From the NCBI GenBank assembly GCA_009103225.1, contig RHPI01002823.1, positions 195,104 through 259,103 on the forward strand: a stretch of DNA of 64,000 nucleotides, given 5' to 3'. Below the pieces are notes generated by a model. The model did no database searches, was not told the DNA's origin, and saw only the letters and a program-made list of their open reading frames with translations. This stretch comes from Chlorokybus atmophyticus (lineage: Eukaryota > Plantae > Mesostigma and Chlorokybus algae). The position numbers were made by a program, and so were the translations under genes. The first letter of the stretch is position 1; the number at the start of each line of letters is the position of its first letter. This document shows, in pieces, positions 1 to 64,000 of this stretch.

Positions 1-438
1 ATTCTACACTGCGAGTGCTGTCGGTGATGAATATGTCATGCATGGCATATCCCTCATTGCATACTTTGTACACGGTGGTGCTGTGGAACATAAGGTGTGG
101 TAGAATTGATCAGACTGTACATACGCATGCACTACCACAACACATTGTTCATGGCCACGCAGCACACCCACTTGTGCCTTCCACGACAATACCAGTAGTG
201 AATTGTGTTGTGATGAAGACAAAGGAAGCAAGTCTACGTGTTGCAAAACAGACAATTGATGTTTTTGTGCAACCAACACCGCAACAAAGCATGCTCCATA
301 GGGACAAGCATACAAGACAGGAGTAGCATCATGCCCACGCGCAACCAAGTACTGTCTGTGACACATGGCACACATTTGCCGAGTGCTTGCGCGGTGCGCT
401 TGGGGCAGGAGGTCCAGATGACATCGAGATACAACTCT

Positions 439-3400
439 TCATTTATAGTTGAAGCGCGCTTGCTTGCGTCCCATCTGCTGCTTGTTCCTGCCGGCTCCCC
501 CGCCTCTCCCTCCCCTCTTGCCCTTCCCCCCGCCCCTGCCGCCCTGCGCCCTGCCCCTCTGCTTCTCACGCACCGCCGCCAGCGGCATCGCCTTGACCTT
601 CTGCTTCTCACGGTTGCTCTTGCCGCCAGTCTGACAGAGTTGAGACACAGCAAGTCAGTTGCGTCGTTCACCATGTCTCGCACACGGCCCGTGTGAGCAG
701 GTAACTGAGTACTAACACGTGTACATGCATGTCTGACGGGGTAGGCGAGATAGGGGTAGTGTGGTAGTGAGATAGGGGTAGTGAAGGATGTAGTGTGTGT
801 GCACCCGATGGTTATACGCTGGCAGTGTGTCAATGTTTTAAGCATGTAACTGCTGCTGCATGCGACTGCTACACCCATGCATGTGATACCATACGCAGAA
901 TGACAGTATACACCTTTTGTACGCACACGTGCTCACAGACATACACTCCCGCGCACGCCCACTCCCGCGCACATGTATGTATGTGGGTACCATAGCGCTC
1001 ATACACACATGCAGAGGCCTGCATGGTATAAACACAAACACCTCAGGCAGTACCTTAAGCTTCTTGCGAGCGGATGCAGCGCCGAATGCAGGCCTGTCTT
1101 CTCGTCCGGCACGCACCATGGCCAGCCTCTCCTCCTTGTTGAGCTTCTTATGAGCGGAGCCCTGACGCCAATCGACACAAAATACGTAACAACATTGCCA
1201 TAGAATCTGACAAAAGAGTTGATACAATGCAACTGTGCGCGTACCAGCAGGTTGCTCGGATCGATTCTCCGGTCTGCGAGCTCTTCGGGCCTTCTGTGTG
1301 CCTCGTGTTCATGATCAGCTGCCTGGCCTTTGAGTTTCTTCAGGCCGTGCTTGCCCATAGCAGAGTCCAACATTGCTTTTTCCTGTGGCAGAGCAAGAGC
1401 ATTGAGCAATGAGGCATACCGCCTGTGTGTGTGTGTGTGCGGGCGGGCGGGCGCGCGTGCGTGGGTGTTTNGGGGGGGGGGGGGGGGGGTACGCACACAT
1501 GCTCGGGTATGTGTGCATATATGGGCGTAAATGTGTGCACGCATGCACGCACATGTGTATGCTCCTGCGCATCGGAATGCATGTGCGTGACAACGCACAA
1601 TTGTGAATGTGTAGTTAACTCATCATGTGTACCTTCAGCTCTCGTATCCTCGCGAAGTCTTCGCTGGAAAGAAACGTCTGCGTGGGGTCGATTTCAACTG
1701 GCGCTTCGGTCTCCTGTTTGTGGCTACTTAGCAACTCGGCCTGCTTGCGCTTGAGACTGCGCAGGCTCTCGGGTTGGGCCGACTGCTGCGGCTTGGACGT
1801 GCTGGGTTTTGCAGACCTCCTTGCCTCCAACTCTACAAGCAACACATAAGAAACCGCTGACTTTTGTGTGCACACGCATACGCACACACCCATGCACGCA
1901 TGCCCCCGCACACTCGCGCATGCACACATGCACGCATATGCGCGCATTCATGTATGCATGCGCGTGCACACACATCTCGCAACCCAAAGCTGAAACCCAT
2001 CACAGATAACAAGTTATGTGCACCTGCTTCATCATCGTCGGCGACGTCAGCAGGGTTGTCCTCATCGCGCAATTCCAACGCATCATCATCGGAGGCACCA
2101 TCCTCAGACACTTCACCTTCCGCATCACCATCATCGTCGTCATCTTCGTCCTCACCTTCACCATCGCCATCCTCATCATCAGCCTCCACTTCATCATCGT
2201 CATCACTCCCGACTTCAACATCGCCTTCATCACCATCATCATCATCATCACCGGCATCGCTCTCATCGTCGCCTTCATCAGCTTCGCTTCCAGAGCCATG
2301 TTTCAACGCCTGTGCACATCCGAAAGAAGATTACCATCTAACACACGCACGCTACGCAACTGTCGCAAAAGGTAACTGAAGCCAACATCAGAGCCATCCA
2401 GCTGAGAAGTGCACTTGCAAGCGTGTGCACGCGCGCACATACGTGTGTGCATGTGTGACACTGCAACAACATCTCTCACCTCGTTAAGGAGGTCCACGCC
2501 CGCCACACCACTAGCAGGAGCCGCCTCGCCAAACTGCTTTGGGCGCGCGGCGAGATCCGCGCCTCGTCCGCGGTCCTTTTTCTCCAACATGGAGGGCGCC
2601 ACCTGTCACACACAAACCCAACACGTCACATGTTTATTCCACACCTACAGCCTCAACACAACACTGCTCACACCTGACGGTAGAGAGCGATGAGAGCCCG
2701 CGCGGCGTTAGATGTGCCTTTGTCGTGCGACTTCTTGTACATAACAAGGTCTTGTAGAAGCTCCTCTGTCATGACCTGTGAGACAGCTTTGACATCAATC
2801 ACCCATCACACATGCAACACATGTGAGAGCTGTTGTTGTAAGGCATGCGTACGTACCAGAGGAGCGCGGGCGCATATCTCATATGTGGTCTTGATTCCAA
2901 CCGTCATAACCTGCCAAGCAACAAACTTATTGAATCAACTCCTGTTGCGCAAAGCACAATGCATGCATGCTGCGCATGATGATGATGGATCATGTGTGCA
3001 TTTACCTCTGGGCGTGCGCGGTCATGAATAAACTGGTTGACCAGCTGTTTTAGCAAGGGCTCAAGCACATCGGGTGGCACCTGAATAAGGGGCCAGTTGT
3101 TGATGTGCAACCCACAAGCAAACTTGATAAGGTACATTCTGAGCCAGCATAGATGTATCACAATCAGCGAAACAGGACATAAAAGACCTCAAGCAACCAT
3201 ACCAGATCATGACATGCTTGCGCTGTGATGGCGAGAATCAGCGTGACCTCTTGCTGATGCGGCTGCGCGCAAGTGAATAAGTTCAGCTGAGCACAACATG
3301 TCACAACATCAAACAGAAGGATGGAAGTGATGGCAAATTCACACCTGGATGTAGCGCTGCATGAACGGGTAAAAATTGAGCAGCTGCAGGCGATGCGTCC

Positions 3401-6365
3401 CAATCACACGCGACAGTACGTTCATCATCATCAGCTTGACCTGCATGAATGACCACAACTATTCACTCTGTTCCGCAAATGGAGGGAACTTGTGATATTG
3501 TGAGTTATGAACAGCAGCAGCTTGCATGTACCTCAAACCTTTCTGAGCACCCTTGCAACCGCGCAAACAATTTCTCAGCGTACCCCTGCGTATGCGCGTG
3601 TCTGTAAGTGTGTGCTACTGCACGAGCGCACGTGCACATGGATGCAAGTGTGCCTGTGCGTGCGTGTGTGTATGCCTAGTCCAGCAAAGAGTTACCAAGG
3701 AAACAACTCTCGTAATGCTGCTCATTGCTTGATGCACATAGTTATGTTGCTCCATGTGTGTCAACATGACATGGCTACACAACACAACATACTTGCGGGT
3801 CATGCAGGAGCTGTAGCGCCGCGAACGCCGGCTGCTGCTGGCCCAACCCCTGCTCGCGACGCGACTGCCGCTTCACCGCGTTCATCGCGCGCTGCAGCTT
3901 AGCCTGCTTCCGCTTCTTGCTCGAAACCGTGCCTTTCTTGTAGGCCTGCGTGGTGATGTGGTCAGTCGGCCCGCAGTTCGTGTGCATGTGTAATATGTAC
4001 ACGGATTGTGCGTACGAGTGCATGTAACAATGAGACATAGCCACACACAACATGTGTCTATACTTGTCATCTCTGATGCTAACACGCGTGTACACGCACA
4101 GCCAGACATGCGGTACAAAGCTGCTACACAGGCTTACGCATAACAACTTCTACATCTGCATTACACTGAGACACATGCACACATAGCCACACGTACACTC
4201 GCAAATCCATGCACACGTACACCAATAAGAAGACGCTTGTGATGACGCCATATTCAGCACCTTGTATAGGTCCTGCTTGCTGGGCTGCACGGCCACATGT
4301 CCCGGTTCATCATCAGAGTCGTCATCAGTGTCATTTCCGCCGCCGGAAGAGGCGCGCTCGTCGTGTCCCAGGAAGAACTTGAGCGCGGCGATCATCGGTT
4401 GCGGGTGCGGGTGGAACGTCGCCGCCGCGATCACGTTCACCGTCCTCGCATCGGTCCAGACCTGCATGACAAACAACGAGACCACATAGGCTGCAAAGAG
4501 CAAATACCTGAACGGTGTGACGCGATTTGCAAACGTGTACACACCTCGTACGTAGCTGTTATCAACGATCTATACGTCTACGTACAATGACATGCAAGAG
4601 CAACATGCTACAGTATGGCTGTGTAGATGCTTGCAAGGTCACTGCTACGATATGATAGCATGCAACAAAGGCGCAACTTTGCCCCCTGACACACGTGTGT
4701 GCGTGTGCCAGTGTGCATTCGTGTATGCGTATCCGCACGCACACGCGCGCGCACGCGCAATGTGTTTGCTCGTCTGTCATGTGGCGGTGAGGGGCTGCGG
4801 CAATGGTGTGGCAACAGTTGGAATAATCATGTACCTTTCTGCGGTACAGTTCTCCCAGCACTCCCAGCGCCTTCCTCGCCGCTACATGGCTGTCCTCCGC
4901 CTGCACGACCCCGTACAGGAAGTTCTGCAGCGCGCGATTGAGTCGTTCGTCGCGTCCCTTGGCGTTGACGTTGCGGATGTCGGTGACGATGTGGCGGACG
5001 AGGAGCTGACGCAGGGGCTTGTCAGGGAGACGGAGGAGACGGAAGAAGAGGGGGAGGAGGGTCATGGGAGCGACAACCTGCGATGGCGACGAAAGGACGG
5101 AGACGAAGCGTTTGCACGTGAAAAGCAAGTGTCAATGCAGACATAGTAAGTTTTTATGCGTGCGTGCGTGCATATGCGTGTGCAGGCGCGCATGTGTGCA
5201 TCGTGTGCGCACAACCCGCTCACCCATACGCGCGCGCGTGCATGCGCGCGCGCGCGTGCGTGCAACTGCGTGCATGTGTGCGTGGCTGCGTGTAGCGTCA
5301 GTACACATGCATGTGTGCGCTCGTGGCAAAGCTGCATGCTTGTGTGCGTGTGTGCGCGCACCAACACATAAGCGTGCCTGTGTGATGGTGGCGTGTGTGG
5401 CAACACGACTGCACGGCAAGGCTCAAAAGCATAACGCAACCCACCTGCCGGCCACGCAACAAGATAAGCGCCTGCGCCGCTGTCCGGCGAAACTCCGGCT
5501 CCAACGCGGCCCCGTGCGTATCAAGAAGCTGCATGATATCCACTGACAAGGACCCAACCTGTCAATTGTCACAGGTCAAATCTTGCTACTGCGTGTGTTG
5601 TTTTGTATGCGTGACTGTGTGTCTCTTGCACGCAACATAACCCTACACTACCTCACCTCTTTTGGGTAGTGCGGAGCCAAGTGTGCGAGGAAGGGCAACA
5701 GCGCGAGCAAGTCCGGGCTCGGCCGTGATGGATGCAACTGTGCAACAGCCATTGCAGCCCGATAGTGCGCCACCTATGGATAATGTGCACCACAGCATAA
5801 GAGTGAAAGTAACAGCGTCAGAACTGACAAGCCCGAATGACTGAGCTTCGACACATTGTGGTTACACTTGTCGGTGGCGTGTGTAATACAACAGGTGGTG
5901 ATCATTTACGCAATGCCACTTGAGTACTCTGCTACATCTGTTACAAAAAAGAGCAACTACTGCAACACGCATATATACACCTGACTTACGGAAGTACTAT
6001 ACAGAAGGCTTTAAACTGAATACCATTCAGCCACCCCCACCCCCACCCGAATTATTCATTCCCTTCCACTCTCAAACGGGCTTTGCAAAGCCTTGACAGC
6101 AGTTGCATGTCAAACATAAACATAACCAAAAAGGGTGTACCGCACAGGGCCCAGTCACGTTTAAGCAGTGACAATAGCAAACTTCAGAAATGTGTAAAAG
6201 AGAATAAGTAGTCATACAGTACACGCAAAGAGATGTCTTGTGAACGCCACCCTCACTGGCACACCAGCATGCACGCACCTGCGCCTCAAACTCCTGTCGG
6301 TATCCTTCCGGGTCGCGGGCGCACTGCCCCCGCAGCACCCCAAGCGCCCCTGCTCCCGACGCCAT
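439..6365 (-). CDS. SDA1: SDA1 homolog (60S ribosome biogenesis/export factor), ~15 exons
   Basis: ATG at 6365 (MASGAGALGVLRGQCARDPEGYRQEF). GT-AG bounded exons give DIMQLLDTHGAALEPEFRRTAAQALILLRGR, DERLNRALQNFLYGVVQ, WTDARTVNVIAAATFHPHPQPMIAALKFFLG, LLHDPQ, an acidic D/E tract (2020-2290), FLSSEDFARIRELK, KLNKEERLAMVRAGREDR and GGKSNREKQKVKAMPL. TGA at 439-441. Internal exon borders are approximate. Confidence 0.9.
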
Positions 6366-6662
6366 GGCGGCTGTCGCCCCTGCCAACCCCAACCCCGCCG
6401 CCGCTGCCGCCGCCGCTGAGCTGTAGCAAATTCAACATCCTCGTTTTGGAGCCGTTGCATGAATTGGTCAGATCCTCGGCTTGGTTGTGAGGTTTCCTGT
6501 AAAAAATCAGCGCGTTTACGTGAACTAGGCAGACCCATCAGCAAGGGCAGCTTCTTGCAACAAGGTTTTGCCGTTTATGCGGAGTTGCAAGAAGGCAATG
6601 CTTAGCTGCAGCTTAGTGGCGGCGGCGGTGTGGTTGTGCTCGTTGGTGTCTTCGGAGGTGCG
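6366..6662. promoter_or_regulatory. Short shared (bidirectional) promoter/5' UTR region of SDA1 and NOP14
   Basis: Only 297 bp separate the two divergent ATGs (6365 minus, 6663 plus). Confidence 0.7.
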
Positions 6663-9600
6663 ATGGGGAAGCGTAAGAGGGTGCCGGGTGGTAGCAGAGC
6701 GACGGGAGGTGGAGCGTCAGCAGCCGGTCCCAGGCGAAGCAAGCATTCAGCCGCAGCCAAGCCCAGCGCCGTCAACCCCTTTGAGCGCCTCCACAACAGG
6801 AAGAAGTTTGACGTGCTGGGTCGCAAGCTCAAGGGAGAGCAGCGCAATGTTGGCAAAGCCCGCAGCGACGCCCTTGAGAAGGTAGTTGCATTCGTCATTG
6901 ATGTCGATATTGTTGTTGTTGGTGGCGCCTGTATGCTTAATTGCTGCTAAGCTGTGACATTGAGGCTGTGGTCAACTGTTAAGACAGTATTGGGCAGTCA
7001 TTTATATGTTTTCGTTCTATATTCGACAATACGAGCATGAACTGCAAGCGAAGCAAAACACACTCACATGCAATGGTCGGCTGTTTGCGTGCTAAGCTCG
7101 TGCCGCATAACATTGTGTTGTGCAGTATAGTGCAATATTCTGCGTTGCGTTTGGCAAGCCACCACTCAGTCATGCACATGTTGCAACGCATGTCAAGATA
7201 TTGTTGTTGGCAACGTGTGAGTGTCATGTACACATTGATGAAGCGTTGGACACCAGCGACCTGACAATCGTCTTTCGTTTTACTGAAGTTGTACTTGTTT
7301 GTCCCTTTCTTCGCAGCGGAAGCGCACTCTGCTGCAGGAGTTCAGACAGCTTGGTAAGAGCAATGCCTTTGTAGACCGCCGCTTCGGTGAGGCCGAGGAG
7401 GGAATGTCTCAGGAGGAGAGGGCTCTGCTGAGGTTCCAGCGCGAACGACAGGTAGAGCTATTACGCGCATCTTGATCTTGGCTGATGTATACTTTGCACA
7501 CATGCGAACACATGCACTCACGCACGCACGCACAAATGCACGTAGGCACATAGTCAATGCATCTACTAGCCACAATCATAGTGCAATGGACATGGGCGTC
7601 TATGTCCGCTGCGCTATGCGAGTAGTCATCCATATTCATTGTACTTAAATAACATAGCAGCCGTGCATATGTAGATGACACAATGCTGGAACGAAGACAT
7701 GCTGATACATAGGTAGGCATGTGTATGCATACATATCTGCATGTTGCCTGGTGGTATGCATATGCTTTTATACCCGTGTGCGCAAGGATAATAACATATG
7801 TGTGCGTGAACATGCCAGCGCATGTTCATACCTCAGCATGCAAGCATACATGCTTTTCTACACACATATGTGGACACACTTGATTGCATGATTGCTGCTT
7901 GGTGCTGAAGTCAATTTGCGTTGTGTCTGCAGGCGCAGCTCACCAGAAAGAGTCGGTTCAACCTGGACGAGGGTGAGGAGGAGGAGCTCACCCACCTCGG
8001 GACTTCACTCGCCAACGTTGATGACTTTAAGGATGACGTTGGTGATAGAGACACAGATGACGAACTCGCCAACCAACGTAAAGCATCTTGTGCACGCATC
8101 ATCACCTCTCAGTATTGCATGCATGGTTGGTAGGGCTAACTCATGAAAATGCTGTGTGCACGTGTAGTTGATGCTGACATGGTCCGGGACTTCCACTTTG
8201 GAGGCGGGTTTGTTCCAAAAAAGCGTTTGGATGCAAATGGAGCAGAGCCGGCAGAAGAAGAAGAAGCAGCAAAGGCAATCATTCCCTTATTTATCAGAGC
8301 TTCATTTAATGTTACTGTCCATTGATGAACACCTTTTCACACAACTTCAAATGCATCACCTATTGAGATTGGGTATGTGCAGAAAAAGACCAAGAAGGAA
8401 GTCATGGAGGAGCTTATTGCGAAAAGCAAGTATTTCAAGGTGAGTGCTCCCACGCACACATTCTGATGCTGCAATGTCACTGACGTTGGAGAAGCTTATG
8501 TCTGAGATTAGGATTGTGCATGACGCAGGCAGAGAAGGCGAGGGAAAAAGAGGAGCGCTCGGAGCTTTTGGATAAGCTTGATGCTGACTTCAGGTGCTTG
8601 AAAAAGGAGACTGTTGCATGCATTGTATATGTGTCTTTCATCATGACTCGTGAGTGTCATGGTCAACAGAACGTTGACTGAGACGCGCGCGTTGACCAAG
8701 CGAAAAGAAGCACATGCGCCGGCACCAAAGGTGACAACCACAGACCTTGCAAAGCATCTTTGAGATGCACAAGTCAATGCGGCAATGTTGTGGCTACTCG
8801 TTGGCTATATAGCTTTGGCTCTGGTCTCCTTCAAGCAGATGGGTGGTTGTTAGCTGCATCACACTTCCTTTGCTGTGGTTATGATTGTTGTCACTGCATG
8901 CAAGTTGAATTGCTTGCATCAGGTCCAGGCAGATGACTTCGACAAGACTGCTAAGGAGCTGGCATCTGAGCTGCGGGCCCACGCAACAGACCGGCTGAAG
9001 ACACCTGAAGAGCTGGCGCAGCTGGAAAAAGAGCGCCTCGAGAAGCTTGAGGTGGGTATTGTTGAGTATCGTGCAAGGTGCGTACAATATGCCATTTCTT
9101 TTTCACATGACAAACGAGCACTTGAAGCTTTGCGGTATCAAGCTTGCGAGCTCTAATGACTGTCAATTGTGTACTATAAACCCACCGCGTGGAAGCCAAT
9201 GATGACAACTATTTGCTACTCTTGAGGACCGCAAGCGGTTTTCAATGACGACAGTACTATCACCAAGATCTATGAGGCTTCTACCCTGTTTGTAGTTGTG
9301 CTTTTTTTGCATGTTGTTGCATCATGGTGCCTTGAGCTCACAAGTACCAACTAACCCTTTTTGAAGCCAGTGATGAAACTTATTTGCTACTCTTGAGGAC
9401 CGTAAGCGGTTGTCAATGACGACAGTACTATCACCAAGATCTATGAGGCTTCTATCCTGTTTGTAATTGTGTTTGTTTTGACCGTTGCATCGCTCTTTGC
9501 ATATTGCATTGTGCAGCTCATAAGTAGCAGTAACCCCTTTTCTGAAGCCAGTGATGAAACTTATTTGCTACTCTTGAGGACCGTTCGCGGTTTCAATGAC

Positions 9601-12600
9601 GACAGTACTATCACCAAGATCTATGAGGCTTCTACCCTGATTGTAGTTTAAAAGGTTCTGCATGTTGTTGCATTACTCTTCTGTATGCATTGTGTGCAGC
9701 TCAAATGTAATACAAACCCCTTTTCTGAAGCCAATGACGACAACTATTTGCTACTCTTGAGGACCGTTTGCGGTTTTTAATGACGACAGCACTAACACCA
9801 AGATCTATGAGGCTTCTACCCTGTTGTTGGTTGTTTTGCATGTCGTTGCAGCGCTCTCATTCCATACGTTTAACTTGTTTGCAGCTCAAAAGGCAGCGGC
9901 GTATGCGAGGCGACCTGGGCAGCAGCGGTGAAAGCGACAGTGATGATGATGATGACAGGCGCAGCAGGAAGAAGCAAAAAGCGCGTCAAGAACCGTCCGG
10001 AGACGATCTGGGTGCGTGGGCGTGCCCATGTGTACATGTGGCTTTATCCTCATCACACCCATGTGTCCTTTGTTGGCAGTGCAAACCTGACTGGGTATGT
10101 TGCGTGTTACACAGCTGAGAACTTTGCGCTGGAGGAGGACACGGACTACAAAGAGGAAGAGGAGCTTCCTGATGAGGAGGACGACGATGATGAGGAAGAT
10201 GAATCTGATGGGGAAGCTGCTACCAAAGAAGGCGAAAGCGATCAAGAAGAAGAAGCAGATGATGAAGATGAGGATCAAGAAGTAGAAGATGATGAGTCGG
10301 ATGACGAAGAAGGTATACTCAGCATCTTGTAGTGTGGTGATGAAGTTGTTAAGCAATTGTTGCGCATACCTGGCAGTATTGATGTCTATCATGTGTGCAG
10401 CGGAAGATGAGGAGTTGCAACAGGCTGAAACACAGGCCCGCATCGCCAGTGCGGCGGCTGCAGCAGCGCGCACAGGTGGCCCTCATATATGTTGATGTGT
10501 TGAGGGCGAATTGGTTCCGCTTAGTGTATGTGCGCGCGCGTGTGCGTGTGTGCTGAACCTGTGTTGTTGCAGAGCTGCCATACACATTTCCTGCACCCAG
10601 AAGCTTAGCCGAGTTTGAAGCGCTGATTTTCGGCAGGAGTGATAGTGATGTGGCGCTCATTATTCAACGCATACGAGCCTGTCATGCCATCAGATTGGCA
10701 TCCGAAAACCGCCCCAAGATGCAGGCAAGCTAAGCCTTGCACTTGCACTTGCGTTGTTGTGTTTGTCGTGATTGTTTCCCTTGCATCTGCGCATACAAAT
10801 AGCGTGAGAAAACAAGCAATAGTGGCACTTCGTGTGTGTGCATGCGTGTATGCACTTACTTGTTTATTTGTTTGCTTAAGAGTGCGCGTGCACTTGTGCA
10901 TGCGTGTGTGCCCCCTGCCCCCAGGTGTACCCGGGTGTGCATGTGTTTAACTGGCTTGCCTGCAGGTGTTCTATGCGATACTGTTGCAGCAGTTCGCAGG
11001 TCTGGCCATCCAGAAGCCGCTGCGCATGAGCGCGCTCAATGCCCTGATCAGCCACCTTGTGGAAATGAGCAGCGACACGCCCCTATTCGCCGCAAGCGTT
11101 GCCAGACAGTGGCTGAAGCAATTGTACAAGACACTGAAATCAAAGCTGCGATCTGGTGATGGTAAGGCAAGGTGCTGTTGCCAGCATAGTGTGCACAAGT
11201 GTCCATCGTTGCTCACCAACATGGTGTATGCAGAGTCAACCAGTTGTTGGCCTTCCATACGCTCGCTGCTTCTTCTTCGGCTTTTTGCGTTGATCTTTCC
11301 TGTGACAGACTTGCGCCATCCCGTCATGACACCGGCTTGTTTGTTTGTCGGGCAGTGCCTTGTCGACTGCCCGATACGCTCAGGCCTGGACGTTGCGTTG
11401 GGGCTGTTCACTGCCAACCTCGCACTGAGTGTAAGCATGGTCGATGTATACATCTTATACTCACTGAATGGTAACATAGGTATTGGTGTTATGTACACGT
11501 ACATACATGTGCATGCACACGCGCGCATGCACATACCCATACTTGCAACCGCGCACATCCACACCGCCTAATTCTTGCAGATGATGGCTCCAGCAAAGCG
11601 GTTCTGTCCGGAGCTGGTGTTGTTTCTTCACGGCCTGCTCGCAAGCTCATCTACAGATGCAGAGCACATGCAATCGCTCCCGCTGCACACTCAGTTGCAA
11701 TTTGGGGAAGTGCGATGGCTCGAGATGAACGGCGTGCACGACTGCGACAAGCCCTCACCTCTGAGCTTCTCCGAGCTGGCGACGTGCAGCGCAACAGACC
11801 AGTGGTTTCTATCACTAGATTTCAGGTAAAAAGCAAGTGGGTGTATTGTTTTGACTTCTACTTATTGCATTGTAGTGTCAACATCCCAGGTGTTGGTTGC
11901 AGGCTGTCGGCGTTTTCTGTGGCTGTGTACACGCTGCAGTCCCTCGTAGAAGTGTACTCAAAGCTGCCCTCCTTCCCTGAGATATTTGACCCAATTGCAA
12001 GCGTGTTGGCAACCTATGATAATCTCTCCGACTCTGTTATGGCAAGTGGCTTGTATGCGCGTCTGTATGTGTGAGCGTGCGTGTGTGGGTGTGCCCGGGA
12101 ACGCCTGATCAAATGCATGCGTGGCTGTGGTGATATGCATATGTGCGCACGTACATTCATGCACACGCAGCATGTTGAGTATGCGCGGATGCAGTCACAT
12201 CGGTGAGAGCTTGTGTTTGACATGTTGCATCGAATCTGTCTAGTAGCTGAGTCCTCCGAGTTACATACGTGCAGGAAGCGAGAGATCATCTCATAAAGTC
12301 CATTGCTGATGCATGCGAGCAGTGCTTGCAAACAAGGAGGCCGCTGACAATGCGCGCCAGGCGCGCGACACCCGTCAAACAGTTCAACCCCAGATTTGAA
12401 GAAGAGTACGTGCATGTGCTGGCCTGGCCATGACACAAGTCCACCTACAAACATCATGCTTGGGCAAATGCGAATGTTGTGCTTATCGTTTCTTGTGCAG
12501 CTTTGCTTTGGGCAAGGATTACGATCCCGACCGTGAGCGTGCGGAAATGAAGAAACTACGCAAGCGAGTTCGGAAAGAAGCTAAGGGGGCCGCAAGAGAG

Positions 12601-12881
12601 CTTCGCAAGGTTGGTTTGTCAAGACATCAATGTGACATGAACAAGCAATCTGCTACCTTTCTTATGAGCGAGTGCGTGTTCCAGTTCTTACATACATGTC
12701 ATGGTGTTGTGTCTGCTGCGCACAGGACAACTTCTTCCTCGCGGACGAGAAAGCGAAGCAGAATGCTGCGCACGTGGCGGAGCGCGAGGCCAAGTACAGG
12801 GAAGCGATGTCGTTTTTGCAGCAACAAGAGGGCGCATTCAAGTCCGGACAGCTCGGCAAGGGCAGGAAGCGGAGGCGGTAA
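6663..12881 (+). CDS. NOP14: Nucleolar protein 14 (SSU processome, 40S biogenesis), ~18 exons
   Basis: ATG at 6663. Exons encode NPFERLHNRKKFDVLGRK, SNAFVDRRFGE, LTHLGTSL, RDFHFGGG, KTKKEVMEELIAKSK, ATDRLKTPEELA, HPVMTPACLFVGQCL, KRFCPE, KQFNPRFEE and DYDPDRERAEMKKLRKRVRKEAKGAARELRKDNFFLA. TAA at 12879-12881. Confidence 0.92.
9192..9860. repeat. Intronic minisatellite, ~4 copies of a ~171-183 bp unit
   Basis: Unit starts GAAGCCA(A/G)TGA at 9192, 9363, 9544 and 9727. The core CTATTTGCTACTCTTGAGGACCG...ATGACGACAG(T/C)ACTA(T/A)CACCAAGATCTATGAGGCTTCTA recurs each time. It lies inside a NOP14 intron (~9052-9884). Confidence 0.9.
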
Positions 12882-13020
12882 TAGTTGTTACAGTTGTAGC
12901 AATATTATATGTTGGGTTTAAGGGTGCACTGGTACAACCTACTACTCTAATCTCCCATGGATAGTATGCTCCCGCCTCCAGCTTGATTGCGCCTTTTGCC
13001 TGCTTGCGCCTGCAACAGCA

Positions 13021-14337
13021 TTATCTGTTTGGTTGTGCAGATTGCGAACAAGCAAGCATGAGTGTTGGGTATGCAGTGGTTGGCCAGTTTGTTGTGTTGA
13101 TAAGGCAGCGAGTAGAGATCTGACACACAAGGGCAATAGCGAAGCTAGATAGCTGAGGTTGTATAGGCAGCCCGGTGGTAAACCAAGTTGTTGCCATGTT
13201 GGACTGTGCTTGTGCTTGCGTATGTGACAAGGCCGTGCAATGGTGAGTCACATGCACACCATTGCATATATTCTACACAATCTGACACACAAGTAGGCGT
13301 GCGTGGGCTGACGCGTGCATGTGTGTGACTTGGTTTCAACTTGTAACTTCATATGTGCATTGTGCTTACCACATCGCGCGCAGCGTAGAAGTTGTTTGCA
13401 GAGGCTGTTGAGTCAACCCCGCGGAAGCCGACCTTGTCCGCACCTGAAGCCCACTTGTCACCCGTGTCACCAATTTTCTTTGTGGGGAACGGATTGTGTC
13501 TGCAACAAGTGATAGCGCATTGACTTGAGTCAAACATCCTTATGGAGGCATTAGACCACACACGCATCAACACGCACACGCAGAGGTGCGTGCAGGTGCG
13601 CATGCAATTGTGTACATGTGACTGCAAGTGCACATCAACATAGGGGGTCGCACGCGTACACACACACCTGGTTGAGTTGAGCGCCGCCTGGTACTCCGCC
13701 GCTGCCATTGAGTCAGGAAGCGTGCCGAATGGCGCCACGCCGTGTACGTCCCTCCCATGACCTTGAGGCACCATGGCTGATAACACAAAGACGTTGTTCA
13801 TGTCCTAGCAACAACAAGATCTATTCTAGTATGTTGTGTATTGACATATATGTGGCTTCATTAGGTCAGCTGATCACCTGCCATATGCATCGCATAGCAG
13901 CGGAAAGCAAGGGACGCGCAGAAATAGTTGGTTAGTTATATATCATATGTCCCTGTTGCCCGTATTGAACAAGCACAGTCGCCCGTTAGCCATTCACGCA
14001 AATTGCCTTTATTCACAACATCTACGTTACGCAGAGTGTGTTTCTGTTCTGTATACCTTTGCCGCTGCGTTTCGTTCCGTTGGAGTCTGCCTCCTCTCCA
14101 CCATATAACAGGTTGGGAACCGAGCACGCCGCCGCCCGCGCGCTGCTCTTGCGACCTGACCTCAACACCTCATCCGCCTGATCACTGCAGGTGGCGAAAG
14201 AAGAGTGAGACACATATAACAGCTATGTCCACCTGGTTGGACAATTCTAAGCTCAAGCCACACTCAAGCAGAAATGCTAAGGCTGGCGACGTGTGCATAA
14301 ATCCTTACGTGCCCCATGGAGCAGACATGCCAGCCAT
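13021..14337 (-). CDS. Uncharacterised multi-exon protein, tail-to-tail with NOP14
   Basis: GT-AG exons with compatible phases: MAGMSAPWG|TDQADEVLRSGRK...SGK; DMNNVFVLSAMVPQGHGRDVHGVAPFGTLPDSMAAAEYQAALNSTR|HNPFPTKKIGDTGDKWASGADKVGFRGVDSTASANNFYAARDV|SNMATTW.... One junction near 13900-14050 is unresolved. No family recognised. Confidence 0.45.
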
Positions 14338-15120
14338 TGCTCGCTGCTGTTTGTCGCTGCGCCGCTATTGCTAATGTCCGCTGTGAGGTTTTACTGCCGC
14401 CGCCGCCGCCGCCGCTTGCTCCTGTTTGTTCTCAGCTTGCCACGTGGACAGGAAACAGTTGCTGTACGACACAGAAAAGAGAGCACAACACGATGTCGTC
14501 GCACTGCAAAAACACGGGTATATCACAGGTGGGCGACGGCGCGAGCATGCCTGGCATTAGTTTTGCGCAAAAATACAACTAAGGCCAAAGCATGATTGCA
14601 GTTCCTGGATGTCACGTGAGGCCGTCCAGACGCGTTGCATCAATGCTCGCGCAACATTCTGCACCCTAAAGATTGCACGAGGCGCATTTAGGCATCGTTG
14701 GTGTTGCTGCATGAGTGCTAAATTTGGTCATGCCAACTTGTGGTGTGTGGAGTTAATTACCGGGAAATCAATGTAGAAGTGAGTAGTAACTTACTATAGT
14801 TGATCGTGGCCATGATTAAGCACTATTGACATTGCTTTGACAAAACAACGTGAATAATGTAATGGGCTTATGTGCTTGCAAGGCTCAACGTGTGCTTGTG
14901 ATTTTTGTGTATGATAGTGCCAATCAATACTGTTGGGTCGGCCGAGCTGACCTATCGATATTGCAACTTTATCATCAATGTTATTAACATTGTTTGTTGC
15001 GCTATGATCTGATTAAGCCTCGGTTTTGGTTTACTATATGAGTTGTATATAATTCAAAGTTGTTGTGCGTACAGCTTAACATGCATCAGATGCTATAAAA
15101 GGTTCATATTACACGCGGCG

Positions 15121-15247
15121 NNNNNNNNNNNNNNNNNNNNNNNNNNNNNNNNNNNNNNNNNNNNNNNNNNNNNNNNNNNNNNNNNNNNNNNNNNNNNNNN
15201 NNNNNNNNNNNNNNNNNNNNNNNNNNNNNNNNNNNNNNNNNNNNNNN
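15121..15247. other. Assembly gap (127 N)
   Basis: Run of N characters followed by a G run. Confidence 0.99.
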
Positions 15248-15630
15248 GGGGGGGGCTAGGGTACCACACTTTTATGAAGTATTTGCATAGGCGCTGTGGT
15301 AGCACAGCTTCCAGCTGCTGTTACCTCAACACTTAACAATTACGCATTCATCTGAGCAGCACTTACATAAAATAGACCTCCAACAAAGATCAAGTGGTCG
15401 TATTCACATTAAATTACAGAATAGTTCGAGGTTAGCCAACCTCGAACTTTTTTGTCTGTATATGCATACCACCTAATCTCACTTATTGTTCTTGGTATTG
15501 CCCGGCAAAGGCTTTATTGCTTATACTAGGTGCTATGTAACAAAAATGCGCATACATCATAATCAAGTGGGCTGCTTGTCAGAATGTTGCCTCCACTATG
15601 TGGCACGCGGTCGTGGCATGTTTCTGCCTT

Positions 15631-17130
15631 TTACGTGTTGAGCTGCACGTGGTTGGAGCTTGAGAGTACTTTGCTGTCGCTGTTGGCTTTGTGTAGGGTT
15701 GCATTTACAGTGGTGAGGACACGGAACGCGCGCTGAGTATCTGCCTGCAATCGCAACAATGTTTTCAAGTTAGGACTCCCAGCTTGGGAGATAATTGCAC
15801 AGCGTATAGAGCTCAACTTCGGCGCACACACTATAACGCACAGGCCACATACGTAGTTGTGCGCTTGCGCAGCTGAAACATCTTTTTGTACAAAGTCTGG
15901 CGATGGCGCCGGAAGGCTTGCGACACTGCCAACACATGCAAGTGATTGAGAAACCAGTGCGGCCGAATGTGGCATGTGGCATATGTATGGCGTGCAAGTA
16001 GATGACACAAACCAGTACAAGTTTACACGTACGAGGGGCACCCGGGTTGGATGTGATGATGGAGCGCTGGTGTGACAGGAGCTTGTTTGCAGACCCGCTA
16101 CACAACAACTCCTGCAGTTGACGGGTACAACACAAGGCGCATTCACCACGTTGGCACAGCGGCTGTACATGTGTCTGAACATGCACACTGCTTGGTGTCT
16201 CTCTACAAGTGCATGACATCACTCAGTGACTTACCGGCAGCTGGTGTTCGGAGTCCAGCTGTGCAATGTAGTCTTGGATGCGGTCCAGACTTCTGAGCTG
16301 CCGGTAAGGCCACCGGGGGATGCCCAATCGCCTGGCAAACAGCTTCATGTACTGCAACATAATCAGCAAGTTTCAGCAATACAACTCACCAAAGCACTGC
16401 TGACACACCAACAAGAATGTCTTACTGTTCGGCCGACACCCATGAAGTCAGCAGCGTCCTTTATCTGCATCTGGAAGGCCGCCTGGAGCATCTCTTTGGT
16501 GATGTGCGATGTCGGGTCGAGCCACGCCTTTCGCTGCTTCTTGCTGCTGTTGCTGCCTGGCTGGCTGTGCGGACTGCCGTCCTCGCTGCTGCTGCTGGCA
16601 CTCTGCTTGTTGCTGTCGTCAAGGTTGGCGTGGTTTCTCATGTTGCCAACGGTGGCGCCCGCTGCCTTGTTTCTCATGTGGTTGAAGTCCGCCAGACAGC
16701 TGTCGCTGATGTCCCACAGCTTGTGCAGTACCACTGTGGCAGACTGGCACAACTTCTCATCTTTTTCCACCTGTACAACTAGCTGCTGCTGCTGCTGCTG
16801 TTGCTTCTGGTCTCTCCTCTCCTCTTGCTCTTCATCACCAATGCCCACCGAAGGCCTCCACGCAGCTGTGAGTGTCACAAGATGAAGGTTAATAAAATGT
16901 CCACACTGTGACAGTACCGGGTAGTGAACGTTCAGCTCCATGTTTCTTCTCGGATACACCAAGTGGTATGTCGACTGTGCGAGTGCCTGTGTTGAGTTGT
17001 TACCAATATCCGGAATGGTGAATGGGTCGGGACTGAAGTAGCCTTCAGCTGGGACGCTGAACAAGTCTTCAAGTGTTGCACAGAGTATTGGATAGTCCGA
17101 GCAGCGTTCGGGGTTAGAGGCAGTCTCCAT
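15631..17130 (-). CDS. RWP-RK domain transcription factor (RKD/MID-like)
   Basis: Joining the exon ending at 16426 (HITKEMLQAAFQMQIKDAADFMGVGRT|gtaag) to exon 16351-16235 (ttgcag|YMKLFARRLGIPRWPYRQLRSLDRIQDYIAQLDSEHQLP|gtaagt) in phase 0 gives a complete RWP-RK domain. The second exon is absent from the ORF track. Start (ATG 17130) and 3' exons are less certain; upstream spliced exons may reach ~18376. Confidence 0.85.
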
Positions 17131-17238
17131 GTTATCAAACGCTTGCAAGAACTGCAGCACAAGGGAAGGTTGAGTCTTGTGTGCGCAGGCGTGTGTGGTT
17201 GTTTGCGTGTGTCACACACAGAGACTCTCTCTTTTGGA

Positions 17239-18012
<774 letters not shown>

Positions 18013-19438
18013 CAGGGAGTGGGGGTCATGCACACCAGGAGGTCATGTTGCAGGTGCAGCTTGATGCTGACCGCCAAACAGCATCCTGCAGCAGACAATA
18101 ACGCTTCAAACAAATTGAACTGCACACCCACCCTGCGCCGTCATTCTTTCAGTTAAGCAAGTGCAGCACACCACCAGACGTATTGCTCTTGGACTTGCGC
18201 TAAGCCAACACTGTTCTATGACTGCGTTAGAGTTCAAGTGGCTCAACCGACGTGCAGCAGTGCAACGATCCATGAAGTGGGCAGCAAGCACAAAGAGCAT
18301 CGATACTCTTATTGACGAAAGCCAATCAGCAGCCGCCTTACCTATGTGTAGTCGTAGCACGACAAGCTCTGGACATGCCACAGGCAGCAGCTGGCAGTGG
18401 GTAAGGTAGTTTCCTCTCGCCCCGCACTCGTCCACTGCTACAAAGTTTTGCTTCTGCTCCTCTACCGCCGTCTAGCCTCTTCCCGCCGCCGCCGCCGCAG
18501 CAGTGTGTCTCCGCAAGCACTGCGCAGAGCAGCATAGCAACTTGTGGTAGGCTACTTTTTCCTACTTTCTCAGTGCTGCTTGCCTTTTTACCTCTCGGCT
18601 GTGCTCAGCAATGTCAATTCCCTCAATCCCCTTGTCAATGTCAGCCAAGATAACGTCCTACACAACTTGTGACACAAGTGCCTACCACAAGTTATAACCG
18701 GCCGCATGTGCAGGTGTCCGACGTCTTGAGGAGGCCGACCGAAGGTGTGCAGGCGGGAATGAAGGCAATCAACTAAGTAGACCGGCTATTCCGGTCAGGC
18801 GCCAATGCGACGACTTGCTTCTAGCGGGGGTCTTTTGGCCCTCTGCATGAAGAGGATTTGTGCTCGTGAACGAGATTCCTTTCTGCCTGGCAGCGGCAGT
18901 TAGACCTCTGACTCGGCGGTGTCCGGGACACCGTATTCCACTGCTTTCTCATGCGTGCGGCAGCTTTTGTTTCGCCGGTAAGCTGATGCCTATGAGGGGC
19001 CTCAGCGAGCCCGTCCACGCCTCCGGGCTACCGGAGGATGCAATCAACCCCACCCATATGCTGTGACTCGCGGCGGGACGTGAGTAATGGTTTATATACT
19101 GCAATCAAGGTGTAGGTGTTTCGGTACTACAGGAGCTTTGGTTATGGTACCTGAGTGACGCGCCAATACACATTTTGCACGGAACCTGTCTTTACCTGAC
19201 AACCGCCCATGGCTACGTCGTAAGGACGCCTTTGCCAAACAGTCGGAAGTTCCGACTGTTCTGGTTCGGAACGCACAGGGGACAGGCGGAAGGCCCAGTA
19301 TGCTGCCGGCGCGAGCTTCTTCGTCCGATGGTTTTGGGATCGAGTGGTCTGGATCTGCGGTCGAGGCGCGACTCGTATCAGATGAGAGTGACTTGCCGCA
19401 CTCTTGTGTTCTGTCACAGCGCCCTTAAGACTCGTGTA

Positions 19439-21740
19439 GGGTAAATTGCCTAAAGTTGGGAATGTTTTGGGGTTTTAAGGGTATAGCGCACGGCTATTGG
19501 GATTTTGGCGGACATGTATATAAGTCAATTGAAGCTAAGAATATATGCTATGCAACGCATATTTTTTCATGATTTATGGAGCCTTGTAGCGTCAGTCATC
19601 GCGCGCCAAAGTAGGGTGTGTGGCATCAAAAAGTGAAAAGTCGATTTGCCCGAACTTGGTGACTCAAGAAAGGCTGTCAGCAGCCTTTCTCGAATCCTCA
19701 AGCACAGTCAGCGTGTGGGCAGCAGCCATTGTGAATCGGCTGATGTCTGGCGCTACAGGCTGGGCTGCGGGTGGCTGACAGCCTTGATAGGTGGTGATGG
19801 CCAGGCCTTTCCAGCTGCAGCCGTTTGGCGCCGCCAAACGACGCAGCTGGCGCCAGAATGCCTTGCACTGTTGCATGCAAGATTAGGCAGCAAGAAGGCG
19901 GCGACATAGCTCAGGGTGTAGGCAGCATGCATGAGGTGAGCAAGAGTGGGCGCTTGTATTGCATGCATGTCTATGTACAAGGTGTTGTTTGTTTGCTTGT
20001 TCCTAGCTATCTATGCTTGGCTGGCCGTGTGGTTCTGGCGCCTCTTCAATTTCCATCTCTTGCCCGCCTCCTTGGCGAGGTGGTTGGGCTGGGGGGCGAG
20101 CTGGTGTCCTCGGCAGTCCCACAGGGAGTTTAGAGAGTTGCTGTAGGTCAAGGGGTCAGCAGTGTACTTGTTCAGCAGCTCTCCAGCTTCCCTTGCTGTG
20201 CGCTCCCTCTGCTCTCTCTCTCTGTTGAATGCTTGTGCATGCTCAGCCTTCTCTCTCTCGGCTTCTGCCTGTGCCTCAGCCTTTGCCTGCCTGCGCTTCT
20301 CCTTCTCTCTCTCAGCCAGCATCTTGTTTAAGGCTCTTTCCTTATTCTTGGTTGCCAATTTCTCTGCCTTGTTGATTGCCTCCTGTGTTGCCTGCTTCTT
20401 TTTGTGTGCTGCTGCCTCCTTGCGTGCTTGCTTGGCTGCTGCCTGGTCTGCCTTCTCCTGGTCGATCCTCTCCAGTTTGTCTGCTATCTCTTGAGATGTG
20501 AGTAGCTCAGCTGGCTTGAATCCCTTCCTTCTCTTCGTTGGCTCCTTTGTGCTTGTGCCAGCCTCCTCGTTGTTGTCTTCATGCTTGTCCTCAGCCTCCT
20601 CTTGTATAGCTGTTAGCAGTGCAGACAGGCCAGGAGGGGGAGGGGCCTCTTCTTTGTCGGTGAAGTACTTGTCGCACACATGCAGGTCCAGAGGCCACAA
20701 CCCACAGGCGCGGAAGCCATTGATGATGTTGGGGGCAGAGAGACCAGCATAGTAAGGTGCCACTAGCATGCTTAGGAACTCCTTCCGGGAGAGGTCATAC
20801 TAAGAGCGCTCATCGTTTCTCCTTTGGTATTCTTTCCTGTAACACCCCTTGAAGGGGGGAAAACAAGAAATGTCTAACACTTGCAGTCTGTGTGTAGTGT
20901 GAGGGGGGAGGACGAGGATGTGAAGGCCATGCTCTTGTGCGTAGCGTATCATGCTCACATTGTATCTCCTAACGTGCCCGTCCACCATCAGCAGTGCAGG
21001 GTTGAAAGGGCGGCAACCTCCTGGCATCCACTCTGCTAGCTTCCTGATCCACATCTTAGAGATCTCTATTGTCATCCAGGCATTTTCCTGGCAGTAGAAC
21101 ATGGCTCCTGGCACGCTGAAGGCTTTGTTGTCAGCTGTCAACCACTGCCCCTTGACAATCACCAACGGTGGGGCAGCCATTCCAGCACCGGTAACAGCAC
21201 ACATCATGGTGATATGTTCTCTGCTTCCATTAGCTGTTTGAGCCCATTTGGCACCACTGTGCATCACAGGTGTGTATCAGTCTCTGCTTGTAACATGCAT
21301 AGCTCAACATGCTAACATTGCTTACCATTTACAAATGATTCTCTCATTGTTGTTAGCAGTGTCTGGCTCGATGCCAACTTTGTCCGCACTTATGATCCTC
21401 TCTGGCCCAATCCCCAACTCGTCAACAGTTTCTGCTAGCAGGCGAAAGTATGGGTAGACTGCATCCCTCCTGAAGCTCACCCTCCTAGACTTGTCCAGGT
21501 TCTGCTTTCCTGCTGACTAGGTTCTGTCTTGCCTGAAAAAGTCTACACCACTTTTAGCCAGGTACTCCCCCTTTAAACATCTGCTTCCTTGGATCACTGG
21601 CTAGCCTTTTGCCAGCCTCTACACATATTTCTCACCAGGTAACTCCCCTCCCCCATTTGTTGCGTTGAATGACCCACTGTGCCAGGTCTGTTTCTTCCTC
21701 TTCTGTAAAGAGTGGAGGTGCACCAGTGCCTCTGCATTGC
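19439..21740 (-). mobile_element. pogo-like (Tc1/mariner superfamily, DDE_1) DNA transposon, 5'-truncated
   Basis: Transposase remnants on the minus strand. A putative terminus TA|GGGTAAATTGCCTAAAGTTGGG lies at 19437-19460. I found no matching opposite terminus. Confidence 0.7.
20011..21735 (-). pseudogene. pogo-like DDE transposase pseudogene
   Basis: PPLFTEEEETDLAQWV (CENP-B-like HTH), YFRLLAETVDELGIGPERIISADKVG, REHITMMCAVTGAG...PPLVIVKG, ALLMVDGH, LPPHTTHRLQVLDISCFPPFK, NIINGFRACGLWPLD. In-frame stop at 20800-20802 plus further stops/frameshifts upstream. Confidence 0.88.
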
Positions 21741-21813
21741 ATATACTTGTGTGAGAACCCTTGCATTATGCTCGGTCTACACGCACATTATTAGCAGCAG
21801 GGTGTGCAAGCAG

Positions 21814-24800
21814 ATCAAGCTATATGTCGGCCAGCGTCCATTACAGTACGATGCGGGTCATGTTGAACCGGGGAGTTCGATTCAAGATGCGCACATGCCT
21901 GATGCTGAAGGATTCCTCCAGGAGACACACGCACAGCAGCAACAGGAGGAGGAGGAAGTGAACGAGGGCTTTCGATGTGTGCGTGTGCCTGAGAAACCTG
22001 TGGCACGCCAACATGGAAGTGGAGGCGTCCCTTCGCACGCGTCGGAATCCAGGTGGTATGGCTCGGAGCATGCTCTTGCAGTGGCATTCGTGCAGTGCAA
22101 CAACGACCAAGGCCTGTCGGCCTCCGACATGGGGCGGATCATCAAGTGCATCCGAAATGCACACTTCCTGACGGAAGAGCTCCAGTGGGAGACCGGTGTG
22201 CATGTGGCCAGCTACCTCCGGACCACGATTGCTTTCTCTCAGTCTGAGGTGTGTTCACGGTGTGCGGTGCATGTGCTTCAACCATCGGAGCCATGTTACA
22301 TATGCACATGCGAGTGTGCTGCCGTATCAAAACTACGTGACGGCTGACCTGCGCAAGCCTGGAGACCCTGAGGATCAGGACATCTGCGTCACATATATGC
22401 CGGCCAAGGTCTGTGACATGCAGTACCTAATGCAGTATCGATGCAGTATCTATTTTGAGGCCAGCATAGTAAGTAATGCTCTCGGTCGGAGCAGGTATGG
22501 CTCGCGCGGTTGTATGGCAATCCACATGCCGCCAATGGCTTCAATCTCCAGTACACTGCTGACGAGCACAGCTTTGGCCATCCTTCCACGGGCGATTGGT
22601 GGAAGGATGTGGAGGTGGATTTGAGGAGAGAGGTGGGGGAAGCGTCCTACTTGGCGCCTGCCATTCTGTACAGTGACAAGACCACGCTGGACAGCGCGGG
22701 CAAGCGCTCTGGCTACCCTCTGATGGCATCGCTTGCCAACTACAGCTGGGACATGTATGCTAGCAACATGGGGGTTGTTATAATAGCGCTTCTGCCAGTG
22801 GTTCACGCAGTGGCCGAGCATCCCACCTGGGCGCAGGGCAAGGAATCGTTCTCCATTCGGAAACGTGAGATTTTTCATGACGCTTTGAATGTAGTGTTAG
22901 GGGATGTGAAGCGGGCGAGTTGGGAAGGTCTGCAGCTCATCGACCCGAATGGCATCGAGCGTCGTGTGTTTCCCGCGCTTGCCAACTACATCAGCGATTT
23001 GCAGGTAGTGGGCATGAATGGTTGTAACCGGATGCAGCCCGCCAGCAAACAGTGCATGGAGGATGTTGTCAGTAGAACATCTGAGTTTGTCGTGTTGTAG
23101 GAGACTGCCACACTCGCACGCACTGTGTCGGGCAACCAAACACGACATCCTTGCGATGTTTGTCTCGTCACCAAATCAGATCTGTTGGAGATGGATGAGG
23201 ACCGGGAATTGAGAACCGAGGCCTTCTACACACCAGCAATACGTCAGCTGCGGGCGGACCTGCATAGCGGTGTTAGGAATGCACGCCAGACAGCCAAGGC
23301 TTTCAAAGAGCAGCACTCCATGCATGTCGAGGAGGTAATGGTCAAATTACCGGCATTCGTGAGGATGAATGGCTTTCCGTGAAACCAGGCAATGTGGTTT
23401 GGCAACAGAATGCACTGTGGGGTTGGCGACAGTCGCGGGTGCCGGGAGCTGACTGCTACTCTCGTCTTGCCCCTGACGCAATGCATGTGCTGGGAGGCAT
23501 CATTGACCACCTGCTTGCTGCTGTGTACGACGCCGCGAAGGAACGAATGCGTCCATCCACGAGACAGATTCTGCAGGCCAGGCACGTCTTTGGTGTTGCT
23601 TTCGTGTTGAACACAAAAGCCAACAACACGTGCTCACGAGCAGATGTGCACAGGCTGAATGCATGCAAGGCGACTCTGCGGGTTTCGCACTTCAAGGCAC
23701 CCACAAGCACAGTAGATTTCTTCCTGTCCAACCACTCCTTGCAGGTGGTGGAGAAAGTGGCGGTGCTGCAGCTGCTGCCGCTCCTCGCAGACGGTTTGCT
23801 GCTCGACAGTGAGGGCAACGATTTCTTCACCATTGCTGCCGCATCGCTTGCCCTATGGAACAAGAAGTTGCTCAAGGCGCATGAACACACAAGAGAGACC
23901 CTGACCACAGCCGACAACGAGCTGGCTGCCTTCAAAGCTGCAGTGTTGCATCCGCTACTGTCGTCATATTCTGCACAGAAGTCAGGTTGGAAGATCGAGA
24001 AGATGCATCAGCTCACTCATTTTGGGCCGGCAATTGTGGACAGTGGACACCCAGATTGGTTCAGCGCCAACCGCATGGAGCAGACGCACGCCCAAAATAT
24101 CAGACGGTGGGCGCGTGGTGGCAACAACCGGGACTACCAGGCACGTATCCTGAAGGCATGGAGCTGTGCGGAATATGTGAGAGAGGATGGCATGGTCGTG
24201 GATCCCGAGATGCGCTCGGTCATGGCGCAGGCGCGGCAGCAGTGCTGTAATGTCATGGAGAAGACGGACAAGTTGCTACGGATGGATGTGCTGACAAGGA
24301 GGGAGTCCAGCCCGTACTGGAGCGGATCTGCGCGTAGCCGCCAAGTCGCCTTGAAGACTCCATTTGCCGACAAGCTGCCTGCCACCCTGGACAGCTGGTT
24401 GAGGAGGGAACAACTGGAGTTGGCCGACGGGTGGCGTGCTGTTCGCGTGGTGAACGGAGGCGCAGCGGTGTACATGACATCAGGAGTCAGCATGGCGCGC
24501 GCAACTGGGATGTTCCATGGGCGGCCTTGTTTCTCTACACTTGAGTTGGAAGGTGATGAGGACGGTGTGAACGTGACGTGGTGGGCTCATGCACTCCTTT
24601 TTCTGCGCGTGGTGGTGTGGGGTGGTAGCGGCGAGCGCGTGTGGAAGGAGGTCGTGTTTGTCCGCTGGTACACGAAGCTGGATGTGACGAGCGACACAAA
24701 GTGCATCGCTCTGGAATGGGAAAAGCGTCGAGGCGGTCCACATCTCGATGTCGTGACTCTGGAGCAAGTAAAAGGCATTGTCCAGCTGCTCCCCATGTTT

Positions 24801-24866
24801 GACAAGGACAGCGCCCGTGTACAAGAGGGCAAGTATTGGGTGAACGTTCACTGCACTTCCACGTGA
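21814..24866 (+). CDS. Plavaka-family transposase (CACTA/Mirage-related), spliced, first exon(s) missing
   Basis: HPSTGDWW, AILYSDKT, SGYPLMASLAN, REIFHDALNVVL, DPNGIERRVFPALANYISDLQE, HPCDVCLV, LAPDAMHVLGG, WKIEKMHQLTHF, NRMEQTH and C-terminal VFVRWY match the Plavaka motif order. GT-AG introns at ~22250, ~22410, ~23007 and ~23336. One acceptor (~22330) reads CAA instead of CAG. Confidence 0.88.
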
Positions 24867-25065
24867 CACATGTACTTGTCTCACTACTCTCAGTTTGGAG
24901 CATATCAGTCAGTTAGGCATTGCTGATCGTATGGTAAAACTTTTGCATGTGGACATGTACAATACCGGGCAGCTGTCACTGCACAACTGTCACCACAATC
25001 GAATGTGCCATGCAACATTCAAGAATCAGTCCGCCGCGTGGCATTAAGCATACAGTGCACCACAC

Positions 25066-26794
25066 TCAAGCCTCATAGTTCCATGACACATGAGGGTAGT
25101 CACAGCGCATATCCATTGTTTCAAGCATGAGACGCCCTATGCAATCCGCCATTGCGGGAGGAACTGCATTCGCTATGGAAACGGCCGAGGTCATCCATGG
25201 CACTCTCAGCGCTGTTTGCCACGCAGCAATGCCGCCCCTGGTGCTTGGAAGGCCATAGACCGGGTACATCTGCTGTGGCGCGTTTGATGTCACGATTGTC
25301 TTCTTCGCGCTAGCGGACAGGTGCGGCGATAGCAGTCCAACTGCTTTGCCCGCGTGCGAGCAGCGTGCTGGTGGGGTAGCTACCACTGGCTGTGTCTCAA
25401 ACAAACGGTGTCGGAAAGTTGATAGGCCAAACATCGTGCCACAAAGGGACAGATTGGGTCTGAATGAGGAAGCTGCTCCTGGCACATTCTCAATCACAAA
25501 CTTGACCTGGCTTGCAAGCAGCAGACGTCGGACGAGCGGTATCATATCCTGGTGTCTCCAGGATGTGCCATGTGCCGCCCGTTGAGGTGCCCGGATAGCA
25601 CCTGAATAGGCATGGCATGGTGGACTGGCCCAGATGAGCTCGTACTCGCTCAGCTCTCATGCACTCAGGGTGCATACATCGCGGTGTATGAAGGGCAGCG
25701 GGTACTCAGAGGAGGGACTTATGTCCATCCCGGTCACGTTAAAGCCTGCGTGATATAGACCGACACTGGCACCGCCACCGCCGCAGAATAGGTCGAGTGC
25801 CCGTGGTCTGCGTGTGCGTCCCAGCTTGTTGTCAAATGGCGTGTATGTGGTCAAGGCTGGCCGTGGTGCTGGCCAGGGACTAACAATGATGCCGTCCGGG
25901 CTTACTTTGCGACTGACGTTCTCCCCTCCGGCGCGCAGAACATGGCGTGCCCCGTCAACTGATGTGTACGCGAATACGTTGTGCCCTTTGAAGTTGATGG
26001 TTTGTGGTCGATCACCGTCATCGAATACTATACGGTGCTGCCCTGCAAAGACATTTTCCATTGCACCATGCATATATGATGCGTCCTCAATCTCGCACGC
26101 CACGAAGCGATGCTGACCTGACGCTTGCTTGAATGATTCCACAACGCCCGCATACCATTCCCCATCCAGCGGCCAATGCACCATGACACTCACACCGATC
26201 AGCTGCTCGCATCCCAACTTAACTGCGTTCCGCAGCCGATGCAGTGCGCTGTCCAACGGTCGATGGTCTGCCTCCTCTACAGCGGCCAGGGGATGGAATT
26301 GCCCACGCCCACACCGTGCAAGACTGCTCTGAATGCGACCACAGCTTTAACATGCATGAAATAAGCATACGCCCAACATAACATGCAGTGATACGTCGCG
26401 GTCCACTCTTGTGGATTACCTCCACAGCATCCACCACCTGTCCACTAACCACATGTCCCGGTGTTGTCCATGTGAAGAAGCGCATGGGTTCCCCTCGCCA
26501 CTCGAAGCATGAGCGCGAGCACGATTCGCACACGCACTGCACGCAATGGAAAAACTCGGGTTCCTTGCACAGCACTTGGCCGAGGCGGCAGCCAAACACG
26601 TCGACATTGTGTGTGGTGTGATGCCAGCAAGCAGCACTAAAACCGTGGCACACTGTCTGCACTCGCTGGCATTCTGTCAAGTGTGCTCGCATTTGCTGCC
26701 TACGGCCATTGGCACATACGTACGCATTGCATTGTGGGTACTCCAAGCATGGTCTCCTAGGTGAGGGTGATTCAACTGCTGCCGCCGACATCAT
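25066..26794 (-). pseudogene. Tudor domain + phage/bacterial-type cytosine-5 DNA methyltransferase fusion, spliced, one in-frame TGA
   Basis: Motif I LDLFCGGGG (~25770-25798), IV WASPPC, VI IENVPG, LCGTMFGL, VIII RHRLFET and X ANAVPP. Upstream Tudor IGVSVMVHWPLDGEWYAGVVESF...HRIVFDDGD. The reading frame continues directly across TGA at 25657-25659 (TLSA*ELSEYELIWASPPC). Introns at ~26425-26333 and 26117-26043. Confidence 0.88.
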
Positions 26795-27411
26795 GCAAAA
26801 TAGGAATCGGCACGGCTGCCCACAAACTGAGCGAGACTTTAGGGTATGGGCATCAATTAAGGGTTGCCAGCTTACGAACCCTAAATGGGTCAAACTTCAA
26901 GTGAAGCACAACTGTACCTTATACGCTATTGCAGTACCATGCATGATACTTCATCAACATGAATGGTACTCCATCTGTTAATGGTACTACAGTACAAGGA
27001 TACTCGCATACTACCACGATCGTAGAGTAATACTGTGCTGTCATGCCATGGAACCCAGAGCGCTGTCCAAGTTTGTCGCTGTCAACCACGCTCCAAACCA
27101 GCGAGGTATGCAAGCCATGCACTGACTCATGCGCCGGGCAGACATCATACACATGTACAGCCAATGCTTCTAACAACAGCAGATCTCTGGTGCACCATGC
27201 ACCATGCTGCAATTATACATGTACCTACATGGTTCACAGGAAGCCAACACAAAACTACAATACATGCACAATTGGCATCAAGGCGGGGGCCAAATCACCG
27301 CCGACACGTTGGCGTCTTGCATCAGGCGTGGCGACCAAAACGGGTGAGGTTGCTTGCAGAATGGACACGCTTGTAGATTCTTTGATTTATTTGCCACAGT
27401 CTTCTGATGTG

Positions 27412-30400
27412 CTATGATGCAGACATGGCACATCGCTTTCTTGCAACAGGGCGTCTCCCCATCCGCTGGAGGGGTGGCTCTTCAATGCGACAAATCAGCA
27501 CACATGGTGCACGCGGGTGTGCAAGCTGCCTCTGCCACCAAACTCTGTTATCGCGTCGCAGGCGTAGCGACTCCCATCTGAGTGGCGCAGCATAACGCTC
27601 CACTGCCTCCTCGATCACCTGACGCCCATCTGCCGCCATACACCACCTGCTGGTCTTGGTGGTCTCGTCCAGCATGCGTTTATCCAGGCCCTCGACATGG
27701 CTGTCGTCACTCGTGTACTCCCCCGCATCGTCATTTTCTTCGAGCTTCCGCAGAATAAGCTCGATGTGCCGTATGACATACAGCCACTGCCAGCCAAAGC
27801 ATGCCAAGTACAGCTCAAATGGTTTTACTTGCCACCCAGTATGTTTGCTCAGGTAGTGGCACACATCTCGACCCGGATTAGTCGACATCGACAGGTACAT
27901 CTGCTGCAGCAGGTTGAAAGTCTGCTCCGCATATAGCTCTTGCACATTGCCGGGTTGCTGCGGCAGCAACAACACCATCATATCGAGGACGGCAAGGGGC
28001 AACAACGTACTACGGATGGCCATATCGTGTATGGGTTCCAACCACGGCCAATCCCAGAGGTCTGTTTAGACCGCATCTTCCGCGTTTGCTCCCACTTATT
28101 GCAAACTTTCGTCACCCACCTCGAGGCATGCCGCATGCGGTGATGCAGCGCGTCTTGGGCGTACTGTAGGGTGATCAACTCCTTTGCACTACGAGTCAGC
28201 CCCTCAAAGCGTCTGCGCGTTGGTGCTTTGAGCTTAGGCAGCTCGTGCCGCACCGGCTGTCTTTCTGGACGATGCTGAGCAGCCACTTGACGCTGTAAAC
28301 CCGCCTGTGCCTACTCAGAACACACAGTCAGCCCCAGAAAGGCTTCAAGGCGATGTGCTTCTTCTAATGTTGTAACGATGCCTCACCTTTCCTTTTTTGA
28401 TCCTGTCAGCGTCTTTTGTTCTAACAACCTTCTTCTTTTTTTTTTTGTCACCCTGCACATCCTGGAAGGCGCTCTCCGTGGCACTGTCACTCAGAGCAGG
28501 TAAGGCGTTATCTTCTTGCTCCACAGCCTTGCGCTTGTTGGTTGCCTCCCGTTCCTCCACGACCTCATGTTGCTTCATGAGGTCGAGCATGAAGCCTTTG
28601 TCTTTCAGCGCAGCTTTCAGGACACCTCGATCAATCTCTTTACCAACAAGACAGGCTGGGATCAATGTGGCAAGCTTAGAGGGAGAGGGCGAGCTACAGC
28701 TGCTTCTTGATGGAGATGCCTCCGGATGGTCAGAGTGCGGTGGCAAGTGAGTCTCCGCGGCAGGAAGGGAGGGTGCTGAATTGGGATTGCGAGCATGTGG
28801 CTGTGGTTGAGGGGAGGCAGGATGTGCAGAACACTCGGCTGCTTCTTGCCTAGCACACGAAGGCAAGGCCTGAGGCGTTGGCGCAGCATTCTGGGTCACA
28901 GCCGGTGGTAGCGGGGAATTGGCAACGCCTTTTCGCCACTCTCCGATCAGGTGTGTTACCTCCAATGGCACTTCATGCATAGGCCACGACCACTGTTCGG
29001 TGCTTGCAAACTTGAGGAGCCAAAAGTGTGCTTCTGGCTCATCAGGAGCAGTGTTGCCCACCACCAGGACTGAGTTGGGGGCTTCTTTATTTCCAACCCA
29101 AACTGCGCTGCCGGGCCGTGGCACCCATTCCCCATGCTCGCGCTGAACGATCACGCAGCCAATCAACAAGCCCAGCTTGTTGGCAAACATGGTCATCATG
29201 GTCATGTCATGGTCATCATAATCTGCAGGTGCTTGACGTACACATCTTTTCTCCGCACGATCTGTCGCACCTTGGCCATGGCTAGGTCAATGTTGCAGTT
29301 GACATCAGCCAACATGGTCGCAGGCAGTTTGTCGTAATACTGCGCCATCTCTCCCGCGGCACCAGTGGCTGTGCAGAAGTCTAGGATTCTGCTCGCCACA
29401 CCTGCATCGACAGCCTTGGCGGTGATCTTGCGGAGAGTGTGCCCCCTGCCGTCGTCGTCCATGGTGTCCAGCATGGCCCAAAATCTGCTCGAGCTGGGGC
29501 ACTTGTGATCATTCAGGACACTTTGCGCTATGGATGGCCTGGCGCAAAATACACAATGGTAGAAGCAATTACCATCCGTTGGCGCATTGAAGTGGTCCCA
29601 TGAGGCGAGCTGGCCACCTAGCATGACTGATGGCCGTATGCGGGTTGCGGCCAGCTCCTCTGATGACTCGCTGGCAGGTGGTGACCCCTGCTGCATGCGC
29701 ATACAGCACTCACATGGTGTGTCCAACTGTGGACGGCAAGAGTCACAGTGACTGATAAAGTACCTGAGATTGGGGCAGACTGCCGGCTTCAACTTGCAGC
29801 GGGTGGGGTAAGGTAGGTGCAGAAGCCACATCGATTGTTGCATTTTGCTGTGGTCTCGCCGGTGGCGGCAAGAAGGATTGTTGCCCCGCAATCACCGGTG
29901 CTGCTCGTGGAGGAGATGGCACTGCATGAAGGACTGGTGCCGCGGAAGGTGGTTGCGCTCTGGCTGGGAGGGGAGCAGGAGCTGCAGGTGAGACCACTTG
30001 TGCATGCAGCAAGGGGGGCTGTATACAGGACCCAGGATAAGATGGCTCACAATGTTGCAAAGGACGAATATAAGCTTATGCAGTGCCTGACGCATTGTTA
30101 CCAAGGCACGAGCATAAAAGACAGCGACTTACCTCAATGGCCCGTGGGTTGCATGGAGCAGGGGAAGCCATGGGGGCTGACAAGGTGGTATTGGCTGCAC
30201 TCTCCCTGCCACCCTCCATGGCAGACTCGTCACGGAGCTCGTGAGCCATGGGCACATCATGCGCCACTGCCCCAATGGACATGTCGGGATTCAACAGGCC
30301 AACAGGCATGTTAAACTGATGCCGCATTGCCGCCGCGCTCATCGGCAAGTGGGATCGAAGGACCAGTTGCTGGGATTAAATCCAGGCTTGCATAGGAGCT

Positions 30401-31300
30401 CCAACAGGATCTAGTGCACTGTGGTGCTGTCAACCAATCACATGTGGGTTAGCTGCATGCTTGCAACACTGCAATTGCAATAGTTAACTGCGTCACACCG
30501 TCATCAGTTGGTTGCTTCGAACAGTCACCTGCGGCATTGCTGGTTGATGCACGAATGATTGCATGGACTGCGTCATTGCTGGTTGATGCACTATTGGTTG
30601 AATGCCGGACGAATGGCCACGCGCTCCTGTTCTCAAACCCAGCCAATTTCGTTCGGCACGCGCGCGCGACTTCGCACGCTCACGCACATCCTAGCATGCA
30701 AAGGTAGGCATGCATTGGGGCCGACATTGCAGTCAACATGCACAGCGAGATTGGCAACAACATACCGCCGCCCAGCTCTGTCTATCTGCTCTTGCTTCCG
30801 CAATGTCGGCTTGACTCTAGGGTGGGTATGGGTGAATAGTGGAGGCCTGCAGCCACGCTACATATATCACATGGACTGCGCTAAAAAACAAATTGCTCTT
30901 GCAAGGAAATGCATGTGACTGTTGAGCGTACCTCTGCATTCCTTTGTGCTTGTTCCCACATCCGCAATTGGTTCCGCATGGTTCTGACAATGGGGCTCCA
31001 AGGACTGCAGCTCCTGATCCACTCCTTGTTGCAGAAAGCGAGCCACCAAGCAGCTCTCTGTGTGAAGATGGTATTTAATGGCTTGCCTGTTGGTTTGTCC
31101 AATGTTGGTGATGCATGTTGGACAGCCCCATTGCTGACGCCTGCCATGATCCATCACGTGGCGACCGGTAGTAGCTGGCTTCGTTGCTTGAACTCTTACG
31201 ACCACAACTTCTCGCAAGATGTGCCACGCCGCCGCCGCCGCCGCCGCCTCCTCCGACTCCTGGTCCTCCGCCTCCTAGTCGAACCCAGGCCCATCAAGCC
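27412..31300 (-). pseudogene. Large spliced gene with OTU-like cysteine protease domain, copy 1 (frameshifted)
   Basis: FNAPTDGNCFYHCV (~29560-29590) matches the OTU catalytic DGNC motif. It continues into ORF 28345-29205 once a 26-bp insertion at ~29195-29220 is removed, then via an intron into 27978-28286 and by frameshift into 27412-28041. The 5' end is uncertain. Confidence 0.65.
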
Positions 31301-31750
31301 TGACATTCGACCCGTCATCGACCTGGTGCCCCTGCGTGCCATCATCCGGCCATCAATGAAGCGTGTTTGGGTGAGTGCATGCTAACTCCCATTTGGGCTG
31401 ATCGAGCAATGCCTCTGTCGTACCATGGATGGTACGACAGAGCCATTGTACGGCAATCGCTGGGGTTGGACGAGAGATGCCTCTGTCGTACCATAAATGT
31501 TACGACACAACCATTGGTAACAATGGTTGTACGAAGCATGCATGGCACGAATGCATAAGTCGTACCATCAACCATAGGAGCAAGGACGCACTACAAGTGC
31601 GACTCTAGTGCGGGACTCTAGACGTTCAAAACCGCCTCATTTTCGTTTTCGCGCCTCATACATTCGGGCGGGCCAACCGGCGGCGGCAGCGTTGGAGGCG
31701 GCAGCGCCACTTACAGCTAAACAGGCGGCACCCGACTATCAGTTGGAGAG

Positions 31751-33578
31751 ATGCCTCGTGGTCCATCCGTAAGTGCACCTCGTCGTGGAGGTCGGCGCCA
31801 GTTGTCCACATTGCCCCCAGTGTTCAACCAGGCAACCGTCGCCAACCAATCGCAGCAAGACCCCGCGCTAACGCCCAGCACATCACAACAACTCCACCTG
31901 ACACCGCAGTCGCAAGGGCAAGCTAGACTGCATGCGTTCTTGATGCACTGTGCACGTTGCTTCTTGCTCAACTTCTAACTTGGATGCTTGCTTCTATCAT
32001 GACTAGCACAGTGACTCACTGCATGCGTTCTGGATACACTGTGCACGTTGTTCTTCTTTTGCAACTGTGAGGGTTGCATCTTTCATGGCTGGCAGCATGA
32101 CTCATGTGGTTGTGCTTGCAGAGGGTCGATTGGAACCCCCAACCCAAACGCATTTGGCCGTGACGTGGCAACCTCGGCCGTCAGCAACCCTTCCCCAAGC
32201 AAGTGGAAGATTGGCAACGAGGTAAGCACTGTGTGACACTGTGACACTGTGTGTATGTGTGTAACGGATTGTTCTTCTGTGGACAGCATTTGCGAGATGC
32301 CGTCGTTGAAATCATAAACGGCCACTGGGTAGAGAGCCACGTTTATCCCAAGGAGGACACTATTCGTAACGTCATGTGTCAGGTGCTGTGAATGCTTCAT
32401 GACCGCACTGCACCGTGACACTGACCAACCTGCCCGTGACAGGTAGTTGGCTTCGACCATGACGACGAGGCCGATGCGGCCAAGTTCTATGAGGTGTACT
32501 GGACTCCCAAGGAGTGCCCCTTCCACTGGAGTGTCGCCCTGAAGAAAGCTACGCAGGTCCGGTCTGAGAACGTCACCAAGATCAAGCATGTCCTTGAGAA
32601 GGAGTACAAGTGGACACTGTTTAACAGCAACAAGCGCAAGTGAGTTGGGTCCCTCACCACCATGTCTGCTATGCAACACTGCCTTCTTACTCAGCCTCCA
32701 TACACACGTACTCATCTCGCCTATTGTAACCGATTCAATCAGGCACATCGACGCCCTAATGGACCCCGAGACCCAAAAAGCCCAGATGCGCAACGCGCTC
32801 CAAAGTAAGTCACAGGCACTATTCTAGCCTGGTGCAGGCTCAACTTGAACTATCTATTTCGTGACTAATGCCTTGTCGGTATGACTGTCGCAGACAAGTC
32901 ATGGCGGAGATTTGAGGTGACCGACACTGCAGACCCGGAGCGGAGGAGATACATCCATGAATGGGGCAATCCCATAATCTGGCAAATGATCGTGCAATGC
33001 TGGTCTTACGCCGTCACTACACCTGGTCGCCGGCAGCTGACAGTCAACCACCTCGCATACCTGTTGCTTACGGTGAGCACTCTGAACTCCATCATTAGCA
33101 ATTCAGGAATGCTGTAGCCCCAAACTACAGGCTTGCAGACGCGTTGCAGTGAATAGTGGCTTTCGATGCCACTAAGACATGCCTGTAAACTACGCAGGTG
33201 GAGCGCATCCTAAAGGGCAAGGATGGAGACCCTCTCCTAGCTGCCAGCATAGACACACATGAAGAGTACCTCAGCGAAATCAACACCATAATCATGTCAA
33301 TGAAGCGGGAGATGAGGCAACGGTACGCAGCCCTCCAGCCATTCACCCTTGTGAAACGCCGCACTGCATCTTGTGTCGAATACCTGAAAGATCCCAATCG
33401 GCGCCGGTCGCAAGAGACAGCAGCTCGTGACCCGCTCGCTGAGGCAGAAGCGGCATTTGATTGGCTGGCACAACCGTTTGAGGAGGAAGAGCAAGCTCCG
33501 GCATCTCCTCCACAGGCCCCAGCGCGTGGTGCTTTGTTCCGTAATGACGAGCAAAGCGATGATGGAGAGGAGCTGTAG
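31751..33578 (+). CDS. Uncharacterised multi-exon cargo protein, copy 1
   Basis: GT-AG exons: MPRGPSVSAP..., RGSIGTPNPNAFGRDV...KWKIGNE|HLRDAVVEIINGHWVESHVYPKEDTIRNVMCQ|VVGFDHDD...WTPKECPFHWSVALKK...|...IHEWGNPIIWQMIVQCW...|VERILKGKDGD...DGEEL*. No disabling change seen. Confidence 0.65.
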
Positions 33579-33939
33579 CGCAGTTGGTAGTCCGTTTAGC
33601 TGGTAGTGTACATAGCTACAAGGCTCTTGTGACTGAGTGTTGTGCATCTTAAACCAGCTCAGTCAATCGTCATTATGCTCATGCACATCAATACTTGCAT
33701 CCATATGATATACAATAGAACTGCATTCGAGTCACATAATCGAACTACAAGCCTTGGCAAGTGATTGAGAGACACTGTACACATTTACACAGGTACATGT
33801 ACACAGCACAGGCACATAACAATGCTGGAAGTCAGTGACAATCGCGTGTAGTCAAGCTATGCAAATACATATGACGACAGTTAGGCATTTGTCACCTTCA
33901 GTTGTTAAAGAATGCATTATTTTGTCGATAATTACCTAG

Positions 33940-34300
33940 TTGGTGCTTGTTAATTAGGCTTAGTCGCCTGCGCTGGACTGGTGTGTAACCTGCAGGTGCC
34001 TGTCACATAGGCTGAGTCACCTAAGTAATACTAATGTGTAACTTGCAGGTGCCCGTTGATTAGTTGTAGTCACCTAATAAGGCCTGATGTGTAACTAACA
34101 GTTGCCTGTAAATTACACAAAGTCATTTGTTGAGGCCTGGTGTGTGACTAACAGGTGCCTGTTAATTATATGAAGTCACCTGTTAAGGCCTGATGTGTAA
34201 CTAACAGGTGCATGTTAATTAGGCATAGTCAACTGTTAAAGACTAAATTGTAACAAAAAGGGCCTGATAGTAACGGAAGTTACTATTAGGTCCCCGTATC
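33940..34300. repeat. Degenerate ~40-45 bp tandem (subterminal-like) repeats, mirrored at ~36050-36350
   Basis: Repeated GGCCTGATGTGTAACTAACAGGTGCCTGT...AGTCACCT units. The reverse complement array precedes the copia insertion. Confidence 0.8.
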
Positions 34301-36502
34301 AAGATTACAGGTGGCCTCAGCCACGACAGTCTAAATTAGTGTCCTCAGGTGCACGGCCGTTGCCAATATGTAGTCGGCCGGCAGGGAAAACATATTGCGA
34401 CAACCTTGCAGGTCGCAAATTTAATTGGTTTCGAAGTGATTGCCACGTACTTGTGTCGGGTGAACATGTTGGCTGCGCTGCTTCCAGTAGTAATGATGTG
34501 GACGAAGCCGGGGTCGTTCATCATTATGTACAAGTAAACTCGATGGAGTTTACGTATGCCCATCAGTCGGCATGCATCAACCTAGGTCTTCAATTGCTTT
34601 ATACGGCCTTAATATAGATGGACTCATTGCATACACTGGCATTTGTCTGCACGATGTTCATGTTTTGTGCATAGTTACATGACAAACTGTGCAGATGGCT
34701 TGAACTTCGACCGTTTTCGAAGTTTGATTGGAAACTTGAAGTCAAGGCCATCGCTGTCATACTGCATGATGCCAGCCGCGTGCCCTCACATTCGCGCCGC
34801 AGTGCTCGCCCCGATCGATCGCCGTGGGATCAACATGAATGACAATACGATACTCCCATACAAGTTTTTTGTATCCTCGTACCATACACGATGTTTGACG
34901 TCGTAAATTGTTTGGATCGGGGGCTGTTGGTGGAGGACGTCCCCTTTGCATGCGATGTCTTCAAGAGACAATTTCCCTCAAGTTGAGGGATTTTGTACGG
35001 CAATTGCCTGCATGCTTACAGGTGAATTAGTTGCGCTATAATTAACATGTATATAATTGTTGCTGCAGTTACATATGAGTGTTTGTAGCCTATGGTGGGC
35101 GTGCATGACAACGCATTTTGCCTCATTAACGGCAATGACCATATTGTTGGCGCATGCCTGCACAAAAACATTATTTTTCGGATTGGACGTGAAGGGGCCA
35201 CAGAGCAAAAACGATTTGACGACTTGGTGTGGAGGATGGGGAACAAGTATTGTCATTCAACGAGTGGAGCGTTGAGATTGGTAATGTGTACTGCAGCTAT
35301 AATTTGTTAATGTATTTAGCCCAGCATGGTCTACATGCCAGCCACTCGTCTGTGTGGAATCACGGGTGTCGTCCTTGTGTGTGTCAAGGGAAAAACGTAA
35401 ACATTCGTGATGACCCGTTGTATGGGATATGGACTTGCCCTCGATGTGTCTTAGGTGAGGGTTGCATTGGATATCCTGTGCGCTATATAGTGTATGCATC
35501 ACGGGTCTTCATGATCTCGCAGGCCCATCTCAGAACCATCATGACCATGTAATCCTCGTGTATGGCAAGCAGTGTCGCTTGATGCGCTGTCTCTGTTAAT
35601 AGATCGCATCACGCATGATGCAGCTGCTGAAGCAGCTCATGATGCCCCACCAGCTGATGGGGCGCTGCCGCGCAATGCTTTTAACCGCGCGTGTGCGTTG
35701 CATGAGACGTATGATGTCAATTTGTCTGAGTACCTTAATCTCAAGACGCCTTGATGTCTTAAGCCAACAACTATGATTGTGGTTGAACTTTTGCAGCGCC
35801 CTGGTAATCTGGTGTTGGTAAGTACTTGGGCATGTTGTCTTTGAGCAGGGCCAGGATGTAGATGTTGATGATATAATCATTGCAGTGGCCACCCAACATG
35901 GCACACGTCGTCGCAATATGTTTTCCCTGCCGGCCGACTAAATATTGGCAACGGCCGTGCACCTAAGGACACTAATCTAGACTGTCGTGGCTAAGTCCAC
36001 CTGTAATCTTGATACAGGGACCTAATTGTACTTTCGTTACTATCAGGCCCTTTTTGTTATAACTTAGTCTTTAACAGTTGACTATGCCTAACTAACAGGC
36101 GCATGTTAGTTACCTATCACGCCCTAAAAGATGACTTTATATAATTCACAGGCACCTGTTAGTTACACATCAGGCCTTAACAGGTGACTTCATATAATTT
36201 ACAGGCACCTGTAAGTTACACATCAGGCCTTAACAGGTGACTACACCTAATTAGCAGGCACTCGCAAATTACACATCAGTATTACTTAGGTGCCTCAGCC
36301 TATGTGACAGGCACCTGCAAATTACACACCAGTCCACCGCAGGCGACTAAGCCTAATTCACAAGCACCAACTAGGTAATTATCGACAAAATAATGCATTT
36401 ATTAACAACTGAAGGTGATTAATGCCTAACTGTCGTCATATGTATTTGCATAGCTTGACTACACGCGACTGTCACTGACTGCCAGCATTGTTATGTGCCT
36501 GT

Positions 36503-39500
36503 TGTTGAAGGACTAGCATGCACATGTAGCTGAGGCAAGCATAGATACACAGAGACAGAGCTACCGCCACCAGAGCATACACAAGTCACATCACATTCAT
36601 CTATTACAAGTTGTCCGATGGTTCTTATACCAGCCAGCTACACACACGTCTACGTTTGCAAGCACTGCGTAAGCTATACTCAGACTTTTGACGCACTCAA
36701 AGCTGTGTTGTCTTCCTTACAACCAGAGCTTTCCAACAAGCTCTGACACGCCTAATATGAGTAAGTATACGCGGAGATACGAAGCAGTTAGTAAGGCTCC
36801 AGTCTGGAGTCCGGAGTCTGGTCCGACGATGCCATCTTGCTAAGTCCGGACCTAGTGCTCGTCCTTACGACCTTCTACTCCTGTGTGGAGGGTCGATGCT
36901 GATCGTATGTAGGAATACTCTCAACACTCCCACGCGAGCAGCTTGACCTCCGACGCTTGCTCCTGTAGTCAAACACATATGCCAAGTCCTGCACAACAAG
37001 TCTTGAACTTGAGCGGTGACAATGACTTTGTCATGAAGTCCGCCAGCATGCCCTCAGTGTTGCAGTACTTGAACTCCACCTCCTTCCTTGTGACTCTGTC
37101 ACGCACAAAGTGATGCATGACATCAATGTGCTTCGTCCTTGCCGAGGCAATAGGGTGCTTCAACAACTTTATGGCTCCTTGGTTGTCACAGTTGATGACG
37201 ATGCACGCCATGGGGTGCTCCAAGTCTGCCATGAGCTTGCGAAGCCAGAGTGCCTCCTTCACTGCTGCTGCCGCTGCCATGTACTCAGCCTCTGATGTAG
37301 ATGCTGCTGTTGTTGGCTGCAGCCTGCTGTTCCAGCTTACCACGCCTCCATTTAGCTTGAAAACGTAGCCTGTAGTGGACCTCCTGCTGTTGAGGTCACC
37401 AGCAAAGTCCGAGTCGCAGTAGCCCTCCAACTCAGTGCTCCCGCTCCCAAACTTGATGCCAACTGTTGCGCTCCCAGCAACATAGCGTAGTACTCCCTTT
37501 GCTGCTCTCCAGTGCTCCATGCTCGGTGCAGACATGTAGCGAGCAAGTACTCCCACAGCATGTGCAACATCGGGACGTGTGCACACTGCCAGATAGAGCA
37601 TGCTGCCTACCAGCTCACCATATGGATACTGAGCCTTGTCGAGTACCTCCTCATCCTTTGCCTTGATGAGGGCAGTGCCAAGTGCCAACGGTGTGGTCTT
37701 GGTCTTCGCTTCAGTGAGCCCAAACTTGGTGACGAGTCTTCTCACCATCTGCTCCTGACTGATCTTGATTGTGCGAGCCGCCCTGTCGCGCTCAATCACC
37801 ATGCCAAGGAACCACTTGGCCTCTCCAAGATCATGAATTGAGAATGCTTGCTGCAAAGCAAGTTTCGTCTCCTGCAGGTGGTGCACCTGCCTGGCGGTGA
37901 TGATGATATCATCAACATACACGAGCAGCCAGACCTTGTTGTCTGCATGGATGAAGAGCCCAGGGTCTGCAGAGGATGCGGTGAAGCCAAGTGCCTCCAG
38001 CTCCTTGGTGAGCTTGATGTGCCACATACGCGGTGCCTGTCGCAGCCCGTACAGTGCCTTGATCAGCTTGCACGCTGTGCCTCTCTCCCCTTCTTCATAT
38101 CCAGGTGGTTGCTCGATGAAGATCTCCTCCTCCAGCTCTCCGTAGAGGAAGGCAGTCTTCACATCCAGGTGATGCAGCTCTAGGTCTTCAGCAGCAACCA
38201 TAGCTAGCAGTGCACGGAAGGTGGTATGCTTACTTGCAGGTGCAAACACTTCGTTGAAGTCCACACCTTCCTGCTGCAAGAAGCCCTTTGCCACCAGTCT
38301 TGCCTTGTAGCGCTCAATGTTGCCCTGACCATCACGCTTCACCTTGAAGACCCATTTCACTGGAATGGTCTTCACTCCTTGCGGTAACTGCTCCAGTGAC
38401 CAAGTGTTGTTGGCATGGAGTGACGCAATCTCCTCGTCCATAGCACGCTGCCATTGCTCCGCATCTGGTGCTAACAATGCCTCCTCGTAGGTGCTTAGCT
38501 CCTCATGCTGCACACTGGCGACGTGTGCCTTGTGTAGGAAGTCAGGTGCCTTTTCCTCCCTCACTGGGTATCCTCGAGCTGCGTGCTCCTGCTGCAGGTG
38601 CGACTGCTTGTCTGCTACAGTGGAGTCCTGCTCACCCTTATCGTCGATGATGGCCTTGCCTGTAGCCTCCACTGTTTCAGGAAGCTCCGGCTGTGCTTCA
38701 TCTTCAGGAAAGAAGCCTGCTTCTGGTTGTGATAATCCCTCGTGGAAAACCACCTCTCTACTCACGATCATCTTCTGAGTGTCCTCGAGCAAGATCCTGT
38801 AAGCCTTGGAACCTGGTTCATAGCCAACGAAGATGCCCTTCTTGCTGACCGGCTCCAGCTTGTGCCTGAGCTGTTTAGGCACTAGTGCATATGCCGTGCA
38901 TCCAAACACACGCATACCACTCACATCTGGTGTGGCTCCATAGAAGTGCTCCCACGGAGTCTTCTGCTCTGAGCTCACCGGAGACCTGTTGCGGATGTAG
39001 TTGGCAGTGAGTACCGCCTCCTTCCACAAACTGTCTTCCATCTTTGTGTCGTTGAGCATAGCTCGAACACGCTCCAAGAGTGTCCTGTTAAGGTGTTCAG
39101 CTGCTCCATTCTGCTGCGGGGTGTAGGGTGCCGTTGTCTCGTGGCGTATGCCCTTGCTGGCGAAGAACTCCTTCAACTCCTTGTTGATGTACTCCCCTCC
39201 TCGATCACTCCTCATTGCCTTCATCTTGTTGCTAGACTGCGTCTCCAACAAGGCCACAACTGTGCGCACAGCTCCAGCAACTTCTGACTTCAGCGTCAAC
39301 GGAAAGATGATGGACAGCTTGCTGTAGTCGTCGATTAATGTAGCAAAGTACCTGGCCCCTCCCTTCGCCACAATGCGCATAGGGCCACAGACATCCATGT
39401 GCACAAGCTCGCAAGGATGCTGACTGCTTGAAGAGGATGATGGGAATGGCATAGCATGCTGCTTTGCAACCAGGCATGGTTCACAAAGTGCACCTGATGC

Positions 39501-41410
39501 ATTCTTGAGTTCTTCTGTGCTGAGATGGATGCCCTTGACCATCTTCTCAGCGACAAGGCGAGTGAGGTTGACGTAGCTGAGATGCCCGAACCTTCGATGC
39601 CACAATGTTGGCGACTCCTTGTCCTTCACCACCATGGCTTGAATGTCAATGTCCTGAGGGTGCTGCTCCACGTGGTAGAGCCCTCCCGGATCAGTGATTC
39701 CAACCATGTGCACGGCCCCATCAAGGATGACTGTGCAGCCACCCTTCCGAAATAGGATCTCCGCGCCTAAGCGCTCCGCAACCCTCACAGAGAATAGACT
39801 CGCAATAGCCTTAGGAACATGCAGGACGTTGCGTAACAACACCTCGCGTAGTGTGTTACCAACCTTGCACTGGAGTCGTACGTTGCCAACTCCGTCGGCC
39901 ACCAGTACTTCACCGCCGAAGCCCGCCACCTTGATTGTGGACGTCAGCTTCCTGTAGCCCTCCATCACCTCCATGTTTGGTGTGAGATGACGATCGCAGC
40001 CAGAGTCCACCACCCGGAAAGCTGTGCCTGCCCTCGAACTGGATGCAGTGAAGGCGACATGTTTCTCCTTGTGTTGGTGCTCGTTGCCGCTGTTGCTGGT
40101 GCTTGCTCTAGGTTGCCCCTGTTGTTTCTTCCTACAGTCCTTCACAATGTGCCCCTTCCAACCACACCAGTGGCATGTGAGGTCTTTGAAGCGAGGATTG
40201 CCCGGCTTGTTGCCCTTATTCTTCTCTTCATGGTTGCTCTTCTTCCCATGCTTGTTGGTGTAGAAGGTCACGGCATCAGCTTGCTCGTCCTTCTTCATCA
40301 CCCTCTGCTCCACGGTGAGCAGCTTCGGTAGTACATCGTCCAGCGCCAGCTCTGATGACGATGTCTCCAGCAGTGTTGCAACGACCTCGTACTCTGCTGG
40401 TAGCCCTGCAACAACAGCCAGCACAACCTCCGTCTCCCCCATGTTGTGGCCGACGTTGATGAGGTCCGCCCACAGCTCTCTCTCGCGCGCAACATACTTT
40501 GTGATGGGTTCTGCTGCCTCCTTCCAAAGTGCGCTCAGCTGCTTGCGTAGATGCAACTTTCTGGCATTGTTCTTGGCTCTGAAAACGGCTGATAGCTTTT
40601 CCCAAGCTTGTCTACCATCTTCACATGCAGTAAGCATGGGAAAGTGATGCGGTTTATTATTCAACACAAGCAAAGAGTGTGCTTCTGCTGAATGCGCTGA
40701 CCACACAGTGTTCGCTCCTGGTGTTGGTGGTGGTGCCTTCGGATCAACGTACTTTCACACCTTCTTGTGGATGAGCAAGGCCTTCATCTCCACGCACCAT
40801 GTGTTGTAGTTGTCGGTGTCCAGCTTTGCAATCTGCCCCTTGTTGTAGGTCGCCTCCATTTCTGTCGAGCCTGCCTTTCTTGCAGTTGACACCCAAGGCT
40901 TTGCTACCAACAAGCTACCGCAGTGGAGAACTACTATGCACACAAGCTAGTTTCACACTCCTCAAGCGTAGTGTGGACCCATAACCTGTTGAAGGACTAG
41001 CATGCACATGTAGCTGAGGCAAGCATAGATACACAGAGACAGAGCTACCGCCACCAGAGCATACACAAGTCACATCACATTCATCTATTACAAGTTGTCC
41101 GCTGGTTCTTATACCAGCCAGTTACACACACGTCTACGTTTGCAAGCACTGCGTAAGCTATACTCAGCCTTTTTACGCGCTCTAAGCTGTGTTGTCTTTC
41201 TTACAACCAGAGCTTTTCAACAAGCTCTCACACGCCTAATATGAGTAAGTATACGCGGAGATACGAAGCAGTTAGTAAGGCTCCAGTCTGGAGTCCGGAG
41301 TCTGGTCCGACGATGCCATCTTGCTAAGTCCGGACCTAGTGCTCGTCCTTACGACCTTCTACTCCTGTGTGGAGGGTCGATGCTGATCGTATGTAGGAAT
41401 ACTCTCAACA
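36503..41410 (-). mobile_element. Full-length Ty1/copia LTR retrotransposon (Osser-like PBS)
   Basis: 424-bp LTRs TGTTGAAGG...CTCAACA at 36503-36926 and 40987-41410. 5-bp TSD CCTGT (36498-36502, 41411-41415). PBS GGTTATGGGTCCAC at 40986-40973 (half-tRNAiMet type). About 9 LTR mismatches counted by eye. Confidence 0.98.
36969..40859 (-). pseudogene. copia gag-pol (gag, zinc knuckle, protease, integrase, RT, RNase H) with one premature stop
   Basis: CHWCGWKGHIVKDC, VVDSGCDRH, GAG-pre-integrase LWHRRFGH, VHMDVCGP, RSDRGGEY, QQNGAAE, YKARLVAKG, LDVKTAFL, LLVYVDD, YCDSDFAGD, RTKHIDV. ATG at 40859; TGA at 40755-40757 (KKV*KYVDP, probably TGG>TGA). Confidence 0.95.
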
Positions 41411-41639
41411 CCTGTGCTGTGTACATGTACCTGAAATGTGTACAGTGTCTTTCAGTCACTTGCCAAGGCTTGTAGTTCGATTATGTGACTCGAGCAGTTC
41501 TGTTGTATATCATAGGGATGCAAGTATTGATATGCATGAGCATAATGACGATTGACTGAGCTGGTTTAAGATGCACAACACTCAGTCACAAGAGCCTTGT
41601 AGCTGTGTACACTACCAGCTAAACGGACTACCAACTGCG

Positions 41640-43467
41640 CTACAGCTCCTCTCCATCATCGCTTTGCTCGTCATTACGGAACAAAGCACCACGCGCTGGG
41701 GCCTGTGGAGGAGACGCCGGAGCTTGCTCTTCCTCCTCAAACGGTTGTGCCAGCCAATTAAATGCCGCTTCTGCCTCAGCGAGCGGGTCACGAGCTACTG
41801 TCTCTTGCGACCGGCGCCGATTGGGATCTTTCAGGTATTCGACACAAGATGCAGTGCGGCGTTTCACAAGGGTGAATGGCTGGAGGGCTGCGTACCGTTG
41901 CCTCATCTCCCGCTTCATTGACATGATTATGGTGTTGATTTCGCTGAGGTACTCTTCATGTGTGTCTATGCTGGCAGCTAGGAGAGGGTCTCCATCCTTG
42001 CCCTTTAGGATGCGCTCCACCTGCGTAGTTTACAGGCATGTCTTAGTGGCATCGAAAGCCACTATTCACTGCAACGCGTCTGCAAGCCTGTAGTTTGGGG
42101 CTACAGCATTCCTGAATTGCTAATGATGGAGTTCAGAGTGCTCACCGTAAGCAACAGGTATGCGAGGTGGTTGACTGTCAGCTGCCGGCGACCAGGTGTA
42201 GTGACGGCGTAAGACCAGCATTGCACGATCATTTGCCAGATTATGGGATTGCCCCATTCATGGATGTATCTCCTCCGCTCCGGGTCTGCAGTGTCGGTCA
42301 CCTCAAATCTCCGCCATGACTTGTCTGCGACAGTCATACCGACAAGGCATTAGTCACGAAATAGATAGTTCAAGTTGAGCCTGCACCAGGCTAGAATAGT
42401 GCCTGTGACTTACTTTGGAGCGCGTTGCGCATCTGGGCTTTTTGGGTCTCGGGGTCCATTAGGGCGTCGATGTGCCTGATTGAATCGGTTACAATAGGCG
42501 AGATGAGTACGTGTGTATGGAGGCTGAGTAAGAAGGCAGTGTTGCATAGCAGATATGGTGGTGAGGGACCCAACTCACTTGCGCTTGTTGCTGTTAAACA
42601 GTGTCCACTTGTACTCCTTCTCAAGGACATGCTTGATCTTGGTGACGTTCTCAGACCGGACCTGCGTAGCTTTCTTCAGGGCGACACTCCAGTGGAAGGG
42701 GCACTCCTTGGGAGTCCAGTACACCTCATAGAACTTGGCCGCATCGGCCTCGTCGTCATGGTCGAAGCCAACTACCTGTCACGGGCAGGTTGGTCAGTGT
42801 CACGGTGCAGTGCGGTCATGAAGCATTCACAGCACCTGACACATGACGTTACGAATAGTGTCCTCCTTGGGATAAACGTGGCTCTCTACCCAGTGGCCGT
42901 TTATGATTTCAACGACGGCATCTCGCAAATGCTGTCCACAGAAGAACAATCCGTTACACACATACACACAGTGTCACAGTGTCACACAGTGCTTACCTCG
43001 TTGCCAATCTTCCACTTGCTTGGGGAAGGGTTGCTGACGGCCGAGGTTGCCACGTCACGGCCAAATGCGTTTGGGTTGGGGGTTCCAATCGACCCTCTGC
43101 AAGCACAACCACATGAGTCATGCTGCCAGCCATGAAAGATGCAACCCTCACAGTTGCAAAAGAAGAACAACGTGCACAGTGTATCCAGAACGCATGCAGT
43201 GAGTCACTGTGCTAGTCATGATAGAAGCAAGCATCCAAGTTAGAAGTTGAGCAAGAAGCAACGTGCACAGTGCATCAAGAACGCATGCAGTCTAGCTTGC
43301 CCTTGCGACTGCGGTGTCAGGTGGAGTTGTTGTGATGTGCTGGGCGTTAGCGCGGGGTCTTGCTGCGATTGGTTGGCGACGGTTGCCTGGTTGAACACTG
43401 GGGGCAATGTGGACAACTGGCGCCGACCTCCACGACGAGGTGCACTTACGGATGGACCACGAGGCAT
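41640..43467 (-). CDS. Uncharacterised multi-exon cargo protein, copy 2
   Basis: Reverse-complement copy of 31751-33578; ORF-track peptides are identical or differ by 1-2 residues. Confidence 0.65.
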
Positions 43468-43899
43468 CTCTCCAACTGATAGTCGGGTGCCGCCTGTTTA
43501 GCTGTAAGTGGCGCTGCCGCCTCCAACGCTGCCGCCGCCGGTTGGCCCGCCCGAATGTATGAGGCGCGAAAACGAAAATGAGGCGGTTTTGAACGTCTAG
43601 AGTCCCGCACTAGAGTCGCACTTGTAGTGCGTCCTTGCTCCTATGGTTGATGGTACGACTTATGCATTCGTGCCATGCATGCTTCGTACAACCATTGTTA
43701 CCAATGGTTGTGTCGTAACATTTATGGTACGACAGAGGCATCTCTCGTCCAACCCCAGCGATTGCCGTACAATGGCTCTGTCGTACCATCCATGGTACGA
43801 CAGAGGCATTGCTCGATCAGCCCAAATGGGAGTTAGCATGCACTCACCCAAACACGCTTCATTGATGGCCGGATGATGGCACGCAGGGGCACCAGGTCG

Positions 43900-46029
43900 A
43901 TGACGGGTCGAATGTCAGGCTTGATGGGCCTGGGTTCGACTAGGAGGCGGAGGACCAGGAGTCGGAGGAGGCGGCGGCGGCGGCGGCGGCGTGGCACATC
44001 TTGCGAGAAGTTGTGGTCGTAAGAGTTCAAGCAGCGAAGCCAGCTACTACCGGTCGCCACGTCATGGATCATGGCAGGCGTCAGCAATGGGGCTGTCCAA
44101 CATGCATCACCAACATTGGACAAACCAGCAGGCAAGCCATTAAAGACCATCTTCACACAGAGAGCTGCTTGGTGGCTCGCTTTCTGCAACAGGGAGTGGA
44201 TCAGGAGCTGCAGTCCTTGGAGCCCCTTGTCAGAACCATGCGGGACCAGTTGCGGCTGTGGGAACAAGCACAAAGGAATGCAGAGGTACGCTCAACAGTC
44301 ACATGCATTTCCTTGCAAGAGCAATTTGTTTTTTAGCGCAGTCCATGTGATATATGTAGCGTGGCTGCAGGCCTCCACTATTCACCCATACCCACCCTAC
44401 AGTCAAGCCGACATTGCGGAAGCAAGAGCAGATAGACAGAGCTGGGCGGCGGTATGTTGTTGCCAATCTCGCTGTGCATGTTGACTGCAATGTCGGCTCC
44501 AATGCATGCCTACCTTTCCATGCTAGGATGTGCGTGAGCGTGCGAAGTCGCGCGCGCGTGCCGAACGAAGTAGGCTGGGTTTGAGCACAGGAGCGCGTGG
44601 CCATTCGTCCGGCATTCAACCAATAGTGCATCAACCAGCAATGACGCAGTCCATGCAATCATTCGTGCATCAACCAGCAATGCCGCAGGTGACTGTTCGA
44701 AGCAACCAACTGATGACGGTGTGACGCAGTTAACTATTGCAATTGCAGTGTCGCAAGCATGCAGCTAACCCACATGTGATTGGTTGACAGTACCACAGTG
44801 CACTAGATCCTGTTGGAGCTCCTATGCAAGCCTGGATTCAATCCCATCAACTGGTCCTTCAATCCCACTTGCTGATGAGCGCGGCGGCAATGCGGCATCA
44901 GTTTAACATGCATGTTGGCCTGTTGAATCCCGACATGTCCATTGGGGCAGTGGCGCATGATGTGCCCATGGCTCAAGAGCTCCGTGACGAGTCTGCCATT
45001 GAGGGTGGCGGGGAGAGTGCAGCCAATACCACCTTGTCAGCCCCCATGGCTTCCCCTGCTCCATGCAGCCCACGGGCCATTGAGGTAAGTCGCTGTCTTT
45101 TATGCTCGTGCCTTGGTAACAATGCGTCAGGCACTGCATAAGCTTATATTCGTCCTTTGCAACATTGTGAGCCATCTTATCCTGGGTCCTGTATACAGCC
45201 CCCCTTGCTGCATGCACAAGTGGTCTCACCTGCAGCTCCTGCTCCCCTCCCAGCCAGAGCGCAACCACCTTCCGCGGCACCAGTCCTTCATGCAGTGCCA
45301 TCTCCTCCACGAGCAGCACCGGTGATTGAAGGGCAGCAATCCTTCTTGCCGCCACCGGCGAGACCACAGCACAATGCAACAACCGATGTGGCTTCTGCAC
45401 CTACCTTACCCCACCCGCTGCAAGTTGAAGCCGGCAGTCTGCCCCAAACTCAGGTACTTTATCAGTCACTGTGACTCTTGCCGTCCACAGTTGGACACAC
45501 CATGTGAGTGCTGTATGCGCATGCAGCAGGGGTCACCACCTGCCAGCGAGTCATCAGAGGAGCTGGCCGCAACCCGCATACGGCCATCAGTCATGCTAGG
45601 TGGCCAGCTCGCCTCATGGGACCACTTCAATGCGCCAACGGATGGTAATTGCTTCTACCATTGTGTATTTTGCGCCAGGCCATCCATAGCGCAAAGTGTC
45701 CTGAATGATCACAAGTGCCCCAGCTCGAGCAGATTTTGGGCCATGCTGGACACCATGGACGACGACGGCAGGGGGCACACTCTCCGCAAGATCACCGCCA
45801 AGGCTGTCGATGCAGGTGTGGCGAGCAGAATCCTAGACTTACGCACAGCCACTGGTGCCGCGGGAGAGATGGCGCAGTATTACGACAAACTGCCTGCGAC
45901 CATGTTGGCTGATGTCAACTGCAACATTGACCTAGCCATGGCCAAGGTGCGACAGATCGTGCGGAGAAAAGATGTTTACGTCAAGCACCTGCAGATGACC
46001 ATGTTTGCCAACAAGCTGGGCTTGTTGAT
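43900..46029 (+). pseudogene. 5' part of the OTU-like gene, copy 2, truncated by gypsy LTR
   Basis: FNAPTDGNCFYHCV at ~45626-45660. Lacks the 26-bp insertion of copy 1. Homology stops at CTTGTTGAT|TGTGTCGGG. Confidence 0.7.
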
Positions 46030-46597
46030 TGTGTCGGGTCGAGGGGAGTCGAGGGTCACGCTGTCTCGGATAGCTGCATGGACAGCCATGCTTGCTGGAC
46101 ATGCTGCTGCGCCACCTGTGTAACGTGCAGCAAAAACAAAAGATGACCCCAACGCTCATGGTGACAAGTGCTTTGTGCAGCTGGTTTGCTGCTGCTGGGT
46201 AGTACGGGCAGGTGGAGTCGGTGTTCTCCCTAGTGTACATGCTGTGCTGTAGCACACAAAGTCAACAAGCCACCCCCCCTGGGCTCTGGGGGAGGTTCCA
46301 GCTCCAGAGCTTAGCTGCTAGCGCAAGTTAGGAGGGCCGTTGGTACGGCAATCGTCGCACCAATACTCCTCCATAGGTATCGCGTCAAAAGGTGGCTCCA
46401 GGCAGTAGCAATGCAGGCCCTTGTTGCAGCCATCGCAGAGCATCATGAGTGCGTCGTCGTTGGCGCTGCCGCAGTGTTCACAGCTTGTGCTGCGCGCGGG
46501 ACGAGGGTGCTGGACACGCCCGAAGCCGGCTACGTAAGGAAGGTGACATGGCGCACAGTTCACCATGTTGTCCTTCAACCTCTCTCCGTTTTGACCA
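46030..46597 (-). mobile_element. 3' end of Ty3/gypsy element: PHD-finger tail, PPT and 243-bp 3' LTR
   Basis: CEHCGSANDDALMMLCDGCNKGLHCYCLEPPFDAIPMEEYWCDDC (C4HC3 PHD), stop at 46318. PPT AGGGGGGG at 46280-46273. LTR TGGCTT...GACACA at 46272-46030. Confidence 0.85.
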
Positions 46598-47165
46598 CAC
46601 ACGGAATTTTTTCCACGGACCAGCCCTGGTCCGCACGTACGGACCAGGGCCAAAACGCCCGGGCGGCTTGGGGTCCGGACCAGGGTCGCCCGCCTTGGTC
46701 TGCACGCGGGGACCAGGGCTGGTCCAAACAGTACGTAATTGTCCCACGGTCCCCCAAAAAACCGGGCCAGCCCTGGTTGCTGTTATCATGATGAGCGCAT
46801 TGGGACCAATGCTTGTCTACCATGCGTGTTGCTGCATGCACCAAGGATGGTCCGCTCTTGGCACAGTTCTGTAAAAAGCATCACCACTACTGGTCCCGAG
46901 TAGCAGGACCATCCTTGGTTCGCACTGTGGGACCATGCATGGTCTACTTGTATCTTAATGTCTAGCCCAGATGGTCTGCAAGGATGGTCCCGACTAGTGG
47001 GACCAACCATGGCTCTGCTGGCGGGACCATGCCTGGTCCACACCCAACCATTTCTTTGTACCAGCCGAATCTCACTGCATTGGTCCATGCTTGCATCCAA
47101 GGACCAGCATTGGTGCACAATACCCGCTGACATCCTGCACCAATGCTGGTCTATGACCCATGCAC
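46598..47165. repeat. Left subterminal TGGTCC/GGACCA motif array of the CACTA element (right array ~62830-63209)
   Basis: Many copies in both orientations, concentrated at the two element ends. Confidence 0.85.
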
Positions 47166-47580
47166 CAGCAATTCACGGTAACCCATCCTATATATATAGT
47201 GCGTGTCTGGCAATCAGCGAGACCTGCAAAGTGTCAAACATCTATGCTAACTACAGCAGTGTTCTCATAGCTACTAAGATCACCAGCGCTCATAGCCTGC
47301 CTATGATGAGACTGAGCGCATGCTGCGCACACCACGTGATCTCGGCACTGCACGCACACGTTCCTTCTGTTCCATACTCTGCTCCATACTTGCAAATGTA
47401 GACGGCCTTTCAGATGAACGAGTGCACGCCGCGTGCGCCAACAACAGATTGTCGTAGACACTGCGCACACTGCATATGAGCAACACCGCAACTATAGAAC
47501 ACAATGTACATTTCTTAAAGAATAGACACGTAACAGTAGCAACATGCAACAGTTGCAACTTTGCACATCTCTGATACCTA

Positions 47581-50500
47581 TCATTTGGAGGATGCCGTCC
47601 TGCTTAGCTCCCATCGCCCCATGAAGCGGAACCTCTTGGGCTCAGGCGTTTCACTTTCATCCGGCATGCCTGCATGCACAATGAGTGGCGAATGTGTACA
47701 ATCACATACACAGAGACCAGACTGCTCGTACATGGCACTATTAGCTTACAGCTTACCAGCTTACGAGCATACCCTATAGACTGCATTGTGACACTGTGCA
47801 TTGGTTACAGCTACCAAGCCTATGAGCGGTTTATAAGCTCAAAACATACCTGGCCGTTTACTCGTGTTTATCCAGCCCAGCTGACCACCCTGCGTTGGGT
47901 CTTCGCCCAGCCACTTCTTCTTCATTGCAAACTGCACAACCGCTTGCATGATACGCTGTGTTGGAATGCTGTCCATCCGGGCCTGGTCTCGAAAGGGAAG
48001 AGGTGCCACGCTCTCCATCAGCGCCACCTGCTTCTTCCGCCAGAATTCCCATTGCCGGCCAACCTGCGCCCTAGTAGGTGTTTGCTCAGTGCCACAGCAC
48101 ACAGCCGCCAGCATCTCCAGCTTCTCATCATCCACTGAAACCTCGTGGTCCTGCATGGGCACATCATCAGCACAACCAGAAAGCACTTGAAACAAGAAAT
48201 TGCGCGCACATAGCTGACAAACCTGATCATCTTGCTGCGCATTGGTGTTCAGTTCTTCAAGTACTCTCGCCTGGCATTCCCCCATCCGGACGTGCCTATT
48301 GAAGCTGCATTCACCGTTTTCACAGACGCAGGTGCCCATCTGGCTCATGAACATAAGTGGCCACTCAACCGTCACGCTCTGCACTCCATCAGTTGTCAGT
48401 GTCATAGGCGGTTCACATGTGCACACTTTAGCCAACTACACGCGACGCACGTCTCGCACTTGATGACATGCAGTGACAAAAGCATAGACTGTGCGTGACT
48501 GACAATCACCAACTTACCTCTAGCTCGGCGCGTGTGTAATGATCCGGTGTCTTGCCATGCATGAGCCTTTGCGACCTGATAGGTATGAACGGCCGCACGC
48601 TGTCGTCCTCCACGCAAAACACTGGCAGCCAATTAATGATCTGCACGCTGTATGTGCGGCAGGGCTCATCCACCTCGGCAATCTTAAGGATGGTGGCAAT
48701 GGCCACGGGCACACATGGGTCTTCACGACTTGAGGATTGCATATCGACGTCAAAGACTTTGTCTCGGTCGTAATCGTCTGCATGTCTGCACCTCAAGAAC
48801 AGGCATCGTGTTAGATAACACAACACAACAGCTGTACATTTAGCTTGCTTCACTTCTAGTGGAGTTGTCACAGTTCAGGGTTGCAATCATACATGCGCGC
48901 ACACAGTCCTTACCTGAATTTGAGCCAAGTAGCCCGCAGCACGTCATCTGAAAGGGGCCCGTCGCTCAAGGTGTTGAAGGACTAGCATGCACATGTAGTT
49001 GAGGCAAGCATGGACACACAGAGACAGAGCTACCGCCACCAGAGCATACACAAGTCACATCACATTCATCTATTACAAGTTGTCCGCTGGTTCTTATACC
49101 AGCCAGTTACACACACGTCTACGTTTGCAAGCACTGCGTAAGCTATACTCAGCCTTTTGACGCGCTTTAAGCTGCGTTGTCTTCCTTACAACCAGAGCTT
49201 TCCAACAAGCTCTCACACGCCTAATATGAGTAAGTATACGCGGAGATACAAAGCAGTTAGTAAGGCTCCAGTCTGGAGTCCGGAGTCTGGTCCGACGATG
49301 CCATCTTGCTAAGTCCGGACCTAGTGCTCGTCCTTACGACCTTCTACTCCTGTGTGGAGGGTCGATGCTAATCGTATGTAGGAATACTCTCAACACAAGG
49401 GGCACCACAGAACGACTGTTTGCGAAGGGATGTAATCGTCAGGGCTGAAAACTCTGCCCCACCCTACAGACCGGCAACGAGCAGCTGTGCCGTGTTTGGC
49501 AGTTCGCTCTGCTTCTCGAGCATGCGCACGGAGCTGGACCCGCTGCTCCCTTGACTGTCTTTGGCGTTCACCTCGTTCTTCTTTAACGCCCCTCCGATAA
49601 GTCCATTGGCGTTGTATGAAATATGCCCGGATGTGCTCTGCCAAGCAAAAGTTATAAGGATGTCCACATGTCCAAAAAGCTGCTTTGGTCTCATAAGGTG
49701 GCACCGTCCAAGACACTCTACGACTTATGCATTTCCATAGCTGAGACCGTAGGACTCATAGGCACTGTCCAGTGTCTACGACTTATGCACTCCATTGCTG
49801 TGACCTAAAGACTCATAGGCACTGTCCAGTGTCTGCTTATGCACTCCATTGCTTTTAGATGCTCATAGGCACTGTTGTCAGCGTCTACGACATATGCGTT
49901 CCATTGCTGAGACCTAAGGACTCATAGGCACTGTCCAGTGTCTACGACTTATGCCATCCATTGCTGAGACCTAAGGACTCATAGGCACTATCCAGTGTTC
50001 CAGCTTGACAAACAGTAACCGACCAACAGTGGCACCACCAACTAGTAGTAAAAACAGCTGGATATACATGAACACTAGCTGAATTCAGCTGAACAGCAAG
50101 CCATCAAGTAACGCGACAACTTGGCAAGTAGCGTGATATCAAGTGACTTACAACAGTGGCAACACTGACCAGCAGCAACAACAGCTTGAGGGCTAGCAAA
50201 GCTTGCTATATGCATGAATACGGGCTAGTTTCACATGAACAGTTACCGATCTACACACAAGGCATTCAGAGCAAACCTTCACAGAAAACAACTGACCTCT
50301 GGACATGCGGAGCTCTATGCCTTCCCCAAACACTAGAGGCTCCAGCTCCGGCTCTAACTCCTCACAGAATTTCTCCAGCTTGGCAATGCTGGCCTGCGCT
50401 GCATGATCCTTGCTCCGCTTGTCGAAATTCACCTCCTTCCAACTAGGACCAGGGATTGCTCCCACTGTTTGAGCTTGTTGGTGAACTTGTCCATGTTTCG

Positions 50501-50614
50501 CACATGGGTGGGGTGCACAGAGGAAAAGTTGTCCCTCAGGAACCTGTCCCTAGTTTTCTGGCCGTTGTTGCCACAGTTGAACACTTGGCTGGCAGAAGGC
50601 ACTGCGGTCATCAT
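47581..50614 (-). pseudogene. Uncharacterised spliced cargo gene of the CACTA element, disrupted by solo LTR and frameshift
   Basis: GT-AG exons 50614-50310, ~49720-49396 + 48966-48913, ~48790-48520, ~48430-47848 and ~47670-47581. Removing the solo LTR restores VLWCPL|SDGPLSDDVLRATWLKFR in frame. Frameshift near 50460. Confidence 0.6.
48972..49395. mobile_element. Solo LTR of the same copia family
   Basis: 424-bp TGTTGAAGG...CTCAACA, near-identical to the LTRs at 36503 and 40987. TSD CAAGG (48967-48971, 49396-49400). Confidence 0.98.
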
Positions 50615-53600
50615 TGTTACACTATGCACAAAGCACCTAAGCTTCCAGGTGACAAAAGGCTCACACAGCAGTCTATAGCACGAGAGTCTACAGCACGCGA
50701 CTTATTGCAGCTGCGATAACCAGTGCCGAAGTCATACTGCGCACAACGCACAACACATGCGCACAACGCACGCGCGAGCGAACAAAACTTCCAAAGGAAT
50801 CAACGGAACCTGACAACAAACACTTCCAAATGAATCAACTTTCAGTGCCTGTGACCTAGGGTTCGTCGGAGCGGCCTATGCGGTCGCCTGTCACGCCGCC
50901 GGCAGCCTGATGTTTGGTGTGCCTAAGGTAGTTCTGGCGGTGCTGGCAGAGGTGTGGTAGCGGAGTGCTGGCTTGTGTTGCACAAGAGTGTTATCCAGTG
51001 CAAGTTGTTGCAGAGATCAGCAAGCTGAGAAACACCATGGATGATGACATCCCTACCGTGTCGGCGGCATCGTCGACTTCAGAGGAGACTCGGAGGCAGC
51101 CTTCACACCAGCGGACTTTCTATTGGCACTGTCCCTACTGCAGAACAAATGTGAAGGCGGGCCATTTAAAGTCCAACGGGCTTCCAAAAACCACACACAC
51201 CAAGACTGCAAAGATTGCGCAGCACCTGCACATCAGACATTGCAGGTACATGCGCAGACGAACCAACCAGGGCGGCAGGGAGACAGCAGATGAGCTGAAG
51301 AGACGGATGGGGGATTTTCTATCCAAAGCAGTATGGGTGCGTGTGATGTTGTGAAAGTGCGTTTGTTCTTATAGACTTGTAGACTCATAGACGTTGTATG
51401 CATGCTAGTGAACTGATATCTGGGCAAAAGACTATGCAACAAAGTTGACTTACGTGAAGCATATGTTGGCGTGCAGGCTCTGAATCATCCCAAACAAAGC
51501 AGAGTTTCCGTCGACAACGTGCGGAGAGTCACCGAGGAGTATCTGCGAAAGCATCACACTGGAGCCTTTGCATTTGTAAGTACATGCAGCATGCAACTGT
51601 TAGCGAAAAAAATGCCATTACAACGCCTTGGTTGCTAACCTTGTCGCTTGTTACACAGAACAAGAAATTATGGGATGACGCTGAGCACGATTACAACAAC
51701 ATCCCCCTCTACGCGAAGGAGCAAACCACACCAAAGCGGACAAAGCGGCAGCGGCAGCAAGGTTCAGGTGTTGCCGCTGCAGGTTCAGCGGCAGAAGCGT
51801 CAACAGCGGAGGAAATCGAGTTCGACTTCGCTGCGACAGAGACGAGGGAGCCAGAGGAGCTTAAGGAACAACTTGAGGATGTGATGCAGGAGGGGTCGGA
51901 GGAGTCAGTGCAGAAGGCTACGGAGGAGGTGTTGGAATTGGAGCAGTCTGAGGAGGAAGAGGTGGTGCCACCTGCAAAAAAAACGAGGCATGCCAGCTGG
52001 CGAGGCATGAAAATAGGAACGTCATCGGCAGCCGGCTCTCCCAAAACTCCCCAAACACCTGTGAGTATCCATGCGAATACTCATAGACTGCTCTGATCAG
52101 GACATGTGCGCGTTGTCTTATGTCATAGGCCGAGGCAGTCTGTGAGTGAATAAATGTATATGATATCCTTACCATTGTCTTACACACAGGGTGGCAGGGT
52201 GAACCAACCTGTAGCCGATGCCCCACAGGCTACTAAGCCAAGGCAACACCGATCAGCGCAGGCCCGTGAACTGGCTGTGACCAATGCTGCAGCCGAGGTC
52301 AATCGATTCACCAAGACGGGGATGAACGCTGTGGAGTTGCCACCGCCATCAGAAGAACATCTGCGGGTGCGTCTTTGTTCGCATGGTATCATGCATGCTG
52401 ATCACATGCCATGGGCGCCATGCTGCATGCACTCAGTTGCAGCCTATGACAATTCACACCAACTTACCGTCACTTGTTGTTTGCAGAGTGACAGAGAGCT
52501 TCCCAACCACAAGCGCATACATAGAGCGACCGGTGACCCATGGCAGCTGTGGACGAATGGTCCAATTCCTATAGGCGAACTCTTCCATTTTGCTGGCAAA
52601 GAGTTTATCATCAAGCCTTCCAATATCCCTAGCGCAGGGCTCGGCTTGTTCACCTGCCAGCCTATTAAGAAGGGTAACCGCATCATGGTCTTTGACGGCA
52701 AGTGGTACTCCTACCGGGAGATGCAGAAGACATTCCCTCAAAAGGAGCACCTGCACAACCAGCAATACCACCTGCAGGTCATCAGGGACGTGCCACGCCG
52801 CCAGAGCCCTGTCATCGATGGCCACCCTCGATATGGGAACATAGCTGGCTTCCTCAACTCCAGCCGCGATACGCAGTACAAACCCAACTGCCACATCATG
52901 GACTCCGTTGATGAGGCTGCGGTGCAGGCAGCTGAGGTTAGGAGTCAGAGTGACATCGCCGCCGGGGAAGAGCTGCTCATGGAATACGATCCCTTCCCTC
53001 CACCTCCAGACGAGCAACCTATAGACCATGTGAGTATATGCAGCCTCTGGCTCGTGCCTATAGACATCACTTGCTCTGCCAGACACTGTCTCCTGCTGTT
53101 ATAGACTGCATCTGTGAGAGCTGTGCGGTCTATGACCTTGTCATTAAGCATTGCAAACAATATGCTGATCACCGTCTTACCTCAGGTCATGGAGTACTTT
53201 TTCGAGGCGGCCAGAGAAAAGTTTATCAAGGTGGCAACAGAGATGGCAGCTCGCCATGGCGTCGCGCTCGAAGACGGCGCGTACCTTGCCGCTTGCACTG
53301 CACCGCGTCAAGCTGGTGAATCTTTAGGCGCTTACACATGGAGGGTGCTGAAACGACCATAAGTCGCCCAAAATCAAAGACAGAATGTAAGTGTTGAGAA
53401 CGCTTCGTCAGTGCATGGTCGTACATGTCATTGTGCATTCATAGACTGCACTTGTGTCACCAGAACGACACAGTCAATCACACTGTCAGAGAGGCGTGTG
53501 TACGCCTTTTACAAGGGCTATTTGACTCATCTGAAAGCAAGTGCGCTGAGCTTACACGCGTGCTAGATAGACTATTCCTGCTGTTAAGACAGATAGACTC

Positions 53601-56600
53601 CAGAATAGAACAAGAGAAAGAACAGAGGGTATGTTTGTGTTATTAAACGTAAATGAGTTGTGTGTAATTCGTGTTCTAATTGGTGGTTATGATTCGCAGA
53701 AACTTACCAAGGAAGTGTTTCGTAAGGCAGAGACTACAATTCGCAAAGGCCTTCAAGAGATTGCCGCTCAGGGCGCCATGGTGACACGGGCTGCGAATCA
53801 GCACAGGCTGAAGGAGCAGGATTATTAGTCAAGAATTGAGAAGACCATTTTGTCCATGGTGCGCAATGGTCTGAATGAAAGCAGGCGACATTGGTTGACT
53901 GAGGAGCAGATAGCTGCCGTGCGCACCAATGTTCAAAACGCCCAAGATACGACTGCACAGTGGCAGGCTGAGCAAAAGCAATTGCAGCAACGCAACAAGG
54001 CGGAGTGGGAGACACGCCGGCTACGCATCAACGCCATTGCTAATCGGAGGAAACAGAAGCGAGAAGTTTGGCTGGAAGAGCAGATGAAGACCATCCATTT
54101 TCAAGATCCAGGATGGGCTGAGAATTACAAGTCCTTGCGCGCATACCTCATCAACTAGTGGGAGTGCAACCATCCTTGGCCATCCATTCCTGCTGCAGCT
54201 CCTGGTCCGACTCCTTCTAGTGCTGCTTCTGGTGCTGCGGCTACCTCTAGCAATCCTTCTCAAGCTGCTGTTGATGCTGCTCTTGCCTCTGCTGCTGCTG
54301 CACTTGCAGCATTGGGAGGGGTTTCGGGGCGACCTTCAGTTCCTCTAGTGTTTCCGGACAGGCCACCACAAGGAAGCGCAGAGAAGGATGCCATAGACCG
54401 TGGCCATCAAACTGCTGGAGGGACTCCAGGAGGTGCTGCTGAGGGTCAGCATGTCAGCGGTAATGAACCTGCTGGAGGTGATGAACCTGCTGAAGGTCGT
54501 GATGAACCTGCTTGAGGTGATCATCATGGAGACGGCAGTGGTGATGAACCCAGCGATCATGAAAGCAGCGATGATGACAGCAACGGTGACGGTGACGACG
54601 ATGCTCGTAAGAAGTTGGAAGACGGTATCGCTGCTGCACGTTCAGGAGTCGCCAATGCCAGCAACATAGCCAAGTTGGTTGAAGGCTTTGTCCAGAATCT
54701 CCAACAGCAAGTGCCCCAACTTCAGGTAACCCTTGGCCAAAGTCAGCATTAGTCAGTCTATGGCTACTTGTGCGTCACAGGCCGCACTGTCCATTTCGGT
54801 CTATGACCCCGCTGTTTCGTGTTTGTGCTCTAACTTGGTGTTTCGATGCAGCAACACCTAAAAGAGGCGTCTACAAGCACCCAGGCCGTTGCATCCGCCA
54901 GCGCTGATGTCAAGCGCATCCATGCAGCGGAGTTATCAGCCGCTGTTAAAGCAGCAGCCAAGGCTAGGCAACAGCATGCAGAGTTGCTGCAAACGGAGAA
55001 GAAGGCCAGAGAGGAGGCCGGGGGGCGCATATAGAAGCTGGAGGTGGCTCTTGCAAAGCAGGAGAAGGAAAGAGAGGAGGCCGTGGGGCGCATACCACAG
55101 CTGCAGGCCGCTTTCGATGCAGCCAATGCTGAGCGACAAAGGCTGCAACAGCAGGATTAGGCCAGAGCGGAAGACAGCCAGCGCGTACAACAGCTACAAC
55201 AAACTTTGCAAGAGTTGGGAGAAATCAATGCTCGGCGTTCAGAGATGGTGAGGGAAGAAGCTGAACGTCTGTGCGGTGAATGCCCTGCCTTGAAAGAGCA
55301 CCTCACCCGCTGCAAGCGCATTGAAGATGACGTCAAGGCCGCCTTTAATAGGATCAGCGAGTTGGATGAAGAGTTGGTGCTGGCCTTGCAGCGTGAGGAT
55401 GCAGCGCAAGAGTTGGTTGCCACCACTGCTGACAGGGACCGCCTACGACAGCAGTTGGCGACAGCCGAGGAGGCCAGGAAAAAGCAGCAGAACCTTCTTG
55501 ACCAGCTTCAGCAGCAGCCCTCCGCGCAAGCACAAAAGCTCCAAGCAGAGGTTGACGCCCTTAATGCAAGACTTTATCGTCAGCAGTCACACTAATACTC
55601 CATTCGGAAGCAGCAGGAAGACACGCTTCAGCACCGATTGAGGTGGACCCATGCGGAGAGGCAACGCTTGGAAACAGAGAATGTGAGCCTACGGCAGGCG
55701 AGGAGCAGCTTCAAAGGATAACAGCAGCACGCTTGGAGGAGATCCAGAGCCTGCAGGAGCGCCTGCGCAAAGCCGAGGAGGCCTCGCAACAAGCGCGTGA
55801 CGCTGCGCGCAAAGCCGAGGAGGCCTCTCAACTTCAAATCCAGCTTCAGCAAATGGCCTCCCTCCAGCGGCAGCCGCGTGAGGAGGCGGACCGCCTACAA
55901 AAGGGAAATGCAGAACTGAGTGAGCGCCTGCGCCAAGCTGAGGAGGTCAGGAAGAAGCAGCAGGAGAGCGGCGGCCAGCAGCAGCAGGAGGTGTCCACTC
56001 AGCAGAAGGCGCTTAAGGAGGCGGATCGTCTACGACAGGGCAATGCAAGCCTAACTGAGCGGCTGCGCCAAAGCGAGGAGGCCAGGATGAAGCTGGAGGA
56101 GAGCAGCGGCCAGCAGCAGCAGCAGGAGTCCTCCGCTCAGCAGGTGCGTGAAGAGGCGGACCGCTTACGAGAGGAGAACTTGCAACTGAGTGAGCGCCTG
56201 CGCCAAGCCGAGGAGGCCAGGAAGAAGCTGCAGGCGAGCAGCCTACGGCAGGACAATGAGAGCCTGCGCGAGCGCCTGCGCATAGGCGAGAAGGCCAGGA
56301 GGAAGCTCCGTGCAGCAGTGCAGTCTCTCAATGAAAAACTCGGGAAGGCCTCTCAACAGGCGCAAGAGGCTGGGCGCAAGCTGCAAACAGAGGTTGAATC
56401 TTTGACTGCTGAGAAGAACCGCCTCGAAGCAAGAGTGGAGTCTCTCAACAAACAACTCCAGCGGCTGGCCTCTCAAACGCAAGAGACTGGGGGCAAGCTG
56501 CAAGCCGAGGCAAGCAGGCAAGCAGATGCCCTGAATGCGGAGGTGAAACGCCTGCGTTAGGAAAATGCCAAACTCCAGAAGTCCAATAAGAAGCTTATCA

Positions 56601-59600
56601 AAGACGGCAAGCGACCAGCCACCATGGACGACTCGGAAATCCTGAAGGCGCAGGCGGACCTGGCAGAATCGGATGAAAACGTTGCTCAAGCCATGCAGCG
56701 TGTCAGTCATACAGAGAAGCTGCTCGAAGATAACCAGCAGAGGCTCGAGGAAACGCTTCAGATGCTGCAGACTGTAATGCCAGGTGGTGGAGCTGCTGAC
56801 ATTCCTTCCACGTCCACACTACCGCCAGAAGCTGAACAGCAAGAGAAAATCATTGAACAGCAAAGGGAGAACAATCAACTTGATAGGCGGGTCACGAACT
56901 TAGAAGATGACCTGGAGCTCGTTGAAAAACAGCACATTCGCATGGAAGGCGTGCTGGTTGATGAGTGGATGCGGGTTGTGGTGGAGGACTTCCTGGCTGA
57001 AAGTCCCGGCGCGCGGGCACGTTCGTTGAGCGAAGGAGGAGCACAGACTACCCAGCGCATACAACAGTACTTGCAAGGTTGGCAACAGCTGATGGCTCCA
57101 GAGCTTGCGGTATGCATACAAGCTCGCAATGCCTGGGCGCAGAGGAACAATCAAGCGACACGAGACTCTTGGGACAGTGATCATGCTGCATTGTGTGTTT
57201 TGATCCGAAACACAGCGCACCATTACCTCCGTGACATCAATCAACGGCGAGCGGAGAATGGGCTCCCTTTGTACGCCAACACTTTGGAGGCGTTTGGTGC
57301 TCTGCAGCCGGGCCTCACTCACTTTTTGCTTCTGCTTGATCAGAACATGGCGAACAGATCATATACACACCTCACTGCGGCACAACGGGAAGTTATGCAC
57401 CTGGGCCCACACTACACCAAAGCCATTTATCATAACCTGATCGGCTACTACTTGAGCAGACACTCACCACCACCACCGCCACCACCACCACCCTAGTATG
57501 GCCTATAGACTGAGTCAGTAGCACCCAGGTACCTACTTCAGGTTGCTTATAGTCCAGCTGCAGGCTGGGTTTATAGGCATCCATTCAGTTTACATAGCCT
57601 GCAGAACAGATGTGCATAAGTGTATACAGCAATATATTGCCATTACATGTTCATTGCTTGCCCTGCATGCTCGGCCATCACACATGCAGTCGCATGCACA
57701 CGCGCACAGTGCACCTAGTTGTCTGCAAGGCGCAGTTATCCGAACTGGTCTATGATGCAGACACACGCACATCACAAACACGTGAATGCAAGTGCAAACA
57801 CACTCACTTGCTGCCTGCTGTCCTGGCTTCCAATACATGCGATGTTGGTTGAATTTCATTCGCCGTCCATCACTTCTACTTCTCTCAGTCCAAGCGCAGC
57901 TGCTTCTGCTGCTCCCTTGCCTTGGCCAGTCGAGCTTTGTTTTGGCTGAGAAAGGGTCCTCCACCTGGTCGCTCGCAGATGTGTTAACCACCCACACGCC
58001 TAGCCTCCTCCCCCCTGCCTTATTCAGGTAGTCGACTACCATATGACCGTCGGACCGCACCTCTTTGACCACAACAACCCAAGGGGGTGGGTCAGCAGGA
58101 TCTTCATCTGGGGGCTCATACGGAAGTCTGAAGTCGAAAATGGACTTGCTGTTGTGCCGCATCTCCAGGACATCGCCCTTTTCTGGCCACACCGGCAAGG
58201 GGATGTCGGCTGCAGTGACTCTCAACTCTGTGCTGTCATAGTCGTACGCCAATTGATGATTTGCTACATCACGGTTGAGCAACACCCAGAGCTTGCGTTG
58301 CAACTGGTCTCCACCAATGAGCGTAAACTCATCTGCCAAACGCCCAATGCACTGTGCACCAGTGTCTCTGTCAATCAGGTCATTGCCCATGGCATCACGC
58401 ATCTTGGTATAAGGCCGCACTTGCACATGGATAGTGGATTTCTGCCAATTGAACAGGTAGATCTCATCCACCCGGCATGGTGCGACAGTTGGGTCCGCCA
58501 TCTTCATGTTATCAACGCCTCTGCGTCTGCAAATACCAAAGGCTTTACTCACTCACTGTGAATCAAGAGATGACAGTAGACAGTGCCTATGAGACTCTAG
58601 TAGACACTGCCTATGAGACACCTGACAGTGCCTATGAGACTTTTGGGCATAGCAATAGAATGCGTAATTCGTAGACACTGGACAGTGCCTATGAGACTTT
58701 CGGTCAGAGCAATAGATTACATAATTCGTAGACACTGGACAGTGCCTATGAGACTTTAGGTCAGAGCAATAGATTGCAAAATGCGTAGAATATACCACAC
58801 CTGTAGATGACCCCGTTACGCAGATATGCGCGGAACTTGCGTATGCCTCCGGGCAAGTTGCCAGTGATGTCCTCAACGCACTTGATTTCCAAGGCCAAGG
58901 GTCCCTGAAGAGGGACAGGCTTCCTGGTGCTGCCAATAAGGATGCCCTTTTCTCTGATCAGTCGCGTATGCTCCAGGTCTGCGAATTTCTCAGCGAGGGT
59001 CCAGAGCTCCATGGCGTGCTTTTGAGTGCGCACTTCGTAATGACAGTCACTACATGCTCCACTCAGAGGCTGGTAAACCTGCTGAGAGTGCGCCATTATA
59101 TCATTAGCTCGGTGGCACAACAGCTTTCCAGTCCTCTGATCTTCTCGCATGACGTTGAGCGTCCTCAGAAACCATCTCCTTAGTGTACGCCGCATGTAGC
59201 TGATCTCAAACAGGTTCCCATTGGTGAAGGTGTTGACATAGTTTGACACAGTGCGCTCTTGCACAAAACACCAGTACACATCATGACTCCCGTGCCAGAT
59301 GATGTCCTTCAAAATGTGACCGGCACCGGCCACATGCTCGTTGGGCCTTTTGTTGGTGCCAAACAGGTCCTCCGAGTAGACCCTCCAATATTTCAAAAGA
59401 GCGTCAGCAAGTTCCAACAGCTCCGCAGTCCAGCCATGTAGGCGAGAGTTGTGGAAGACGATGCGGATGAGCAAGTGAAGCGCAAAGCTAACGTCTCTGG
59501 TTGCTTCGTCTACCAGATCGGACACAGCGTATGGCACAGCATATTGCACGAACATCTGCAAGTCCTGGGCCTTGAACCAAGCCAGGTGCTTGCTGATGCC

Positions 59601-61930
59601 TCTTGGGAAACGTTTGCTCTTCGAGTCCATGGGGCATAATATGCGCATCTGAGACAGCCTGCGCTCCACCTTGACAATGTCTTCGACATGCTTTGAACTG
59701 TCTGCACGCAGCGTACTGTGCACGAAACTTTTGCAAAGCCCCTCCAGCAACAGGTGCATCGTGTCATAGACCAAGTCACGGCAAGGGTTAAACTCATACA
59801 GATGCCACAGCCACCAGAGTGGAGATTTCCCTGTGATGCCGCACTCCATTAATTTTTCTTTCCGGTTTGGGCCATCGAGTGAGTCCACCATGCACGCGTT
59901 GTCGAACGCATCCTTTGCTGCTCTCTCTGCTGGGGGATGGCGGCAGTAGTAGCGATTGTCACCATAAAAATGGTCTGTACGTGTCCTCGTAGTATCTTCA
60001 CCTTGCTCAGCACGCCGGGGCACTTGGTGCTGAGTGGCTTTGAGGAGACAACGCCGGCAGGGGACGAGGCCTCCATTCTTAAACTGGCCTATCTCACATT
60101 GCGCTGGCTGGTCACCCGTCCATGCCCACAGCACTACCCGCAGCGTTATCTCTTGACCTGCAATGAAGTCAACATCAGTATCTCACAACCAGTCTGATAG
60201 AGACTGTAATAGGCCGCACTGGGCAGTGCAGCCTATGACAGTCTCATAGACCGCAAGAAGGCAGATATGCTATAACCAAGTCGCAGCCACTGAACAGTGC
60301 CTATGAGACTTTAACATACACAAAAATGGACTGCATAAGTTGTAGACTCTGGACAGTGCCTATGAGACTTTGGGTGATATAGGTGACAAAACATGTCATA
60401 ACCCAGTCATTACCTGGTCGTCGATCAAGCACGCGGCTGTCGACATGATTGGAATCGAGGCCATAACGAACAGTGAAGCCGTTCAAGTAAGGATTCTCCA
60501 GGTCACGCACCAGTGGTTCCAGAAAGGGCTCCAGACTGTCCACACCGTTTGGGAGCTGATCAGTGGGAACAAAGAGCAAAGGCATGACGGAAGACTCTTG
60601 TGAGGAAATGCGCTTCCCACCATTGAGCATAGAGGCACTGACAACGGTGCAGCTGTGCTTCACAGTGGTTGTTGAGCTGAGCTGAAGCCGTCGACGTGGA
60701 TTAGCAGGGCTATGTTGCGAGGGTCGCCAAGAGCTTGCTGTACCATCTGATGGTTGGTTTTGTGGCACCTTGAGCATTCAAATGTCACGTGATCGCCTGC
60801 GTTGTGATGCTCCAAATCGACGTCCGGGATGTGGTGGCAGAATGCGCAGGACACAGGCAGCTTGATTTTGTGGCGAGGGTCCCAGAAGCTGCAGTGATGC
60901 TGCTTCTTCGCACCATGCCAGTACACAGTGTTTGCAGCAGGTACTTGTTCCACAGGGACGTGCAACCACTCATCTTTGTGGCGCCATTCCTCCAGATAGT
61001 CGTGAGCGATTGAAGGGACAGCTAACTTGGCGCTGAGCCAGGCACCTATACGATTGTACAAGAAGTCGCAATATTCTTTGCGAACCCTGCCGCATCCCCC
61101 TCCGCACGGTGTGTTGCGAAGGCGATCAATCATATTTTGCTTGGTCTCGCTCGTGTCCGAGTCTTCATCATCTTCATTGAGTGTGGGATAAGGTGCATCA
61201 AACAAGTACTTGCATGTGGGACAGACGGTCAGGCGCTGAGGAACAGGCATGCTGAGCGCGGCCAACACTTTATCCACGGCGGCAATATCTGTCGGCAGCT
61301 CATCCGCGATAGGGCTGTGCGATATTGTGTCGCCTATGAGGCTGGCGATGTCATCTCGCAACTGCTCCTGTTCAAAAGGAATCTCCAAGGCCAGCTTGAC
61401 CACAGAATTTATATGGCCAAAGATGAGCTTCATAATCTCGTTGACGAGAGCAACCTGGACACCAGAATCCAGGGCTGTCACAATCTTTAGGTAGATATCC
61501 AGCCACTTCTTTGTAGCAGACTTTGATGGTGGTTGGCTGGGCTCGAGAGGTTGACTTTGGGTAATAGGTGGTGCCCACCTGCTTGCGGCAATTGCCAGGT
61601 CAAGTGCACGGTGCGCCTTTGCAACTGCTTCGTCCACCATCTATGATGACAGATCTTGGTTAGCACGCCTGCGATCAACACCAATCCACATCACCACGCT
61701 ATCAAAAATCACAAGCAAGACACACGCGTGCATGGCTGTGTCATAGACCAGACTGGCACTGTCCAGTGCCTATGAGTCCTTAGGTCTCAGCAGAGGAATG
61801 CATAAGTCGTAGACACTGGACAGTGCCTATGAGACTTTAGGTCAGAGCAATGGAGTGCATGACTCGTAGACACTGGACAGTGCCTATGAGACTTTCGGTC
61901 AGAGCAATAGATTGCATAACTCATAGACCG
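49724..61930. repeat. Dispersed clusters of a ~40-57 bp repeat (TCGTAGACACTGGACAGTGCCTATGAGACTTTAGGTCAGAGCAAT...)
   Basis: Tandem clusters at ~49724-50000 (reverse orientation), ~58576-58775, ~60197-60372 and ~61745-61930, all in introns of CACTA-borne genes. Confidence 0.85.
51037..57496 (+). pseudogene. Spliced cargo gene: N-terminal C2H2/BED-like Zn finger, SET domain, long coiled coil (3' half has stops)
   Basis: WHCPYC...IAQHLHIRHC. SET motifs IKPSNIPSAGLGLFTCQPIKKG, GNIAGFLNSSR...KPNC and DIAAGEELLMEY (~52600-52990). Q/E/R/L-rich coiled coil at 54850-56900. In-frame stops at 53826, 54156, 54513, 55032, 55158, 55593 and 56558, plus a frameshift near 55700. Confidence 0.8.
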
Positions 61931-61986
61931 CACTGCTTACCATGCTGCGGCATCCACTGGAATTGCAGTTGCAGATAACTTGACGA

Positions 61987-62019
<33 letters not shown>

Positions 62020-62547
62020 CTCTCCACATGATCAGATGACTCGTCGGTGAATGAGCCACCTCCAGCTTCAGCAGCCGGTGACAGAGGGGAATGCGAAGTG
62101 GATGGCTGGCCAGCGGTTGCAGGGGGGTGAGCAGCAGGCTGAGTTGCTGAAGCTGGCTTGCAGGGAGTCATATGAGGCGCTTAACAACTGCTGTCAAGAA
62201 TCTGTGCTGGCTGTGTCGCAGTGAGGCTTGAAAGCTAGCTAGTGGGGGCAAGGATGTTACCTGAGTGAGGGCTCTGCCTGCCCATCCACCTCCATGGGGG
62301 ACGCGTTGTCACCAGCGAGGCCGCTATCAGCCAAAAGTTGGGACACCTCAGCTTCTCTGCGGGCAAGAGCTTGCTCTCTTTGACTCAACTCCAAGTCCTT
62401 CTGACGTAGGAGACCTTGCGTTGCATTAACAACCAACTTGGAACGCTGCTTCCGCTTGCGCAAAGCTGCAAGGTTGACTGCAGGTAGCTTGAGTCCGATA
62501 GACTGGTGGAGTCTTTCAGCAATATCAGCTGCTTTTCGGTCCGCCAT
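57736..62547 (-). pseudogene. CACTA/EnSpm Tnp2-type transposase, spliced, frameshifted
   Basis: VCPTCKYLF, RNIALLIHVDGF, LEPFLEPLVRDL, WTGDQPAQCEIG, PCRRC, VYDTMHLLLEG, RFPRGI, WFKAQDLQMF, WCFVQER. Frameshift at ~60680 (DGF|QLSSTTTVKHS). In-frame TAG at 61641-61643 between the upstream exons and ORF 60660-61640. The 3' end is approximate. Confidence 0.85.
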
Positions 62548-62643
62548 GCTGGGTGCATGCGTAGTACCCACGAAACCAGCTGTGCCAAAGGTTTTCGCCA
62601 CCGCCGCCGCCGCCGCCGCCGCCGAGACTGCAGCGCAAGCCCA

Positions 62644-62651
62644 AAACCCTA
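62644..62651 (+). promoter_or_regulatory. Telo-box-like AAACCCTA near the probable transposase 5' end
   Basis: Exact AAACCCTA ~100 bp upstream of ATG 62547. A single 8-mer, so weak evidence. Confidence 0.25.
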
Positions 62652-63209
62652 GCAAATGGACAGGGGACCATGCATGCCCAGTGCCTGCAACTCGTTGAGC
62701 ATTGGCGCACGTGACCTTGGGAGCAACGGACCAGGTGAGATGTGTCGTATGCTTCCAACGTCATTCTTCACCGTTGGTTATCATAATATATCAATGATCC
62801 AAAAGAGCTATTGAGTTGTTGAGTGCTGTTTCGGTTTCGGAACCATGCATGGTCTATGAGGGCCGCTTGCAACCGTACCAGTGCAGCTTGGTCCCGCTTG
62901 TGAGGACATAATTGGTCCGTACAGTACATGCATTCTGTACCGGTGCTGCCCTGGCTCATAGGCCGCAGGGCATGCGACCAGCCTTGGTCCTACTGCTCAG
63001 GCCGCGTGCTGACCAGTGCTGTACCGGTCTACAAGCCGCGGGACACGCCACCAGCCCTGGTCCGGTCATTCGGATTATATCGGCGGGCTCCGGGGCCAAC
63101 CCACCGGTGGTCCGATCATGCCGGACCAGTTGCGGCACTGGTACGCTACAACGTACCAGACGTGGTCTACGCGCTGCGTACGACTGGTCCGCGCATAAAA
63201 AGCCCTGTG

Positions 63210-64000
63210 CCAAGGAGGTCCAGCACCCCTGTGGGGTACACTTTTAGTACCTTGTAGACGGTGCGGCCTACGGAGGTGTCAAGCGTGTCTTTGGTGGCTG
63301 CCATGCGATAGGCAAAGTCCCCCGCTTGGAACCGCCGTTGGCGCTCCTTGTAGAAGCCGCTGCGTACGCGCTCGTAGCGCAGCGTGTCGCGATGCTGCGC
63401 GATGCGCAGGTTGTTGAAGGCCATGGGGACGGTACGCTCGAAAAGCGCGGCACGCGTGGTGATGTCGTGGTGCATCCAATCAGGGTCGTCGAGGTTGTTC
63501 ACGACGCGATCCACCTCCTGCTGCGCACGGAAGGGGAGCAATGGTGGTCGCCCGAACAGCAGGTAGTACGGGCTGTACTCCCGCAGAGCCGCCTGCTTTG
63601 ACGATCGATCCGAGGGCCACCCACGGGAGGTGGTCATCCCAAGTGTTCTTCTCGTACTCCAGCACGTACTTGCGGAGTGCCTTCTTGATGGTCTGCACTG
63701 TACGCTCGGCGAGACCGTCGGCTTGAGGGTGATCACGCGAGGTACGGCGGTGGTCGATGTAACATTTGTCCAAGAGGGTGTCCAATTCCCCTTTGAACTC
63801 AGTACCTTGGTCAGTGATGACCTCGGCACATCTGCCAAATCGATTGAGAACGTGAGAGAGGAAGGCTTGAGACACCTCCCTGCTGCTCTTGTCGGGTAAC
63901 GGTACCAGCTCCACCCATTTGGAGAAGTGCTCGCTCATGACCAGGATGTAGCGGTTGCCACGCGCTCAGGGTGCAAAGTCCCTCAAGATGTCGAGCCCCA
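63210..64000 (-). mobile_element. Ty3/gypsy integrase (degenerate), continuing beyond the window
   Basis: GNRYILVMSEHFSKWVE, VITDQGTEFKG, HPQADGLAERTVQTIK, WDDHLPWVALG, SPYYLLFGRPP. 2-nt frameshift near 63610; more lesions near 63960. Confidence 0.93.

Follow-up and report, generated by a model that had tools for sequence, protein, structure and literature searches.

How genomic parasites manipulate host silencing, or imitate it, can be seen in mobile elements that carry their own epigenetic enzymes. In algae, DNMT-carrying retrotransposons have been described from Symbiodinium and Klebsormidium, namely SymbioLINE-Dnmt, SymbioDIRS-Dnmt3 and KnitGypsy-Dnmt3, and the same study cites DNMT-encoding DNA transposons of marine viruses (PMC5890265). 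The giant Plavaka elements of red algae carry the accessory genes PAG1-3, of which PAG2 joins a PF01555 N6/N4 methylase to SET (10.1101/2025.02.11.637652), DNA transposons of fungi are known with TET/JBP (PMC12730594), and in Amoebidium giant repeats have been found that are flanked by Plavaka (PMC11244446). The cargo known so far consists of DNMT3-type domains in retrotransposons, and of either TET/JBP oxidases or an N6/N4 methylase plus SET in Plavaka elements.

Here we analyse a stretch of 64,000 nucleotides from the streptophyte alga Chlorokybus atmophyticus (GCA_009103225.1, contig RHPI01002823.1, forward-strand positions 195,104 to 259,103), which we refer to as the window and whose own numbering is used throughout. 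An original prediction placed within it a Plavaka-type transposon that carries a Tudor-fused, phage-like cytosine-5 DNA methyltransferase. Our analysis makes it probable that the locus is a decayed copy of a multi-copy transposon of at least ~12 kb, which moves by cut-and-paste and belongs to the EnSpm/CACTA-related Plavaka family, equipped with a three-exon accessory gene for a Cys/His-rich segment, a Tudor domain and a C5 methyltransferase. Like the Dnmt retrotransposons (PMC5890265), this would be an algal mobile element encoding its own C5 cytosine methyltransferase; whereas in those elements a DNMT3-type or related domain lies inside a retrotransposon polyprotein, here a DNA transposon would carry a separate gene with predicted introns, in which an enzyme of viral type is joined to a Tudor reader. 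With the red-algal elements carrying PAG1-3 and the fungal TET/JBP Plavaka elements it appears to share the transposase lineage, a multi-gene organisation of more than 10 kb and a cargo that modifies DNA or chromatin, but its cargo, a C5 methylase fused to a Tudor, differs from both the N6/N4 methylase-SET combination and the 5mC oxidases.

Results

The Plavaka transposase gene is located on the plus strand at 22510..24866, in three ORF pieces (22510-23100, 23125-23382 and 23379-24866). The first of these matches the Plavaka domain of Pfam, PF18759, with an E-value of 1.8e-23 and 83.7 bits against a cut-off of 26.3, which bears out the identity originally proposed. The pieces are split by a TAG at 23098-23100 and by a frame change near 23337-23409 that looks like a GT-AG intron, and an ORF at 21712-22347 may represent the N-terminus of the transposase. 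For the 495-aa transposase ORF, a homologue search of a large protein collection returned none within its length range. Directly to the left of the gene lies a pogo/Tigger-like DDE_1 fragment (20011-21480, minus strand; PF03184, E 2.1e-18), which may have disrupted the left end of the element. Further upstream, a long 8-nt tandem-repeat array occupies 17242-18100 and accounts for the strong GC and AT skew of the 16001-18000 bin. The transposase, ending at 24866, and the methylase, whose stop codon is at 25068-25066 on the minus strand, are convergent and have their stops 199 bp apart, and the predicted spacing of about 200 bp thus agrees with the measured one.

Overall, the Tudor-methylase gene runs from 26794 to 25066 on the minus strand and consists of an exon rich in Cys and His, followed by a Tudor domain and a C5 DNA methyltransferase of compact build. 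A single reading frame (26328-25066, minus strand) spans Tudor, linker and methylase, with no intron at the boundary between Tudor and methylase. The Cys/His-rich putative exon 1 (26420..26794, minus strand) starts with an ATG at 26794, contains 125 codons, ends at the donor GAG/GTAATC and is in a separate frame from exon 2. The two can be joined through a putative intron 1 at 26329..26419 on the minus strand, read from the sequence as GT..AG, 91 nt long and in phase 0, or through an alternative form of 145 nt with its acceptor at 26275. Exon 1 has no match in either Pfam or the ESM Atlas, and lies inside the repeated unit that is covered by contigs of public runs over 22500-28499. Exon 2 (26118..26328, minus strand) encodes the first half of the Tudor (…LIGVSVMVHWPLDGEWYAGVVESFKQASG) and is followed by a predicted in-frame intron 2 of 75 nt (26043..26117, minus strand; GTCAGC…TTTGCAG). 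Exon 3 (25066..26042, minus strand), assigned from its sequence and from phrog_363, encodes the second half of the Tudor (QHRIVFDDGD…), the linker and the C5 methyltransferase. The original description of a spliced gene is corrected here in that Tudor and methylase share one frame across an intron-free boundary, that the Cys-rich exon lies in another frame and needs a putative intron, and that the Tudor itself holds a predicted GT-AG intron (26117-26043).

In a phmmer search of the PDB, the Tudor has one significant match, 7DE9_A, with an E-value of 3.3e-5 over its first 40 residues. This structure is the Tudor of Arabidopsis RDM15 (PDS5C) in complex with H3K4me1 (PMC8184781), and such a best solved match agrees with the earlier assignment to the plant PDS5/MSH6 type. 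The alignment ends exactly at …SGQHR, which is where the predicted donor of intron 2 is found (CAG/GTCAGC in the DNA, followed 75 nt on by TTTGCAG/GG). Because 75 nt is divisible by three, the frame stays open with or without removal of this predicted intron; upon removal the protein reads …WPLDGEWYAGVVESFKQASGQHRIVFDDGD…. The residue numbers of RDM15 were transferred through the alignment, in which positions 21 and 28 of the 7DE9 chain are Trp616 and Tyr623. Both of these cage residues are kept in the query, and predicted splicing brings a Phe to exactly 18 residues past the cage Tyr, the position of Tyr641 in RDM15, compared to 43 residues if the intron is retained. Furthermore, with the intron removed, a D-D-G-D stretch supplies equivalents of Asp643 and Asp645, so that the Trp, the Tyr, an aromatic residue at 641 and the pair of Asp coordinating monomethyl-lysine all have counterparts. 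This RDM15-like spacing of the cage supports both the predicted intron 2 and a methyl-lysine-reading pocket. Judging from the kept cage residues and both Asp, the mark that the Tudor would bind is most likely H3K4me1-like. In contrast, the positions that contact H3R2 in RDM15, Glu647 and Gln654, are Pro and Gly in the query, and the query Tudor is fused to a methylase, whereas that of RDM15 belongs to a cohesin-associated protein.

Other searches with the Tudor were less informative. Pfam did not recognise it, a homologue search of a large protein collection gave none in its length range, and among leads carrying a family name the ESM Atlas returned only sub-threshold Tudor-like ones (at most 0.86). 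The second half alone has no match in the PDB, as the piece is too short, and a single-sequence AlphaFold model reached a pLDDT of 46, which is unusable.

The methylase carries, in one frame on the minus strand, motif I (LDLFCGGGG, 25797-25771), which forms the SAM-binding loop (FxGxG) and aligns within positions 45-108 of phrog_363, followed by motif IV (SPPC, 25626-25615), motif VI (ENV, 25491-25483, within IENVPG), motif VIII (RHRLFE, 25413-25396) and motif X (AVPP, 25167-25156). All five could thus be located in the compact C5 order that had been proposed, and the accompanying remark that a target-recognition domain is almost absent is borne out by the distance from motif VIII to motif X, which is just 76 residues. 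Over 40 aligned family members, the residues P12, C14, E56, N57, V58, R82, P166 and P167 are invariant, and the query has all of them; at motif IV it reads PCH, where the majority of the family has PCQ.

A premature in-frame TGA (25659-25657, minus strand) lies between motifs I and IV, and the pieces on either side of it were searched separately. On these pieces of a stop-split copy, Pfam PF00145 reaches only E 0.25 and 11.2 bits against a cut-off of 22, while it matches 27 of the 40 aligned family sequences at E <= 0.001. From PHROGs, phrog_363 ("DNA methyltransferase") matches both pieces collinearly, at positions 45-108 with 2.2e-10 and at 115-211 with 5.1e-7. Against the PDB, a profile of the methylase family finds M.HaeIII, M.HhaI, 3G7U, DNMT2 and DNMT1 at 1e-9 to 1e-6, through motifs I-VI only, and the bacterial enzymes are matched no worse than DNMT1 or DNMT2; the single methylase sequence gave no DNMT match there with phmmer. 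Neither a BAH, RFD, PWWP or ADD domain nor a chromodomain was found with the methylase in Pfam. Judged by these profile and sequence searches, the methylase is placed outside the canonical DNMT families (DNMT1/CMT, DNMT3/DRM, DNMT2 and DNMT5). The original prediction had likewise set it apart from canonical eukaryotic DNMT families, and the PDB searches show no closeness to DNMT1, DNMT3 or DNMT2.

Relatives of the methylase are numerous. An exhaustive HMMER search with its C-terminal piece gave 2122 relatives at E <= 1e-3, of which the best is only 45% identical, indicating that the query's own gene family is absent from the protein collection searched. By tblastn against phage genomes, 303 records were found (34-38% identity over 91% of the C-terminal piece, E ~1e-22), from phages of Mycobacterium (180), Streptomyces (52), Paenibacillus (28), Arthrobacter (22), Gordonia (8), Vibrio (7) and Rhodococcus (6); the matches are annotated as DNA methyltransferases of ~217-241 aa. 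IMG/VR holds at least 515 loci of the family, mostly on contigs of 40-60 kb. With the actinophage enzymes (phrog_363, e.g. Gordonia phage Yakult gp45 and gp82 of the Mycobacterium phages Pukovnik and Lesedi) the query shares the compact I-IV-VI-VIII-X order and the near lack of a target-recognition domain, but these stand-alone, intronless proteins of ~217-241 aa fall in another part of the tree.

The nearest relatives are P0001-P0004 (40-45% identity), followed by P0006, P0010-P0012 and P0017 (37-42%). On its 245-kb contig, P0006 has an RNA polymerase Rpb1 gene with an intein on one side and the gene of a family-B DNA polymerase on the other, and the 29-kb contig of P0001 also encodes Topo II, the small subunit of RNR, and U-box and MIP proteins; by gene content, both contigs look like those of giant viruses. 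In a quick maximum-likelihood tree of 91 sequences, the query and all long giant-virus-like forms are found in one clade (SH-aLRT 91 and 90), with the query as sister to the group of P0001, P0002, P0010 and P0012 (SH-aLRT 85) and three phage enzymes placed apart from it. We regard this grouping of the query with the giant-virus-like long forms as moderate and not decisive. As such, the likeness to actinophage enzymes that was first proposed holds at the level of the family, but the nearest relatives are on giant-virus-like metagenomic contigs and not in phages.

Several of these closest relatives also contain a chromatin reader. In P0002 (L009, 2028-3050), P0010 and P0012 (L007, 447-1616), an MBD is inserted between motifs VIII and IX, the usual place of target recognition, which could make for a maintenance-like enzyme, while P0017 (L008, 1639-2940) has an N-terminal zf-CW, a domain that reads histone H3K4me. 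P0003 and P0004 are tandem fusions, each with two methylase domains of the query's family. The readers of the giant-virus-like forms (P0001, P0002, P0006, P0010-P0012 and P0017) are MBD or zf-CW and never Tudor, and their genes have no introns and no transposase nearby. Could the locus then be an endogenised giant-virus fragment, with the transposase as an unrelated neighbour? The position of the closest methylase relatives on giant-virus-like contigs would fit such an origin. However, identity is a mere 45% at best, and the gene has predicted GT-AG introns and a plant-type Tudor; neither a Tudor nor the Cys-rich segment occurs in any of the 172 methylase relatives examined. Moreover, no viral hallmark gene was noticed among the ORFs scanned around the methylase, and the methylase is repeated together with the transposase, all of which makes a viral fragment very improbable.

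This repetition became apparent when Logan contigs of four public runs were aligned to 22500-28499; among the runs containing this stretch, none of RNA was found. The region is tiled by 125 (run X1) and 316 (run X3) short variant contigs of 90-100% identity, from two organisms, with single positions covered by up to 10-12 distinct contigs in X3. The depth of the main contigs, which is not a copy number, is even along the whole row of transposase, 199-bp spacer, methylase, upstream region and next gene, and contigs continue collinearly beyond 28496. As far as contigs can tell, such a pattern is the signature of one many-copy repeat made up of transposase, methylase and next gene. In run X4 (organism C), the few contigs of low depth cover the transposase and the neighbouring gene, and none lies over the methylase (25100-27699); related elements in organism C may be without it, although these contigs are very few.

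The contigs also inform on the state of the present copy. At 25659, the window has an A, resulting in the TGA, while all 14 covering contigs (3 from X1, 10 from X3 and 1 from X5) have a C, resulting in GGA for Gly; among the contigs covering it, this stop is private to the copy in the window. In 22500-28499 there are ~117 positions (~2%) where contigs differ from the window, and among the 40 of these that were listed, nearly all covering X1 and X3 contigs carry the other letter. At least four of the listed differences fall in exon 3, i.e. in the end of the Tudor and the methylase. These include 25206, where this copy has Arg and other copies have Gly, in a stretch that is conserved in the family as AMG(I)DW, as well as 25144 (Asp here, Glu in other copies) and a silent difference at 25345. 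With a TGA between motifs I and IV, and an Arg that replaces the conserved Gly of AMG(I)DW, this copy is, by its predicted translation, an inactive pseudogene which cannot make the Tudor-methylase protein. Compared to other copies, the next gene is also short of one base at 27470 and one at 28052.

Predicted introns and a reader domain of host type would also fit a host gene of the ordinary kind, by now decayed to a pseudogene, that is beside a transposon by chance. The many sequence variants, with as many as 10-12 contigs over one position in X3, are difficult to reconcile with this, as are the ~117 differences in 6 kb, the private stop and the location within an island of transposons, and we therefore give a host gene hardly any credence.

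If the methylase travels in a Plavaka element, it should be enclosed by the ends of that element. Upstream of it, the repeat unit includes a further accessory gene (27412..31300, minus strand), which is repeated together with the methylase and contains the motif DGNCFYHC; we did not retain an OTU identity for it, as it has no match in Pfam and just this motif. The right terminus of the element is at 34373..34404 (minus strand), reading inward GT-TGTCGCAATATGTTTTCCCTGCCGGCCGAC. The segment 29214-34404 recurs inverted, at 90-100% identity, at 35909..46003 (plus strand), where a second, partial copy of the right part corresponds to 34404-29214 and begins CGTCGCAATATG…. Similarity between the two stops sharply at 34404, at GT[T/C]GTCGCAATATGTTTTCCC…, beyond which the flanks are unrelated. 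In terms of common termini, one sharp end (34404) is thus shared with the inverted copy at 35909. The methylase lies between the transposase and this sharp end, and is therefore inside a real end of the element. The two copies of the right 5 kb point towards each other, a distance of 1.5 kb separating their termini, and the second is truncated at 46003. Inside this second copy, a Copia element with an intact ORF of 1245 aa is found at 36503-41410, and a third, solo LTR is present at 48972-49271. The subterminal stretches 31407-31516 and 33982-34246 contain palindromic motifs (…CTCTGTCGTACCAT…ATGGTACGACAGAG…) and 53-nt tandem repeats, which could be candidate binding sites for the transposase or an accessory protein.

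At the left side, when 15000-25000 was compared with the right terminus by k-mers and by scans allowing mismatches, neither a left terminus nor a terminal-repeat pair or a target-site duplication turned up. A candidate at 19216 was rejected as it falls in Copia-LTR-like sequence, and the end of the second copy, which reads CGTCGCAA, gave nothing convincing as a lead for the left terminus. Without a left terminus, the Tudor-methylase gene might also be a separately mobile or repeatedly captured module that adjoins the Plavaka transposase without being moved by it, for example inside another nested element or a segmentally duplicated block; the nested transposons all round it (the pogo-like DDE_1 fragment, Copia and the inverted partial copy) fit in with such a history. 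On the other hand, even depth and continuous contigs extend in two organisms from the transposase through both spacers to the next gene, and the Tudor-methylase gene has the transposase on one side and the shared 34404 terminus on the other, so that we consider a separate module unlikely. That the transposon brings its own methylase, as originally put forward, thus gains from the joint repetition with the transposase and from the position inside the 34404 terminus, while the left end and target-site duplication that would complete it were not found in 15000-25000. As such, the methylase as cargo of the Plavaka element is well supported but not closed.

Discussion

Transposons carrying epigenetic enzymes were already known, and the new part would be a Plavaka element with a Tudor-C5 methylase. 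In the literature, of which our search covered some of the journals, we found no description of a Plavaka, or of any eukaryotic cellular DNA transposon, with such a gene, in line with the original statement that no description of the combination was known.

So what would a transposon do with a methylase of this kind? In intact copies, the Tudor would dock on nucleosomes marked by methyl-lysine, most likely of an H3K4me1-like type, and would thereby tether a cytosine methylase of low specificity. The element could in this way write 5mC on chromatin bearing that methyl-lysine mark, be it on its own copies or on host genes, by which it might either tune its own expression or mimic host methylation. 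Splicing, histone binding, catalysis and a benefit to the element are each something we infer from sequence. That intact members encode an active, H3K4me1-guided methylase, which the transposon put together from an enzyme of giant-virus or phage origin and a PDS5/MSH6-type Tudor of its host, is a tentative proposal, which we put forward as a possibility while thinking it rather less than likely.

A DNA transposon with a viral-type C5 methylase and a reader of histone marks would add a writer aimed at chromatin to the cargo known so far, and would link three gene pools, those of phages or giant viruses, of host chromatin readers and of transposons. Although nothing but a fossil remains in the present copy, its family provides a reader-writer for testing that is compact and modular by nature. 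If the methylase is indeed guided as proposed, the chromatin of an early-branching streptophyte alga would receive cytosine methylation where it bears the mark, through a coupling of reader and writer that was made by a transposon, in parallel to the MBD and zf-CW fusions of its viral relatives, and the element could then contribute to the methylation patterns of its host.
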